This document shows positions 1-52,911 of a stretch of DNA of 52,911 nt, piece by piece. The stretch is taken from positions 1 through 52,911 of the forward strand of contig JBDRBU010000034.1 in assembly GCA_043822305.1 (NCBI GenBank), given 5' to 3'. Position numbers and translations under genes: made by a program. The notes below the pieces were generated by a model. That model was not told the origin of the DNA. It worked only from the letters and a program-made list of their open reading frames with translations, and ran no database searches. This stretch comes from Candidatus Firestoneibacteriota bacterium. GTDB taxonomy: Bacteria; Oederibacteriota; D2-FULL-39-29; JBDRBU01. Positions within the stretch are counted from its first letter, which is position 1. Every line of letters starts with the position of its first letter.

Positions 1-140
1 TAATCCAAAATTGAAATTTCGTGTAAGAGGACTTAACCATAAAATATTATTTAGCAAACTGAAACTTGTAATTAAACAACCCCCTAACCCCCTTTATTAA
101 GGGGGAATTAAAAAATAGAGGGCTTTCACTGAATACTTAC
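1..140. mobile_element. MITE-like element, copy 1 (left end outside window)
   Basis: Near-identical to the right part of the element at 11280-11513; ends in the terminal repeat GGCTTTCACTGAATACTTAC; contains the CCCCCTTTATTAAGGGGG palindrome. Confidence 0.85.
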
Positions 141-171
141 AAAAATAGCATTTAGTAAAGATTGATAATTC

Positions 172-807
172 ATGAATAATGGCATTATTGGTATAGATGA
201 GTCAGGTAAAGGGGATTATTTTGGACCTCTTGTTATTGCCGGTGTTTATATAGATGATAATATAGAGAAAAAGTTGTCTGGACTTAATATAAGAGATAGT
301 AAATTAATATCTGATAATCGTGTATTAATTCTAAGTGAAGACATAAAAAAGAATACTCAATATTCGATAGTCGTTATAAATCCTGAAAGATATAATGAGA
401 TGTATGAAAAGATTAAGAATTTGAATAAAATGCTTGCCTGGGGGCACGCGAGAGTTATAGAAAATTTATTAGATGAAGTTAAATGTAATTGTGCCATATC
501 TGATAAATTTGGCAATGAAAGATTTATATTAAACGCTTTAATGAAGAAGGGAAAAAAAATTACGCTTAAGCAAGAGATTAAAGCAGAAAAGTATCTACCA
601 GTGGCGGCGGCATCAATCATAGCCAGAGCAGAGTATATAACAAGATTAGATAAATTGGGGAAAGATATAGGAATTAATCTTCCTAAAGGTGCATCTTCTG
701 GAGTTGAAGATGCGGCCAAGAGATTAGTAAAGAAGTTTGGTGAAGAGATATTATTAAAATTAGTAAAAGTTCATTTTAAAACAACCAAAAGAGTACTTAA
801 TGAATAA
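172..807 (+). CDS. rnhC: Ribonuclease HIII (catalytic domain only)
   Basis: IGIDESGKGDYFGPL, RDSK, SDKFG, VAAASIIAR, LPKGAS and KVHFKTT motifs typical of RNase HIII. Confidence 0.85.
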   Translation: MNNGIIGIDESGKGDYFGPLVIAGVYIDDNIEKKLSGLNIRDSKLISDNRVLILSEDIKKNTQYSIVVINPERYNEMYEKIKNLNKMLAWGHARVIENLLDEVKCNCAISDKFGNERFILNALMKKGKKITLKQEIKAEKYLPVAAASIIARAEYITRLDKLGKDIGINLPKGASSGVEDAAKRLVKKFGEEILLKLVKVHFKTTKRVLNE

Positions 808-877
808 AATAAAAGAAAAAAAATAATGAGTTTTTCTTTCCTTTGGATGTTTATCACCATTATACTTTGTTTGCGGG

Positions 878-1014
878 TAAAGGGGACAGCGACTATTAAA
901 TTGGTGTATGAGTAAAAAGACAAAATAAAGGTCACTGTCCCCTTTAATTGTCACAGAGTATATTTTAGGGACATCGACTATTTTTTATTGGCATAAAATA
1001 AATGTGGCTGTCCC
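878..1014. repeat. Two tandem GGGACA...TGTCCC inverted-repeat pairs (REP-like)
   Basis: TAAAGGGGACAGCGAC (878-893) pairs with GTCACTGTCCCCTTTA (931-946), 15/16; GGGACATCGAC (968-978) pairs imperfectly with GTGGCTGTCCC (1004-1014). Confidence 0.7.
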
Positions 1015-1173
1015 ATTTATTTCTCTAATTACTACTTCGGAAATAAAAATCTCATAAATGTTTTCTTTGATGGAAGAAAAAAATATCTTGGTTATATCCC
1101 TTTTCTCTGGAGCATCGTCGGCAAAGAAGAAATTCCAAACTGAAGTATCAAGATATAGTTTTAATTTTCGCAT
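985..1173 (-). pseudogene. Truncated PIN-domain (VapC-like) protein
   Basis: KLYLDTSV...FISEVVIREI is a PIN N-terminus; the frame runs into the GGGACAG repeat at about 1014 and stops after 62 aa. Confidence 0.7.
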
Positions 1174-1199
1174 AGATTCATCCTGTCTTTCCGCTAAAT

Positions 1200-1679
1200 T
1201 TACATAATTCCTTTTTCCCCGGTCTTTTTATTCTCAAAAATATTATCGTTTGGTTTGCAGGGTTTTGATACTTCAAGAAGAAGAGCATTACCTAATCCTA
1301 TGAAAGAATGGTAACTGCCTTGTGGCACCATGACAAGATTGCCTTGTTTTTTAATACTTTCTTTTCCGTGTATTTTCATTTTGACTTTTCCCTTTAAAAT
1401 AAAAAAAGTCTCATGTTTGAAATTATGTTTATGATACGGGCATGTCTGACCATTGAAAACGAAAAGAAATTTTCCACAGTAGCCCTCCTTGTTTTCATTG
1501 GCTACCCAATATTCAATCAAGCCAACTTTATAAAAATTGTCTAATCCTAAATCTAATACCTGGGGTTTTACCTTGGGCATGTTTATTTTCCATTTTTTTA
1601 AAACTTTTTTAAATTTATTTAATGCCCAGTCCCTTTTTTTACCCCAAATCTGGTAACTTTTCCTTTCTAAGTTTGCCAT
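1200..1679 (-). CDS. D-lyxose/D-mannose isomerase family cupin
   Basis: YCGKFLFVFNGQTCPYHKHNFKHETF, H-SF and LLEVS...DNIF motifs; GGAG SD upstream. Confidence 0.8.
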   Translation of the reverse strand: MANLERKSYQIWGKKRDWALNKFKKVLKKWKINMPKVKPQVLDLGLDNFYKVGLIEYWVANENKEGYCGKFLFVFNGQTCPYHKHNFKHETFFILKGKVKMKIHGKESIKKQGNLVMVPQGSYHSFIGLGNALLLEVSKPCKPNDNIFENKKTGEKGIM

Positions 1680-1696
1680 TTTTCTCCTTCTATATA

Positions 1697-1772
1697 TGGT
1701 GAGCCGGGCGCGAGTCGGACGCGCGACGCCCGCCTTAAAAGGGCGGTGCTCTACCAGCTGAGCTACCGGCCC
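1697..1772 (-). tRNA. tRNA-Lys (UUU), CCA encoded
   Basis: 76-nt cloverleaf: acceptor GGGCCGG/CCGGCTC, D arm GCTC/GAGC, anticodon stem CCGCC-CTTTTAA-GGCGG, T stem GCGCG/CGCGC, ends ACCA. Confidence 0.95.
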
Positions 1773-1803
1773 AAAAAATAGAAGTTAAAAATTATTAGAA
1801 GAT

Positions 1804-1832
1804 ATTTTAACAGATAATTTAATAAAGTGCAA
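1804..1832 (-). promoter_or_regulatory. Sigma70-type promoter for tRNA-Lys
   Basis: TTGCAC-17 bp-TAAAAT on the minus strand, about 30 nt upstream of the tRNA. Confidence 0.55.
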
Positions 1833-1896
1833 GTACTTTTTCATATTTTTATATTTTAAGTGGAATTTTTGATAATTTTATTATATAATTGTCATA

Positions 1897-4521
1897 ATGA
1901 AAATTATAACCAGCCATATAAATGCAGATTTTGATGCGTTAGCCTCAATGGTCGCAGCTGGGAAAATATATCCAGACGCAAAAATGGTATTTCCCGGAAG
2001 TTGTGAGAAAAAAGTTCAAGAATTTCTTTTACTTTACCATGAGCATTTTAAAGTTTTTAAGTTGAAAGATATTAACTTGGAAGAAATTACTGAACTAATT
2101 ATAGTTGATACTAAATCAGCTAAAAGAATAGGAGAGATTGGCAAAATCTTAAATAAAGAAGGATTAAAGATTTGTGTTTACGACCATCATCCACCGGGTG
2201 AGGATGATATAAAAGGCGAGATTCTCGGAAAAGATTTGCATCTTGGTGCAACCATTACATTGTTTTTAAAATATTTTAAAGAAAACGACATAAGTATTAA
2301 CACAGTTGAAGGCACGCTTTTTGCCATAGCCTTATATGAAGAAACCGGATTTTTTAGTTTTGCTTCTGTGACTCCATTAGAATTTGAAATGATGGCTTTC
2401 TTAATTAAATTTGGAGTAAATGTGAATATAGTCAAAGATTTTTTGAAAGAAGGTTTTACACTCGAACAGGATTTGTTGTTTCGTAAGTTGCTTTCTTCAA
2501 TCAAGACATATGAGATAAATAATTTTCCTATTAGAATAGCCGAAGCAGAGGTTTCTTATTTTGTAAAGGATATAGCCTTAGTCGTTCATAAATTACGAGA
2601 TATGGGTAATTTGAATTGTTTGTTTGCCATGGTGAAACTTCCGAATAGAATACATATTATAGCCAGAAGCAATATAGAAGAAGTAAATGTTGGAGAAGTT
2701 CTTAAAGAATTTGGTGGAGGTGGTCATAAAGTAGCAGCGGCGGCTACTTTAAAGGGTTCTGATTTAGTATCGGCTAAAGAAAATTTATTAAAGGTTTTGA
2801 AAGAAAAAGTAAGACCTTTTTTAAAAGCATCTGATATAATGAGCAAACCAGTGCTAACCATAAAATCAAATATTACCTGTGAAGAAGCAAGGAAAATAAT
2901 GTTAAGATTCAATCATAGTAGTTTACCGGTAGCGGTTGGTAACGAACTTAAAGGTATAGTAAGTATTACTGATCTGGATAAAGCAATTCAACATAATTTT
3001 AATAATGCAGAAGTGTCGGGTTATATGAAAACTAATGTTAAGACAGTAACACCTGAAACTCCATTTTTAGATATTCAAAGACTTATGATTGAAGAGAATA
3101 TTGGTAAGATTCCAGTTGTAGATGAGAACTTGCAAATTAAAGGCATAATTACAAGGACAGATGTATTAAAGAATATTAATAAAGAAATATTTAAAGAAAA
3201 GATAATTCAAATTGAAAAAGAATTAGAAAAAGTTCATCCAGAAATAATTAATGTGAAAGATATATTGATGAAAAGGTTGCCTTTAAAATTATATAATTTA
3301 TTAATTGAAATATGTAAGGTTGCAGAAAAAAACAATGTAAAAGCATATGTTGTTGGAGGTTTTGTTAGAGATTTATTGCTGAATATTGAAAATTTCGATG
3401 TAGATATTGCTATTGAAGGTAATGGAATTGGATTTGCTAATTTACTGGCTAAAAGATTTAAGGCAAGTGTTAAAAAGTATAAAAAGTTTGGAACGGCTGT
3501 TGTCCATTTCAAAGAAGGATTTAAAATAGATATTGCAACTTCAAGGGTTGAATTTTACGAGTATCCAGCCAGTGCCCCGCAAGTTGAATTTAGTTTAATA
3601 AAATATGATTTATTTAGAAGAGACTTTACGGTAAATACAATGGCTATAAAACTAAACTTAAAAGATTTTGGAACATTAATTGATTTTTTTGGTGGACAAA
3701 GAGATTTACAAAATAAGTTAATCAGGTCTTTGCATAATATGAGTTTTATTGAAGACCCTACTCGGATATTTCGGGCTATAAGGTTTGAGCAAAGGTACGG
3801 TTTTAAAATAGAGAATAGTACTCAAAACTATTTGAAAAACGCTCTTGAATTAGAAATGTTTGATAAACTTGCTACGCGTAAGATAAAAGACGAGATGGTT
3901 TTAATACTTGGTGAGGATTTACCACTTAAAGCTATTAATAGAATGAAAGAATTAAATGTTCTAAAATACATTCATCCTAATTTAAAAATCTCGAATGAAA
4001 CAAAACATCTTTTTAAGGAAGTAACAAATAGTTTTGTGGTTGAAGTGCTGTTTTTGGAAGAAAAGACAGACAGGTGGATTGTAAATTTTTTATCTCTGGT
4101 TGATTGTTTAAATATAGAAGAGATAAAAGAAGTATGTGAAAGGTTTAAGTTTGACAAAAATATACTACATAAAATAATTTTAATAAGAGAAAACGAGAAG
4201 AAGGTGATAAGTTGTTTAAATAGGGCGAAATTTAAAAATAGTCTTATATATAAAGAAGTATTTAATGTCCCGGTAGAGGGTTTATTGTTTTATCTGGCAA
4301 AGTCAAAAAGTTTAAGAGTGAGACAAAGACTCCATCTTTATATTTCAACATTGAAAAAAACAAAGGTTGAATTATCGGGTGATGATTTAAAGAATATAGG
4401 ATTAAAGCCAGGCCCTATTTACAAGGAAATTTTCAGAGAAATTTTGTATAATAAACTTGATGGAAATATTAAAACTAAAGATGATGAGATTAGTTATGTG
4501 AAAAAAATATATCAGCTCTGA
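1897..4521 (+). CDS. DHH-CBS-nucleotidyltransferase (A-adding type tRNA nucleotidyltransferase)
   Basis: HINADFDA, DHH and GGGGH (DHH/DHHA1), a CBS pair, VGGFVRDLLL, DVDIA, RRDFTVN and EDPTRIFRA. Confidence 0.9.
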   Translation: MKIITSHINADFDALASMVAAGKIYPDAKMVFPGSCEKKVQEFLLLYHEHFKVFKLKDINLEEITELIIVDTKSAKRIGEIGKILNKEGLKICVYDHHPPGEDDIKGEILGKDLHLGATITLFLKYFKENDISINTVEGTLFAIALYEETGFFSFASVTPLEFEMMAFLIKFGVNVNIVKDFLKEGFTLEQDLLFRKLLSSIKTYEINNFPIRIAEAEVSYFVKDIALVVHKLRDMGNLNCLFAMVKLPNRIHIIARSNIEEVNVGEVLKEFGGGGHKVAAAATLKGSDLVSAKENLLKVLKEKVRPFLKASDIMSKPVLTIKSNITCEEARKIMLRFNHSSLPVAVGNELKGIVSITDLDKAIQHNFNNAEVSGYMKTNVKTVTPETPFLDIQRLMIEENIGKIPVVDENLQIKGIITRTDVLKNINKEIFKEKIIQIEKELEKVHPEIINVKDILMKRLPLKLYNLLIEICKVAEKNNVKAYVVGGFVRDLLLNIENFDVDIAIEGNGIGFANLLAKRFKASVKKYKKFGTAVVHFKEGFKIDIATSRVEFYEYPASAPQVEFSLIKYDLFRRDFTVNTMAIKLNLKDFGTLIDFFGGQRDLQNKLIRSLHNMSFIEDPTRIFRAIRFEQRYGFKIENSTQNYLKNALELEMFDKLATRKIKDEMVLILGEDLPLKAINRMKELNVLKYIHPNLKISNETKHLFKEVTNSFVVEVLFLEEKTDRWIVNFLSLVDCLNIEEIKEVCERFKFDKNILHKIILIRENEKKVISCLNRAKFKNSLIYKEVFNVPVEGLLFYLAKSKSLRVRQRLHLYISTLKKTKVELSGDDLKNIGLKPGPIYKEIFREILYNKLDGNIKTKDDEISYVKKIYQL

Positions 4522-4555
4522 CGAATGAATTTTTTTCTCACCTGGGTCTATTTTA

Positions 4556-4584
4556 TTGACATACGACATTCAAGATGATATAGT
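4556..4584 (+). promoter_or_regulatory. Sigma70-type promoter
   Basis: TTGACA-17 bp-TATAGT with an extended TG. Confidence 0.6.
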
Positions 4585-4630
4585 TTAAATATAATATGTA
4601 AGCCGTTCTAAAGACAGATTTTATTATATT

Positions 4631-4655
4631 GTCGCGTCCCATTTTACATGGGACG
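4631..4655. repeat. REP-like palindrome (CGTCCCAT family)
   Basis: GTCG-CGTCCCAT-TTTAC-ATGGGACG; second copy at 37355-37380. Confidence 0.7.
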
Positions 4656-4684
4656 GTGAATAAGATGCGTCTGGAAAAAATATT

Positions 4685-6634
4685 ATGAGAAAGTGGGCGC
4701 TGTCCCTAATTTTAATAACCATAGTGGTGATTGTTTTTTTACCATGTCTTAATAATGGGTTTACTAATTTGGATGATGATGGGTATGTTATTAAAAATCC
4801 AGATATCCGGGAATTATCAATAAATAATATAAAAAAAATCTTCTCCTCTTTTTATTTGGGCAATTATCATCCATTAACACTTTTATCTTATTCAACTGAA
4901 TATTATTTATTTAAGTTAAATCCAACCGTTTATCATTTAACAAATTTGGTTTTTCATTTGTTCAATGTTTTATTAGTCTTTTGGCTTATTTTTTTAATTT
5001 GTGATAATGTGTTTGTTTCTTTTATTGTTTCTTTATTATTTGGAATACATCCACTACATGTGGAGTCAGTAGCCTGGATTGCGGAGAGGAAAGATGTTTT
5101 ATATTCGTTTTTCTTTTTCATAGGATTGATATGTTATGTTTTTTATTTAAAGAAAAATAATATTAAATATTATTTTTTGTCTTTATTTGTTTTTATCCTG
5201 TCACTTTTATCTAAAGGAATGGCTATAACTTTTCCGTTATTGATTCTTCTTTTAGATTACTTTTTTAGTAGAAAATTTAGCAAGAAAATACTATTAGAAA
5301 AAATTCCATTTTTTTTAATTTCTATTATATTTAGTCTTATTGGAATTTTTGCTCAATATTCAGATAAACTTGTAAGAGCTGAGTATGAGCATACTTTACT
5401 AAATAGTTTAATTGTTAGTAGTTATGGATTAGGTTTTTATTTGTTTAAATTTATATTTCCAATTAAACTCTCCTGCTTTTATCAGTATCCGTCCTTGTCT
5501 GGGATGTTGCCATTTATATTTATATTTTTAATAATTGCTATTTTAATAATTATTTTAAGTAGAAAGTCTAAAAAAGTAGTTTTCGGAAGCTTGTTTTTTA
5601 TAATAAGTATTTTACCCGTTTTGCAAATTTTACCTCTGGGGGCAGCAGTGCCAGCAGACCGTTATACATATATCCCTTTTATAGGTTTATTTTATATTCT
5701 GGGAGAAAGTTTTTATTATGTATATTTAAAAAAACGAGGAATAGTTAAAATTCTTTTATTAGTTATTTTTATCATTTTGTCTTTTTTAACATATCAAAGG
5801 TGTAAAGTTTGGAAAGATAGTTTAACATTATGGAAGGATGTTTTAGTCAAATACCCAAATTCTGCAAAAGCATTTAACTCTCTGGGAATTGCTTATAATG
5901 AAGTAAAAAAATATGATAATGCAATTTTATGTTTTAATAATGCTGTAAAAATTAAATCCGATTATTTAGAGGTATATAATAATCGGGGAATTGCTTATTT
6001 TAATAAGCGTGATTATAATAAGGCTATATCTGATTATGAGACGGCCAAAAAGATTACTCCAGATATTGCGGAAGTTTATAAAAACCTTGGAGATGTTTAC
6101 GGAGAAATTGGTGAATTTGAAAAAGCAATTTTAGAGTATGGTCAGGGAATAAGTTTAAAACCAAATAATGCAGAGTTTTATAATGATATAGGAATTGTTT
6201 ATAGTCGTAAAGGTGATTATGAAAACGCTATTTTTAATTTTGATAAATCAATAAGTTTGAATCCAAACTTATCTTCTGCTTATAATAATAAAGGAATTAC
6301 AAATAGCAAAATTGGAGAATATGATAAAGCAATATCAGATTATACAAGAGCAATTATATTAGAACCTGATCGTGCGGAATTTTATAATAACCGTGGGATT
6401 GTTTATGGCCATAAAAAAGAGTATAATAAAGCATTAGAAGATTATAGTGTGGCCATAAAGTTAAGACCTGATTCTGCCGAATACTATAATAATCGTGGTG
6501 TTTTGTATACTAATATGGAAGAGTATGAAAAAGCTATTTTGGATTATAATAAAGCAATAAAGCTCAATCCAAATTATTTAAATGCTTATAAAAATAAAGA
6601 GAGTACTTATAAAAAACAAAAAGGGATGAAGTAA
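4685..6634 (+). CDS. TMTC-like GT-C membrane glycosyltransferase with C-terminal TPRs
   Basis: DDDGYV, YHPLT, HPLHVESVAWIAERKDVL, LLSK and ADRYTYIP motifs; many TM helices; about 7-8 TPRs (AxYNNRG). Confidence 0.85.
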   Translation: MRKWALSLILITIVVIVFLPCLNNGFTNLDDDGYVIKNPDIRELSINNIKKIFSSFYLGNYHPLTLLSYSTEYYLFKLNPTVYHLTNLVFHLFNVLLVFWLIFLICDNVFVSFIVSLLFGIHPLHVESVAWIAERKDVLYSFFFFIGLICYVFYLKKNNIKYYFLSLFVFILSLLSKGMAITFPLLILLLDYFFSRKFSKKILLEKIPFFLISIIFSLIGIFAQYSDKLVRAEYEHTLLNSLIVSSYGLGFYLFKFIFPIKLSCFYQYPSLSGMLPFIFIFLIIAILIIILSRKSKKVVFGSLFFIISILPVLQILPLGAAVPADRYTYIPFIGLFYILGESFYYVYLKKRGIVKILLLVIFIILSFLTYQRCKVWKDSLTLWKDVLVKYPNSAKAFNSLGIAYNEVKKYDNAILCFNNAVKIKSDYLEVYNNRGIAYFNKRDYNKAISDYETAKKITPDIAEVYKNLGDVYGEIGEFEKAILEYGQGISLKPNNAEFYNDIGIVYSRKGDYENAIFNFDKSISLNPNLSSAYNNKGITNSKIGEYDKAISDYTRAIILEPDRAEFYNNRGIVYGHKKEYNKALEDYSVAIKLRPDSAEYYNNRGVLYTNMEEYEKAILDYNKAIKLNPNYLNAYKNKESTYKKQKGMK

Positions 6635-6648
6635 AGTATATAGATTGT

Positions 6649-6676
6649 GTCGGGGTCAGGGACGACCCCGACTCCA
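6649..6676 (-). repeat. REP-like palindrome (GGAG-GTCGGGGTC family)
   Basis: GTCGGGGTC-AGGGAC-GACCCCGAC-TCCA; near-identical copy at 40374-40401 and a degenerate copy at about 23698-23723. Confidence 0.75.
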
Positions 6677-6709
6677 TTTTTATATGGCACATTAAAACGG
6701 GAGCGAAAT

Positions 6710-9484
6710 ATGGTGTCTGTCCCCATTATAAGATTAAAATTAAAAATCATAAGATTTTTTGAAGGGATATTTATTTCAATATTTGTAATTATTTCTTATT
6801 TAATATTATTTAGTCTGCTTGATTTCTTTGTAAGATTTGCTTATTCTGTAAGATACTTTGCGTTTATTTCATTTTTTGTAACATTAGCCGTTTCTTTATT
6901 TTATTTTGCAATCCATCCCTTGTTTAAACTAATATCTGATGATGATATTGCACTTCTTATTCAAAGAAAAAATAAATTTCTTAAAGATGATGTTATAAAT
7001 GCAGTTCAGTTGTCAAGAGATTTGGCTAAAGACAAAATATATGGTTTATCAAAAGATATTATTGAGGAATTTGTAAAAAGAGTAGCAAATAGAATTAAAA
7101 AGGTTAATCTTTCATCTGTGTTTGATACATCTCAACTTAAAAAGTATTTAATATCCGGATTATGTTCTACAGTTATTCTTTTTACAATTACTTATTTACC
7201 GCCTTATATTGGAAAAACATCTTTAGATAGGTTGTTTAATCCCTTAACTGATGTTGAAATTTCAAAAGATTTTTTACAAAAAGAGTTGCCAGAGATAGGA
7301 GATGTTAAAGTAAAAGTATATTATCCTAAATATACTAATTTGGAACCTGAAGTTATTGAAGAAGGAGGGAAGGCAGAGGTATTGAAAAATTCGATGGTGG
7401 TTATATCTGGAACATCAAATAAGCCATTAAGTAGAGCCATCTTTAAATTTCGCCAGGATAGAATATTGGAAAATTTAACGATGCAGGTTAAAAATGGGAT
7501 TTATCCAGAGATAAAATTAAAAGCAGTAGAAGATTTTGAATACTGGATTGAATTAATTGATAGGGGAGGAAATAGAAACAAGGAAAATATGCTACATTCG
7601 ATTAAGGTTATCAAAGATGAGGTTCCTAAAGTAGTGTTAATTTTTCCACAGCAGGATTTAATGATTGCTCCCAATGCAGAATTAAAGGTTATTTATGAGT
7701 CTAGTGATGATTTTGGAGTAACTTCATCAAACTTAGTTATAGAAAAAGATAATAAAATTTATAAATCATCCCTGGAGAGAAATGATAACCCAGCGGTCCA
7801 TAAAATTTCTGAGTACCTGTGGGATATCGGTAAACTTGGATTAAATTTTGGAGAGAGTATAACTTTTTATGTTGAGGTTGTAGATAATGATTTAGAATCC
7901 GGCCCTAATGTGGGAAGCTCTCAAAAAATAAAATTACAGGTGCCAACATTAGAGAGTTTTATGAAAATGACTTCACCCTTAGAGAAAGACAGGTTAGATA
8001 ATTTGCTTAAAGAAAGTCAGGATTTATATAGTAAACATGCGGATTTTTTAAAGAATCTTGAAAAATTCAAGGAATTAGGAAAATTTGATCTGGATAGATT
8101 AATGGGAGATTTAGACATGCTTTACTCTTATTTTCGTTCGCTACAAAAAGACTTAGCATCTTTAGGACAGGTTATTTCTGAAGATTTTGTTAATAAGGAA
8201 GATGTTAAAGATTTAGGATTAAATGAAATTAGTAAATTGCTTAACGAAATTAAGAAAAGCATAGAAGAGGGCGATTTTGAAAAAGCAGAGAAATTAGCCA
8301 AGGAATTGTCAAGAAAACTATCTGAATTGCTTAAGACATTGGCTAAAGTTTTAAATAAAAGCAGAAATAGTAGATATAATAATATGCTTGGCGAATCAAA
8401 AAGTTTTAGTGGTGAATTGGATAAATTACTGAAAGATGAAAAAGAAATTTACAGCGAGAGTAATAAAATAAATAAATTGGATACAGAATCTCTTTTGAAG
8501 GAGCAAGAAGAATTGCTTAAGAAATTATCCAAGATGCAGAAAGATATTTTGGATTTTGCCAAAAAATTTAAAGAAGATGTTGTTAATAAAAATATTAAAG
8601 AAATATTAAATGTGGTAATTTTAAATCAAAATGAGATATTACCCAGAATGCAAGAAGTGTCTAATGAGTTTTTAAATTTAAAGATTAAAAATAGTATTAA
8701 ATATTTGGAAGAAATAATAAATTTTTCAAATAGTGGTTCAATACTGGCAAAAGATTATTTAGGACAGTTAAATAATAATTTAAAGGATATAGATAAAAAG
8801 ATTAGTGAAACAAAAAAAGAAGATAAGACAATGGAAAATTTATTAAAAGAAAAATCATTAAGAGAACTTAAAATTAAAGATGGTTTATCTGTTGAACAAT
8901 CGTTTGAAAATATAAAAAATAAAGAAGCAGAAATATTAGAACTATTAAAAAAAGGTTCTCTTCGAAAAGTTCAAATCAGCCAAAAAGAGAAGTGGCCTAT
9001 AATGAATAAACAAAAAGATGTTACAGGAAGAACAGGTAAACTTAAAGAAAAATTTGAGAATTTTTCTAAAATGGGAATACCCATTAATGAAATGATAGAT
9101 GATTCTATCTCGGCCATTTCGTCAATGAAAGGCGTAGAAAGTAACCTTGATCGTTCAAATCTAAGAGGTGCAATTTCAAAAGAGCAGGAATCTATATATT
9201 ATTTAGAAAAATTAAAACAAAGTGCTGATGAGTTATCAAATAGGCTGGGTGAAATGGGTGAAGGAGAAGGTGGAGGACTATTTTTAGTTGCGCCTTCCAA
9301 GGGAGTTGGTTCCAGAGGTGGAGGAATATTAGGAACATTAGAAGGTTATGTGAAAATACCTTCGCCAAAAGAATATAAACCTCCAAAAGAGTTTAGAGAA
9401 GACATAATGGATGCTTTAAAAGAAAAATTCCCGCAAAAATACAAGGAATTGATAGAAGAATATTACAAAAAATTATTGCGTTAA
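6710..9484 (+). CDS. DUF4175-like membrane protein (TM helices, Ig-like domains, long coiled coil)
   Basis: N-terminal TMs, INAVQL, YPKYT, SDDFGV and DNDxxSGPNVGSS motifs, coiled coil, C-terminal PQKYKELIEEYYKKL. Start uncertain. Confidence 0.7.
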   Translation: MVSVPIIRLKLKIIRFFEGIFISIFVIISYLILFSLLDFFVRFAYSVRYFAFISFFVTLAVSLFYFAIHPLFKLISDDDIALLIQRKNKFLKDDVINAVQLSRDLAKDKIYGLSKDIIEEFVKRVANRIKKVNLSSVFDTSQLKKYLISGLCSTVILFTITYLPPYIGKTSLDRLFNPLTDVEISKDFLQKELPEIGDVKVKVYYPKYTNLEPEVIEEGGKAEVLKNSMVVISGTSNKPLSRAIFKFRQDRILENLTMQVKNGIYPEIKLKAVEDFEYWIELIDRGGNRNKENMLHSIKVIKDEVPKVVLIFPQQDLMIAPNAELKVIYESSDDFGVTSSNLVIEKDNKIYKSSLERNDNPAVHKISEYLWDIGKLGLNFGESITFYVEVVDNDLESGPNVGSSQKIKLQVPTLESFMKMTSPLEKDRLDNLLKESQDLYSKHADFLKNLEKFKELGKFDLDRLMGDLDMLYSYFRSLQKDLASLGQVISEDFVNKEDVKDLGLNEISKLLNEIKKSIEEGDFEKAEKLAKELSRKLSELLKTLAKVLNKSRNSRYNNMLGESKSFSGELDKLLKDEKEIYSESNKINKLDTESLLKEQEELLKKLSKMQKDILDFAKKFKEDVVNKNIKEILNVVILNQNEILPRMQEVSNEFLNLKIKNSIKYLEEIINFSNSGSILAKDYLGQLNNNLKDIDKKISETKKEDKTMENLLKEKSLRELKIKDGLSVEQSFENIKNKEAEILELLKKGSLRKVQISQKEKWPIMNKQKDVTGRTGKLKEKFENFSKMGIPINEMIDDSISAISSMKGVESNLDRSNLRGAISKEQESIYYLEKLKQSADELSNRLGEMGEGEGGGLFLVAPSKGVGSRGGGILGTLEGYVKIPSPKEYKPPKEFREDIMDALKEKFPQKYKELIEEYYKKLLR

Positions 9485-9510
9485 ATGAGAAAACTCCACA
9501 AAATTAAGTA

Positions 9511-9539
9511 TTGACAAAATCAAATATTTATTGTATAAT
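9511..9539 (+). promoter_or_regulatory. Consensus sigma70 promoter for the pilus/T2SS cluster
   Basis: TTGACA-17 bp-TATAAT exactly. Confidence 0.75.
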
Positions 9540-9556
9540 TACTAATAAATTGTGGT

Positions 9557-11266
9557 TTGAAGAAAAGGGGGTTATTCTTGGGTAGGCCTTTAGGAGAAAT
9601 ATTAATAGAAGAAGGTTTAATCACACCTCTCCAGTTAGAAAAATCCATGGCTGAACAAAAAGCCACCGGTAAACGATTAGGACATTCTTTAATAGATTTA
9701 GGTTATATTACTGAAGATAATTTGCTGAAAATTTTAGGTAAACAGTTGGATTATCCTACTGTAAATTTAAATGATACAATAATTGAGCCAGAGATAATCA
9801 AATTAATCCCGGAAGATATTTGTCGAAGGTCCAAGGTATTGCCATATCAAGTAGAAAATAATACAGTATTCTTAGCCATGGTTGACCCGCTTGATTTCAG
9901 AGTTATAAATGATATAAAGTTTTTAATTCATAAAAATGTAAAAGCGGTGATTGCCAGTGAAAAAGCTTTAACTATAGCCATCAGCAGGTATTATGGTCTA
10001 CCGGATGAGATGCGAGATATAGTAAAACAGATCGATAATAAGTTACTTCAAGAAGGTCAGACGGGTGAAGTAGAAAAACTCCAGGAAATCGCAGAAGATG
10101 CACCAATAATTAAAATAGTGGATTTGATTATAATGAATGCTGTTATGGAAAGAGCAACTGATATTCATATTGAGCCTTTTGAAAAAAATATGCGTATCAG
10201 ATATAGAAAGGATGGAATATTGCGGGAAATTCCTTCCCCGCCGGTGGCATTATACCCGGCCATTATTTCTCGTATAAAAATCATGTCAAGATTGGATATT
10301 GCAGAAACAAGACTTCCGCAGGACGGACGTATGTCGAAAAAAGTTTCAGGAAGAGAAGTCGATTTTCGTGTTTCTATAATTCCAAATCAGTTCGGAGAAA
10401 GAATTGTTCTAAGAATCTTAGATAGAGGAGCTACTCTTCTTGATTTAGAAAAGTTAGGGATGGAAGGTGATGATCTGAAAAAATTTGCGGAAGCAATAAA
10501 TAAACCATATGGAATGATTTTAATAAGTGGACCAACTGGTTCTGGAAAAACCACCACACTTTATGCTTCTTTAAATAAAATATATAGTATGGAAGATAAT
10601 ATTTTAACCATAGAAGACCCAATAGAATACTCTTTCTTTGGCATAGGACAGGTTGAGGTAAAGGAAGAAATTGGTCTAACTTTTGCCAGGGTGCTTAGAA
10701 GTTTTTTAAGGCATGACCCTGATATTATTTTACTTGGTGAAATGCGTGATTTTGAGACAGCAGATATTTCTATTCGTTCTGCTTTAACCGGACATCTGGT
10801 TTTTAGCACTATTCACACTAATGACGCTCCAAGTTCTGTAACAAGATTAATAGATATGGGTATAGAGCCGTTTTTAATCAATTCATGTGTTATTATGGTT
10901 ATGGCTCAAAGACTTGTAAGAAAATCCTGCGAGCATTGTAAAGAATCTTACGAGATGACACCGGATGCGCAACTGGCTACATTTGGTGTAGTTTTAGAGA
11001 AAAAGAATATTACTTTTTACAAAACAAAAGGATGTGAAATCTGCGGAAACACGGGTTACCGTGGTCGTATAGCTATTTTTGAAATAATGATGATGGATGA
11101 TGAGATAAAAACTTTAGTGGCTAAGAAAGTAGAACCACATGAAATAAAAAAAGTTGCCATGGAACGTGGAATGCGTACATTATTCCAAAGAGGTGTATCG
11201 CTGGCCTTAAGAGGAATAACTACTGTTGATGAGGTTATAAAAGTAGCCGGAACGGCTCTAGAATAG
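9557..11266 (+). CDS. pilB: PilB/GspE assembly ATPase
   Basis: MshEN-like N-terminus (LGEILIEEGLITPLQL), Walker A GPTGSGKTTT, TIEDPIEY, GEMRD, STIHTNDA, two CxxC motifs. Confidence 0.92.
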   Translation: MKKRGLFLGRPLGEILIEEGLITPLQLEKSMAEQKATGKRLGHSLIDLGYITEDNLLKILGKQLDYPTVNLNDTIIEPEIIKLIPEDICRRSKVLPYQVENNTVFLAMVDPLDFRVINDIKFLIHKNVKAVIASEKALTIAISRYYGLPDEMRDIVKQIDNKLLQEGQTGEVEKLQEIAEDAPIIKIVDLIIMNAVMERATDIHIEPFEKNMRIRYRKDGILREIPSPPVALYPAIISRIKIMSRLDIAETRLPQDGRMSKKVSGREVDFRVSIIPNQFGERIVLRILDRGATLLDLEKLGMEGDDLKKFAEAINKPYGMILISGPTGSGKTTTLYASLNKIYSMEDNILTIEDPIEYSFFGIGQVEVKEEIGLTFARVLRSFLRHDPDIILLGEMRDFETADISIRSALTGHLVFSTIHTNDAPSSVTRLIDMGIEPFLINSCVIMVMAQRLVRKSCEHCKESYEMTPDAQLATFGVVLEKKNITFYKTKGCEICGNTGYRGRIAIFEIMMMDDEIKTLVAKKVEPHEIKKVAMERGMRTLFQRGVSLALRGITTVDEVIKVAGTALE

Positions 11267-11279
11267 AGAGGGACAGAAG

Positions 11280-11513
11280 GTAAATCATCAGTGAAAGCCG
11301 TGAGGATTGTATTTCCGTATTCCCCCTTTGTTAAGGGGGATCAAGGGGGTTGTTGTGTTATGAATGTTTATTATAATTCAAAATTGAAATTTCGTGTAAG
11401 AGAACTTAACCATAAAATATTGTTTAGCAAACTGAAACTTGTAATTAAACAACCCCCTAACCCCCTTTATTAAGGGGGAATTAAAAAATAGAGGGCTTTT
11501 ACTGAATATTTAC
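11280..11513. mobile_element. MITE-like element, copy 2 (234 bp)
   Basis: Imperfect 20-bp TIRs GTAAATCATCAGTGAAAGCC / GGCTTTTACTGAATATTTAC; inner inverted CCCCCTTTnTTAAGGGGG palindromes. Confidence 0.85.
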
Positions 11514-11523
11514 TAAAAAAGTA

Positions 11524-11552
11524 TAGACAAATTAAAAAAAATTGTGTAAAAT
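11524..11552 (+). promoter_or_regulatory. Sigma70-type promoter upstream of pilC
   Basis: TAGACA-17 bp-TAAAAT. Confidence 0.5.
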
Positions 11553-11595
11553 ACATTATAAATATTCCTGATTAAAGGAATTGGAGGCGGGCAAA

Positions 11596-12840
11596 ATGCC
11601 AATATTTCAATATATAGCAGTTGATGCTGATGGTAAGGAATATAAAGGAGTAATGGAAGCAGAAAGTAAAGACTCTGCTGCCACAAAACTTCAGCGTCAA
11701 AGATTAATGGTCACAACTTTAAAAAGAAAATGGATTGTGGCTGAGTGGTTTAAGAAAGCTTCTGCGGGTCAGATAAAGAGAGCAGATATTTTACTTTTCA
11801 GTAGACAATTAGCCACCCTGGTTAAAGCAAGAATTCCGATTGAACAGTGTTTGGAAGTTTTAATTGGTCAGATACAGAATGTAGAGTTTCAAAATGTGAT
11901 AAAGCAAGTTCGTTCTGATGTTATCTCTGGTACTCCTCTTTCAACAGCATTAGGAAAATATTCTAAAATTTTTAGCCCTCTTTATATCGGAATGCTTAAA
12001 GCAGGAGAAGCCTCTGGAAAACTTCCTGAAATTTTGGTTAGAACAGCAAGGTTTATGGAAAGAACAGCAAGATTGGTAAGTAGAGTTAAAGCCGCCATGA
12101 TTTATCCGGTACTTGTTATTTGTGTAGGTATTGTTGTTATTACTTTCATCATGGTAGGTGTTATCCCACAATTTGAATCTATGTATGCTACATTTAAAGG
12201 AGACCTCCCGCTAATAACAAAAATTATGATTTTTATTAGCAGGGAACTATTAGGCAAATATGTTTTTGCCATGCCATATTTTATTATAGAAGCAATTGCT
12301 TTAGTGTTTATAATTTTAGGATTAAGGAGTTTGCTTAAAGCTGAAAAAAGTAGATATAAGATTGATGAATTTATTTTACAGATTCCGGTCTTAGGATCAT
12401 ATCTTCAAAAAGTTATATTTGCAAAATTTTCTCAAACATTAGGAATATTAGTCAGTAATGGTGTGCCTATACTTGAATCCTTAAGTTTAGTTGCAAAAAT
12501 AGTTGGCAATAAGCCAGTAGAATCTTCTATCCTGGAAGCCAGAGAAAAAATTAAAGAAGGAGAAAAAATAGCAGATACATTAAAGAAAGGGAAATTCTTT
12601 CCACCTTTAGTTGTTCAAATGGTTAATGTTGGCGAGCAGACTGGAAAACTTGGTGAAGTTTTAGAACAGATTTCAGAATTTTATGAAGAAGAAGTAGAGA
12701 TATCAACTCAAGCACTTGTATCTATTATAGAACCACTTTTAATATTAGGCTTAGCCGGAGTAGTGGCCATTATAGTTGTGTCCTTATATTTACCAATATT
12801 TAGAATGTATTCCCAGATGAGTAAAGTAAAACCTTATTAA
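11596..12840 (+). CDS. pilC: PilC/GspF platform protein
   Basis: FSRQLATLV, GEASGKL, AAMIYP, GEQTGKL and LYLPIF motifs; GGAGG SD before ATG 11596. Confidence 0.92.
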   Translation: MPIFQYIAVDADGKEYKGVMEAESKDSAATKLQRQRLMVTTLKRKWIVAEWFKKASAGQIKRADILLFSRQLATLVKARIPIEQCLEVLIGQIQNVEFQNVIKQVRSDVISGTPLSTALGKYSKIFSPLYIGMLKAGEASGKLPEILVRTARFMERTARLVSRVKAAMIYPVLVICVGIVVITFIMVGVIPQFESMYATFKGDLPLITKIMIFISRELLGKYVFAMPYFIIEAIALVFIILGLRSLLKAEKSRYKIDEFILQIPVLGSYLQKVIFAKFSQTLGILVSNGVPILESLSLVAKIVGNKPVESSILEAREKIKEGEKIADTLKKGKFFPPLVVQMVNVGEQTGKLGEVLEQISEFYEEEVEISTQALVSIIEPLLILGLAGVVAIIVVSLYLPIFRMYSQMSKVKPY

Positions 12841-12868
12841 AAAAAATAAAAAAGGAGGTGAAAATTAA

Positions 12869-13360
12869 ATGAAAAAACAGAAAGGATTTACGCTAATAGA
12901 GTTAATGATAGTCATAGCCATAATCGGGTTACTTATTGCTATAGTCATACCTGATTTACTTAAGACAAGAAGGGAGTCAGAAATACAATCCTGCAGTGCA
13001 TCATTAAGAGGAGTGCAATCATCTTTGGAGTTGTATTACACACATTATAAGTATTATCCAGAGAAGTTAATAACTTTGATCACAGAAGGATATTTATCAG
13101 AGGGTTCAAATATGGACCCATGGCACATGTCATATGAATATCAACCACTTTATGCCGGAGGAGAGGGTGATACAGGGAGTGGAGAAGGGAAGACAGCATC
13201 CAACTATTTATTAGGTAGTAATGGACCTGATGGCAAGAAAGGGTCAGATGATGATATAGAGCCACCAATCAACCCAAGTAGACATTCGTTAAAGTCTGGA
13301 GGAAAAGCAGCAGCAGAAGAGACAGATACACCAGCAGAAGAAGAGGTACCAGCAGAATAG
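12869..13360 (+). CDS. Major pilin / GspG-like pseudopilin
   Basis: KG|FTLIELMIVIAIIG class III signal, DPW and SNGPDGKKGSDDDI (GspG-like), strong AGGAGGTGA SD, acidic tail. Confidence 0.85.
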   Translation: MKKQKGFTLIELMIVIAIIGLLIAIVIPDLLKTRRESEIQSCSASLRGVQSSLELYYTHYKYYPEKLITLITEGYLSEGSNMDPWHMSYEYQPLYAGGEGDTGSGEGKTASNYLLGSNGPDGKKGSDDDIEPPINPSRHSLKSGGKAAAEETDTPAEEEVPAE

Positions 13361-13368
13361 GAGACATC

Positions 13369-13386
13369 AAAGGGGCAACCTTTTTA
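13369..13386 (+). terminator. Possible weak intrinsic terminator after the major pilin
   Basis: AAAGGG-GCAA-CCTTTTT short hairpin with T tract. Confidence 0.35.
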
Positions 13387-13389
13387 TTC

Positions 13390-13456
13390 CTAACCCTGTA
13401 CCATTCGCAGGTTCAGGTACAGGGTTAGTATTATTTGGTTATATTATGGAAAGTCA
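13390..13456. repeat. 13-bp-stem hairpin fused to a 31-nt B module
   Basis: CTAACCCTGTACC-loop-GGTACAGGGTTAG, overlapping TAGTATTATTTGGTTATATTATGGAAAGTCA (13426-13456). Confidence 0.75.
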
Positions 13457-13469
13457 AGGAGTAAGTTAA

Positions 13470-14015
13470 ATGAAAATAAAAAATAAAGAAATATTTTTGA
13501 AAAGTGAAAAAGGTTTAACTCTTATTGAGGTTCTAATTGCCATGGCTTTTGTCGCGCTTCTATATGCTTTTGTTGTTCAGATATTCTTCCATGGGTATAA
13601 AAATATTACAAGAGGAGATATACAGGATGAAGGTGTCCGACTTGCAAAAAATGAGATGGTAAGATTATCAAGTATAGAGAATCCTTTGTATATTGGTTTA
13701 CAGTATAAAGATGATGGAGAAACCTACATCAATGATTTAAAGACAAAAAAGATAACCCCATATGATTTAGTTGATATGGGAGTGATTAAAATAACAATAA
13801 AAGAAGTATTAGTCACTGAGACTTCGGCTACAGAAGGTGCAGATGAGATAAAGAAGGCATCTAATGAGAGAGCAAATTATGTTCGAGTAGTAGAATGGCA
13901 AGTGAACGATGTTGACCCTGTTTTAGTGCATCTTTGGGTGTCTGTGAAATGGACTGATCCGCAGGGTGAATTTAAAAGCGACGAGTATGTTTTAGAAACT
14001 ATGTTATCCCCGTAG
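13470..14015 (+). CDS. Minor pilin (prepilin N-terminal methylation domain)
   Basis: EKG|LTLIEVLIAM class III signal. Confidence 0.8.
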   Translation: MKIKNKEIFLKSEKGLTLIEVLIAMAFVALLYAFVVQIFFHGYKNITRGDIQDEGVRLAKNEMVRLSSIENPLYIGLQYKDDGETYINDLKTKKITPYDLVDMGVIKITIKEVLVTETSATEGADEIKKASNERANYVRVVEWQVNDVDPVLVHLWVSVKWTDPQGEFKSDEYVLETMLSP

Positions 14016-14047
14016 ATTTTACAGCGATTTGTTAAGAGGTGATAATT

Positions 14048-14953
14048 ATGGAACCCTCTAATAATAAAAAAAGTGGTTTTACCCACGCACCACTAAAGGG
14101 TGCGGGGTTTACATTATTAGAATTAGTTGTAGCCATGGGATTATCTTTTTTAGTCATGCTTGGTATTTATATGGCTTATTTTATATCTTCTACCTTCTTT
14201 AAAAGGGGAACAGATTCTATTCAAGAACAAATGTATGTCAGGACGCTTTTTTCTAGAATAGCGGATGATTTGCAATTTTTATCAAGGTTAAATACTTTAT
14301 CAGAAAATCAAGATGAATTAGAATTTGAGATATTTAATAGAAGAATTGTAAAGACGGATTCAAATACCAATGATAAATTAGTGGAAGGAAATGTTGTAAA
14401 TTATAAGACAGAAGAATCAAAAGATTTTGGAGGTATATCATTTTCAATTCTAAAAAAAGAAATAGATAAGTATGAATGGTGGCAGAGATTTAGCCACAGT
14501 CAGAAGCCAAATGACAGTGAGGATATAGATCCAGCCTGGCGAGGGTACCCGGATGATATGAGAGATTCAACATATGGAAAGCAGGTTACTGACCAGGGAG
14601 GTCTTGAAGAAATTTTAGAACAAGAAAAAGGAAAAGAGTTTTTGATATCAAATATTAAGTTTGAGGCATACAATAATCTTGGTCAAAAGATTGAAGGTGG
14701 AGGGGACTATTCAACATTAAAAACAGCAAGAAGCATGAAAGTTGAAATAAAATATAGGGTATATGGAAGATATGGTGAAATGTTACGAGAAAAAGTGAAT
14801 GAAAAAACTGTTTCAACAACAATTCATTTTATTAATTTTTCAATACTTAACCCATTAGAAGATGAAGAACAGCCAGAGGAGACTAACAAACGCCCAAGTC
14901 CATTTTTGTCTAATTTTTTTGCAAAAGCATTTTTTTTTCGGATAAGATATTAA
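14048..14953 (+). CDS. Minor pilin (PilW/GspJ-like) with duplicated GFT cleavage motif
   Basis: KKSGFTHAPLKGAG|FTLLELVVAM; GAGGTGA SD before ATG 14048. Confidence 0.8.
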   Translation: MEPSNNKKSGFTHAPLKGAGFTLLELVVAMGLSFLVMLGIYMAYFISSTFFKRGTDSIQEQMYVRTLFSRIADDLQFLSRLNTLSENQDELEFEIFNRRIVKTDSNTNDKLVEGNVVNYKTEESKDFGGISFSILKKEIDKYEWWQRFSHSQKPNDSEDIDPAWRGYPDDMRDSTYGKQVTDQGGLEEILEQEKGKEFLISNIKFEAYNNLGQKIEGGGDYSTLKTARSMKVEIKYRVYGRYGEMLREKVNEKTVSTTIHFINFSILNPLEDEEQPEETNKRPSPFLSNFFAKAFFFRIRY

Positions 14954-14954
14954 T

Positions 14955-14977
14955 GTAGTCGCAGACTTTAGCCTGCG
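14955..14977 (+). repeat. GTAG-type REP (GTAGTCGCAGRCTTTAGCCTGCG family)
   Basis: GTAG followed by an imperfect palindrome; copies at 18024-18046 (-), 29408-29430, and expanded forms at 39294 and 40263. Confidence 0.8.
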
Positions 14978-14997
14978 AAAGAAAGGGGTAAAAGAAC

Positions 14998-16626
14998 TTG
15001 GCCAAGAATATAAGCACAGGAATAGATATAGGCAGCAGCCAGTTGAGAGTAGTTCAATTAAGAAAAACTCAGCATGGTGTAAAAATAGAAAGGTATTTTA
15101 TAGAAAATTATAATCTCTCACCTAAAGATTTGGAATCTCCGGATATTAAAAAGAGTAAAATATTAGAAATATTAAGCAAAATTTTTAAGGAAATTAAGCC
15201 GCTTAATGTAATATCTACAGTGGCCAAAGGTGAAGATAATGTCCGAACAATTTCAATGCCTTTAATACCAGAAAAATCTTTACGAGAAGCATTAAAATGG
15301 GGAGGACAACCAGACTACATTCCATTTGATTTAAAGGAAATGATATGGGATATTAATATTTCTCAGGTTTTTAGAAGAAAAGAAGAGATTAAAACAGATG
15401 GAAAAGAAAAAATGGATGTGGTTCTTGTTATTTCAAAGAAGGAAGTGGTAAATCGGTACTTAGATATTGTTGAGAATTTAAAATTTTCTGTAGATATATT
15501 AGAATCCAATGTGCTGGCTGGCATAAATTTCTCTTGTTTTAATTCGGTAGTACCCGGAGAGAAAATATGGACTAAAATAGATTTTGGAGCAGAAACTACA
15601 GCCATTAATATATTAGAGGGAAACAATTTAAGACTCAGTTTAAATGTTCCCTGGGGAGTAAATGATACAATTGAGACAGTTCAATCAGTTTTAAATAAAA
15701 ACTGGGAAGAATCTATTGAATTTATTAAAGGGTTGGATTTTTCTAAGGATATTGGTTCACAGGATGAATCTACGCGGAAGGTTTTTCAGGTTTTAGAACC
15801 TAAAATAAAAGATTTTTTAAGACAATTAAGCGGTGCTTTTGGTTTTTATGAAAGCAAACATCCTGGGAAAACTGTAGCTGATGTTTTGCTGAGTGGCGGA
15901 GGTGCTAATTTATTAGGAATTGACAAGTATTTAATGGATAAAATTGGCAAACAGGTATATATTGAAAAAATAAATAAAAATTTGATAAGCTTTGAAAAAA
16001 AAGAAGAGGAGAAATTAAATTCATTAGTTTGCTTTCTGGATGTGGCCATAGGTGCTGCCCTTAGAAACTTATTACCCGTCAAGAATAATGTAAATTTACT
16101 TCCTGTAGAAATAATAATAGGTAGGAAATTAAAAAGCAGAAGGTTTTCTATAATGACAGTGGCTAGTATATTGTTTCTAATATTACTTGCTGGTTCTGTG
16201 TGTAAATTTAATGAAAGAGGAAAAGTTGTAAAGGAAATAAAAATATTACAATCAGATTTTTTAGCAATTTCGGCGGAAACCAATGAACTTTATAAAATGA
16301 GTCAAGCTATTGATTCATTTAAAGAGACAGAAAGAGAGTACGGATATGTAAAAAAGAATATGATCCCTTGGAATAGTATAATTTATGAACTTGTAAGTCT
16401 AGTCCCGGATAAGACACAACTTAGCCATGCTTCGTGGGATATGAGTGGTTTTAAGACAAACGGTAAATGTCCCAAAAAAAATGACCAGGTAAAACAATTT
16501 ATTGATAATACAGAGCAATCTAAATATTTTAAAGGTTTAACAGCTCCGGCTACTAGACCTTCAGGAGAAGACATAACATTTTCAACAGGTAAACGTGAAG
16601 ACAGGAGAAAGAATGTCGGGAAGTAG
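14998..16626 (+). CDS. PilM-like protein fused to a PilN-like domain
   Basis: GIDIGS, DFGAETT, LSGGGA and AIGAALR (PilM), followed in-frame by VNLLP, a TM helix and a coiled coil (PilN). Confidence 0.8.
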   Translation: MAKNISTGIDIGSSQLRVVQLRKTQHGVKIERYFIENYNLSPKDLESPDIKKSKILEILSKIFKEIKPLNVISTVAKGEDNVRTISMPLIPEKSLREALKWGGQPDYIPFDLKEMIWDINISQVFRRKEEIKTDGKEKMDVVLVISKKEVVNRYLDIVENLKFSVDILESNVLAGINFSCFNSVVPGEKIWTKIDFGAETTAINILEGNNLRLSLNVPWGVNDTIETVQSVLNKNWEESIEFIKGLDFSKDIGSQDESTRKVFQVLEPKIKDFLRQLSGAFGFYESKHPGKTVADVLLSGGGANLLGIDKYLMDKIGKQVYIEKINKNLISFEKKEEEKLNSLVCFLDVAIGAALRNLLPVKNNVNLLPVEIIIGRKLKSRRFSIMTVASILFLILLAGSVCKFNERGKVVKEIKILQSDFLAISAETNELYKMSQAIDSFKETEREYGYVKKNMIPWNSIIYELVSLVPDKTQLSHASWDMSGFKTNGKCPKKNDQVKQFIDNTEQSKYFKGLTAPATRPSGEDITFSTGKREDRRKNVGK

Positions 16627-17929
16627 TGAAAAAAAAGGATTAAGTATTTGGTTGGAAGAATTTAATATAAACAAAACAGATATTATAATATATTCTGTTA
16701 ATCTGGGAATTTTAATAATTTTAATAATAATGTTTATTTTAATTTCTAATGATTTACAAAACAAGATTGGACAAAGAAGAAGTAATGCTAAAAAGTATGA
16801 AAAAGCTTTAACCTTAAAAAGCGAAGCGGATAAGATTAAATTAGCCTACAGCACCTTGCCTAAAGTTTGCGAGATCTTATTAGACAAATTTGTGGCTCAA
16901 AATGAAATGTCCGATTTTGTTGAATATGTTAAAACAATGGCGACTACATTTAAAGGGAAAGAAATATCTGCTTCTCCGTCTCCGACATCTTTTGAAGAAA
17001 AAATATTCTCCGTACCTGATGAAGTTGCAGATTTTTTTGTGGAAAAAGGGGTGTTTAAAGAGAACGATTTTATTCTAACACAAAAAGGTAAAAACATGAA
17101 AGTTGTTTTTACTAAACAACCATTAAGGATTGACATGGGAATGAGTTTGGGTAATTTACTTGCATTTCTTTACTGTTTAGAGAATTCTTCAAAGTATATT
17201 AATGTAGCCAGTTTAAGTTTATCAGGAGGAGGGGAATCTGATTCAGTTAGAGTAAGTATGACTGTAAATGGTTATCAGTTATCCAAGGGATTAATTGATA
17301 GGATTCATTCGATACTTTCTGAAACTCCTCTGGTTATGTTAAAAAATAATATTAAGAAAATATTAGATAAATCTAATTTAAGTGATGAACAATTAAAAGT
17401 AGATATAAAGAATATTTTGAAGGAAGATTTAACACCAGAATCTAAGGAGTTAAAAAATAATATTAATCAAGTTTTGTCTGAGACCAGTTTGGTGAGTGTA
17501 GTCTTGAAAAACAAGATCAAAGAAGTTTTATCTAAAACTCGTAAAAGTAGTGAAATAAAGGTAGTGAAATCACTTCCCAGAGTTTCAAGAGTAACAGAGA
17601 AAAGAGTTCTTAAGGAAGAAGTTGTTAAGTATGATAATAATATTGAACAAAGAGTAAGATCCATACTTTCAGTGCCGGTGCCACCGCCACCGCCACCGCC
17701 ACCCAAACCAGAGAATATTAGGTTTCTAATTATTATGACAGATTTAGTAAGTGTTGATGTTGATGGTAAGACATATCACGCATTCATAGGTAAAGGACCT
17801 TTTAGGTCTATAAAAAAAGAATCTATACCAGGTTTTGAAAATTTAAAAATAATAAAAAAAGATGACAATAAGGATCTTATTATATTAGATAATAATGGTG
17901 TAACATCAGATATTCCATTTAAAAAGTAA
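16613..17929 (+). CDS. PilO-like membrane protein with helical repeats and a poly-Pro linker
   Basis: TM plus coiled coil, LLAFLYCLENSSKYINVASLSL (PilO-like), position after pilMN, P8 run. Confidence 0.55.
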   Translation: MSGSSEKKGLSIWLEEFNINKTDIIIYSVNLGILIILIIMFILISNDLQNKIGQRRSNAKKYEKALTLKSEADKIKLAYSTLPKVCEILLDKFVAQNEMSDFVEYVKTMATTFKGKEISASPSPTSFEEKIFSVPDEVADFFVEKGVFKENDFILTQKGKNMKVVFTKQPLRIDMGMSLGNLLAFLYCLENSSKYINVASLSLSGGGESDSVRVSMTVNGYQLSKGLIDRIHSILSETPLVMLKNNIKKILDKSNLSDEQLKVDIKNILKEDLTPESKELKNNINQVLSETSLVSVVLKNKIKEVLSKTRKSSEIKVVKSLPRVSRVTEKRVLKEEVVKYDNNIEQRVRSILSVPVPPPPPPPPKPENIRFLIIMTDLVSVDVDGKTYHAFIGKGPFRSIKKESIPGFENLKIIKKDDNKDLIILDNNGVTSDIPFKK

Positions 17930-18023
17930 AAAAAGCTGAACAAATTTCAAAAAAATGCTACTAATATAGTAGAAGGGAAATTCAAGTTAGAAGGAGGTGG
18001 TGAAATACAGGGTAGTCTCGATA

Positions 18024-18046
18024 CGCAGGCTAAAGCCTGCGACTAC
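18024..18046 (-). repeat. GTAG-type REP
   Basis: CGCAGGCTAAAGCCTGCGACTAC, the reverse complement of the REP consensus. Confidence 0.8.
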
Positions 18047-18088
18047 AAGAAATAAGGAGAAACAAGGAGAAACGAGGAGGGGAGTGAT

Positions 18089-19702
18089 ATGAAAAAGATT
18101 TTGATAGGATGTATGTTAATGTTGGTTAGTTCTATTGGTTGGGCTCAAACACAAGTATATGTAGAACCACCATTAGAGTTTACTGATACACCGATAAAGA
18201 CAGCGTTAGAGACGATATTTCTGAAGGCAGGGGTGGTGTCATACTCGATAGAAGTGTCGAATATGGAGAACTTAGGATTGGTAACATTAAAGTTAACAGA
18301 GAGGACAGAGTTAGAGGCGTTATTAACTTTAGTCTTACAGCCTAAGGGATTAGAATTCAAGAAGGATGAGGGAGGAGTATATCATATAAAAAAGCAAGGG
18401 GCTGTTGGGGTTATATTGACGCCAAGGATAACGAAGTTATATGCCTTAACATATGCGACCGCAGGAGAATTGGTTAGACAGGTAAAAGGGGTATTAACAA
18501 AAGAAGGGGTAATAAGTGTAGATATAGGGACGAACTCGTTAATCATAACAGATGACCCATCAGTATTTGAAGGGGTGGAGAATTTGTTAAAGGAATTAGA
18601 TAACCCTGAAAGGAAAGCGAAGTTAATAGCCATAAAAAGTAAGTTAATAGAGATAAGTAAGGTAGTAGATACGACATTATCGATAGATGCCCAGTATACA
18701 AAGGGGGCGGGGATATCAATAGGAGGAGGGACATTAACAGGGACTGGAGCATGGACAGGGACAAGTTTTGCGACAGCCTCGCTTATATCTGGTGGAGGAG
18801 GATTTTTCTTAGGTCCATTCTCATGGACAAATGGAATGGATACAATAGTATCACAGTTATTTGCGACTACTGGTAGCACGAGTATAGATATGATAGCAGA
18901 GCCGGATCTATTGGTTGAGGATGGGACAGAGGCGAGGATACAGGTTGGCACTAAGGAGCCACTGGTGTTAACGAGTGAGGATGATGATGGCGACGTAACA
19001 ACAACTGTTACATATCAGGATGTGTTTATAATATTAACAGTAACACCGCAGAGTCAGAGGGATGGGACGATAAGTGTGCAGATAAATCCGCAGTTGAACC
19101 AGATAGCAGGATTTGTATGGTCACCTTCAGGTACTGTCCCAAGAATAGACAACAGGGAAGTCAGGACGAAGTTATTTGTGAACAATGGAGGGACCATTAG
19201 ACTGGGAGGGATGTTTAAGGATAGGACGACGATATCAGAGACTAAGATACCATTTATAGGGGATATACCTTTAATAGGGTTGTTATTTAAGTCGACGAAT
19301 CCAATAACAGACAGGATAGAATTACAGATATTGGTAAGTCCACATATAGCAGATTATGCACCGCCGAGATGTAAGGATACGCCATGGATAAGTATATTAG
19401 AGGCGAGTATGGCCGGGGATATGGATGTAAAGATAGACTGGAGCAAGGATTTACCATTTGGAGCGAATGGGATATTTAGCTACAATGTGTACAGGGATGT
19501 GCAGCCGATAGAAAATTTAGAAGATAGAAAGCCATTTGCAGGTGGAATAAGTGGAGATGCAACAAGTTGGATAGATATGAGTAAAAAGAGGAGAGGTGGA
19601 ACATATTATTATGTAGTAACATCGGTAAATCCATCTGGAATGGAACAGTCTATATCACCCGACCCAAAGTTTAATGCCGTGATAACTATACCTGAAAAAT
19701 AG
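18089..19702 (+). CDS. Secretin (GspD/PilQ) with C-terminal FnIII-like extension
   Basis: Signal peptide, N-domain (DIGTNSLIITD...LKELD), LTVTP, KIPFIGDIPLIGLLFKS and LVSPHI motifs. Confidence 0.85.
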   Translation: MKKILIGCMLMLVSSIGWAQTQVYVEPPLEFTDTPIKTALETIFLKAGVVSYSIEVSNMENLGLVTLKLTERTELEALLTLVLQPKGLEFKKDEGGVYHIKKQGAVGVILTPRITKLYALTYATAGELVRQVKGVLTKEGVISVDIGTNSLIITDDPSVFEGVENLLKELDNPERKAKLIAIKSKLIEISKVVDTTLSIDAQYTKGAGISIGGGTLTGTGAWTGTSFATASLISGGGGFFLGPFSWTNGMDTIVSQLFATTGSTSIDMIAEPDLLVEDGTEARIQVGTKEPLVLTSEDDDGDVTTTVTYQDVFIILTVTPQSQRDGTISVQINPQLNQIAGFVWSPSGTVPRIDNREVRTKLFVNNGGTIRLGGMFKDRTTISETKIPFIGDIPLIGLLFKSTNPITDRIELQILVSPHIADYAPPRCKDTPWISILEASMAGDMDVKIDWSKDLPFGANGIFSYNVYRDVQPIENLEDRKPFAGGISGDATSWIDMSKKRRGGTYYYVVTSVNPSGMEQSISPDPKFNAVITIPEK

Positions 19703-19740
19703 AATTGGGGTCAAACCTTGAATGTGGAATGCAAAAAATG

Positions 19741-19776
19741 TCCCCCACTACTAAATGTGGTGGGGGATATTTATTT
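19741..19776 (+). terminator. Hairpin/terminator after the secretin
   Basis: TCCCCCACTA-CTAAATG-TGGTGGGGGA followed by TATTTATTT. Confidence 0.55.
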
Positions 19777-19787
19777 AAAAGGACAAT

Positions 19788-20273
19788 ATGAAGTTTAAAG
19801 GAAAAGTTTGGAAATTTAAAGACAATGTAAATACTGATGAGATAATACCAGGCAGGTATTTAAATACATCTATTCCAAAAGAATTAGCCAAGCATGTTAT
19901 GGAAGATATAGACGCTAACTTTGTAAAAAAAATAAAACCTGGAGATATTATTGTTGCTGGAAAAAATTTTGGTTGTGGGTCCTCAAGGGAACATGCACCC
20001 CTGGCCATAAAAGCTTTAGGTATTTCCTGTGTTATGGCTAAAAGTTTTGCAAGAATATTTTATAGAAACTCTTTCAATATAGGACTGCCTATAATTGAAA
20101 GTGAAGAAGTGGTGAAAAATGTTAAAGAAGGTGATGAGTTAGAGATAGATATCGAAAAAGGTATTATAAAAAATATATCTTCTGGGGTAATATATAGTAT
20201 CCAGCCTTATCCGGAGTTTATGCAAAGTTTAATAAAATCCGGTGGTCTGATGAATTATGTGAGAGAATCATAG
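19788..20273 (+). CDS. leuD: 3-isopropylmalate dehydratase/homoaconitase small subunit
   Basis: [21 protein letters not shown] and SFARIFYRN motifs. Confidence 0.9.
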
Positions 20274-20278
20274 TCCAG

Positions 20279-20536
20279 ATGAATAGTAAAAACACATTGG
20301 TAGCAAAAATAAAAAGGACTTTTACTTCAATTTTGCCTATTGATAAAAACAGGATTGGACAGTGTCTTAGATGTGGAAGGTGTTGTAGGTTGCCAAATGT
20401 TTGTCCATTTTTAAAAATTGGAAAAGATAAAAATATAGTTTGTCTTATCTATCTTATCAGACCTTTAAACTGCAGAAAATATCCAAGAACAAAATCCGAA
20501 TGGCTTACTTCTGATGTTTGTGGGTACAGATTTTAA
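20279..20536 (+). CDS. Small Cys-cluster protein (YkgJ-like Zn/Fe-S)
   Basis: CxxCxxCC...CPFL...C.IY.IRP..CRKYP...C pattern. Confidence 0.7.
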   Translation: MNSKNTLVAKIKRTFTSILPIDKNRIGQCLRCGRCCRLPNVCPFLKIGKDKNIVCLIYLIRPLNCRKYPRTKSEWLTSDVCGYRF

Positions 20537-20575
20537 ATAGGGACACCCATTTTTTACTCAAAAAAATCCTTTTTC

Positions 20576-20604
20576 TTTCATTTTAAAGAATATTCTGGTA
20601 TAAT
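20576..20604 (+). promoter_or_regulatory. Extended -10 promoter directly upstream of the modular array
   Basis: TTTCAT-17 bp-TATAAT with TGn; predicted start at about 20611. Confidence 0.5.
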
Positions 20605-20607
20605 TTA

Positions 20608-21067
20608 TAGTCTGGTTGCCAATGCAACCAACTATTCCTAGTATTATTTATTTACATTATGGAAAGTCATAGTCTGGTTGCCGTAAATAGTCAGTAAAAG
20701 CCGTGAGGATTATATTCCCATATTCCCCCTTTGTTAAGGGGGATCAAGGGGGTTGTTGTTAGACAATACGATATGGAACGGCAACGATTATTAGAATTCA
20801 TGAAATTTAAGCGTTAAAAGAACAACCCCCTAACCCCCTTTATTAAGGGGGAATTAAAAATTAGAGGGCTTTCACTGAATACTTACTGGTTGCCAATGCA
20901 ACCAACTATTCCTAGTATTATTTATTTACATTATGGAAAGTCATAGTCTGCCCGCCTAATGCGGGCAACTATTCCTACTCTGATTGCTTTGCAATCAAGT
21001 ATTCCTAATATATTGATTTTACATTAAAGTAAGTCATAATATTATTTGGTTACATTATTGAAAGTTA
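20608..21067. repeat. Modular array of A (bulged hairpin + TTCC) and B (31-nt) units
   Basis: A 20608-38, B 20639-69, A 20670-912 (split by the MITE), B 20913-43, A 20944-75, A 20976-21005, B 21006-36, B 21037-67. Confidence 0.85.
20683..20886. mobile_element. MITE-like element, copy 3 (204 bp) with 8-bp TSD
   Basis: TIRs GTAAATAGTCAGTAAAAGCC / GGCTTTCACTGAATACTTAC; TGGTTGCC duplicated at 20675-82 and 20887-94. Confidence 0.9.
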
Positions 21068-23025
21068 TGAATATGGAAACTTCAAATAAAAATAAAATAA
21101 TAATTGTAGGTAATCCAAATGTTGGCAAAAGTGTAATATTCAACAATTTAACAGGTGTATATGCTACTGTTTCTAATTATCCTGGAACAACGGTAGAAGC
21201 ATATAGGGGTAGGACAGTTATAGATAAAACCGAGTATGAAGTAGTAGATACTCCTGGGATGTATTCATTTGTATCCATTACTGAAGAAGAAAAAGTAGCA
21301 AGAGATATAATTTTAAATGAAAGAACAAAGGTAATCTTGCATATTGTTGATGCAAAAAATTTAGAAAGGATGTTGCCTTTTACTTTACAACTTATTGAGG
21401 CTAATTTACCTGTTATCTTAGTGCTTAATATAATGGATGAGGCTGAAAGATTGGGAATAAAGATAAATATTGAATCTCTTGAAAATGAATTAGGTATACC
21501 GATTGTTTCAACAATAGGGACATTAGGGAAAGGAATAAAACTTTTAAAAGAAAAAATATCCAACTATACTTCAAAACCAGCCAAATATTTTAGTTATGAT
21601 AATAATATTGAAGATTTTATAAAATTGATTAGTGCTGAAAAGTTAAGAAAAAAATATATAGTTTCAAAAAGATTCATATCTATTCTTCTTTTACAGGATG
21701 ATCCTCAAATAAATTATATGGTTAAAGAAAAAGAGCCGGAAAATTATAAAGTAATTCAAGAATTGATAAAGAAATTAAGAAAAAAATATTCCAATTCTTT
21801 GAATTATACAATATCTCTTGAAAGACAGAAAAATGCTTCTATTATTGTCCATAAATCTCAGAATTTTTCGAAACTTAAGGGTATGGATTTTGCTGAAACA
21901 TTAAGCAGGATGACCATGAAGCCATTAACAGGGTATATATTGGCTTTTATAATACTTTATTTTGGGTTGTATAAATTTGTTGGTGAGTTTGGTGCAGGAA
22001 CTTTAGTTAATTTTATTGAAGATAAAGTTTTTGGAGAATTTATTATTCCACCCGCAACAAATTTTATTGAATATATTTTTCCATGGAAGGTATTGCAGGA
22101 TTTGTTTGTTCATGATTATGGTCTAATTACACTTGCTATGAGATATGCAGTAGCAATTATTTTACCAATAGTAGGGACATTTTTTCTTGTATTTGCTATT
22201 ATCGAAGATTCGGGATATTTGCCAAGATTAGCCATGTTAATTGACAGATTATTTAAAAATATAGGGTTAAGTGGTAGAGCGGTTATTCCCATGGTACTTG
22301 GTTTTGGATGTGGTACAATGGCGGTAGTAGTAACAAGAACTTTACCTACACGAAAGGAAAGGATTATGGCCGTACTTCTTCTTTCTCTGTGTATTCCATG
22401 TTCTGCTCAATTAGGAGTAGTTTTTGGACTTTTAAGTAATAATCCAAAAGCGTTAGTTTTATGGCTTGGGATAATTTCTTTAATTTTTCTTTTAGTAGGG
22501 TTTTTTGCTTCAAAAATCATGACAGGAGAGTTGCCTGTATTTTTTATGGAAGTGCCTCCTCTAAGATTTCCGAAGATTACTAATGTTTTAATTAAAACTT
22601 ATACTCGTGTAAAATGGTATTTTAAAGAAGTTTTTCCATTGTTTATTCTGGTTAGTTTTTTTATATGGGTTGGACAGATTACTGGAATATTTGATATAAT
22701 AATAAGGTTAGTAGGTTATCCGGTTAAATGGATTGGGCTTCCTCAAGAAGCTTCTGTTTCATATTTATTTGGATTTTTTAGAAGGGACTATGGAGCCGCC
22801 GGCCTTTATGATCTGAACAAATCTGGATTACTTAACGGAAATCAACTCCTTATATCTGTGATTACAATGACACTGTTTCTTCCTTGTGTCGCTCAATTTT
22901 TAGCAACTATTAAAGAAAGTGGTTGGAGGGTAGGTACGACTATTGCTGTTGTTGTTCTTTTTATTGCTTTTTTTACTGGATATTTTTTAAATTTAATATT
23001 TAATGTTTTTAGGATAATAATATAA
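21067..23025 (+). CDS. feoB: Ferrous iron transporter B
   Basis: GNPNVGKS, NYPGTTVE, DTPG, EDSGYLPR and LGFGC motifs; polytopic C-terminus. Start 21067 or 21073. Confidence 0.93.
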   Translation: MNMETSNKNKIIIVGNPNVGKSVIFNNLTGVYATVSNYPGTTVEAYRGRTVIDKTEYEVVDTPGMYSFVSITEEEKVARDIILNERTKVILHIVDAKNLERMLPFTLQLIEANLPVILVLNIMDEAERLGIKINIESLENELGIPIVSTIGTLGKGIKLLKEKISNYTSKPAKYFSYDNNIEDFIKLISAEKLRKKYIVSKRFISILLLQDDPQINYMVKEKEPENYKVIQELIKKLRKKYSNSLNYTISLERQKNASIIVHKSQNFSKLKGMDFAETLSRMTMKPLTGYILAFIILYFGLYKFVGEFGAGTLVNFIEDKVFGEFIIPPATNFIEYIFPWKVLQDLFVHDYGLITLAMRYAVAIILPIVGTFFLVFAIIEDSGYLPRLAMLIDRLFKNIGLSGRAVIPMVLGFGCGTMAVVVTRTLPTRKERIMAVLLLSLCIPCSAQLGVVFGLLSNNPKALVLWLGIISLIFLLVGFFASKIMTGELPVFFMEVPPLRFPKITNVLIKTYTRVKWYFKEVFPLFILVSFFIWVGQITGIFDIIIRLVGYPVKWIGLPQEASVSYLFGFFRRDYGAAGLYDLNKSGLLNGNQLLISVITMTLFLPCVAQFLATIKESGWRVGTTIAVVVLFIAFFTGYFLNLIFNVFRIII

Positions 23026-23045
23026 ATATAAAAGGAGAAAAAAAA

Positions 23046-23684
23046 ATGATAAGTGAAAAAACAGAAGAGATATTGGAAGAATTATGGATAAAAATTATTG
23101 AGAATAAACAAAAATCGGTTAAAAAAAACGATTTAAATTTAAATGTAAAAGAATTAGTGGATTTAAAGTTAATAAATATAGATTCAAATGAAGTTAAGTT
23201 AACTGAAGAAGGAAAAAAAGAAGCAGAAGATGTAGTTAGAAGGCATCGATTGGCCGAAAGGCTTTTAGTTGATATTTTAGATGTTAAAGGAGGTCTTGTT
23301 CACGAATCTGCTTGCCAGTTTGAGCACCATCTTCACAGGGGAATTGATGAAAATATCTGCAGACTCTTAGGACATCCTAAGATATGTCCACATGGCAGTC
23401 GTATACCACCAGGAAAATGTTGTCGAGAGAAAAAAACCTATAAAGATATTAGAGTTATTTCTCCATTGGCGCAGGTAAAAGTTGGTGAGGAAGGCAAGAT
23501 TGCTTATATTCAAGCAGATGATCAGAGCAAACTAAGAACAATAATGGCGATGGGTATACTGCCTGGAATGGAGATTAAATTGATACAAAATTTTCCATCT
23601 TATTTATTTAATGTTGGTCACAGTCAGTTTGCTGTTGATGAAAACATTGCCAACGAAATTTTTGTTAGGATTGTAACTAAATAG
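23046..23684 (+). CDS. DtxR/MntR-family metal-dependent regulator with C-terminal FeoA domain
   Basis: RRHRLAERLL, ACQFEH, LGHPKICPHG, then an SH3-like FeoA domain (MGILPG). Confidence 0.85.
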   Translation: MISEKTEEILEELWIKIIENKQKSVKKNDLNLNVKELVDLKLINIDSNEVKLTEEGKKEAEDVVRRHRLAERLLVDILDVKGGLVHESACQFEHHLHRGIDENICRLLGHPKICPHGSRIPPGKCCREKKTYKDIRVISPLAQVKVGEEGKIAYIQADDQSKLRTIMAMGILPGMEIKLIQNFPSYLFNVGHSQFAVDENIANEIFVRIVTK

Positions 23685-23731
23685 GAACGTAAATCCTCTG
23701 GGCCAGAGACGACCCCGAGTACCGATCATAA

Positions 23732-24760
<1,029 letters not shown>

Positions 24761-24776
24761 TAAATCAAAAAAATTT

Positions 24777-27110
24777 ATGAAAAAATCAAAATTAATAACT
24801 GTTTTACCTTTTATTATTTCTTTATTTTTTTATTTACTAACAATTTGTCCCACTTTATATATTGGAGATGATGGCGAGATTGTTTCGGCAGCATATACTT
24901 TAGGCATTTCACATCCACCAGGTTATCCGCTATACACTATTTTAGGAAAAATATTTACTTATTTGCCTTTAAGCAATATTGCTTTTAGGATAAATCTTCT
25001 ATCTGCGTTTTTTGGGAGTCTGACAATATTATTATTATTCCTTACTTTATCCACTTTATTCACTTTTTCCACTTCAACCACTTCTTTCACTTTCCCCACT
25101 TTATTCGCTTCTTTGTTGTTTGCTTTTTCTTCAACATTTTGGTCGGCTAGTTTGCATGTGAAAGGGGGAATTTATACCTTAAATACATTTTTCATAATAT
25201 CTCTTTTTTATGTTTTACTAATAAATAGTCCAAATTTATTTGGTTTACTTCTGGGATTTGGTTTAGCGAACCATAATACACTTAGTTTATTTATACCCTC
25301 ATTTCTAATATTCATCTATGTCTATAGAAGAAACTGGCTAAAATTTAGTATTTTAAAATATATTTTGTTGCTGATATTTATCGGTTTATCCACTTATTTA
25401 TATTTAATAATCAGAGCAAATGCAAAACCATTGATGAATTGGGGTGACCCTTATAATCTTGAAAGAGCAATTTATCATATTTTCAGGAAACAATATGGCG
25501 AAATAAGTAAATGGCCGCATACAGTTGTTTCATTTATTAATATATGTAGTGTTTACTGGAAATGGTTGCTTAAAGAATTTACTCCGTATTTGCTGATTCT
25601 TATTCCATTTGGTGTATATAAATTTTACAAATTGGACAAAAAATTGTTTTGGATATTTATGTTTACTACCTTGACAACAATTTTTGGAATGATATATGTT
25701 TTAAATTTTGAAATTACCCCAAGGAATATCTATGTTTATGGGGTGTTTTTTATACCATCATTTATGTTTATATCTTTGTTTATAGGATCGGGATTATTTT
25801 TTCTAATAGAAAAGTTAAAATTCGTGAGTTATGTAATACCATTATTTGTATTGTTGCCCTTAATGAATAATTATTCTCGAGTAGATTTAAGTAAAAATTA
25901 TATTGCTTGTAATTACGGGATAAATATTTTAAAGACTGTAGATAAAGATGGAATATTGTTTACTGAAGGCGACAATCAGATGTTTGTCTTAGCCTATTTA
26001 CAGTATGTTGAAGGGATTAGAAAAGATGTTAGTATATATGACGATATAGGTTGTATATTTAAAAATATCTATGGGGAGAATTTCTTAAGACTTTCAAAAA
26101 TTGAAAAGGATGCCATTAGAAATAAAGCACAAAAAGAAATTATTGATAAAACAAATAGTTCTGTTTACATTCCAATAGTAAGTAGTAAAAGAGAAACTAT
26201 GGGATATTTTAAAAAAGAGCAGAATGGAATACTTTATAAAATTGTGAAAACCACACAGTTGAAAATCCAAAAAGATTTTAAAGATTATTACAACTTATCT
26301 GAAATTGAAAATAATTATGAGGATTATCTGGTTAGAGATATAATTGCTCAGTACTATTTCGCTTTTGGAGAATATTATTTTACTAAAGGAGAAAAACAAA
26401 AGAGTTTAGAGTATTTTGAAAAATGCGGTTTAGTTGGATATGATTCAGAGTGGGTATTTAATAATCTGGGTGTGGTTTATTTAGAGAAAGGATTTAAGGA
26501 GAAAGCATTGGAATATGCCCAAAAATCAATTTCAGTTAATCCAGATTCTGCAAAAGATCACGCAAATCTGGGTGTTATGTTTTATCAGCAAGGTAAATAT
26601 AATGAGGCCATAAATGCTTATCATAAGGCACTTGAATTAAATAGTAATTATGCAGAAGCATATAATGGTTTAGGAACTGTATATGGTCTTGCGAATGAGA
26701 ATGATAAATCTATAAAATGTTATGAAACGGCGATATCTTTAAAACCAAATTATGTGGAGGCCATAGCCAACATGGGAATAGTTTATCATAATAAAGGAGA
26801 AATAGATAAAGCAATAGAACTGTATAGAAAAGCCATCTTCATTAGTCCTAATTATTCAGATGCACATAATAATCTGGGTGTTTCATACGAATCCAAAGGG
26901 CTACTTGATGAAGCATTATCTGAATATAGGAAATCCCTGGAATTTAATCCTAATAAGCCAGATGCATATCATAATATTGGAGTTATATATTATAAACAAG
27001 GAAAATATAAAGAAGCAATTACAGAATGGGAGAAAACATTATCTTTGGATCCGAACTATATTAAAGCAAAACAGAATATAGAGTTAACAAAGAAAAAATT
27101 TAAGCATTGA
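24777..27110 (+). CDS. DUF2723 / TMEM260-like GT-C membrane protein with TPRs
   Basis: GDDGE...LGISHPPGYPLY, NHNT, NWGDP and GDNQMF motifs; about 7 C-terminal TPRs. Confidence 0.85.
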   Translation: MKKSKLITVLPFIISLFFYLLTICPTLYIGDDGEIVSAAYTLGISHPPGYPLYTILGKIFTYLPLSNIAFRINLLSAFFGSLTILLLFLTLSTLFTFSTSTTSFTFPTLFASLLFAFSSTFWSASLHVKGGIYTLNTFFIISLFYVLLINSPNLFGLLLGFGLANHNTLSLFIPSFLIFIYVYRRNWLKFSILKYILLLIFIGLSTYLYLIIRANAKPLMNWGDPYNLERAIYHIFRKQYGEISKWPHTVVSFINICSVYWKWLLKEFTPYLLILIPFGVYKFYKLDKKLFWIFMFTTLTTIFGMIYVLNFEITPRNIYVYGVFFIPSFMFISLFIGSGLFFLIEKLKFVSYVIPLFVLLPLMNNYSRVDLSKNYIACNYGINILKTVDKDGILFTEGDNQMFVLAYLQYVEGIRKDVSIYDDIGCIFKNIYGENFLRLSKIEKDAIRNKAQKEIIDKTNSSVYIPIVSSKRETMGYFKKEQNGILYKIVKTTQLKIQKDFKDYYNLSEIENNYEDYLVRDIIAQYYFAFGEYYFTKGEKQKSLEYFEKCGLVGYDSEWVFNNLGVVYLEKGFKEKALEYAQKSISVNPDSAKDHANLGVMFYQQGKYNEAINAYHKALELNSNYAEAYNGLGTVYGLANENDKSIKCYETAISLKPNYVEAIANMGIVYHNKGEIDKAIELYRKAIFISPNYSDAHNNLGVSYESKGLLDEALSEYRKSLEFNPNKPDAYHNIGVIYYKQGKYKEAITEWEKTLSLDPNYIKAKQNIELTKKKFKH

Positions 27111-27138
27111 CACCGTCAATGCACTCCAAAAAATAAAA

Positions 27139-29400
27139 ATGAAAAAAATTATAATATTAATATTGTTTTTGCTGACAATTGGGTTGAAACTTTATTTATA
27201 TAAACAAAATACTGATTTTAATGAAAAATCTGATTTTTGTTTATTCAGGGTAGAGTCGGCCATAAGGTATCATTATGCAAAATTAGTGGCCTATGGAGAA
27301 AATATTCCTAAGATAGATACCAATGCCCAGTATCCGGAAGGTTTAAAAGTCAAAGATAGAATAAAATTAACAACAGAATACATAACAGGAATATTGTATC
27401 AGTTTATACCCAACACAGTTCCTTTCCATGTTTTTTTAATTTACTTTATGTTTACTATCTCAAGTATAACAGTTTTTATTGTTTATTTAATATCGTTTAA
27501 ACTTTCAAAAAATTTTTATGGTTCTATTTTGTCCTGTTTGTTTTATATAACCGCATTTCCATCATACGCCAGGACAGTGGCTGGAGGATTTGTTGAAGAA
27601 GATTTTGCCTTGCCTTTTATATTTTTAAGTTTTTTGTTTTTTTTAAAGTCTCTTGAGCATAGCCAAAAATACCTGTATCCATTTTTATGTGGTTTGTTTT
27701 TATTCATTCCATTAACTTCATGGCATTTAACACAATTTTATTTTACTTTGTTTTTAATATTTATAATATTTCAATTTTTTAGAAAATTTGAAGAAAGAGA
27801 TAAAATTATATTACCGTTTTTATTTATTATTAGTTTTAACATATTAGGCGGAATTTTTGTCCCAACATTAAATTCGGAGAACTTCTTATTTTCATATAAT
27901 ATGCTAATCTCGTATTCGTTAATAATGATTTGGATTGTGGCTAAGCATATTAAGATGAACAAATGGATTTCGCTCGTTACATTTGTTGTTTTGATTATTT
28001 TTGTTCTAACATTGTTTTCATTTTTGACAAGTAGTCACAAAGCAGAATACAGTCATGTTTATTCTCTTGTTTTGTATAAAATTATATATTTTGGTAAAAA
28101 ACCCGACGACCCAAGTTCAATGCCATTTGATGCAAAAGTATTCTGGCAAGCAGGTTTTTTAAATCCCTCATTAAAAAATATTATAGTAAGTTTTGGTGGG
28201 ATTTTTATTATAGCCTTATTTGGAATTATTTTAACAATCTTTAAATTTGTAAAAAACAAAACAGAAACAACCGAAGAAGGATTATTATATTTTGTTTTAG
28301 TGTTTTTACCGCTTTATCTTTTATTTGAAAGATTGTATGTTTTTTTAATATTTTTTATGGCACCATATGTAAGTTTAATATTTAATTTAAAATTTCAATT
28401 ACCTGAAAAAACTAATAAAATAATATTAACTTGTATTTTATTCTCGGGAATAGTTTTTCAATCTTATTCAGGGTTTTCATATGATATAAAAATAAAAGAT
28501 GCAGATGTTCATAACGATGTAGTTAGATGGTTAAAAGAAAACACAAAAGAAGAGGATTCTGTCTTAGCCAATTTTGGTTTTTCAGCATCAATTTTCACAT
28601 ATAGTCAAAGACCAATTGTTCTTCATCCAATGTTTGAATCAAAAGATATCAGGGACAAGACAAAGGAATGTTATGAGGCGATATTTAATAAAGAAGAAGA
28701 TTTTTATAAACTTTGCAAGAAATATAAGATAAAAATATTTATATATGATTGGCATTATATTTTAGATAAATCAAAGAATTCCATAAGATATCAGATAAAT
28801 CAAAACAATCTTTTTAAAGAATCAGTTGCGTTTAATTTTCATTTTTATCCGGAAAGACTTAAACATTTTAGTTTATTATATCAGAATACATATTATAGGG
28901 TTTATAAAGTTAATGAAATAGATGAAAAACCTTATGTAGCCCAGGATCTTTCTTATAAGCCATTTTTTAATCCAAAAATATTTGTCCTGGAAGACAATTT
29001 GCCTTATTTAAATGATGAGTACACTCAAAAAGTTATGGAGAAAGTCTGGGATATCCCGAATGTTTTGAACATAGCAAATTTGCATAGGAAACAAAAAAGG
29101 AATGACTTAGCAGAGATTGAGTATAAAAAAATAATATCCATAGACCCGTATTTCCCAGAGGCGAGGGTATCACTGGCTGAATTTTATTTGTCAGTTGGTA
29201 GATACAAAGAAGCAATACAGGAATGCAAAATTGCGGTAGAATTAAATGAGCACTTTTTAGATGCGTATTATTTTTTAAGCCAAGGTTATTGTAAAAATGG
29301 AGAAATAAAAAAAGCAATAGAAGTTTTAAAAGATGCCTTAAAAATTGCACCAAACCATGAAGGAATAAAAAATACTTTATTGATGTTAGAGAAAGATTAA
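27139..29400 (+). CDS. DPY19/STT3-like GT-C glycosyltransferase with C-terminal TPRs
   Basis: FRVESAIRYHYAK, EEDFALPF, SWHLTQF, WLKENT...RPIVLHPMFESKDIRDKT resemble DPY19 blocks; about 12 TMs. Confidence 0.7.
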   Translation: MKKIIILILFLLTIGLKLYLYKQNTDFNEKSDFCLFRVESAIRYHYAKLVAYGENIPKIDTNAQYPEGLKVKDRIKLTTEYITGILYQFIPNTVPFHVFLIYFMFTISSITVFIVYLISFKLSKNFYGSILSCLFYITAFPSYARTVAGGFVEEDFALPFIFLSFLFFLKSLEHSQKYLYPFLCGLFLFIPLTSWHLTQFYFTLFLIFIIFQFFRKFEERDKIILPFLFIISFNILGGIFVPTLNSENFLFSYNMLISYSLIMIWIVAKHIKMNKWISLVTFVVLIIFVLTLFSFLTSSHKAEYSHVYSLVLYKIIYFGKKPDDPSSMPFDAKVFWQAGFLNPSLKNIIVSFGGIFIIALFGIILTIFKFVKNKTETTEEGLLYFVLVFLPLYLLFERLYVFLIFFMAPYVSLIFNLKFQLPEKTNKIILTCILFSGIVFQSYSGFSYDIKIKDADVHNDVVRWLKENTKEEDSVLANFGFSASIFTYSQRPIVLHPMFESKDIRDKTKECYEAIFNKEEDFYKLCKKYKIKIFIYDWHYILDKSKNSIRYQINQNNLFKESVAFNFHFYPERLKHFSLLYQNTYYRVYKVNEIDEKPYVAQDLSYKPFFNPKIFVLEDNLPYLNDEYTQKVMEKVWDIPNVLNIANLHRKQKRNDLAEIEYKKIISIDPYFPEARVSLAEFYLSVGRYKEAIQECKIAVELNEHFLDAYYFLSQGYCKNGEIKKAIEVLKDALKIAPNHEGIKNTLLMLEKD

Positions 29401-29407
29401 TGTTAAT

Positions 29408-29430
29408 GTAGTCGCAGGGTTTAGCCGGCG
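29408..29430 (+). repeat. GTAG-type REP
   Basis: GTAGTCGCAGGGTTTAGCCGGCG. Confidence 0.7.
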
Positions 29431-29446
29431 AAAGTGAAGAAAATAA

Positions 29447-31297
29447 TTGAAAAAGAATAAAGTATTTTATATAATGAATAATATGGAAATACAAAATGTT
29501 AAGGATATAATATCAAAAGAAATCTCAAGAGCTCTTGCCTTAAAAGAGATAAACAAAATTTATTTAAGTGATAGAATAGGAACTAATCCTGCTTTTAATA
29601 AAACTGCTAATTATGTTTATAATCGATTAAAAAAGATTGGATTAAAAGATGTAGAAAAAGTTTTTTATAAGGCAGATGGTAAGACTTTAATCTCTGACTG
29701 GAGACCTTCTCCTGCTTGGGATTGTAAAAAAGCTTCTCTTAAGATTTTAGAACCAAAAAGATTTGCAAGAACTTTAGTGAAGTTTCCTGATAATCTATTA
29801 TGTGTTGCCGCCAATAGTGGACCTACACCAAAAGAAGGGATTATGGGACGGGTTATGTTAGTCGAAAAAGTTTCTGATTTAAATAAAGCAAAGGGAAAGA
29901 TTATTTTTACACAATTAAAAATAAGCAATATTAGAAAAGAAATAGTTAAAAATAAAGTATCTGGAGTAATTTCAAGTTCTGTTTTTAACCAATCTAATTA
30001 TAAAAAAGGTATTTATAAAGATAATATAATATACTGGGAGAATGTATGGCACGCAAGACCAAACGAAGTTAATTTCTTTGCATTTAAGATTACTCCAAGG
30101 GATGGGGAATTTTTAAAAGAAATTTTAAAAAATGGCGAAAGATTAGTTGTGAAAGCATACATAAATGCAAAAAATTATAGTGGAAAAATTCCAACTGTTA
30201 GTGCCGTAATTCCTGGAAAGAATTTAAAAGAAGAAGTAGTAGTAGTTGGACATTTATATGAAATAGGAGCAAATGATAATGCTTCAGGCACAGGACTTAT
30301 GATAGAAATAGCCAGAACCTTAAATACTTTAATAAAAAATAAAATATTAGATAAACCAGAAAGAAGCATCAGATTTTTATTTGTTTTTGAATGTTTTGGA
30401 ACATTAGATTGGTTGATGAAAAATAAAAATAAAAAGTTTATGGCTGGATTAAATTTAGATATGATAGGAGAGAATCAGTCAATTTGTGGCAGTACGATTT
30501 TACTAAATGTATCATCTGAAGAAGTTCCTTCTTTTGTTAATGAACTGATTATCAGTTTATTTGAAGATATATCAAAAGAGTATCCTTTAATTCGTTGGAC
30601 TACTCATTCACCGTCAATCGATGATGGAACATTATTTTCGGACCCGGTGATAGGTGCAGGAACCCCATTTATATATCAACAGCCAGACCCTTATTATCAT
30701 AGTGAAGATGATTCTATGGATAAGATAGATCCAAATATTTTAAAGTTTATTGGTATTATTTCAGCAACATATTTATACTTTATCGCTAATTCTAAAGAAA
30801 ACGAAGCAAGATGGTTGATGACTATTATAAATAATTTCTGGAAAAAGAAAATAGCTAATGCTGTTAAAGAAGGACAGACTAAAGAGAAAATAGATTATCT
30901 ATTAAGAATTTTTAATGCAAATTTGAATTCTGCACTTAAACTTGTGAAAGAAAGCGGGGAAAGTAAAAAAAGTAAAGAAAGCAAAGAAGATTTGATACCA
31001 AAAAGAATTAAATTTGGATTACTTGCCTTTGATGGAATTTCTGATAAAGAAAAAGAGAAATTTTTAAGAATTGCTGGCACTATTTTCCCCTGGTCTGATT
31101 ATCTTTGTTCAATGTTATTCTGGATAGATGGGAAAAAAACTATTAAAGAAATAAATTGGTTGCTATCTAATCAATATGGAAAATCAGATTTAAAAAAGTT
31201 GATAAAAATTCTTAAGTTTATGAATGAACATCGTTATATAAAATTTGTAAATCAGGAGAAAAAAAATGTTGGGAAATATTCCGGTTCTAATAGTTGA
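29447..31297 (+). CDS. M28-family aminopeptidase-like (DUF4910-type) protein
   Basis: GHLYE.GANDNASG, FECFG, NLDMIG, YYHSEDD and a C-terminal DGKKT wHTH-like region. The true start may be ATG 29474 or 29483. Confidence 0.8.
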   Translation: MKKNKVFYIMNNMEIQNVKDIISKEISRALALKEINKIYLSDRIGTNPAFNKTANYVYNRLKKIGLKDVEKVFYKADGKTLISDWRPSPAWDCKKASLKILEPKRFARTLVKFPDNLLCVAANSGPTPKEGIMGRVMLVEKVSDLNKAKGKIIFTQLKISNIRKEIVKNKVSGVISSSVFNQSNYKKGIYKDNIIYWENVWHARPNEVNFFAFKITPRDGEFLKEILKNGERLVVKAYINAKNYSGKIPTVSAVIPGKNLKEEVVVVGHLYEIGANDNASGTGLMIEIARTLNTLIKNKILDKPERSIRFLFVFECFGTLDWLMKNKNKKFMAGLNLDMIGENQSICGSTILLNVSSEEVPSFVNELIISLFEDISKEYPLIRWTTHSPSIDDGTLFSDPVIGAGTPFIYQQPDPYYHSEDDSMDKIDPNILKFIGIISATYLYFIANSKENEARWLMTIINNFWKKKIANAVKEGQTKEKIDYLLRIFNANLNSALKLVKESGESKKSKESKEDLIPKRIKFGLLAFDGISDKEKEKFLRIAGTIFPWSDYLCSMLFWIDGKKTIKEINWLLSNQYGKSDLKKLIKILKFMNEHRYIKFVNQEKKNVGKYSGSNS

Positions 31298-32087
31298 AGG
31301 GGAAACAATACCAGAAGTCTGGGAAAAAGCAGTGGTTTTAACCTGGGAGAAAGGAATCTCAGTAAAAACAGAATATGACAAGCCAGAGGATTTGCCAAGC
31401 AAAGATGCTACAATGATTATGGTTGTAAAAAATCCTTTTTCTGAGCCAAGGATTCATCGGGCTTTTCCAGGCGGACTTGAAGATTTAGAAATTTACAGAC
31501 AAGAAGTGGTTGATGGAGTTCATGACCACTGGATTAAACCAGAAGAAGGAAAATGGTCATATACTTATCATGAGAGACTTTTTGATTATAAAATAGAAGG
31601 AAAACATATTAATCAAGTTAGTTATATAATAGATAAACTTTCTGAAAAACCATATTCAAGAAGGGCACAAGCAATTACATGGAATCCAAAGAAGGACATA
31701 CCTTCATCTGACCCGCCTTGTTTACAAATCTTTTGGGCTAGAATAATTGAGGAAAAAGGTGAGTGGACATTAAATGTTAACACATATTGGAGGTCTCGTG
31801 ATGCATATAAGGCAGCTTTTATGAATATATTTGCATTAACTGATTTGCAAAAATTTATTGCAGAAAAATTAAGTGAAAAAATGAATAAAAAAGTAAATGT
31901 AGGTAGGTATGTAGATCTAACTAATAGTTTTCATATATACGGATCATATTATAATGAATTTAAAAATTTTTTAGATACAGTTAAAAACAGGAAATACGAA
32001 GATAGAGTTTGGACTTCAGAATTTGCTGAGCCATTCTTTGAAATAGGGAGGCAGAAATTAAAAGATGAATCCTCGAGAAAGATTTGA
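31266..32087 (+). CDS. thyA: Thymidylate synthase (archaeal-type ThyA)
   Basis: YTYHERL, SRRAQ, DPPCLQ (catalytic Cys), RSRD, AFMN and SFHIY motifs. Confidence 0.82.
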   Translation: MLGNIPVLIVEGETIPEVWEKAVVLTWEKGISVKTEYDKPEDLPSKDATMIMVVKNPFSEPRIHRAFPGGLEDLEIYRQEVVDGVHDHWIKPEEGKWSYTYHERLFDYKIEGKHINQVSYIIDKLSEKPYSRRAQAITWNPKKDIPSSDPPCLQIFWARIIEEKGEWTLNVNTYWRSRDAYKAAFMNIFALTDLQKFIAEKLSEKMNKKVNVGRYVDLTNSFHIYGSYYNEFKNFLDTVKNRKYEDRVWTSEFAEPFFEIGRQKLKDESSRKI

Positions 32088-33168
32088 AAAAATAATAAAT
32101 CATAAGGAAGCAGATAGAGTGCCTGTAGATATAGGAGGATGGCTTTGTGGTCTTAGACCAGTTGCTTTAAAAAAATTAAAGGAGTGCCTTAACATAAATG
32201 GTGAAAATGATCATTGGTATAAAGATTTAGATATTAGAGTTTTAGAAAAATTTAACATAGATTTTAGAAGAATTACTGCAAAAGGGCGAAGAGATTTTAA
32301 ACCCAAAAAACTTCCTGATGGAACTTATTTTGATGAATGGGGGATAGGGAGAAAAGTAATAGCAGGAGATGAACAGATGGTGCATTTTCCTTTACAGAAT
32401 GCTACTATTGAGGACATTGATAGATATCAATGGCCTGACCCTTATGCAAATGGGAGAGTAGATGGTCTATTAGAGGAAGTTGAAAAATTATATTACGATA
32501 CAGACTATGTTATAGTAGCACAGGCAAATGTGTGCGGTGTGTTTGAACTTAGTTGCTGGTTATGTGGGTTTGAAAGAGTCTTAACAGATTTTGCTTTAAA
32601 CCCAGAGTTTATTCATAAACTTTATAACAAAATATTAGAATTACAGTTAAAATATGTGGAAAATTATTATGATGTTATTGGCAAATATATTCATATTGTT
32701 CAATTAGGAGATGATATTGGAACTCAAAATGGACCATTTTTTTCACCAGATTTTTATAGGGAATTTGTTAAGCCATATGAGGGTAAATATATTTCTGCTA
32801 TAAAGCAGTTTACAAAAGCAAAGATATTTATGCATACCTGTGGTTCTGTATATGATTTTATACCGGATTTAATAAATATAGGAATTGAGATACTTAATCC
32901 AATTCAGACTCGGGCAAAAAATATGGAACCGGAAAAGCTAAAAAAGGAATTTGGGGATAAACTAGTATTTCACGGTGCAATAGATGAGCAAGAAGTTCTT
33001 CCATTTGGTACTCCAGAAGATGTAAAAAAGGAGGTTAAATATAAAATAGAAACATTAGGTAAAAAAGGTGGATATATTTTAGCTCCTTCTCATAACATAC
33101 AGGATGATACTCCACCTGAAAATATTGTAGCAATGTTAGAGTTTGCATTAGAATGCGGTAAATATTAA
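32065..33168 (+). CDS. Uroporphyrinogen decarboxylase-family protein (MtaA/CmuA-like)
   Basis: DRVP, DEWG, GDDIGTQ, HTCG, LNPIQ and PSHNIQ...PENI motifs. Confidence 0.85.
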   Translation: MNPRERFEKIINHKEADRVPVDIGGWLCGLRPVALKKLKECLNINGENDHWYKDLDIRVLEKFNIDFRRITAKGRRDFKPKKLPDGTYFDEWGIGRKVIAGDEQMVHFPLQNATIEDIDRYQWPDPYANGRVDGLLEEVEKLYYDTDYVIVAQANVCGVFELSCWLCGFERVLTDFALNPEFIHKLYNKILELQLKYVENYYDVIGKYIHIVQLGDDIGTQNGPFFSPDFYREFVKPYEGKYISAIKQFTKAKIFMHTCGSVYDFIPDLINIGIEILNPIQTRAKNMEPEKLKKEFGDKLVFHGAIDEQEVLPFGTPEDVKKEVKYKIETLGKKGGYILAPSHNIQDDTPPENIVAMLEFALECGKY

Positions 33169-33178
33169 AGGGGGTAAT

Positions 33179-33484
33179 ATGTTTGATAAAATGAAACAAC
33201 TTTACGAGTTGCAAAAAAAAGCAAAAGAGATAAAGAAAGAATTGGAATTAATTGTAGTGAATGTAGAGGAAATGGGCGGCAAAATAAAAATTAGTATGAA
33301 CGGCGAGTTTAAGGTCAAATCATTAGAAATAGACCCATATTTTTTATCTCCTGATAAAAAGTTTGAACTTGAAAATGCATTAAAAAGGGCAATAGCAAAT
33401 GCAGTAGGACAAACTCAGGGACAATCAGCAGGTAAGATGAAAGAATTAACTAAAGGTTTGAATTTGAATATACCAGGATTGTAA
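33179..33484 (+). CDS. YbaB/EbfC nucleoid-associated protein
   Basis: 101 aa; GGKIKISMNG, IDP and the C-terminal TKGLNLNIPGL. Confidence 0.85.
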   Translation: MFDKMKQLYELQKKAKEIKKELELIVVNVEEMGGKIKISMNGEFKVKSLEIDPYFLSPDKKFELENALKRAIANAVGQTQGQSAGKMKELTKGLNLNIPGL

Positions 33485-33506
33485 ATTACGAAAGGAGAAA
33501 ACAAAT

Positions 33507-35843
33507 ATGAAAAAAAGCGTAGATAAATTTGGGTATTTTGATAATGATGGTAAAGAATATATTTTAAATAAAATAGATACTCCTCGTCCCTGGATACATT
33601 ATTTGTCGAATGATAAATACTGTGTTTTGTTTTCACAAACAGGTAATGGATTTAGTTTTTATAAGGCTGCTCATGCATTCAAGATAACTCATTTTTATTC
33701 TGAAACTTATACGCCAACACATCCAGAGACAGGAAGATTTGTTTATGTTAGAGATAATGATAATGGCCAGTATTGGTTTTTAAATCCACAGATAGGTGAT
33801 AGCCACAAAAAATTTAGTTGTCATTATGGTTTGGGGTATGTAAAGATTTTTAGCGAGAAAAATAAAATAGCAAGTGAGTTTAGAATATTTGTCCCGGTTG
33901 AAGATCCTTGTGAGATATGGACAATTAAGTTAAAGAATAAAGATTCAAAGGAAAGATCTATTGATGTTTTTCCGTATGTTCAGTGGTACCTTTCTAATTA
34001 TCCTTTCACATTTACGGATCCACAGGTATATAAGAGAACTTATTTTAATGAAAAATATAAATCTATTATTGCTTATAATTTTAATCCAGAGAATCTTATA
34101 AAATATGGTGCATTTATGGCCTCATCAGAAAAAGTAAAAAGATATGACTGTTCAAAACGAACATTCATGGGCACATATGGTGATATAAAAAATCCTTATG
34201 TATTAGTTAATAATGAAAATTGTCATAACAGTCATGCAGGAGTAGAACCAGATATTGGAGTATTACAACACAGGGTAATTTTAAAACCTGGTTCTGAAAA
34301 GGAAATAAATATTTTAGTAGGAGTTATTCATAGCGAGAAAGAAGTGCCAAAATATATACGAAAATATTTATCATCATCAAGTAAAGTAGAACAAGAGTTC
34401 AAAAAACTAAATAAATACTGGGAAACTATGATTGAAAAGATCAAAATAAATACACCTGATAAGGAATTTAATGATAGAATAAATATATGGACAAAATACC
34501 AACTTCATCAGATATTTAGATTTACGAGAGGACTTGATAGAGGTTATAGAGATGTCTTGCAAGATATAAGAGGATTTATACCGCTTGGCTATGAAAAAAC
34601 AAAAAATTTATTTTTGAAGACATTGGAATATCAATATAGAAATGGTGAAGCCGTAAGACAATGGTCTGAAATAGGAGGGCCGCATGATTTAAGGAATTAT
34701 AAAGACTCTCCTGTTTGGATTCCAGATGCTTTAATATCATATATAAAAGAAAGTGGAGATTTTAAGATATTAAAAAAGAAAATTAAATTTTTTGATGGGG
34801 GATGTGCTACTGTTTATGAACATGCATTAAGAGGGGTTAGAAATTTATTTAAAAATCGTGGTGCACATAAGATGTGTTATATGGGGCATGGTGACTGGAA
34901 TGATGCCCTAAATGAGATTGGTAGAAAAGGTAAAGGGGAAAGCGTCTGGTTAACAGTTGCACTTTGTTTTGCAGTTTTAAAGGTTAAAGAATTATCTGAG
35001 TTTTTAAAAGATAAAAAAGTTGTAGATGAAATGGATAGAATGTATAAAACATTAAAAAAAGATATAAATGAAAATGCATGGGATGGAAGATGGTATATAT
35101 ATGCATTTGATGATTATGGAAAGCCAGTTGGGTCTAAATCTAATGTTGAGGGTAAGATTCACTTAAATGTTCAAACCTGGGCCATATTTACAAAAGTAGC
35201 AGAAGGAGATAGACTTAAATCCTGTTTGGAAATAATAGATAAAGAAATGGATAATGATATTGGACCTGTTCTTCTAAAACCTTCTTATACTCATTATGAC
35301 CCTAAAATAGGTAGAATTTCTGGAATGTTACCTGGTTTTTGTGAGAATGGCCCTGTTTATTCTCATGGTGTGAGTTTTAAGTATAAAGCAGATGCTGTTG
35401 CCGGTAGATTTACACAGGCATATAAAACATTTAAAAAAATGTTACCATCAAATCCTAAAAATCCTCCAGGTCGTTCATCGCTTGAGCCATTTTCTACTAC
35501 AAATTTCTTTGTGGGTCCTGATGGAAAGGAAAAATTTGGATTAAGTATGTATAGCTGGTATACTGGTAGCATTGCGTGGTTTTTCTCAGTAACTATTGAG
35601 GATTTGCTTGGGATAAAACCAGACTTTGATGGTTTATTAATTGAACCGCATTTTCCTGATAACTGGAAATCGTATAAAGTAAAAAGATATTTTAGAGGAG
35701 CGTTTTATGATATAAATATAAAATTAAAAAAAGGAAAACAAGAAAATATTATAATCCTTGATGGTAAATTATGGGAATCTAATAAATTACCGATATTTAA
35801 TGATGGTAAAGTTCATTATGTGAAAGTTATTTGTGGAAAATGA
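33507..35843 (+). CDS. GH94 glycoside phosphorylase (cellobiose/chitobiose phosphorylase-like)
   Basis: TPRPW, GYRDVLQD, DWNDAL, ESVW, ENGPVYSH and WYTGS motifs. Confidence 0.85.
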   Translation: MKKSVDKFGYFDNDGKEYILNKIDTPRPWIHYLSNDKYCVLFSQTGNGFSFYKAAHAFKITHFYSETYTPTHPETGRFVYVRDNDNGQYWFLNPQIGDSHKKFSCHYGLGYVKIFSEKNKIASEFRIFVPVEDPCEIWTIKLKNKDSKERSIDVFPYVQWYLSNYPFTFTDPQVYKRTYFNEKYKSIIAYNFNPENLIKYGAFMASSEKVKRYDCSKRTFMGTYGDIKNPYVLVNNENCHNSHAGVEPDIGVLQHRVILKPGSEKEINILVGVIHSEKEVPKYIRKYLSSSSKVEQEFKKLNKYWETMIEKIKINTPDKEFNDRINIWTKYQLHQIFRFTRGLDRGYRDVLQDIRGFIPLGYEKTKNLFLKTLEYQYRNGEAVRQWSEIGGPHDLRNYKDSPVWIPDALISYIKESGDFKILKKKIKFFDGGCATVYEHALRGVRNLFKNRGAHKMCYMGHGDWNDALNEIGRKGKGESVWLTVALCFAVLKVKELSEFLKDKKVVDEMDRMYKTLKKDINENAWDGRWYIYAFDDYGKPVGSKSNVEGKIHLNVQTWAIFTKVAEGDRLKSCLEIIDKEMDNDIGPVLLKPSYTHYDPKIGRISGMLPGFCENGPVYSHGVSFKYKADAVAGRFTQAYKTFKKMLPSNPKNPPGRSSLEPFSTTNFFVGPDGKEKFGLSMYSWYTGSIAWFFSVTIEDLLGIKPDFDGLLIEPHFPDNWKSYKVKRYFRGAFYDINIKLKKGKQENIIILDGKLWESNKLPIFNDGKVHYVKVICGK

Positions 35844-36373
35844 GAAATATGCCAAATTTAAAAGGCAAAAAAATAATTATATTAGTGGCAGAACAATTTC
35901 AGGATTTAGAAGTTATGTATCCTTATTATAGAATGAAAGAAGAAGGTGCAGAGGTAATTGTGGCCGGGACAGGTAGTGCAGAACAGTATACTGGAAAATA
36001 CGGATATCCAGTGAAAGTGAATACAACAGCAGATAAGATAAATCCTTTAGATATAGATGCGATTATTGTTCCAGGTGGATGGGCACCCGACTATTTAAGA
36101 AGGTATGATTTTGTATGTAAACTAATTAGAGACGCTTTTAAATTAAATAAGGTTATTGCTGCCATCTGTCATGCCGGTTCAGTTTTAGTATCTGCAGGAA
36201 TATTAAAAGGTAAAACGGCCACAGCATTTAGGGCCGTAAAAGATGATATGGTTTATGCCGGTGCAAATTTTGTAGATAAGGAAGTTGTAGTGGATGGCAA
36301 TCTTATAACATCTCGAACGCCGGATGACCTTCCTGCTTTTTGTAGGGCCATAATAGAAAAATTACAAAAGTAA
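35840..36373 (+). CDS. PfpI/DJ-1 family protein
   Basis: FQDLE, PGGWAPD, AICHA and TSRTPDDL motifs. Confidence 0.9.
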   Translation: MRNMPNLKGKKIIILVAEQFQDLEVMYPYYRMKEEGAEVIVAGTGSAEQYTGKYGYPVKVNTTADKINPLDIDAIIVPGGWAPDYLRRYDFVCKLIRDAFKLNKVIAAICHAGSVLVSAGILKGKTATAFRAVKDDMVYAGANFVDKEVVVDGNLITSRTPDDLPAFCRAIIEKLQK

Positions 36374-36399
36374 TGTAAATTTGAGGAGGTTTGTATATC

Positions 36400-37080
36400 G
36401 TGAAAAAAATTGGAATTTTAGGCGGGTTAGGTCCGGAATCTACTATATCTTATTACGAATTTATTATTCACAGGTATTATGAAAAGTATGGCAATTATAA
36501 ATATCCTGAAATAATTATTTACAGTCTGTGTTTCAGTGAGTTTATTGATCAAGGGTATGAAATGGCTGACAAAGTAAAACAATCTATTGAGAGTTTACAT
36601 AAGGCAGGAGCTGATTTTGTAGTAGCCGCTTGCAATTCAGTTCATATTGTTTTTGATGAGATAGTAAATGAATTACCTATACCCTGGATTAGCATAATTG
36701 ATGTTACGGCAGAACAAATCAAAAAGAATCATATTAAAAAAATAGGTTTATTAGGAACCATATTTACTATGGGCAAGGGTTTTTATCGGGATGGGCTTCT
36801 TAAACATGGGATAGAATCTATTGTTCCTGATGTGGAGGACCAAAAGATAATAAATGAGATCATTTATACGGAATTGGTGAATAAGGAAGTAAATAATGAT
36901 TCAAAAGGTAAAGTTCAGAAAATTATAGAGAAACTTAATAAAAAAGGAGCACAGGGGATAGTATTGGCTTGTACAGAACTTCCATTTCTGATAACCCAAA
37001 AGGATAGTCTAATTAAAGTTTTTGATACTATGGCCATTCATGCTCAGAAAGCTTTAGATATGGCTACAGGTTCCGAATGA
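36400..37080 (+). CDS. Aspartate/amino acid racemase
   Basis: GILGGLGPEST, ACNSVH and ACTELP (two catalytic Cys). Confidence 0.88.
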   Translation: MKKIGILGGLGPESTISYYEFIIHRYYEKYGNYKYPEIIIYSLCFSEFIDQGYEMADKVKQSIESLHKAGADFVVAACNSVHIVFDEIVNELPIPWISIIDVTAEQIKKNHIKKIGLLGTIFTMGKGFYRDGLLKHGIESIVPDVEDQKIINEIIYTELVNKEVNNDSKGKVQKIIEKLNKKGAQGIVLACTELPFLITQKDSLIKVFDTMAIHAQKALDMATGSE

Positions 37081-37152
37081 AGTAACACAAAATATTTGTT
37101 GTGTTTTATACATTAATTTTGTATAATAGTAAGAAATAAGGAGGTGATTTCT

Positions 37153-37350
37153 ATGATGGATGAGATAATGCATATGCCAGGAAAGATATGGCATTATTTG
37201 AATTCCAATGGTGAGTCAACTATATACGGCATGAAAAAAGATTTGGGACTTCCTGATTCATTGATTTATATTGGTATTGGCTGGCTGGTTAAAGAGGACA
37301 AGATTAATATAAAAAGAGAAGGAGGAAGTATTAAAGTAAGTCTTAAATAA
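37153..37350 (+). CDS. Small winged-helix protein (DUF2582-like)
   Basis: GKIWHYL...IGWLVKEDKI signature. Confidence 0.75.
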   Translation: MMDEIMHMPGKIWHYLNSNGESTIYGMKKDLGLPDSLIYIGIGWLVKEDKINIKREGGSIKVSLK

Positions 37351-37354
37351 AGTT

Positions 37355-37380
37355 GTAGCGTCCCATTTTATATGGGACGC
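37355..37380 (+). repeat. GTAG-type REP (CGTCCCAT family)
   Basis: GTAG-CGTCCCAT-TTTAT-ATGGGACGC. Confidence 0.7.
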
Positions 37381-37401
37381 TGTAAATGAAAAAAATAAAT
37401 A

Positions 37402-39270
37402 ATGTGTGGAATCTATGGTTTTATTAACCTCAATAATGAAAGGATAAACGAAGATATTGGCTTAAGAATGGGAAAGGTTTTAACTCATCGTGGTCCTGAT
37501 GTCTCTGGCTGTAAAGTAATACATTCAAAAATCATCTCAGTTTTTTTAGGCTCCAACCGACTTAAAGTTATAGATTTGTCTGATTCGGCTAACCAGCCCT
37601 TAGGTAATGAAGATGGAAAAATATGGGTAACTTTTAATGGAGAAATTTATAATTTTAAAGAGTTAAGAAAAGAACTAATAGAAAAAGGTCATAAGTTTAA
37701 GTCAAATTCAGATACAGAAGTAATTGTCCACCTTTATGAAGAGTTTGACTATGATTTTATAAAAAAACTTGATGGGATGTTTGCTTTCGCTCTATGGGAT
37801 GGATTAAATGAGAGGCTAATTTGTGGTAGGGACAGGACGGGCAAAAAGCCTTTTTATTATTATGTCAATAATAAATATTTTAGTTTTGCATCCGAGATTA
37901 AATCATTACTTGTTTGCCCTTGGATAGAAAAATTAATTTCTATTAAAAGCCTCCCTGAATATTTTACATATGGATATGTAAGAAGTCCAGATACTATGTA
38001 TGAAGAAATATATGAATTGCCTCCAGCCTCTTATATAATTGTAAACAAGAATGAAGTTACACAACCGATTAAATACTGGAATATAAAATTTTCTAATGTT
38101 AGCCATATTTCAGTAGATGATGCTGCAAGTAAAGTAAGGGAAATATTGATAAATTCAGTTTCTAAAAGGCTCATAAGTGATGTGCCCATAGGAGTTCTTC
38201 TTAGTGGTGGACTTGACTCTTCAATTATCACTGGTATTATAACCAAGATACTTAAAAAAGATATTTCAACAATAACTTCTGGTTTTTCTGATTCTTCTTT
38301 TGATGAAAGGCATTATGCTCATACTGTTGCAAAATATTATAATACTAAACATACCGAGTTTGTTGTTAAAATTGATGCGATTTCCCTTTTAGATAAAATT
38401 CTATTTCATTATGATCAGCCATGTGGTGATCCTTCAGCCATACCAACCTATTTAGTTTGTGATATGGCCAGAAAGTATGTTACCGTGGCCTTAAACGGAG
38501 ATGGTGGAGATGAAGTTTTTGCTGGTTATGATAGATTTAAAGCGGCGCTTTTGGCCGAAAGATTGCCAAACTGGTTATTTGTTGTAGGTAAACATTTATC
38601 TAAATTGATTCCACATACATTTAATTATTACAGCTTGAGAAGAAGAGCAGAAAAATTTTTTGGAGAAGGTTTAACACCTTTAGAAAAACATCACCACTGG
38701 ATTACGATCTTTAATGAGGATTTACTTAAGGAAATTTTTAAGCCAGAGATATTGAAAGATAATTTTGATACTGATTTTGAAAAAAAGATTTTTAATACTG
38801 TCTCTGATTTGCCATTACTTCACCAACTTCTTTACCATAATTTTATTACATATTTACCTGATAATTTAAATGTGAAGATGGACAGGATGAGTATGGCGAA
38901 TTCTTTGGAAACTCGTTCACCAATGCTTGATACAGCTCTTATTGAATTTGTGGCTACACTTCCGCAGGAATTTAAGATTTGTAAAGGGCAAACAAAGTAT
39001 ATTCTTCGCAAAGCATTTAAAGATATACTTCCCCCACAAATTTTAAACAGGAAAAAACATGGATTTGGAATTCCATTAGCCATATGGTTTACAAAAGATT
39101 TAGGCAAATTTTTTGAAGAAAAAGTGTTATCCGAGAGTTCTAAATGTAAAATGTATCTTAATCAGGAAAAAGTCAGACAAATCTATAATGAACATTTAAA
39201 AAAGATAAATGATAATAGCCAAAAGTTATGGTTAATACTTCAATTTGAATTGTGGTTGCAAAAACTGTGA
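37402..39270 (+). CDS. asnB: Asparagine synthase (glutamine-hydrolysing) family amidotransferase
   Basis: MCGI, HRGPD, NGEIYN, LSGGLDSS, GDGGDE and KMDRMSMANSLE motifs. Confidence 0.9.
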   Translation: MCGIYGFINLNNERINEDIGLRMGKVLTHRGPDVSGCKVIHSKIISVFLGSNRLKVIDLSDSANQPLGNEDGKIWVTFNGEIYNFKELRKELIEKGHKFKSNSDTEVIVHLYEEFDYDFIKKLDGMFAFALWDGLNERLICGRDRTGKKPFYYYVNNKYFSFASEIKSLLVCPWIEKLISIKSLPEYFTYGYVRSPDTMYEEIYELPPASYIIVNKNEVTQPIKYWNIKFSNVSHISVDDAASKVREILINSVSKRLISDVPIGVLLSGGLDSSIITGIITKILKKDISTITSGFSDSSFDERHYAHTVAKYYNTKHTEFVVKIDAISLLDKILFHYDQPCGDPSAIPTYLVCDMARKYVTVALNGDGGDEVFAGYDRFKAALLAERLPNWLFVVGKHLSKLIPHTFNYYSLRRRAEKFFGEGLTPLEKHHHWITIFNEDLLKEIFKPEILKDNFDTDFEKKIFNTVSDLPLLHQLLYHNFITYLPDNLNVKMDRMSMANSLETRSPMLDTALIEFVATLPQEFKICKGQTKYILRKAFKDILPPQILNRKKHGFGIPLAIWFTKDLGKFFEEKVLSESSKCKMYLNQEKVRQIYNEHLKKINDNSQKLWLILQFELWLQKL

Positions 39271-39293
39271 TAGAAATTATGTAGTGAATACTG

Positions 39294-39352
39294 CAGGCTA
39301 ACCCTGTACCACTCGTTATACTCGGGGACAGGACTAAAGAGCTTGCGACTAC
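39294..39352 (-). repeat. Expanded REP, left arm of an inverted pair around purC
   Basis: Its reverse complement matches 40263-40321 at 54/59 nt. Confidence 0.85.
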
Positions 39353-39387
39353 CAATGACAATACTATTACAAAAAAAGGAGGAGCAA

Positions 39388-40266
39388 ATGTCAAAAGTTA
39401 TATTAGAAACAAATATTCCAGAATTAAAATTAATTAAGAAAGGGAAAGTAAGGGATATATATGAAATTGATAATGATTTATTAATAGTGGCTACAGATAG
39501 AATTTCTGCTTTTGATGTAGTTTTTAAACAAGGAATTCCTTTTAAGGGTATGGTTTTAACTCAAATATCAAAATACTGGTTTAAAATTATGGAAGATATT
39601 ATTCCAAATCATATTATATCAACAGAAGTTAAGGGATATCCTGTTTTAGAAAAATACAAAGATGAACTTGAAGGCAGGATAATGGTTGTCCAAAAAGCAG
39701 AACCTTTAATGGTGGAATGTGTGATAAGAGGATATTTATCTGGTTCTGGATGGAATGAGTATCAAGACAAAGCCAGTATCTCTGGTGTTAAATTACCTGA
39801 AGGACTACTTGAGTCTTCAAAATTGCCACAAACGATATTTACTCCATCAACTAAAGCAGAAGCAGGTATTCATGATGAAAATATAACCTTTAATGATGTT
39901 AAAAAGTTAATAGGGGATAAGATGGCCGATAAAATTAAAGAGAAGAGTATAGGAATTTACAACAAAGCCGTAAGTATTGCTGAAAAAAAAGGAATAATTA
40001 TTGCTGATACAAAGTTTGAATTTGGAGTTTTTCATTCTAAACTTATACTTATTGATGAACTTTTAACTCCAGATTCTTCAAGATTTTGGCCAATGGATGG
40101 GTATAAGCCAGGTAAAAGTCAACCAAGTTTTGACAAGCAGTTTGTAAGAGATTATTTAATATCTATTAACTGGAATAAGAAACCACCGGCACCAGATTTA
40201 CCGGAAGAAATTATTAAAAAAACTTCCGAGAAATACTTAGAAGCCTTAAGAAGGATAGTGGGGTAG
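39388..40266 (+). CDS. purC: SAICAR synthetase
   Basis: [34 protein letters not shown] and DKQFVRD motifs; AGGAGGAG SD. Confidence 0.95.
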
Positions 40267-40321
40267 TCGCAGGCTCTTTAGTCCTGTGTTCGAGTATAAC
40301 GAGTGGTACAGGATTAGCCTG
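40263..40321 (+). repeat. Expanded REP, right arm; supplies the purC stop codon
   Basis: GTAGTCGCAGGCTCTTTAG...TTAGCCTG. Confidence 0.85.
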
Positions 40322-40373
40322 TGTGTTTTATACAAGTGATAAAAATATAATATTACGGATGAACAGTAAGGCA

Positions 40374-40401
40374 GTTGGGGTCAGGGACGACCCCGACTCC
40401 A
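40374..40401 (-). repeat. REP-like palindrome (GGAG-GTCGGGGTC family)
   Basis: Matches 6649-6676 at 27/28 nt. Confidence 0.75.
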
Positions 40402-40406
40402 AGATA

Positions 40407-41105
40407 ATGAAAAAAATGCTAAAGTTAGGAATGTTTTTGTTAATGTTTTCGGGTTACATACATCCTATTGATATTGAGGTTTTACCTCATAAGGTTTCTC
40501 TGGGAGATGTTTTTGTTGTCAGGGTGTTTGAAAAAGACAAGATTAATTTAACAATAGGAAAGTCTACTTTCCCAACATTTATAAGTAATGATAGAAAGTT
40601 CAGGCAAGTAATTTTAGGGGTTCCTTCATGGTGGAAAGCAGGTAGGTATCCAGTTTTTATTAATGGTGAAGAAGCGAACATTTCATTAGAGATTATTAGA
40701 AAGGAATTTCCAACTCAAGAGATAAAGATTGCTCCTGAAAAAGTTATAGAAAATGAAGAAACAAAAAAACAAAGAGAGATTATCTTTAAAAAAATTTTAA
40801 CAAAAACAGAAGAAAAAATATGGAAAGGTAAATTTATTATACCTGTTGAAGGAAGAATTACTACTGATTTTGGAATGAAACGTAAAGTAAATAATGAGAC
40901 AAGAGGATATCATAAAGGTATTGATATAAGTGCAAATACAGGCACTATAATTAAAGCATCTAATGAAGGCGTGGTGAAAAAAGGACAAACGATGGCTAAG
41001 GTTGGAGCAACAGGCCTTGCCACTGGTGCTCATTTACACTGGGGAATGTATATTTTTGGTGTTGATGTCAATCCACTGAATTTTATAAATAATTTATATG
41101 ATTAA
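40407..41105 (+). CDS. M23 peptidase with an apparent internal deletion
   Basis: Signal peptide, HKGID and HLHW Zn ligands; the GNxV..DHG..YxHL segment is absent. Confidence 0.7.
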   Translation: MKKMLKLGMFLLMFSGYIHPIDIEVLPHKVSLGDVFVVRVFEKDKINLTIGKSTFPTFISNDRKFRQVILGVPSWWKAGRYPVFINGEEANISLEIIRKEFPTQEIKIAPEKVIENEETKKQREIIFKKILTKTEEKIWKGKFIIPVEGRITTDFGMKRKVNNETRGYHKGIDISANTGTIIKASNEGVVKKGQTMAKVGATGLATGAHLHWGMYIFGVDVNPLNFINNLYD

Positions 41106-42084
41106 ACTTAAAGTAGGGTCTGTCCCTATTGATAATAATGTTATATTAGCGCCTATGGCTGGAGTTACGGATATTTGTTTTAGAAGTATTGTAAAATTAA
41201 TGGGAGTTGGACTTGTTTATTCTGAAATGGTTAGTGCGGAAGGACTGATTAGAGGAGGAAAGAAAACTTTTGAATTAATAAAAGTATCTAATGAGGAAAG
41301 ACCGGTAGCCATACAAATATTCGGTAGTAATCCAGAAAGTTTATCAAAAGCAGTTGAAATTTTAAATGAGATAGCAGATATTATAGATATAAACTGTGGT
41401 TGTTCAGTAAAGAAGGTTATAAAAACAGGTTCAGGTGCTGCTTTATTAAGAGATTTAAAAAAACTTGAGACGATAATTTTAAGTGTAGTTAAGTTTTCAA
41501 AAGTGCCGGTAACTATTAAAATAAGATCTGGCTGGGATGAGAGTAGTATAAATGCGGTAGAGGTTGCAAAATTAGCAGAAGCAAGCGGTATATCCGCTCT
41601 AGTGGTTCATCCCAGAACAAAAATTCAAGGTTTTTCAGGAAGAGCAGACTGGAGTATTATTAAAAGAGTTAAAGAATCTCTCCATATACCCGTGATCGGG
41701 AGTGGCGATGTTAAAAATGAGTTTGATGCAGAAAATATGTTGAAAGAAACTTCTTGTGATGGTATAATGATAGGAAGGGCATCATTAGGGAACCCCTGGA
41801 TATTTAGAAAGATTATTCATTATTTAACTACCAGCGAGATTTTAAAAGATGTAAGTTTAAGAGAAAAAGTTGAATTGATTAAAAAACATGCTGAAATGAT
41901 AGTTTCATTCAAGGGAGAAGAAAGAGGAACAAGAGAATTCAGAAAACATTTACACTGGTATTTCAAAGGAGTTAGAGGTTTTAAATTGCTAAGACAAAGG
42001 ATAAACACACTTTCTACATTTGATGAATTTTTAAAGTTAATGAGAGATTTTGAAGAGGAGAATCTATGCAAGCAGGAGATTTGA
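41098..42084 (+). CDS. dusB: tRNA dihydrouridine synthase B
   Basis: LAPMAGVTD, DINCGC, GSGAALL, KIRSGWD, HPRT and GNPW motifs. Confidence 0.92.
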   Translation: MIKLKVGSVPIDNNVILAPMAGVTDICFRSIVKLMGVGLVYSEMVSAEGLIRGGKKTFELIKVSNEERPVAIQIFGSNPESLSKAVEILNEIADIIDINCGCSVKKVIKTGSGAALLRDLKKLETIILSVVKFSKVPVTIKIRSGWDESSINAVEVAKLAEASGISALVVHPRTKIQGFSGRADWSIIKRVKESLHIPVIGSGDVKNEFDAENMLKETSCDGIMIGRASLGNPWIFRKIIHYLTTSEILKDVSLREKVELIKKHAEMIVSFKGEERGTREFRKHLHWYFKGVRGFKLLRQRINTLSTFDEFLKLMRDFEEENLCKQEI

Positions 42085-42833
42085 TAGATTTATTAAAGAA
42101 AGTAAAATCAAACAAACTATCTATAAAAAAAGCGTTAGAGAAGTTAAAGCATTTTCCTTATAAAAATATAAATTTTGCAAATGTTGATACTCACCGGGGG
42201 ATAAGATTAGGATTTCCTGAGGTGGTCTTCTGTCAGGGAAAAACAAAAGAACAAATTATAAAGATAGTTAAAGAGATAGTTTCTGATTCAGGTTTTTGCT
42301 TTGCAACAAGAGCTAATTATGAAATCTATAAGAGTTTAAAAAGAGTTTATAAAAATATTGAATATAATAAGTTAAGTAAAACTATTATAGTTGGTAGGAA
42401 AAAATCCGAGATAAAAAAAACCGGGTTAGTCATGGTTATTTCAGCAGGAACAGCTGATATGCCTGTGGCCGAGGAGGCAGCTATAACTTCTGAAGTTACA
42501 GGAAGTAATGTTGATAGACTTTATGATGTAGGAGTTTGCGGTATGCACAGATTGTTAAATCATTATGAAAGAATAAGAAAGGCAAGAGTGGTCATAGCCG
42601 TAGCCGGGATGGAAGGTGCATTACCCAGTGTAATTGGTGGTCTTGTAGATAAGCCCGTGATTGCTGTTCCAACAAGTGTTGGATATGGAGCAAATTTCAA
42701 TGGAATATCTGCACTTTTGACCATGCTTAATTCCTGCTCACCAAATGTCGTCGTTGTAAATATCGACAATGGTTTTGGGGCTGGATTTGTAGCAAGTCTT
42801 ATAAATAGGTTAGACCTAAAAAGGAGGGTTTGA
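42066..42833 (+). CDS. larB: Nickel-pincer cofactor biosynthesis protein LarB
   Basis: GFPEVVFCQGKT, AGTADMPVAEEA, AGMEGALPSV, PTSVGYG and VNIDNGFGA motifs. Confidence 0.92.
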   Translation: MQAGDLIDLLKKVKSNKLSIKKALEKLKHFPYKNINFANVDTHRGIRLGFPEVVFCQGKTKEQIIKIVKEIVSDSGFCFATRANYEIYKSLKRVYKNIEYNKLSKTIIVGRKKSEIKKTGLVMVISAGTADMPVAEEAAITSEVTGSNVDRLYDVGVCGMHRLLNHYERIRKARVVIAVAGMEGALPSVIGGLVDKPVIAVPTSVGYGANFNGISALLTMLNSCSPNVVVVNIDNGFGAGFVASLINRLDLKRRV

Positions 42834-42836
42834 AAA

Positions 42837-43046
42837 ATGATACGACAAATGAAAAGTAAAAATAAAGAGGATGTGGTTAAATTTGCCACTAAAGTTGAGT
42901 TTTACAGAATAGTTGCGCTTGTATATTTAGCTTTATTTCTTGTTACTGTTGGTATACTTATAAAGGAAGAGTGGGTAATTTGGGTTTTAATATTATCTTT
43001 CTTGATTATATGTATAGCATCCTTCATTGAATCGTTTAAAAAATAA
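42837..43046 (+). CDS. Small two-TM membrane protein
   Basis: GGAGG SD and two hydrophobic helices. Confidence 0.55.
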   Translation: MIRQMKSKNKEDVVKFATKVEFYRIVALVYLALFLVTVGILIKEEWVIWVLILSFLIICIASFIESFKK

Positions 43047-43188
43047 ATTCTATCCAACATAGAAATTTCATTGTTTTTATAAGGATTTTTTGGTAATATA
43101 GTTAGTGGAGGTTTTAAGGCAGGGATATTATATCCTATAGGCGTTTAATTTGGTAAAAGGTTTAAAATTCAAAAAGGAGGGATGTAAA

Positions 43189-43905
43189 ATGAAAAAAGCA
43201 GTAAGTTTGTTGGCAGTAGTTGTATTTTGTATTGGAAGTTTTGGATTCTGTGAATCTGTCCAGAACTCTCCAAATTTAGATTGTGTTGATACACCAACCT
43301 GTAATACCTTGCTCAGGGGGATGTATAACTTCCATATGAGGTTTTATGAGAGTGGTGGAGTTTTAACCAGAGCCTGGGTAGGGTTTGCAAGTACTTTTAT
43401 GATAGGTGCAACATTTAATTTAGATAATGTAATAGGTGCTGGAAATGTTACAGGTAGAGAACCGAAAATATTAGCTAAGATAAAAATCATTGAAGATTCT
43501 ACAGCATTTCCATCACTGGCCATAGGATATGAACCACAGAGTTTTGGAGAGTTAGCCAGTGATAAATATTCAACAAAACCAGTAGGGATATATGCAGTTG
43601 TTACTAAGAATTTACTTAGTGGTTTGTTTGTAACAGGTGGTGTTGGCAACCATAATGTTTTTACAGATTTTAAATTTGACACTGATTTAAATGTTTTTGC
43701 AAGTGTTATTTTGATGCTTAACCCTGATTTCGCACTTTTAGTGGAGTATAATGATATAATCTCTAAGGATTGGGGCAGTTTAAATATTGGGCTTCGTTAT
43801 GCGTTCGCTCCAGAGTTAAGAATAGAAGTTGATTTTAAAGGACTTACAAAAAAGCCAGAGGATTTTATTAGAAATTTAAGAATAGATTATGTAAATTATT
43901 TCTAA
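43189..43905 (+). CDS. Probable outer-membrane beta-barrel (YjbH-like)
   Basis: Signal peptide, DTPT, alternating beta-strand pattern, C-terminal Y-x-x-Y-F; AGGAGG SD. Confidence 0.65.
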   Translation: MKKAVSLLAVVVFCIGSFGFCESVQNSPNLDCVDTPTCNTLLRGMYNFHMRFYESGGVLTRAWVGFASTFMIGATFNLDNVIGAGNVTGREPKILAKIKIIEDSTAFPSLAIGYEPQSFGELASDKYSTKPVGIYAVVTKNLLSGLFVTGGVGNHNVFTDFKFDTDLNVFASVILMLNPDFALLVEYNDIISKDWGSLNIGLRYAFAPELRIEVDFKGLTKKPEDFIRNLRIDYVNYF

Positions 43906-43939
43906 AAAAACACAAAGACATAGAGGAGCGAATAATAAA

Positions 43940-45286
43940 ATGAATCAAAAAATAGGTCAACAAAGACTTACAATGTTTGGAACCGACGAATTTCCTACAT
44001 ATGAAGAGATAATGGATGCTTATGCCAAGGAATTTGCAAATTATATTCTTCCCAAAGGGGATACTATCTTTGGCTTCTGGATGCAGACTTTAGCTGATCT
44101 GGAGTTTTTAGATTTGGAATTACAGGGTCTAACTGAAGAATATACCATTGATCCAGTAAATAGAGTGGTTAATCTTAAAGGTGATGAAGATTATATAAGA
44201 TTAAGAATAGCCCACCTTGAAAAAGTTAAAGGGAAAACAACACTTTATACTGACTTGGTGGATAAATTTGGTGATACTAATGCATATGCCTTTCATAATC
44301 TTTATCCCTACAAAGGCAAATTTTATCCTAGGGTTGTAAGGACCTTAATTAATGTTTTCAAGTTAAATCAGAGTTCGATTCTCTTAGACCCTTTCAATGG
44401 TTCTGGAACTGCCACACATGAGGCTTCTTTTATGGGAATTAAAAGTGTAGGCATAGATGTTACTCCGATGGGAATCGTTTTATCTGAATTGAAAAATGAT
44501 TTACTTTTTATTGATGAACGGAAGTTAAATTTTACCACAAAGGAATTACAAGAGATTATACGGACGATAGAAGATAAAAAATGGAAAAATCATGATCCTA
44601 TAATTCATAAGTTAATGTTGGCGGTATATTTTGATACGGTTGACGCATTTGTAAGGACTTCGAGATATAACAAAAAAGGGAAAGTAGGTCTCTTTATTGA
44701 AAAAGTAAATTACATAAGAGACTGCCATAAAAAGACTATGCAGATTAAAAAAAAATATGGACTTAAATTTGAATCTGCTAAAATTATAGAAGGCGATATA
44801 CTTGAACTCAAAAATATCCCTGAACTTGATTCAGGGGGAATGGAAGAAAAGTTTGATGCTTGCATTACAAGTCCACCTTATTATTTTTCAATAGACTATG
44901 TGGGGAAAGATAAGATTGCTTATGATTATTTAGGTGTGGATATGAAAAAAATTGAATCGAAATATTTGGGAATGAAAAATAGTCCGCTACAGGCGGACCC
45001 TAAAAATAATTATAACGGATTGCCTCTAAGGGTTGCTATGTATTATGAGGACTTAAAAGAATCCATAAAAAATATCTTTTGGGCATTAAAGCCGGGTGGT
45101 AAACTTGCGATAATAATTGGAGATAGTACTGTTAATGGTAAAAAAATCCCAACAACCATTACAACTAAAAAGTTTTGTGAAGAGGCGGGATTTAAGTTTG
45201 AAAAGTTGATATTTAATCCTCTCTTGGGCGCTCGCAATAGAGCAATAAGAGGAGAAAGTGTAATATTCTGTGAGAAAGGGAAATAA
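43940..45286 (+). CDS. N4-C/N6-A DNA methyltransferase
   Basis: YPYKGKF, LDPFNGSGT (motif I) preceding TSPPY (motif IV), LKPGG. Confidence 0.88.
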   Translation: MNQKIGQQRLTMFGTDEFPTYEEIMDAYAKEFANYILPKGDTIFGFWMQTLADLEFLDLELQGLTEEYTIDPVNRVVNLKGDEDYIRLRIAHLEKVKGKTTLYTDLVDKFGDTNAYAFHNLYPYKGKFYPRVVRTLINVFKLNQSSILLDPFNGSGTATHEASFMGIKSVGIDVTPMGIVLSELKNDLLFIDERKLNFTTKELQEIIRTIEDKKWKNHDPIIHKLMLAVYFDTVDAFVRTSRYNKKGKVGLFIEKVNYIRDCHKKTMQIKKKYGLKFESAKIIEGDILELKNIPELDSGGMEEKFDACITSPPYYFSIDYVGKDKIAYDYLGVDMKKIESKYLGMKNSPLQADPKNNYNGLPLRVAMYYEDLKESIKNIFWALKPGGKLAIIIGDSTVNGKKIPTTITTKKFCEEAGFKFEKLIFNPLLGARNRAIRGESVIFCEKGK

Positions 45287-45288
45287 AT

Positions 45289-46551
45289 ATGATTACAAAA
45301 AGAAATCTTCTTTGTGTCAAGGCAAAAGAAAAAATAGACCTTGACCGAATATTACTCTATGAACCATATAAAAATATATTGGTAAACTTTAAGGAGTTAT
45401 GTATTGATGTTAATGCTAAGGATTTTGACCCTGTAGCCAAAGTTTATGATGGGCTATTGAGCGTCCCTTCTGAAATTAGAGAATATTATGAGGCTTTATT
45501 GGGTGTTACATCTTATTATCATCACAGTCAAGGTGGTAGAGGGAAGTATATTGAAAAGAAGATAGCATCCTCTTTTGAAACCTGTTCTCTTGACATAGAA
45601 CTTAGTAAACTTCCATTTTGGTTGGAATATCCATCTATTCATAAAAAGAAAGGAATCTTTACTCATCAAGGATTGTCATCAGACGAAAAGAAAATTTCAA
45701 GAACGATTGAGTGGGATTGGTTAGGTGATAAGGATGTAAATACTGATGTAGGAAGCATTATACAAAATGAAAAAGCGATGGTATTGGTGGAAGTTAAAAA
45801 TAGAGTAGATACCGGTGGAACGGCTGGAAGGAGAGAAATCTGGACTTCTGAAAAATTTGGAATCTTTGTAGAGTATTTGAAATCCAATAAAAAGTTGTTT
45901 AGAAAAAGCAATAAAGAATTTTCTCTGGCGGAATTGCTTGAAAGTTTTAGAATTAAAACTCTTGAAATATATATTGGTGTCTTATTTGATAAAGGCGATA
46001 ATCAAGCAACAATACAGAGCGATAAAACTAATGGTTTTTATTCTTCAAGCAAACAAGGCTTTGGATACCTAAAAAATCTGATAAAACAAAGTTCAACAAT
46101 AAAAATAATTAAGGAAGATGCCGAGAACTTACAGATGGAATTTGGTTTGAATTATTCAAGTCTAAAAGTAAAGATAGGTGCTTTATACGGAAATGATATT
46201 ACATTAAATCTTTTTAGAAAAAGTTTTCCGGTATCAAATTTGCTTTTATTAAGATACGATGATATTTGGTTATCCCAATTAATAACTATTGAGGAAAGAT
46301 CTATGTTGCTCAAGCATCGAAAGAATTTTACCACAACATTTTTGGATTTGTTGAAAAGAGATAGAGATTTGAGAATAAAATACGATGCCATAATAAATTC
46401 AGAATGTGAAGAAAACAAACTTAATACAATTATAAATTACCTGTTTAATAAATACACTCCAATTTTTGAAAGCAAAATATTACCTGATAGAAAAGATAAA
46501 GCCGAGTATTTAGCAGATGTAATTCAATTTTTATGTGCAGCGGAGGCATAA
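45289..46551 (+). CDS. Putative type II restriction endonuclease
   Basis: GKYIEK...TDVG...EVKNR PD-(D/E)xK-like motif; starts 2 nt after the MTase stop. Confidence 0.6.
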   Translation: MITKRNLLCVKAKEKIDLDRILLYEPYKNILVNFKELCIDVNAKDFDPVAKVYDGLLSVPSEIREYYEALLGVTSYYHHSQGGRGKYIEKKIASSFETCSLDIELSKLPFWLEYPSIHKKKGIFTHQGLSSDEKKISRTIEWDWLGDKDVNTDVGSIIQNEKAMVLVEVKNRVDTGGTAGRREIWTSEKFGIFVEYLKSNKKLFRKSNKEFSLAELLESFRIKTLEIYIGVLFDKGDNQATIQSDKTNGFYSSSKQGFGYLKNLIKQSSTIKIIKEDAENLQMEFGLNYSSLKVKIGALYGNDITLNLFRKSFPVSNLLLLRYDDIWLSQLITIEERSMLLKHRKNFTTTFLDLLKRDRDLRIKYDAIINSECEENKLNTIINYLFNKYTPIFESKILPDRKDKAEYLADVIQFLCAAEA

Positions 46552-46560
46552 GGAGATAAT

Positions 46561-47517
46561 TTGGCAGAAGAAAGTTTTGATTTTGAAAAAGCTATTACAG
46601 AATTAGAAAAAAAGATTGAAGAACTTAGAAAGTTTGCTACAAGTAAAGAGATAGACCTTTCTCATGAAATAAAAAAGTTAGAAACAAGAGTAGAGGAGAT
46701 GAAGAAAGAAGTCTATGATAAGATAACCCCCTGGCAAAGATCTCAAGTTGCCAGGCACATACAACGGCCAAGAAGTTTGGACTATGTTAATCTGATTTTT
46801 GAAGATTTTATGGAACTGCATGGAGATAGATACTATGAAGACGACCATGCCGTTATTGCTGGATTAGCCTTCCTTGAGGGTGTGTCAGTTGTTATCATAG
46901 GTTTGCAAAAAGGCAAGGATACTAAAGATAACATTTATAGAAATTTTGGGATGGCCAATCCTGAAGGATACCGTAAGGCTTTAAGAATAATGCAACTTGC
47001 TGAAAAATTTAATAAACCAATAATCTCCTTTGTTGATACTCCTGGTGCTTTCCCTGGCATTGGTTCAGAAGAAAGAAGTGTAGCCGAAGCAATAGCCAAG
47101 AATCTAAAAGAGATGTTCGGTTTAGAAGTTCCTATAATAATTATTATCCATGGAGAAGGTGGGAGTGGTGGTGCTCTGGGAATAGCCGTTGGGGACAAGG
47201 TACTTATGCTTGAGCATTCCATGTATTCTGTTATTTCACCGGAAGGTTGTGCGGCCATACTCTGGAGAGATAGTAAAAAAGCACCCGAAGCCTCATCGGC
47301 TTTAAAACTTACGGCCCAGGATTTATTAGAGTTAGGGATTATAGATGAGATTATAAAAGAGCCTCCTGGTGGTGCACATAGAAATTATGAGAAAACCGCT
47401 ATAGAAATTAAAAATGCAATTAGCAAGAATTTAAAAGAATTGCTTAAATTAGATAAAAAAGAATTACTCAAAAGCAGGTATCAGAAATTTAGAAATATGG
47501 GTAAATTCTATGAATAA
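46561..47517 (+). CDS. accA: Acetyl-CoA carboxylase carboxyltransferase alpha
   Basis: ELHGDR, PEGYRKA, GEGGSGGAL and YSVISPEGCAAILW motifs. Confidence 0.96.
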   Translation: MAEESFDFEKAITELEKKIEELRKFATSKEIDLSHEIKKLETRVEEMKKEVYDKITPWQRSQVARHIQRPRSLDYVNLIFEDFMELHGDRYYEDDHAVIAGLAFLEGVSVVIIGLQKGKDTKDNIYRNFGMANPEGYRKALRIMQLAEKFNKPIISFVDTPGAFPGIGSEERSVAEAIAKNLKEMFGLEVPIIIIIHGEGGSGGALGIAVGDKVLMLEHSMYSVISPEGCAAILWRDSKKAPEASSALKLTAQDLLELGIIDEIIKEPPGGAHRNYEKTAIEIKNAISKNLKELLKLDKKELLKSRYQKFRNMGKFYE

Positions 47518-48145
47518 GATAAAATTAGCTGTTTTAGTCTCCGGCCGGGGTAGCAATTTACAATCTATTATTGATGCGTGTGAAAGTAATCAAATAAAGG
47601 CAGAAGTTAAAGTAGTCATAAGCGACAAAAAAGATGTACATTCGTTAGAACGAGCAAAAAAGTATAATATTAAGAATTTTTTTATTGACCCGAAGGTTTT
47701 TTCAAATAAAGAAGAACATGAAAAAGCAATTTTAAAAATTATTGATGAAGAGAATACGGACTTAATCTGTCTGGCTGGTTATATGAGACTTTTAACTAAC
47801 TATTTTGTGAGAAAATATAAAGGCAGAATTATAAATATTCATCCATCCTTGCTTCCATCATTTCCTGGTGCTTGTGGGCCGTCAGATGCTCTCCAATATG
47901 GAGTTAAAATTTCTGGTTGCACAGTTCATTTTGTTGATGAAGGTGAAGATACTGGCCCAATAATTTTACAATCAGTAGTTTCTGTAAAGGATGACGATAC
48001 TATTGAGAGTTTATCAGCCAGAATACTAACTGAGGAACATAAGATTTTTCCAGAGGCAATTAATTTATTTGCAAATAAAAGACTTGAAATAGAAGGAAGA
48101 AGAGTAAAAATAGTAAATAAAGAAAAGAAAGGAGAAAAATGGTAA
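47510..48145 (+). CDS. purN: Phosphoribosylglycinamide formyltransferase
   Basis: SGRGSNL, LAGYMR, NIHPSLLP and DTGPII motifs. Confidence 0.96.
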   Translation: MNKIKLAVLVSGRGSNLQSIIDACESNQIKAEVKVVISDKKDVHSLERAKKYNIKNFFIDPKVFSNKEEHEKAILKIIDEENTDLICLAGYMRLLTNYFVRKYKGRIINIHPSLLPSFPGACGPSDALQYGVKISGCTVHFVDEGEDTGPIILQSVVSVKDDDTIESLSARILTEEHKIFPEAINLFANKRLEIEGRRVKIVNKEKKGEKW

Positions 48146-49695
48146 GAATAAAAAGGGCACTTATCAGTGTTTCTGATAAAACAGGTATTGTTGAATTAGC
48201 AAGAGTTTTAAAGAAATATAATGTAGAAATTATCTCTACAGGTGGAACAGCGAAAGTTTTAAAAGAAGCAGGGGTTCCGGTTATTGATATATCCGAGGTT
48301 ACGGGTTTTCCTGAAATGCTTGATGGTAGAGTGAAGACATTACATCCAAAGATTCATGGTGGATTGCTTGCTTTAAGAGATAAGAAAGAACATATGGAAC
48401 AAATTAAAAAGTATAATATAGATACTATAGATATGGTCGTAGTTAATTTATATCCATTTACTAAGACAGTTTCAAAGCCAAATGTCCAATTAGAAGACGC
48501 TATAGAGAATATAGATATAGGCGGACCTTCAATGATTCGTTCCGCAGCCAAGAATTCTAATAGTGTGGTTGTAGTTGTCGATCCTAAGTTTTATCCGCTG
48601 ATTGTGGAGGAGATTGAGAAAAATAATGGTGCCGTATCAGATGAGGTTAAAAGAAGGATGATGGTTGAAGTATTTAAACATACATATGAATATGATAGGA
48701 ATATTTATAATTTTTTTAGCCAGAAGTTTTTAAATCCAGACATACCCGAGGTATTTAATCTTTCATGCAAAAAATTACAAGGATTAAGATATGGAGAAAA
48801 TCCACATCAGAAAGCTGGATTTTATATTGATGAAAATCTGAAAGAACCTTCAATATCAAGTGCGAAACAGATTCATGGGAAGGAACTCTCATACAATAAC
48901 ATTATGGATGCTAATTCTGCTATTGAGCTAATCAAGGAATTTGAAGAACCAGCATGTACTATTATAAAACATACAAATCCATGTGGAACTGCAATAGGAA
49001 AAGATATTGATGAAAGTTTTTTTAAAGCATATGAAACAGACCCTGTTTCTGCATTTGGTGGAGTAATAGCGTTAAATAGAGAGGTAACTATAAAAATTGC
49101 AGAGTATATAAGTACGAGGTTTATTGAATTGGTTATATCTCCGAAATTTGATGAGCAAGCACTTGAGATATTGAAAAAGAAGAAAGACATAAGACTTTTG
49201 GAAATATCTGGTTTAGATAGTGTTAAGGTTAGGAATGTGGAATATGATTTAAGAAAAGTTGTTGGAGGACTTCTTATTCAAGAGAGAGATTTAAAAGGCA
49301 TGACCGGAGCAGATTTAAAAGTTGTAACCAAAAAATCACCTTCAAAAAAAGAAATTAAAGATTTACTTTTTGGTTGGAAAGTTGTAAAGCATGTTAAGTC
49401 AAATGCTATTGTTATTGTAAAAGATGGTGTAACCTTAGGAGTTGGAGCTGGTCAGATGAATAGAGTTGGCTCAGTTAAGATTGCCGTTGAGCAGGCGGGA
49501 GAAAAAGCAAAAGGTGCTAGTTTGGTTTCAGATGCAATGTTCCCAAAATCAGATGCTATTGAAGTTGCATCAAAGGGTGGAATAACAAGTATTATTCAAA
49601 CTGGTGGTTCTATTAAAGATAAAGAAGTTATAGAAGCAGCTGATAAATTTGGCCTGGTGATGGTATTTACCGGCATAAGACATTTTAAACATTAA
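48139..49695 (+). CDS. purH: AICAR transformylase/IMP cyclohydrolase
   Basis: ALISVSDK, GRVKTLHP, RYGENPHQ, KHTNPCG and RHFKH motifs. Confidence 0.96.
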   Translation: MVRIKRALISVSDKTGIVELARVLKKYNVEIISTGGTAKVLKEAGVPVIDISEVTGFPEMLDGRVKTLHPKIHGGLLALRDKKEHMEQIKKYNIDTIDMVVVNLYPFTKTVSKPNVQLEDAIENIDIGGPSMIRSAAKNSNSVVVVVDPKFYPLIVEEIEKNNGAVSDEVKRRMMVEVFKHTYEYDRNIYNFFSQKFLNPDIPEVFNLSCKKLQGLRYGENPHQKAGFYIDENLKEPSISSAKQIHGKELSYNNIMDANSAIELIKEFEEPACTIIKHTNPCGTAIGKDIDESFFKAYETDPVSAFGGVIALNREVTIKIAEYISTRFIELVISPKFDEQALEILKKKKDIRLLEISGLDSVKVRNVEYDLRKVVGGLLIQERDLKGMTGADLKVVTKKSPSKKEIKDLLFGWKVVKHVKSNAIVIVKDGVTLGVGAGQMNRVGSVKIAVEQAGEKAKGASLVSDAMFPKSDAIEVASKGGITSIIQTGGSIKDKEVIEAADKFGLVMVFTGIRHFKH

Positions 49696-49702
49696 ATTAA
49701 GA

Positions 49703-50737
49703 GTGAAAGATATAAAAAATTTAATAAAAGAAGAACTTGAAAGAGAAATTATAAATATTGGATGTAAAAAATTTAATGCAGTTCAGATATTAAACTGGAT
49801 ATATAAAAAGCGTGTTAGTTCTTTTGAAATAATGTCAAATTTGTCAAAGGATTTAAGGACTAAATTAAATGATTTTTTTTACATTGGTAGATTAAAAATA
49901 CTTCAAAAACAAGTCTCAAAAAACCAAGATACAGTAAAGTTCTTGTTTGTCTGTGAAGATAAAGAAAAAATAGAATCAGTATTGATTAAACAGGGTAATA
50001 GGTATACAATATGTATTTCAACTCAAGTAGGTTGTCCTTTTAAATGTAAAATATGTGCTACCGGTAAAATTGGGTTTATAAGAAATTTAACAACAAGCGA
50101 GATTTTAAGTCAGATTCTTGAGACAGAAAAAGAAGAGAGTATTATTACAGATAATATAGTATTTATGGGAATGGGTGAGCCATTGGCCAATTATGAAAAT
50201 TTTAAAAAAGCTGTTAGATTTATTACAGATAAAGAAGCAATAGGTATGAGTTATAGCCGACTTACCGTTTCAACTTGTGGATTAGTTCCGAGTATAGAAA
50301 GGTTAATCAATGATAATTTAAAGATAAATTTGTCGATTTCTTTGCATTCAGTAGTAGACCGTGTTCGTAACTTATTGACCCCAATAAATAGAAAATATAA
50401 CATAAAAGAACTTTTTAAAGTTTGCAAAAAGTATAATAAGCATTTTAAGTTGCCTGTTACTTTTGAGTATGTTTTAATAAAAGATGTGAATGATTCAGAA
50501 AAAGATTGCAAGGAGTTGATAGAATTAATTAGAGAATTTAAAATTTCTTGCAAAGTTAACTTAATACCATTAAACATTGTTAGAATTATAGAATTTAAAC
50601 CGAGCTCAAAAGAAGTTGTAAGAAGTTGGCAGGAAAGATTAGAAACATCAAATATTGTGACTACAATTAGGATTGAAAAAGGTGCGGATATACATTCTGC
50701 ATGTGGACAATTAGCCGGAGATAGAAATTTTGGATAA
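49703..50737 (+). CDS. rlmN: Dual-specificity RNA methyltransferase RlmN
   Basis: CISTQVGCPFKCKIC, MGMGEP and ACGQL motifs. Confidence 0.93.
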   Translation: MKDIKNLIKEELEREIINIGCKKFNAVQILNWIYKKRVSSFEIMSNLSKDLRTKLNDFFYIGRLKILQKQVSKNQDTVKFLFVCEDKEKIESVLIKQGNRYTICISTQVGCPFKCKICATGKIGFIRNLTTSEILSQILETEKEESIITDNIVFMGMGEPLANYENFKKAVRFITDKEAIGMSYSRLTVSTCGLVPSIERLINDNLKINLSISLHSVVDRVRNLLTPINRKYNIKELFKVCKKYNKHFKLPVTFEYVLIKDVNDSEKDCKELIELIREFKISCKVNLIPLNIVRIIEFKPSSKEVVRSWQERLETSNIVTTIRIEKGADIHSACGQLAGDRNFG

Positions 50738-51665
50738 AGATAAGATTAAAAGAATAACAATTTTTATCGGGGTGATCATTGTCAGTGGTTATATGACCAT
50801 GGTCTATTTACTTAAAGGAAAACAGGTTATTGTGCCTGATGTAAAAGGACGTCAAATTGATGAAGCCCGAAAATTTTGTTTAACAAAAGAACTTTATATA
50901 AAAAAAAGTGGTGAGAAATTTGATGAAAATATTCCAGAAGGTTATATTTCCTCTCAAGATCCGCTTGCTGGTGAGTATGTGAAACAAGGAAGGACAATCT
51001 TTATAACAATAAGTAGAGGTTTAAAAATGGTAACTGTTCCAGACTTAAAGGAAGAAAGCGTCAGAGAGGCAAAAATAAGACTTTTTCAAAATAATTTAAC
51101 AGTTGGTTCATACTCAAAAGTTCATTCTAAAGATGTGTCTTCTGGGCTTATAATTACTCAGAATCCACCTCCAAATTTATCTGTAAAAAGAAATACCACT
51201 GTTAATTTATTAATAAGTACTGGAGAAAAAGAAAAAAGTTATATAATGCCAAATCTTGTCCAAAAAAAGTTTAGTCTTATTAAAAGAGCACTAATTAAAG
51301 CAAGTTTACCAATAAAAACTGTTAATTATGTTTATCAAGAAGGTCTAGATAAGGATATTATCGTAGAACAATTTCCACTTGCTGGTGCAAGAATTAAAAA
51401 AGGAGATAGTGTTACTTTAACTGTTAATTTGAAAGAAAGTGATAAGGTTTATAAACTTATTAACCTAGTCTATAATGTACCCAAAGGCGGACTAATTGAA
51501 AAAAAAATAAGAGTTGTGGTTTTGGATAACGATGGTACTCGTGAGGTATGTAATGAAATGAGAAAAAGTGGTAGTACGATAGAGAAATCGATTAAAGTTA
51601 GTGGAGAAACCATACTTCAAATATTTGTTAATAATGAATTAGTCGAGGAACGGAAATATGATTAA
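50730..51665 (+). CDS. PASTA-domain membrane protein
   Basis: TM followed by three VPD/MPN...Q.P..G repeats. Confidence 0.85.
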   Translation: MDKDKIKRITIFIGVIIVSGYMTMVYLLKGKQVIVPDVKGRQIDEARKFCLTKELYIKKSGEKFDENIPEGYISSQDPLAGEYVKQGRTIFITISRGLKMVTVPDLKEESVREAKIRLFQNNLTVGSYSKVHSKDVSSGLIITQNPPPNLSVKRNTTVNLLISTGEKEKSYIMPNLVQKKFSLIKRALIKASLPIKTVNYVYQEGLDKDIIVEQFPLAGARIKKGDSVTLTVNLKESDKVYKLINLVYNVPKGGLIEKKIRVVVLDNDGTREVCNEMRKSGSTIEKSIKVSGETILQIFVNNELVEERKYD

Positions 51666-52311
51666 AATAGCACCTTCAATTTTATCTGCGGATTATTTAA
51701 ATTTTGAAAGAGATATTAAGAGGATTGAGGAAGGAGGAGCGGATTTAATTCATATAGATGTCATGGATGGTAATTTTGTTCCAAATATTACTTTTGGATA
51801 TGGTCTTGTTAAATTAATTAGAAAGATTACAAAACTTCCTTTGGATGTTCATTTAATGATTGTTAAACCAGAGAGATATATTGATGATTTTAAGAACGCC
51901 GGTGCAAATATTATTACTATTCATATAGAAACAGTTTCACAACCAAACAAGATAATTAGATATATAAAGAAACAGGGGGTAAAAGCAGGTATTTCTTTAA
52001 ATCCAAATACTCCTTTAAAAAATATAAGTAATATTCTTAACAATGTAGATATGGTTTTAATTATGTCTGTCTATCCTGGTTTTGGGGGTCAGAAATTTAT
52101 TGAATCTTCATATGAAAAAATAAGAAAGCTAAAAAAAGAAATCATAGAAAGGAGGTTGAACATTGATCTAGAAGTTGATGGAGGAATATCCAAGGAAAAT
52201 GCTGTTAAAGTTATAAAGGCCGGAGCAAATATTTTAGTGGCAGGATTTGCTATTTTTGGTCAAAAAAATATAAAACAAGCAATTGATGATTTGCGATATC
52301 CTAATTCGTAA
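51658..52311 (+). CDS. rpe: Ribulose-phosphate 3-epimerase
   Basis: APSILSAD, HIDVMDG, DVHLM, PGFGGQ and VDGG motifs. Confidence 0.96.
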   Translation: MIKIAPSILSADYLNFERDIKRIEEGGADLIHIDVMDGNFVPNITFGYGLVKLIRKITKLPLDVHLMIVKPERYIDDFKNAGANIITIHIETVSQPNKIIRYIKKQGVKAGISLNPNTPLKNISNILNNVDMVLIMSVYPGFGGQKFIESSYEKIRKLKKEIIERRLNIDLEVDGGISKENAVKVIKAGANILVAGFAIFGQKNIKQAIDDLRYPNS

Positions 52312-52331
52312 ATTATAAAAGGAGAGTGTGT

Positions 52332-52700
52332 ATGTTAAACAGTATTGTTAGTTTGCTTTATGCCATGGGTGATATCCCGCAAGGATCTCCACAGCAAGGT
52401 GCCCAGTCGTTTATTCCAACTTTGATAATGTTTGCATTAATATTTGTGATTTTTTATTTTTTGTTGATAAGACCACAGATGAAACAACAAAAGAAACATC
52501 AGGAGATGCTCACCAGTTTAAAAAAAGGTGATAAAGTTTTAACATCAGGAGGATTATATGGAGTGGTAGTTGGAATATCTGATAGGGATAATATTATTGT
52601 AATAAGAATAGATGAAAATACTAAAGTAGAAGTTGGAAAAGGATATATTATTGGTGTGAAAAGAGAAGGTCAGGAAGTAGTTATAGACCAAAGTAAGTAG
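52332..52700 (+). CDS. yajC: Preprotein translocase subunit YajC
   Basis: FYFLLIRPQ and LKKGDKVLTSGGLYG motifs. Confidence 0.93.
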   Translation: MLNSIVSLLYAMGDIPQGSPQQGAQSFIPTLIMFALIFVIFYFLLIRPQMKQQKKHQEMLTSLKKGDKVLTSGGLYGVVVGISDRDNIIVIRIDENTKVEVGKGYIIGVKREGQEVVIDQSK

Positions 52701-52760
52701 TCTGCCCGCCTAATGCGGGCAACTATTCCTAATATTATTTATTTACATTATGGAAAGTCA
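52698..52760. repeat. Solo A+B module pair
   Basis: A is identical to 20944-75; B differs by 1 nt from 20639-69; begins at the yajC TAG. Confidence 0.85.
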
Positions 52761-52911
52761 TAATCCGTATAGAAACTTCCTCAAGTTTAATGCAGAGAAA
52801 TGATGTAAGTCTAAATATATGAGAGAGTTTTTTGAATTTGACTCGTTTAAGGCTATTTTGGGGATAAGTAATGAATAATTTGATAGAGTTTGAGATGATC
52901 AAGTCTGCCTT

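Follow-up and report, generated by a model that had tools for sequence, protein, structure and literature searches.

Positions 20608 to 21067 of the window (the whole 52,911-nt stretch analysed here, contig C34 of a draft genome of 2.15 Mb in 125 contigs with 31.6% G+C) hold an array of bulged hairpins and AT-rich tails in front of feoB. We put the probability at about 0.55 that this array, in full, represents accumulated copies of a miniature mobile element, lineage-specific and non-autonomous, whose unit comprises one hairpin (A) and one tail (B). The AB family is a real, well-defined and previously unannotated repeat family; full-text literature searches found no description of it. That AB is a selfish mobile repeat is probable, because the family is lineage-restricted, is present in many copies among unrelated genes, has inserted cleanly without target duplication and nests at a fixed point. 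We infer that it is mobile at the present day.

The array in front of feoB

The array, which is the largest accumulation of AB units in the genome, can be written [AB][A(MITE)B][A[AB]B]: a tandem pair of identical units comes first, then one unit nested within another (Table 1). The sequence-only reading had described eight abutting modules in the order A-B-A-B-A-A-B-B. The order holds; the modules do not all abut, as an insert of 203 nt (20683-20885) divides the second A. Once this insert is taken out, units 1 and 2 show 100% identity across 65 nt. The window does contain the three different A sequences, each with its bulged C and TTCC tail, together with the further AB pair (52698-52760) and the further B (13426-13456). 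B measures 31 nt in all six of its copies there, as had been stated; outside the window its length ranges from approximately 26 to 31 nt. Because the sequences between the hairpins are themselves a repeat family, B, the earlier judgement that the array is not a CRISPR stands.

The 203-nt insert has terminal inverted repeats and a 9-bp target duplication (CTGGTTGCC, at 20674-20682 and 20886-20894), and therefore satisfies both classical criteria for a MITE, unlike the AB units. Its family is abundant: there are 132 BLAST pieces genome-wide, and other full copies are bordered by 8-nt direct repeats.

The feoB ORF comprises 652 amino acids and has the N-terminus MNMETSNKNKIIIVGNPNVGKS. If the extended -10-like motif upstream of the array were used as a promoter, then the entire array would constitute the 5' leader of feoB. 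The whole leader folds much better than shuffled sequences (z = -6.8). An Rfam 15 scan of positions 20000-21600 gave no match at gathering score (the top match, malK-II, reached 24 bits against 52.9), and across the whole window the sole match above threshold was one tRNA. The AB family accounts both for this long structured leader and for several contig breaks in the assembly.

It is conceivable that B brings an outward -35 box (TTTACA) and that units, especially B-B pairs, make promoters for genes such as feoB. A consensus scan picks out TTTACA-16 nt-TATTAT (10 of 12 matching) across the B-B pair at 21018-21045, 15 promoter-like sites occur in the region where 5.6 are expected, and TTACA is among the best-conserved tail positions; consensus matches are, however, frequent in AT-rich sequence. 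A single B has only 13 nt past TTTACA, which means that the flank must supply the -10 box, yet the flanks share no common -10. Where B abuts an ATG, transcription starting inside B would delete the sole ribosome-binding motif. Finally, 14 loci carry units opposed to both neighbouring genes and one unit is intragenic. We regard an origin as promoter cassettes as very unlikely.

Table 1. Features of the feoB array and of related sites in the window.
Feature	Position	Strand	Basis and remarks
Array A modules	20608-20638, 20670-20912 (split), 20944-20975, 20976-21005	+	Sequence reading
Array B modules	20639-20669, 20913-20943, 21006-21036, 21037-21067	+	Sequence reading
TG-n-TATAAT, extended -10-like motif	20596..20604	+	3 nt 5' of array; spotted by eye; missed by consensus scan, which requires a -35 box
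AB unit 1	20608..20669	+	Stem TGGTTGC/GCAACCA in hairpin A (20608-20638); B tail at 20639-20669; scores 84 bits (E 3.7e-15) with covariance model
AB unit 2	20670..20943	+	A = 20670-20682 plus 20895-20912, B = 20913-20943; hairpin interrupted by MITE; 20884-20943 scores 66 bits
MITE of 203 nt, unrelated to AB	20683..20885	.	Terminal inverted repeats; second A cut after 20682
Outer hairpin A of unit 3	20944..20975	+	Stem TGCCCGC/GCGGGCA
Nested AB unit, distinct subtype	20976..21036	+	TACT-C-TGATTGC hairpin plus ...AAAGTAAGTCA tail; at A/B junction of unit 3; 76 bits
Outer tail B of unit 3	21037..21067	+	Final base is the A of the feoB ATG (offset -1)
feoB (ferrous iron transporter B)	21067..23025	+	TIGR00437, 446 bits against cut-off of 316
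DtxR/MntR-family metal-dependent regulator, 3' of feoB	23046..23684	+	NF047407 83 bits, NF053665 77 bits, both under cut-off; family level only
Decayed A tail (TATTCC), hairpin module 'C' (13391-13425) and B (13426-13456)	13385..13456	+	Followed by AGGAG and ATG; 28 bits, E 0.008
Solitary AB unit	52698..52760	+	85 bits; yajC, the ORF upstream (52326-52700), stops at the first TAG of the unit

A dispersed family of two-part units

A strict pattern for A has 30 matches in the genome, compared to none for the reversed pattern and none in 40 relatives; a stricter pattern with fixed loop length, scanned against the window, gives one match where 0.00 are expected. A looser structural search returned 63 bulged hairpins, from which three without family sequence (C89:25699, C118:52348 and C107:10722) were removed by eye. 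The remaining 60, each 26-29 nt in length, encompass 33 distinct sequences, and the family is spread over 58 loci, all but one (57/58) intergenic. At least seven loci are no more than 300 nt away from the end of a contig, and for this reason the true copy number is probably higher. A covariance model was built from 35 of the 36 distinct A+B units (the one omitted has a tail cut by a MITE). With 150 of 5325 first-look candidates scored, it gives at least 82 matches in the genome at E<=1, of which at least 49 are full length at E<=9e-10. The expectation that such a model would recover many copies, with bulge and covariation kept, is thus borne out.

Each A is composed of a 4-bp outer stem, the bulged C, a 7-bp inner stem and a loop of 3-6 nt, after which comes TTCC or TGACC. 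B is an unstructured AT-rich tail with the end GGAAAGTCA, or (G/A)GNAAGTCA. Together they form a unit of about 62 nt (range approximately 60-64 nt). In the alignment of 33 distinct A sequences, T4, the bulged C5 and T6 are invariant (33/33), 97.2% of cells in the 11-pair stem are paired, and double-sided changes are found in 8 of the 11 pairs. Not one of 500 shuffles pairs to the same extent, and sliding the partner strand by one to three columns lowers pairing to 18-49%. The compensatory stem changes and the conserved bulge, both read originally from the window, therefore hold for the family at large. The rule that every module starts with TA breaks down at the scale of the genome: the first bases are (A)GGTC in the A2 subfamily, and CA in the copies of relatives.

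The A hairpins are recovered by DNA folding and RNA folding alike. Mismatches in the stem comprise three G:T and four others, numbers too small to show the folding strand. The tail behaves differently: B alone reaches -0.8 kcal/mol (z = -0.38) and the B-B pair has z = +0.65, from which we conclude that B is unfolded. The strand-specific bulge, together with an upper stem free to vary, suggests that A would be recognized as a folded single strand. It may be added that templated repair can keep the arms of a quasi-palindrome matched without selection.

Judged by sequence, the propagating unit is the A+B pair rather than the free A and B modules of the sequence-only reading, because subtypes of hairpin and tail are linked. 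All four TACT-C-TGATTGC hairpins lead into the ...AAAGTAAGTCA tail, and all 12 GGT-C-TAATTGC...ATGACC hairpins into the ...TAAGGAAAGTCA tail; hairpin/tail chimeras are few (C14:17938, C39:15253 and C110:10637). It follows from this linkage that the A-A-B-B order represents a unit nested at the A/B junction of another unit. An A-A-B(-B) order occurs at five loci with differing outer hairpins (the window, C1, C41, C67 and C116), and at C41:5536, C67:35933 and C116:11450 it is again the TACT-C-TGATTGC subtype that forms the inner unit behind an outer A. At seven loci, including 13391-13425 of the window, a third module, a hairpin of 35-38 nt (CCTGTACC...), sits in the initial bases of B.

Identical tandem neighbours are present in the window (65 nt, 100%), on C121 (four equal units) and on C14. 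Such neighbours fit with local duplication or with reinsertion next door; slippage or unequal exchange, rather than insertion, may produce identical tandem copies. All hairpins of each array point in one orientation.

Insertion sites and gene neighbourhood

The genome is the sole representative of its taxonomic family in the comparison set. Across 99 genomes of the phylum, full-length matches to the covariance model were found in this genome and in two of the 98 others, G004 and G008, each of which has a single copy; when the 12 genomes of the order were scanned separately, weak partial matches came up in G010 and G006 as well. An identical array in distant relatives, which had been named as the mark of a fixed regulatory RNA, was found neither in the 40 relatives searched by pattern nor in the phylum scan by model, and the array is absent from the feoB leaders of relatives at all eight loci examined. 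These leaders are approximately 100 nt long, and four of the eight have a palindromic TGATA...TATCA motif in common. Close relatives were sought by FeoB in genome and metagenome contigs, where the proteins are only 56% identical; plasmid and phage collections returned nothing relevant, and no public sequencing run was listed for 20200-21500.

The copy in G004 sits within a tRNA-Arg(CCT) remnant that corresponds to the 3' part of the gene and lies some 80 nt away from the intact copy. In this remnant ...GGAATCG is followed by a 64-nt unit (CACTCTG to GGGAAGTCA) and then by AACCACCAGCGC, where the intact gene has ...GGAATCGAACCGCCAGCGC. The insertion is clean, with neither duplication nor loss (the junction was read by eye from the aligned rows; MAFFT opened no gap), and G008 has the matching insertion with one flank difference. 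The boundaries of the unit are therefore the first base of A and the last base of B, precisely as given in the sequence-only reading. The insertion in G004 is an old one, and stands in another family of the order. Within the genome itself, joining the flanks of the 58 loci and searching by BLAST for paralogous empty sites recovered the trivial self-match only; the contrast of empty with filled alleles that had been envisaged thus yielded no pair here.

The bases that flank the units show a preference. Position -1 is occupied by A in 35 of 49 cases, the unit comes after T-T/C-A in 18 of 49 (approximately 6% is expected from base composition) and TAA follows it in 13 of 49. TA follows the end of the array in only 17 of 49. 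A target duplication of TA in the style of Tc1/IS630 was considered and rejected on this count, and also because the insertion in relatives has no TA on either side. The earlier picture of a non-autonomous element accreting in tandem at TA junctions accordingly survives in one respect: dispersal and accumulation, both tandem and nested, are evident, but the TA junction is not.

The covariance-model matches in relatives tend to lie at tRNA genes: four of five are located inside or next to remnants of tRNA genes, with an integrase gene adjoining one of the four. G010 and G006 each have a truncated 5' half of tRNA-Ala(CGC) with a tail-like end directly against it. Two of the units in the genome itself are similarly placed, one 3 nt past tRNA-Arg(CCT) and one between tRNA-Gly and tRNA-Tyr. 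Such positions might indicate attachment-site remnants of an integrative element, or else BIME-like sites of chromosome structure, bound by nucleoid proteins, gyrase or a recombinase. Only 3 of 58 loci in the genome are near a tRNA gene, however, and its four tyrosine recombinase genes (on C9, C94, C108 and C119) are all on contigs that carry no unit. Stems that change fully while pairing is kept argue against a sequence-specific protein that binds the duplex. To either of these ideas we assign very little probability.

Scanning 99 flanking proteins revealed unrelated housekeeping functions; the flanks include rplS, rpsL, rplM/rpsI, infC/rplT, atp genes, pgk, tpiA, pfk, serS, glyS, murJ, rnpA/dnaA and Wood-Ljungdahl genes. 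No transposase is among them, with the exception of a pair on C74, an HTH gene and an AAA_22 gene, which itself contains a unit. Because the genes beside units are functionally unrelated, a regulon was dropped as an explanation. With genes called crudely (ORFs of at least 90 amino acids, chosen greedily), units are co-oriented with both neighbours at 28 of 58 loci and opposed to both at 14; six lie between divergent genes, three between convergent genes, and seven have a single neighbour. In every one of 58 windows the gene strand matches the GC skew, which makes biases of replication and of transcription inseparable, and the preferred orientation could reflect function or strand preference alike.

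Units make close contact with coding sequences. The first TAG of the unit is the stop codon of the upstream ORF at eight loci, and the reverse complement of its last TCA serves likewise at three. For 8 of 59 tails the ATG of an ORF of at least 60 amino acids follows at offset -1 or 0, and seven of these eight tails have an AAGG or GGAG variant; no canonical ATTATGGAAAGTCA tail end among the 59 examined abuts an ATG. Where a gene starts within 20 nt of a canonical tail it mostly has an AGGAGG-like motif of its own. The covariance model adds three tails that abut starts (C58, C39:37936 and C70:10109). One unit, at C39:44506-44565 (69 bits), is read in frame as part of a UbiA-family ORF, to which it contributes approximately 20 residues; homology extends on both sides of the unit and 10 aligned homologues are gapped there.

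These contacts raise the question of whether the units are kept by selection as host cis-acting RNA modules, a portable operon punctuation (stop, protective or processing hairpin, and ribosome-binding tail) spread by recombination and not by a transposase. Such a module would be expected to face the same way as its genes, as it does at two thirds of the same-strand-flanked loci (28 compared to 14), but at 14 of 58 loci the unit is antisense to both neighbours, which leaves stop, ribosome-binding site and bulge strand all wrong. The eight upstream ORFs ended by TAG and the 8 of 59 tails abutting a start, seven of the eight more Shine-Dalgarno-like, fit with punctuation, as does the presence of units within tRNA and ribosomal-protein operons; yet relatives run the same operons without the unit, the flanking genes have no function in common and one copy is translated within a gene. 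The feoB leader is strongly folded (z = -6.8), but it has no Rfam match. Neither is there a T run after the hairpin, and none of the hairpins is called as a terminator; the reading of A as an intrinsic terminator was rejected on the same grounds. We consider selection for an RNA module to be a rather improbable cause of the family. An obligatory regulatory role is excluded by the quarter of loci that are antisense together with the one translated copy. Secondary use by the host is another matter: the sequence gives good support, at more than ten genes, for use of the stop codon and of the tail as ribosome-binding region, and such use may lie behind the 2:1 bias in orientation.

Returning to AB as a mobile element, the following course of events would account for the data. 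The whole AB unit would insert and leave its target unduplicated, preferably after an A and often after T-T/C-A, which is also the element's own 3' end. Insertion could also take place at the hairpin/tail junction of existing copies, giving rise to tandem and nested arrays, with local duplication supplying identical neighbours. The bulged hairpin would presumably be read on one strand by a structure-specific enzyme acting in trans, and a single-strand enzyme of the HUH/Y1 kind is the leading guess. In so tightly packed a genome, copies may persist through compatibility with expression: the first TAG triplet would end the upstream gene, the tail would act as the ribosome-binding region of the downstream gene, and two of three frames are open.

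Small hairpin repeats such as REP, BIME and BOX are common, and the means by which most of them spread is unsettled. The AB family is unusually legible in this regard, having a fixed unit of 62 nt, sharp boundaries, a single invariant extrahelical base and stem variants that amount to natural compensatory mutants. It is a convenient substrate for asking which nuclease recognizes a bulged DNA hairpin, and it shows how a selfish repeat can survive in essential operons by way of its own stop codon and ribosome-binding site.

Candidate enzymes and comparison with known repeat systems

The sequence-only reading had proposed mobilization in trans of an element based on single-stranded DNA, with the substrates of HUH/Y1 transposases as the known parallel, and suggested a search for a Y1, RAYT or integrase gene next to the modules. 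Six Y1 genes score above the Pfam cut-off in the genome (one IS200-type, on C64, and five of a long, RAYT-like form, on C51, C68, C100 and, twice, C81). No A or B module is found within 10 kb of any of them, the GTAG/CGTC tag is absent, B has no second hairpin and the tyrosine recombinase genes are on contigs without units; these observations tie no enzyme to the family. The IS200-type element is present in at least two copies, and its end hairpins are unrelated to A. An A-like hairpin seen by eye 5' of the IS200-type gene on C64 was discarded: it fails both the A and the B profile, and comparison of two copies places it outside the element. The long form on C100, the one tested, reaches 71 bits against the cut-off of 80 for the REP-transposase model. 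At least two of the five long genes are bordered by inverted repeats of their own, unrelated to AB, and long Y1 genes are equally common in relatives without the AB family (five in G002, for example). The IS200-type gene occurs only in this genome and G011 among the genomes compared, a distribution that is weak circumstantial support at best for a link with Y1. No IS110-type gene was found in the genome, and no TnpB scores over the cut-off. We therefore hold mobilization of AB by a Y1/HUH enzyme as a tentative possibility, and a doubtful one. A bolder proposition is that AB represents an undescribed, minimal class of single-strand transposon (one 5' bulged hairpin, a 3' GTCA end and duplication-free insertion), moved by an enzyme outside the REP-RAYT system and co-opted as operon punctuation for more than ten core genes including feoB; this we consider unlikely.

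Gene-less derivatives of IS200/IS605 go by the name of palindrome-associated transposable elements. IS200/IS605 elements and these derivatives resemble AB in having a hairpin with an extrahelical base near the left end as well as strand bias, and may resemble it in their insertion without target duplication, 3' of a short preferred sequence similar to their own 3' end. They differ in having sub-terminal hairpins at both ends, away from the cleavage sites, whereas AB has a single hairpin that starts from the first base and a right half that is unfolded. At the tRNA-Arg remnant AB shows no duplication; its flank preference is a loose one (T-T/C-A in 18/49), and the site in G004 and G008 ends in G.

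Several other systems differ in plan. The TIRtron of the same genome is an autonomous cassette of approximately 750 bp, in which 20-bp inverted repeats, of a sequence without relation to A or B, enclose a tyrosine transposase gene. In contrast to a classical MITE, the ends of AB (TAGTC... and ...AAGTCA) are not inverted repeats and there is no target duplication. Unlike attC sites of integrons, the units are scattered over 58 loci among core genes, and the tyrosine recombinases are encoded on unit-free contigs. The cyanobacterial small dispersed repeats attributed to Elhai et al. 2008 are reportedly very small, insert into one another and into other repeats, and have no transposase assigned to them; at some 21-27 nt they are said not to have the two-part design of hairpin plus tail.

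The likeness to REP sequences, and to the BIMEs, REPINs and RAYTs (TnpA-REP) associated with them, is considerable. According to Di Nocera 2013 (PMC3733652), Corneloup 2021 (PMC8266576) and Bertels and Rainey 2011 (PMC3116915; see also Nunvar 2010, PMC2817692), REPs are, like AB, short (20-50 nt) hairpins present in many intergenic copies, with compensatory stem changes, a stem irregularity that possibly serves as a strand-specific mark, and some intragenic copies. REPs also share with AB tandem arrays of near-identical copies, insertion into one another and a location mostly between genes on the same strand. According to PMC8266576, Y1/HUH enzymes read both REPs and the ends of IS200/IS605 as folded single strands. 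In PMC3733652 and PMC8266576 the defining feature of a REP is a tetranucleotide, GTAG or CGTC, that is left unpaired at one end of its palindrome. AB has no such tag: the bases with which it starts (TAGT, TACT, TGGT, GGT) belong to the stem and covary, a G stands before TAG in no more than four of the flanks listed, and neither CTAC nor GACG is seen at the opposite end. Nor are there inverted doublets as in REPINs and BIMEs, since the units of an array all point one way. Each hairpin has an obligatory unstructured tail of 31 nt, copies number approximately 60 rather than hundreds, and no unit flanks a Y1 gene in the manner of a REPtron with its RAYT.

In its construction AB recalls the BOX elements of Streptococcus pneumoniae. 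According to Croucher 2011 (PMC3049150), BOX is a modular composite in which the number of modules varies by local gain and loss, and which is transcribed with neighbouring genes and can alter their expression. The sequences are unrelated, and BOX, as set out there, has boxA and boxC ends around a repeated boxB along with MITE-like features, in contrast to the single two-part unit of AB, which repeats and nests. By the defining tests of REPs, of REPINs and BIMEs, of IS200/IS605 derivatives and of classical MITEs, AB belongs to none of these classes. By analogy, AB appears to work most like a REP and to be built most like a modular repeat of the BOX type.

Variant units and MITE insertions

The 11-bp hairpin with a bulged C (A) is not the only hairpin found before the AT-rich tail of about 31 nt (B). 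A further type, GCACCCGC-TTC-GCGGTGC followed by ATTCC, takes its place, and relatives carry truncated versions consisting of TGCACTCC and B. The short AB forms (C102 and C89) would fit an internal deletion, with short direct repeats of the unit as its endpoints; that on C89 sits between rplM and rpsI. On C74 an AB unit lies between two genes that look like a two-gene transposon module.

AB units have themselves been struck at least three times by a MITE family that is abundant in the genome (132 BLAST pieces). The element is 203 nt long, with terminal inverted repeats and target duplications of 8–9 bp; short forms of about 95 nt comprise the two ends only, and the internal CCCCCTTTATTAAGGGGG hairpin region is also found alone many times.

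Location of variant units, insertions, tRNA remnants and the IS200-type element (C, contigs of the genome under study, G000; L, stretches from other genomes of the same order)
Feature	Location	Strand	Remarks
GCACCCGC-type hairpin with B, including truncated versions	C36:24015-24068; C123:26899-26952; L074 (G010) 1370-1418		
Short AB forms	C102:16642-16667; C89:11882-11907		hairpin joined straight to last ~12 nt of tail
AB unit and partial second unit	C74:4528-6985	antisense	between HTH-domain gene and AAA_22 gene
MITE-family sequence	window 20683-20885, 11280-11512, 75-139; many contig ends		
MITE hits on AB units	window 20683-20885; C10; C96		A hairpin (window); within B tail (C10); adjoining partial A (C96)
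tRNA-Arg(CCT) 3'-end partial duplicate	L069 (G008) 1474-1720; L070 (G004) 1203-1450		
tRNA-Ala(CGC) duplicated 5' halves	L071 (G010) 1380-1671; L072 (G006) 1440-1667		
IS200-type element, ~600 nt	C64:26880-27425, running on into C87:1-141 or C86:11802-11942; second left end C2:1-141		

tRNA remnants and an IS200-type element

In G008 and G004 some 150 nt separate the intact tRNA-Arg(CCT) gene from its partly duplicated 3' end; in G008, a tyrosine integrase gene is located on the other side of the duplicate. The duplicate looks like an old attachment-site scar, with the AB-like unit arriving later. In G010 and G006 the duplication covers the 5' half of tRNA-Ala(CGC) as well as sequence upstream of it, and a reverse-oriented B-like tail adjoins the duplicated stretch; the G010 remnant has a second interruption, an insert in which the ATGAAAGTC tail end occurs as an inverted pair.

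The IS200-type element is present in at least two copies in G000, where contig overlaps at its repeats measure exactly 141 nt. An identical CGACGC-TCT-GCGTCG hairpin both precedes and follows its tnpA.

Strand bias and the region before feoB

Gene-strand bias, assessed across the whole genome in 58 sampled 30-kb windows, is extreme, often with 90–100% of genes on one strand per contig, and is accompanied by a GC skew of 0.1–0.3. The sign of the skew matches the gene strand in all 58 windows; among contigs longer than 10 kb it does so in 68 of 70.

The window carries a DtxR/MntR-type gene after feoB, and the palindromic CTGATAnTTnTCATATAA motif was not seen before feoB there; in contrast, this motif is common to relatives of family f3 (L090, L091, L093 and L094), approximately 60–90 nt before feoB, and is similar to a Fur-type operator.

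Follow-up and report, generated by a model that had tools for sequence, protein, structure and literature searches.

DPY19 is classified as glycosyltransferase family GT98 in CAZy (PMC6801728), and two reviews describe C-mannosylation and C-ManT-like sequences as occurring only in metazoa and alveolates (PMC6801728, PMC8724618). One review suggested lateral transfer to explain the patchy spread of C-mannosylation. Protein O-mannosylation is presented as established in bacteria while C-mannosylation is not (PMC6801728). An earlier note on the DNA studied here had likewise described C-mannosylation as characterised in eukaryotes, with no known demonstration in bacteria; the cited sections of both reviews agree, and a bacterial homologue was not reported in any paper that our literature searches turned up. 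In the C. elegans enzyme DPY-19 (CeDPY19; PDB 7ZLG, 7ZLH and 7ZLI), Glu71 is the catalytic residue, Arg211 contacts the phosphate and Trp(+3), Trp262 hydrogen-bonds the donor phosphate, Arg471 is the donor-phosphate arginine, and the Tyr395/Phe401 region belongs to the Trp(0) and dolichol grooves (PMC10154233). Lys473 in the Trp(+3) pocket is essential, and its alanine mutant was nearly inactive (PMC10154233). In the eukaryotic protein O-mannosyltransferases TMTC1-4 (GT105) and TMEM260, a GT-C membrane domain is followed by lumenal or periplasmic tetratricopeptide repeats (TPRs), which are thought to select or recruit clients (PMC10214176).

The window, a stretch of 52,911 nucleotides from a Candidatus Firestoneibacteriota bacterium (contig JBDRBU010000034.1), carries a gene whose product found its best sequence and Foldseek match in DPY19 (CeDPY19; human DPY19L1-L4; PF10034). 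Like DPY19, the protein has a GT-C(A) fold of 13 transmembrane helices and a C-terminal dome, and it has neither a DxD metal site nor WWDYG. By sequence alignment, counterparts of Glu71, Arg211, Trp262, Arg471, Leu472, His575 and Arg584 are conserved, as are putative ones of Phe401 and Pro576 and putative aromatic ones of Tyr395 and Tyr578. Unlike DPY19, it is bacterial and not a eukaryotic ER protein, shares 16-18% identity with the animal enzyme, carries extra C-terminal TPRs, does not conserve Lys473 and has a D..QYPEG motif of STT3 type in external loop 1 (EL1); TSR clients were not found in the genome, and the carrier would be a bacterial polyprenol instead of dolichol. With STT3/AglB/PglB (PF02516, GT66) it shares the GT-C(A) fold (VIA-align Z 24-34), equivalents of Arg145, Trp195 ('SW') and Arg398, D..YP.G in EL1 and an R-P motif after TM13. 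However, the Pfam STT3 profile is unmatched, WWDYG is missing, the EL1 catalytic Asp and the EL2 metal Asp are not conserved, and the family has TQF and RPxVxHPx(F/Y)E in common with DPY19. TMTC1-4 and TMEM260 resemble it in having TPRs after a GT-C membrane domain, but they represent another GT-C family, since the membrane domain here matches Dpy19 and not PMT_2 or TMEM260-like profiles.

Layout of the protein and its motifs

The gene is an uninterrupted open reading frame on the forward strand (27139..29400), to which all features below also belong unless located elsewhere. It starts with ATG and encodes 753 amino acids plus stop, and was assigned to a DPY19-like GT-C glycosyltransferase with C-terminal TPRs by Pfam Dpy19 (90.2 bits) and TPR families. 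The AF2 model had a pLDDT of 87.1 and a pTM of 0.87. As indicated by AF2 helices, hydropathy and structural matches, residues 1-451 (27139..28491) form a membrane domain with about 13 transmembrane helices, the number found in DPY19 and STT3; the structural matches spanned model residues 1-595. Residues 452-595 (28492..28923) form an alpha/beta dome according to AF2 secondary structure and sequence alignment, and residues 452-592 of the model matched the C-terminal domain of AglB (3vu0_C) with Z 13.7 in VIA-align. Three TPRs were identified by Pfam (TPR_2, TPR_1 and TPR_8) at residues ~640-745 (29056..29373), in agreement with the added repeats described in the earlier note. No hydrophobic segment follows residue 446, from which the repeats are predicted to lie on the periplasmic side. 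The N-terminus would be cytoplasmic, and the catalytic loop, the dome and the TPRs would face the periplasm.

Five motifs had been quoted as evidence for a DPY19-like protein, and all were present and collinear in this reading frame: FRVESAIRYHYAK (residues 36-48), EEDFALPF (residues 153-160, 27595..27618), WHLTQF (residues 195-200, 27721..27738), WLKENT (residues 464-469) and RPIVLHPMFESKDIRDKT (residues 491-508). The earlier note had listed the corresponding animal DPY19 motifs, and the HMMER alignment located them in the solved CeDPY19 chain as YRTEMGLYYSY, RESFAFPF, WQFTQF, WIQHNT and RPIVNHPHYEHVGIRERT, respectively. The family consensus at the second motif was (R/K)E(D/N)FALP, and the third motif contains Trp195, which aligned with Trp262 of CeDPY19. 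WWDYG was missing, as had been reported, and not even WWD occurred in the 753 residues; NFGFS aligned at the place where an STT3-like chain has WWDYG. In EL1, D60..QYPEG68 resembled DDRTWHPLG of STT3, unlike the corresponding part of CeDPY19.

Relationship to DPY19 and STT3

The profile comparison proposed in the earlier note came out in favour of DPY19. Pfam Dpy19 (PF10034) matched with an E-value of 1.2e-25 and 90.2 bits, well above the gathering cut-off of 27.2, while Pfam STT3 (PF02516) gave no match to the protein at E<=1. In a six-frame search of the genome, profile positions 14-333 and 433-653 of 653 in PF10034 were matched, and none of 14 control genomes was positive in the same search. 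Pfam STT3 had no match in the whole genome, and four archaeal controls were positive. When the family profile was compared with solved structures, CeDPY19 (7zlg_A) ranked first with an E-value of 1.3e-23 in a nearly full-length match that paired profile positions 23-541 with chain residues 48-620. An STT3-like chain followed with a partial match (2.2e-18), as did STT3A (2.3e-10). The top three rows of Foldseek with the AF2 model were also CeDPY19, with E-values of 1.7e-16 to 2.6e-15 and TMq of 0.75-0.77.

VIA-align ordered the structures differently. STT3A (6s7o_A) gave Z 34.3, with an rmsd of 2.9 over 539 aligned residues and 13% identity, and CeDPY19 gave Z 31.4, with an rmsd of 3.2 over 573 aligned residues and 18% identity. 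STT3A/B and yeast Stt3 had the highest scores (Z 31.8-34.3), whereas identity in the structural alignments was 16-18% to CeDPY19 versus 12-13% to STT3. ArnT and Aft reached Z 15-20, compared with 24-34 for DPY19, STT3, AglB and PglB. As far as the model goes, structure does not decide between DPY19 and STT3, since the STT3 fold scores as high or higher. The search for a better match elsewhere was therefore mixed in outcome: sequence profiles and Foldseek pointed to DPY19, but the VIA-align Z was about 3 higher for STT3A and one EL1 motif was STT3-like. The earlier description as a bacterial DPY19-like protein with added TPRs and without WWDYG was supported, and the protein is of GT-C type and keeps the catalytic Glu; tryptophan C-mannosylation is a candidate activity, for which Lys473 was not conserved. 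A bacterial sister branch lying between STT3 and DPY19 is a more fitting description of the family than orthology with the animal enzyme.

Active-site residues and candidate activity

Residues were mapped by sequence alignment to CeDPY19 chain 7zlg_A, and conservation was counted in a family alignment of 175 members. Glu39 in the first external loop (codon 27253..27255) aligned with catalytic Glu71 at high posterior probability. The position was E in 155/175 and D in 8/175 members, so that the catalytic residue, which the earlier note had wanted checked, was kept as an acid in 163/175; neither E nor D occurred in 12/175, gaps included. Arg145 (27571..27573), which is present in STT3 too, aligned with Arg211 (R in 157/175), Trp195 was W in 174/175, and Arg398 aligned with Arg471 (R in 173/175). 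Arg398-Leu-Tyr-Val401 (28330..28341) corresponded to Arg471-Leu-Lys473-Leu474, and Val401 at the Leu474 position was V in 109 and I in 21 of 175 members. Lys473 is replaced by Tyr400 at a variable position (S 36, E 20, Y 14, D 14 and G 13 of 175). The Trp(+3) pocket thus retained equivalents of Arg211 and Leu474, but Lys473 was not conserved.

The external-loop-5 motif AKVFWQAGF (28132..28158), containing Trp336 and Phe340, aligned with the Tyr395/Phe401 region in a register uncertain by one residue. Phe340 corresponded to Phe401 (F in 125/175), and Trp336, beside the Tyr395 position, was invariant (175/175). Phe335 aligned with Tyr395, with the register uncertain by one residue, at a position that is mostly L or M in the family. 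In the dome, the loop His496-Arg505 (HPMFESKDIR) aligned with the DPY19 active-site loop His575-Arg584, in which His496 equals His575 (134/175), Phe499 equals Tyr578 (F in 130/175, Y in 27/175) and Arg505 equals Arg584 (164/175); Glu500 was kept in 170/175 members. The Trp(0) groove counterparts Phe335, Phe340, Pro497 and Phe499 were placed by sequence alignment only. At position 152, the metal-binding Asp site of STT3, this protein has Val and the family L 58, V 28, E 17, S 17 and I 16 of 175; Glu154, the second acid of the EL2 DxE site, was kept in 159/175, as in DPY19. Cys34 aligned with the EL1 catalytic Asp of STT3, a position at which Asp was not conserved in the family. As an alignment to 8i9p_Lh showed, the EL1 carboxylate and two Arg are common to the STT3/DPY19 group and hence are no proof of C-glycosylation.

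Judged by these alignments, the gene is one of a large and so far unstudied family in bacteria that is related to DPY19 and keeps its key active-site residues, and the product would most likely be a periplasmic enzyme that glycosylates proteins from a polyprenyl-phosphate-hexose donor. Use of a lipid-phosphate sugar by a GT-C enzyme is very probable. A protein acceptor is reasonably probable; protein clients are suggested because TPRs are fused to the enzyme (TPR_2 was present in 43/65 sampled members) and by analogy with TMTC and TMEM260. C-glycosylation of tryptophan is possible but doubtful, and C-mannosylation is a plausible form of it. As a whole, we tentatively favour an inner-membrane DPY19-type GT-C enzyme that would transfer a hexose from a polyprenyl carrier to tryptophan of exported proteins. 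We infer that the donor is a single hexose, probably mannose, on a polyprenyl-monophosphate carrier charged by one of the DPM1/GtrB-like GT2 enzymes of the genome. Arg398, Arg145 and Trp195 would bind the departing phosphate in a metal-independent way, and Glu39 would act as general acid/base. Acceptors may be exported, still unfolded proteins recruited with the help of the TPRs, and the chemistry fitting the site best would be DPY19-like C-glycosylation of tryptophan (or another aromatic residue) at a sequon other than WxxW.

Five GT2 proteins of the genome (L017, L018, L023, L024 and L025) resembled polyprenyl-phosphate hexose synthases at scores below curated cut-offs. Two NTP-transferases had mannose-1-phosphate guanylyltransferase as their best NCBIfam hit, also below the cut-off, and the genome yielded no canonical bifunctional ManC (TIGR01479). 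No TSP_1 domain matched at E<=1 in the genome, which is 96.8% complete. WxxW occurred 100 times compared with 69 +/- 5 in shuffles, and other W-W spacings occurred 72-96 times; no WxxW arrays were found, and none of the proteins predicted from 2037 crude ORFs had more than two copies of the motif. The upstream neighbour (24777..27110, forward strand) encodes a TMEM260-like GT-C protein with seven TPRs (PF11028, E 3.8e-26), and the genome contains nine full-length TMEM260-like putative O-mannosyltransferases, seven of them with TPRs. A related-locus search with a narrower family alignment returned nine loci. No TMEM260-like match lay beside the homologues in loci L003-L015, and no gene neighbourhood was conserved across the window, the Firestonebacteria loci and other loci, which gave no clue to the client. 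The TMEM260-like neighbour and an M28 peptidase were considered as partners and set aside, as neither was conserved next to homologues. Pilin-like proteins of the upstream T4P/T2SS cluster were considered as clients, and nothing suggestive was seen. Promoter-like sites numbered 62 against 56.7 in shuffles, and the promoter/terminator scan was uninformative. A look-up of expression listed neither a sequencing run for the gene nor an RNA holder.

Among the alternatives, an enzyme of the same class with the same polyprenyl-phosphate-hexose donor could transfer the sugar to a Ser/Thr/Tyr hydroxyl or to Asn/Arg and not to a tryptophan carbon, which we consider somewhat unlikely. O- and N-transferring GT-C enzymes have the same EL1 carboxylate, pair of Arg residues and fold, and the loss of Lys473, the lack of TSR domains and WxxW-rich clients in the genome, its wealth of TPR-fused TMEM260-like proteins and the established status of bacterial O-mannosylation (PMC6801728) would all suit such an activity. 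However, the carboxylate stands at the DPY19 and not the STT3 position, aromatic residues are conserved at the putative Trp(0) groove positions, as is the His-Pro loop, and Pfam and PDB sequence searches favour DPY19 over every O- or N-transferase. Transfer to a non-protein envelope acceptor (LPS core/lipid A, polysaccharide or peptidoglycan), as by ArnT, Emb/Aft or YfhO-type enzymes, with the TPRs docking on envelope machinery, is unlikely. At the Firestonebacteria locus L007 the gene is preceded by those for a Kdo transferase and a DUF374 protein, which would fit this activity, but that neighbourhood was not kept in the window or at other loci. Glycans or lipids are the acceptors of many bacterial GT-C enzymes, and about a third of sampled members are without TPRs (TPR_2 missing from 22/65); ArnT and Aft nevertheless stood lower in the structural lists than the nearest relatives, DPY19, STT3, AglB and PglB, which all modify proteins, and the peptide-groove loop His496-Arg505 is conserved.

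A divergent STT3/AglB/PglB-type oligosaccharyltransferase, transferring pyrophosphate-linked oligosaccharide to Asn, is very unlikely. The top VIA-align scores, the D..QYPEG motif, a Pfam STT3 match in 4/65 sampled members and the STT3-based names and ESM Atlas tags described below speak for it, but the protein and its genome were unmatched by Pfam STT3, WWDYG was absent, neither the EL1 Asp nor the leading acid of the EL2 DxE metal site was conserved, and identity to STT3 (12-13%) was lower than to DPY19 (17-18%). An inactive relative serving as scaffold or receptor could be suggested by the 12 members without an acid at position 39, but is extremely improbable given E/D39 in this protein and the great majority of members, along with Arg145, Trp195, Arg398 and Glu500.

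Returning to the DPY19-type reading, a prokaryotic family of hundreds of clusters that keeps the catalytic Glu and the donor-binding residues is a candidate for bacterial C-glycosylation or another form of protein glycosylation. This candidate activity is amenable to the reporter and mass spectrometry assays used earlier for CeDPY19.

Occurrence of the family

The family comprised 724 cluster representatives at E<=1e-30, and the 150 of these that were listed were all full-length, high-scoring members. Dpy19 of Pfam matched 63/65 sampled members. In the source databases, members were named hypothetical, TPR or STT3-domain proteins, and ESM Atlas neighbours included STT3-tagged clusters. Pfam had already tagged 33/35 hits as Dpy19 in precomputed annotations, which limits the novelty of the assignment. 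No eukaryotic DPY19 was among the 35 and 43 hits of two word-indexed searches. The most distant family hit, P0035, had no PDB match.

The family spans many uncultured phyla and combines STT3-type with DPY19-type motifs, and it offers an outgroup or a possible source for the eukaryotic DPY19 enzymes. The joint proposal that bacteria C-glycosylate tryptophan of exported proteins in the periplasm and that this family is the prokaryotic stock of eukaryotic DPY19, perhaps by gene transfer, is rather unlikely. Within its own phylum the gene had a patchy distribution and was present in 3/99 genomes.

Gene, family and distribution

The window has a G+C content of 30%, and its + strand holds nearly all genes. 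The DPY19-like gene at 27139..29400 (+) is an ORF of 753 residues. The earlier note had reported five collinear DPY19-like motifs, no WWDYG and added TPRs, and this observation was confirmed: the motifs were found in that order at residues 36-48, 153-160, 195-200, 464-469 and 491-508, no WWD was present anywhere in the protein, and Pfam found three TPRs at residues of about 640-745. PF10034 (Dpy19) matched with E 1.2e-25 and 90.2 bits (cut-off 27.2), while STT3 gave no match at E<=1; NCBIfam recognised only the TPR part. In the source genome (2.15-Mb assembly, 125 contigs, estimated 96.8% complete, the window being contig C34), a six-frame search matched positions 14-333 and 433-653 of the 653-position Dpy19 profile; no match arose in 14 control genomes.

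A word-indexed search returned 35 relatives, 33 of them tagged PF10034 by precomputed annotation, and the nearest named one (57% identity) came from a Candidatus Firestonebacteria MAG. When 1.84 billion cluster representatives were searched exhaustively with a profile, 2359, 1222 and 724 matched at E<=1e-3, <=1e-10 and <=1e-30, respectively; the best 150 of the 2359 each scored >425 bits along almost the whole profile. In a sample of 65 proteins (the window protein and every other id in the range P0036-P0162), Pfam found Dpy19, STT3 and TPR_2 in 63, 4 and 43, respectively. The Dpy19 tag on family members was already given by automatic Pfam annotation, and their source names were 'hypothetical protein', 'tetratricopeptide repeat protein' or 'STT3 domain-containing protein'. 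Source MAGs were labelled Firestonebacteria, Elusimicrobia, TA06, Desulfosudaceae, Kiritimatiellaeota, Aminicenantes, Chlamydiota, Clostridia and one 'archaeon', and the ESM Atlas held a further cluster rich in Planctomycetota. The distribution was patchy: matches occurred in 3 of 41 relatives, in 3 of 99 genomes of the source genome's phylum (above cut-off, the source genome included) and in 9 of 26 genomes of the phylum of an 'Elusimicrobia' MAG.

According to parts of two reviews (PMC6801728 and PMC8724618), only metazoa and alveolates have C-mannosylation and C-ManT-like sequences, and in part of a 2026 review (PMC12990085) bacteria appear only as degraders or lectin source. No paper on bacterial DPY19 homologues was found in the literature searched, which largely omits subscription journals.

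Fold and active-site residues

Against solved structures, the N-terminal 620 residues matched C. elegans DPY19 (CeDPY19, 7zlg_A) best, with E 1.6e-07, followed by an STT3-like chain (2.5e-04). A profile from 15 family members without TPRs (A2) matched CeDPY19 with E 1.3e-23 and 86.5 bits in a single stretch (profile 23-541, chain 48-620), the STT3-like chain 8i9p_Lh with E 2.2e-18 in two partial stretches, and STT3A of human and dog with E about 2e-10. With an AlphaFold2 model made from A2 (mean pLDDT 87.1, pTM 0.87), Foldseek placed three CeDPY19 entries on top (E 1.7e-16 to 2.6e-15, TMq 0.75-0.77, 16-17% identity) and STT3 chains next, from E 1.1e-14. VIA-align gave STT3A 6s7o_A (Z 34.3, rmsd 2.9, 539 aligned, 13% identity) ahead of CeDPY19 7zli_A (Z 31.4, rmsd 3.2, 573 aligned, 18% identity), with PMT, ArnT, Aft and ALG enzymes well below at Z 20 or less. 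Whether STT3 is the better match, a question raised in the earlier note, was thus answered in favour of DPY19 by Pfam, the A2 profile and Foldseek, but in favour of STT3A by the VIA-align Z. The modelled fold assigns the protein to the STT3/DPY19 group of GT-C enzymes and does not decide between STT3 and DPY19.

Residues were mapped by HMMER sequence alignment of A2 with the CeDPY19 chain, with roles taken from Bloch et al. 2023 (PMC10154233), and conservation was counted across 175 family proteins aligned with MAFFT (the 419-aa fragment P0034 left out). The catalytic Glu71, which the earlier note had wanted checked, aligned with E39 (E in 155 and D in 8 of 175). Arg211 (phosphate and Trp(+3)), Trp262 (H-bond to donor phosphate) and the essential Arg471 (donor phosphate) aligned with R145, W195 and R398, conserved in 157, 174 and 173 members, respectively. 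Leu472, Leu474 (floor of the +3 pocket) and Phe401 corresponded to L399 (L 85, M 57), V401 (V 109, I 21) and F340 (125), and His575-Pro576, Tyr578 and Arg584 to H496-P497 (H 134; P 80, S 74), F499 (F 130, Y 27) and R505 (164). Tyr395 fell on F335 (L 86, M 48, F 18), adjoining the invariant W336 (175 of 175), in a register uncertain by one residue. Lys473, the cation-pi partner of Trp(+3), was replaced by Y400 at a variable position (S 36, E 20, Y 14, D 14, G 13); changing Lys473 to Ala nearly abolished CeDPY19 activity (PMC10154233).

R145, W195, R398 and an Arg-Pro after the last TM helix are common to the family, DPY19 and STT3. The catalytic carboxylate position, the (R/K)E(D/N)FALP, W.xTQF and RPxVxHPx(F/Y)E motifs and the missing metal site are DPY19-like. 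In contrast to STT3, Cys34 aligns with the EL1 (external loop 1) Asp of 'FDPWFN', position 152, occupied mostly by L, V or I, lies opposite the first metal-site acid of EL2, and 'NFGFS' occupies the WWDYG position. The EL1 motif D60..Q-Y-P-E-G68 matches DDRTWHPLG of STT3 and has no match in CeDPY19. Because both motif types are present, the aligned sequences describe the family as a mosaic, DPY19-like at the carboxylate, motifs and absent metal site and STT3-like in part of EL1.

Predicted activity and acceptor

It is very probable that the gene product is catalytically active as a GT-C transferase, which would use a polyprenyl-monophosphate sugar on the periplasmic face, metal-free as DPY19. 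Little weight falls on an STT3-like oligosaccharyltransferase, despite the shared EL1 motif, or on an inactive protein. The fused TPRs suggest that its clients are proteins, as does the fact that all close relatives by sequence or structure modify proteins; a non-protein acceptor appears unlikely. Tryptophan C-glycosylation, the possibility raised in the earlier note, is a tentative reading. The Glu at the DPY19 position, the His-Pro loop and the aromatic positions kept in the family would fit a Trp C2 acceptor, but Lys473 is lost, known client domains are absent and an EL1 carboxylate is generic in GT-C enzymes. No TSP_1 domain was found in the 96.8% complete genome, and WxxW was neither specifically enriched nor arrayed in any of its predicted proteins. 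O- or N-linked protein glycosylation is about as probable as modification of Trp.

Lipid-linked sugars could plausibly be supplied by the genome. Five of its 17 GT2 matches resemble polyprenyl-phosphate hexose synthases, all below cut-offs (best hits AglJ, PpgS, PgfS, ArnC or dolichyl-phosphate hexose transferase). Two nucleotidyltransferases had mannose-1-phosphate guanylyltransferase as best hit, below cut-off, and the bifunctional ManC model had no match in this genome.

Related genes and neighbourhood

Nine full-length TMEM260-like (PF11028) GT-C genes, seven with C-terminal TPRs, were identified in the genome (C92:4294-6639, C12:30401-33010, C85:35691-38180, C85:38199-40514, C24:23259-25508, C107:1973-4246, C107:28677-30539, C74:29974-31824 and window 24777-27110), together with several PMT_2/DUF2142 GT-C genes. 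This set of TPR-fused lipid-sugar transferases is unusually large. At C107:28677-31579 (-), a 347-aa nucleotidyltransferase (best NCBIfam hit mannose-1-phosphate guanylyltransferase, 229 bits, below cut-off) directly adjoins a TMEM260-like gene of the same orientation, a layout suggesting that sugar activation and transfer are paired locally. The 649-aa product of window 4685-6634 (+), with many C-terminal TPRs and a sub-threshold N-terminal PMT_2 match (21.7 bits), is possibly a further GT-C-TPR fusion.

Upstream of the DPY19-like gene lies the TMEM260-like gene at 24777-27110 (+; 777 aa, seven TPRs). A palindrome with a perfect 8-bp stem (27104-27122) covers its stop codon in the 28-bp spacer preceding the DPY19-like start, with no T-run after it on the + strand. 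A type IV pilus/type II secretion-like cluster (9557-19702, +), encoding a T2SSE ATPase, T2SSF, pilin-like proteins, PilM and a secretin, lies about 7 kb upstream. Downstream, an M28 peptidase/DUF4910 gene (29447-31297, +; 616 aa, without evident signal peptide, cytoplasmic-looking) separates the DPY19-like gene from a thymidylate-synthase-like gene. In Firestonebacteria orthologue loci the M28/DUF4910 gene is missing at that place, the thymidylate-synthase-like gene follows directly and a Kdo transferase precedes; at the remaining homologue loci the neighbours differ again. No conserved operon partner was found across the family loci compared.

A conserved TPR_12 protein of ~320 aa, without signal peptide, is encoded in divergent orientation immediately upstream of the DPY19-like gene in six of nine homologue loci of other genomes (L008:6946-7908, L009:4085-5035, L011:21-443, L013:4213-5166, L014:455-1405 and L015:6728-7705, all on the - strand). 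It was absent from L007 and L012, and L010 had no upstream DNA. The source genome has a homologue of this protein (C92:3254-4306(-), 37% identity), encoded between a TMEM260-like GT-C gene with TPRs and a GlmU-N-like nucleotidyltransferase gene, and the TPR_12 protein may work with GT-C enzymes as a cytoplasmic partner.
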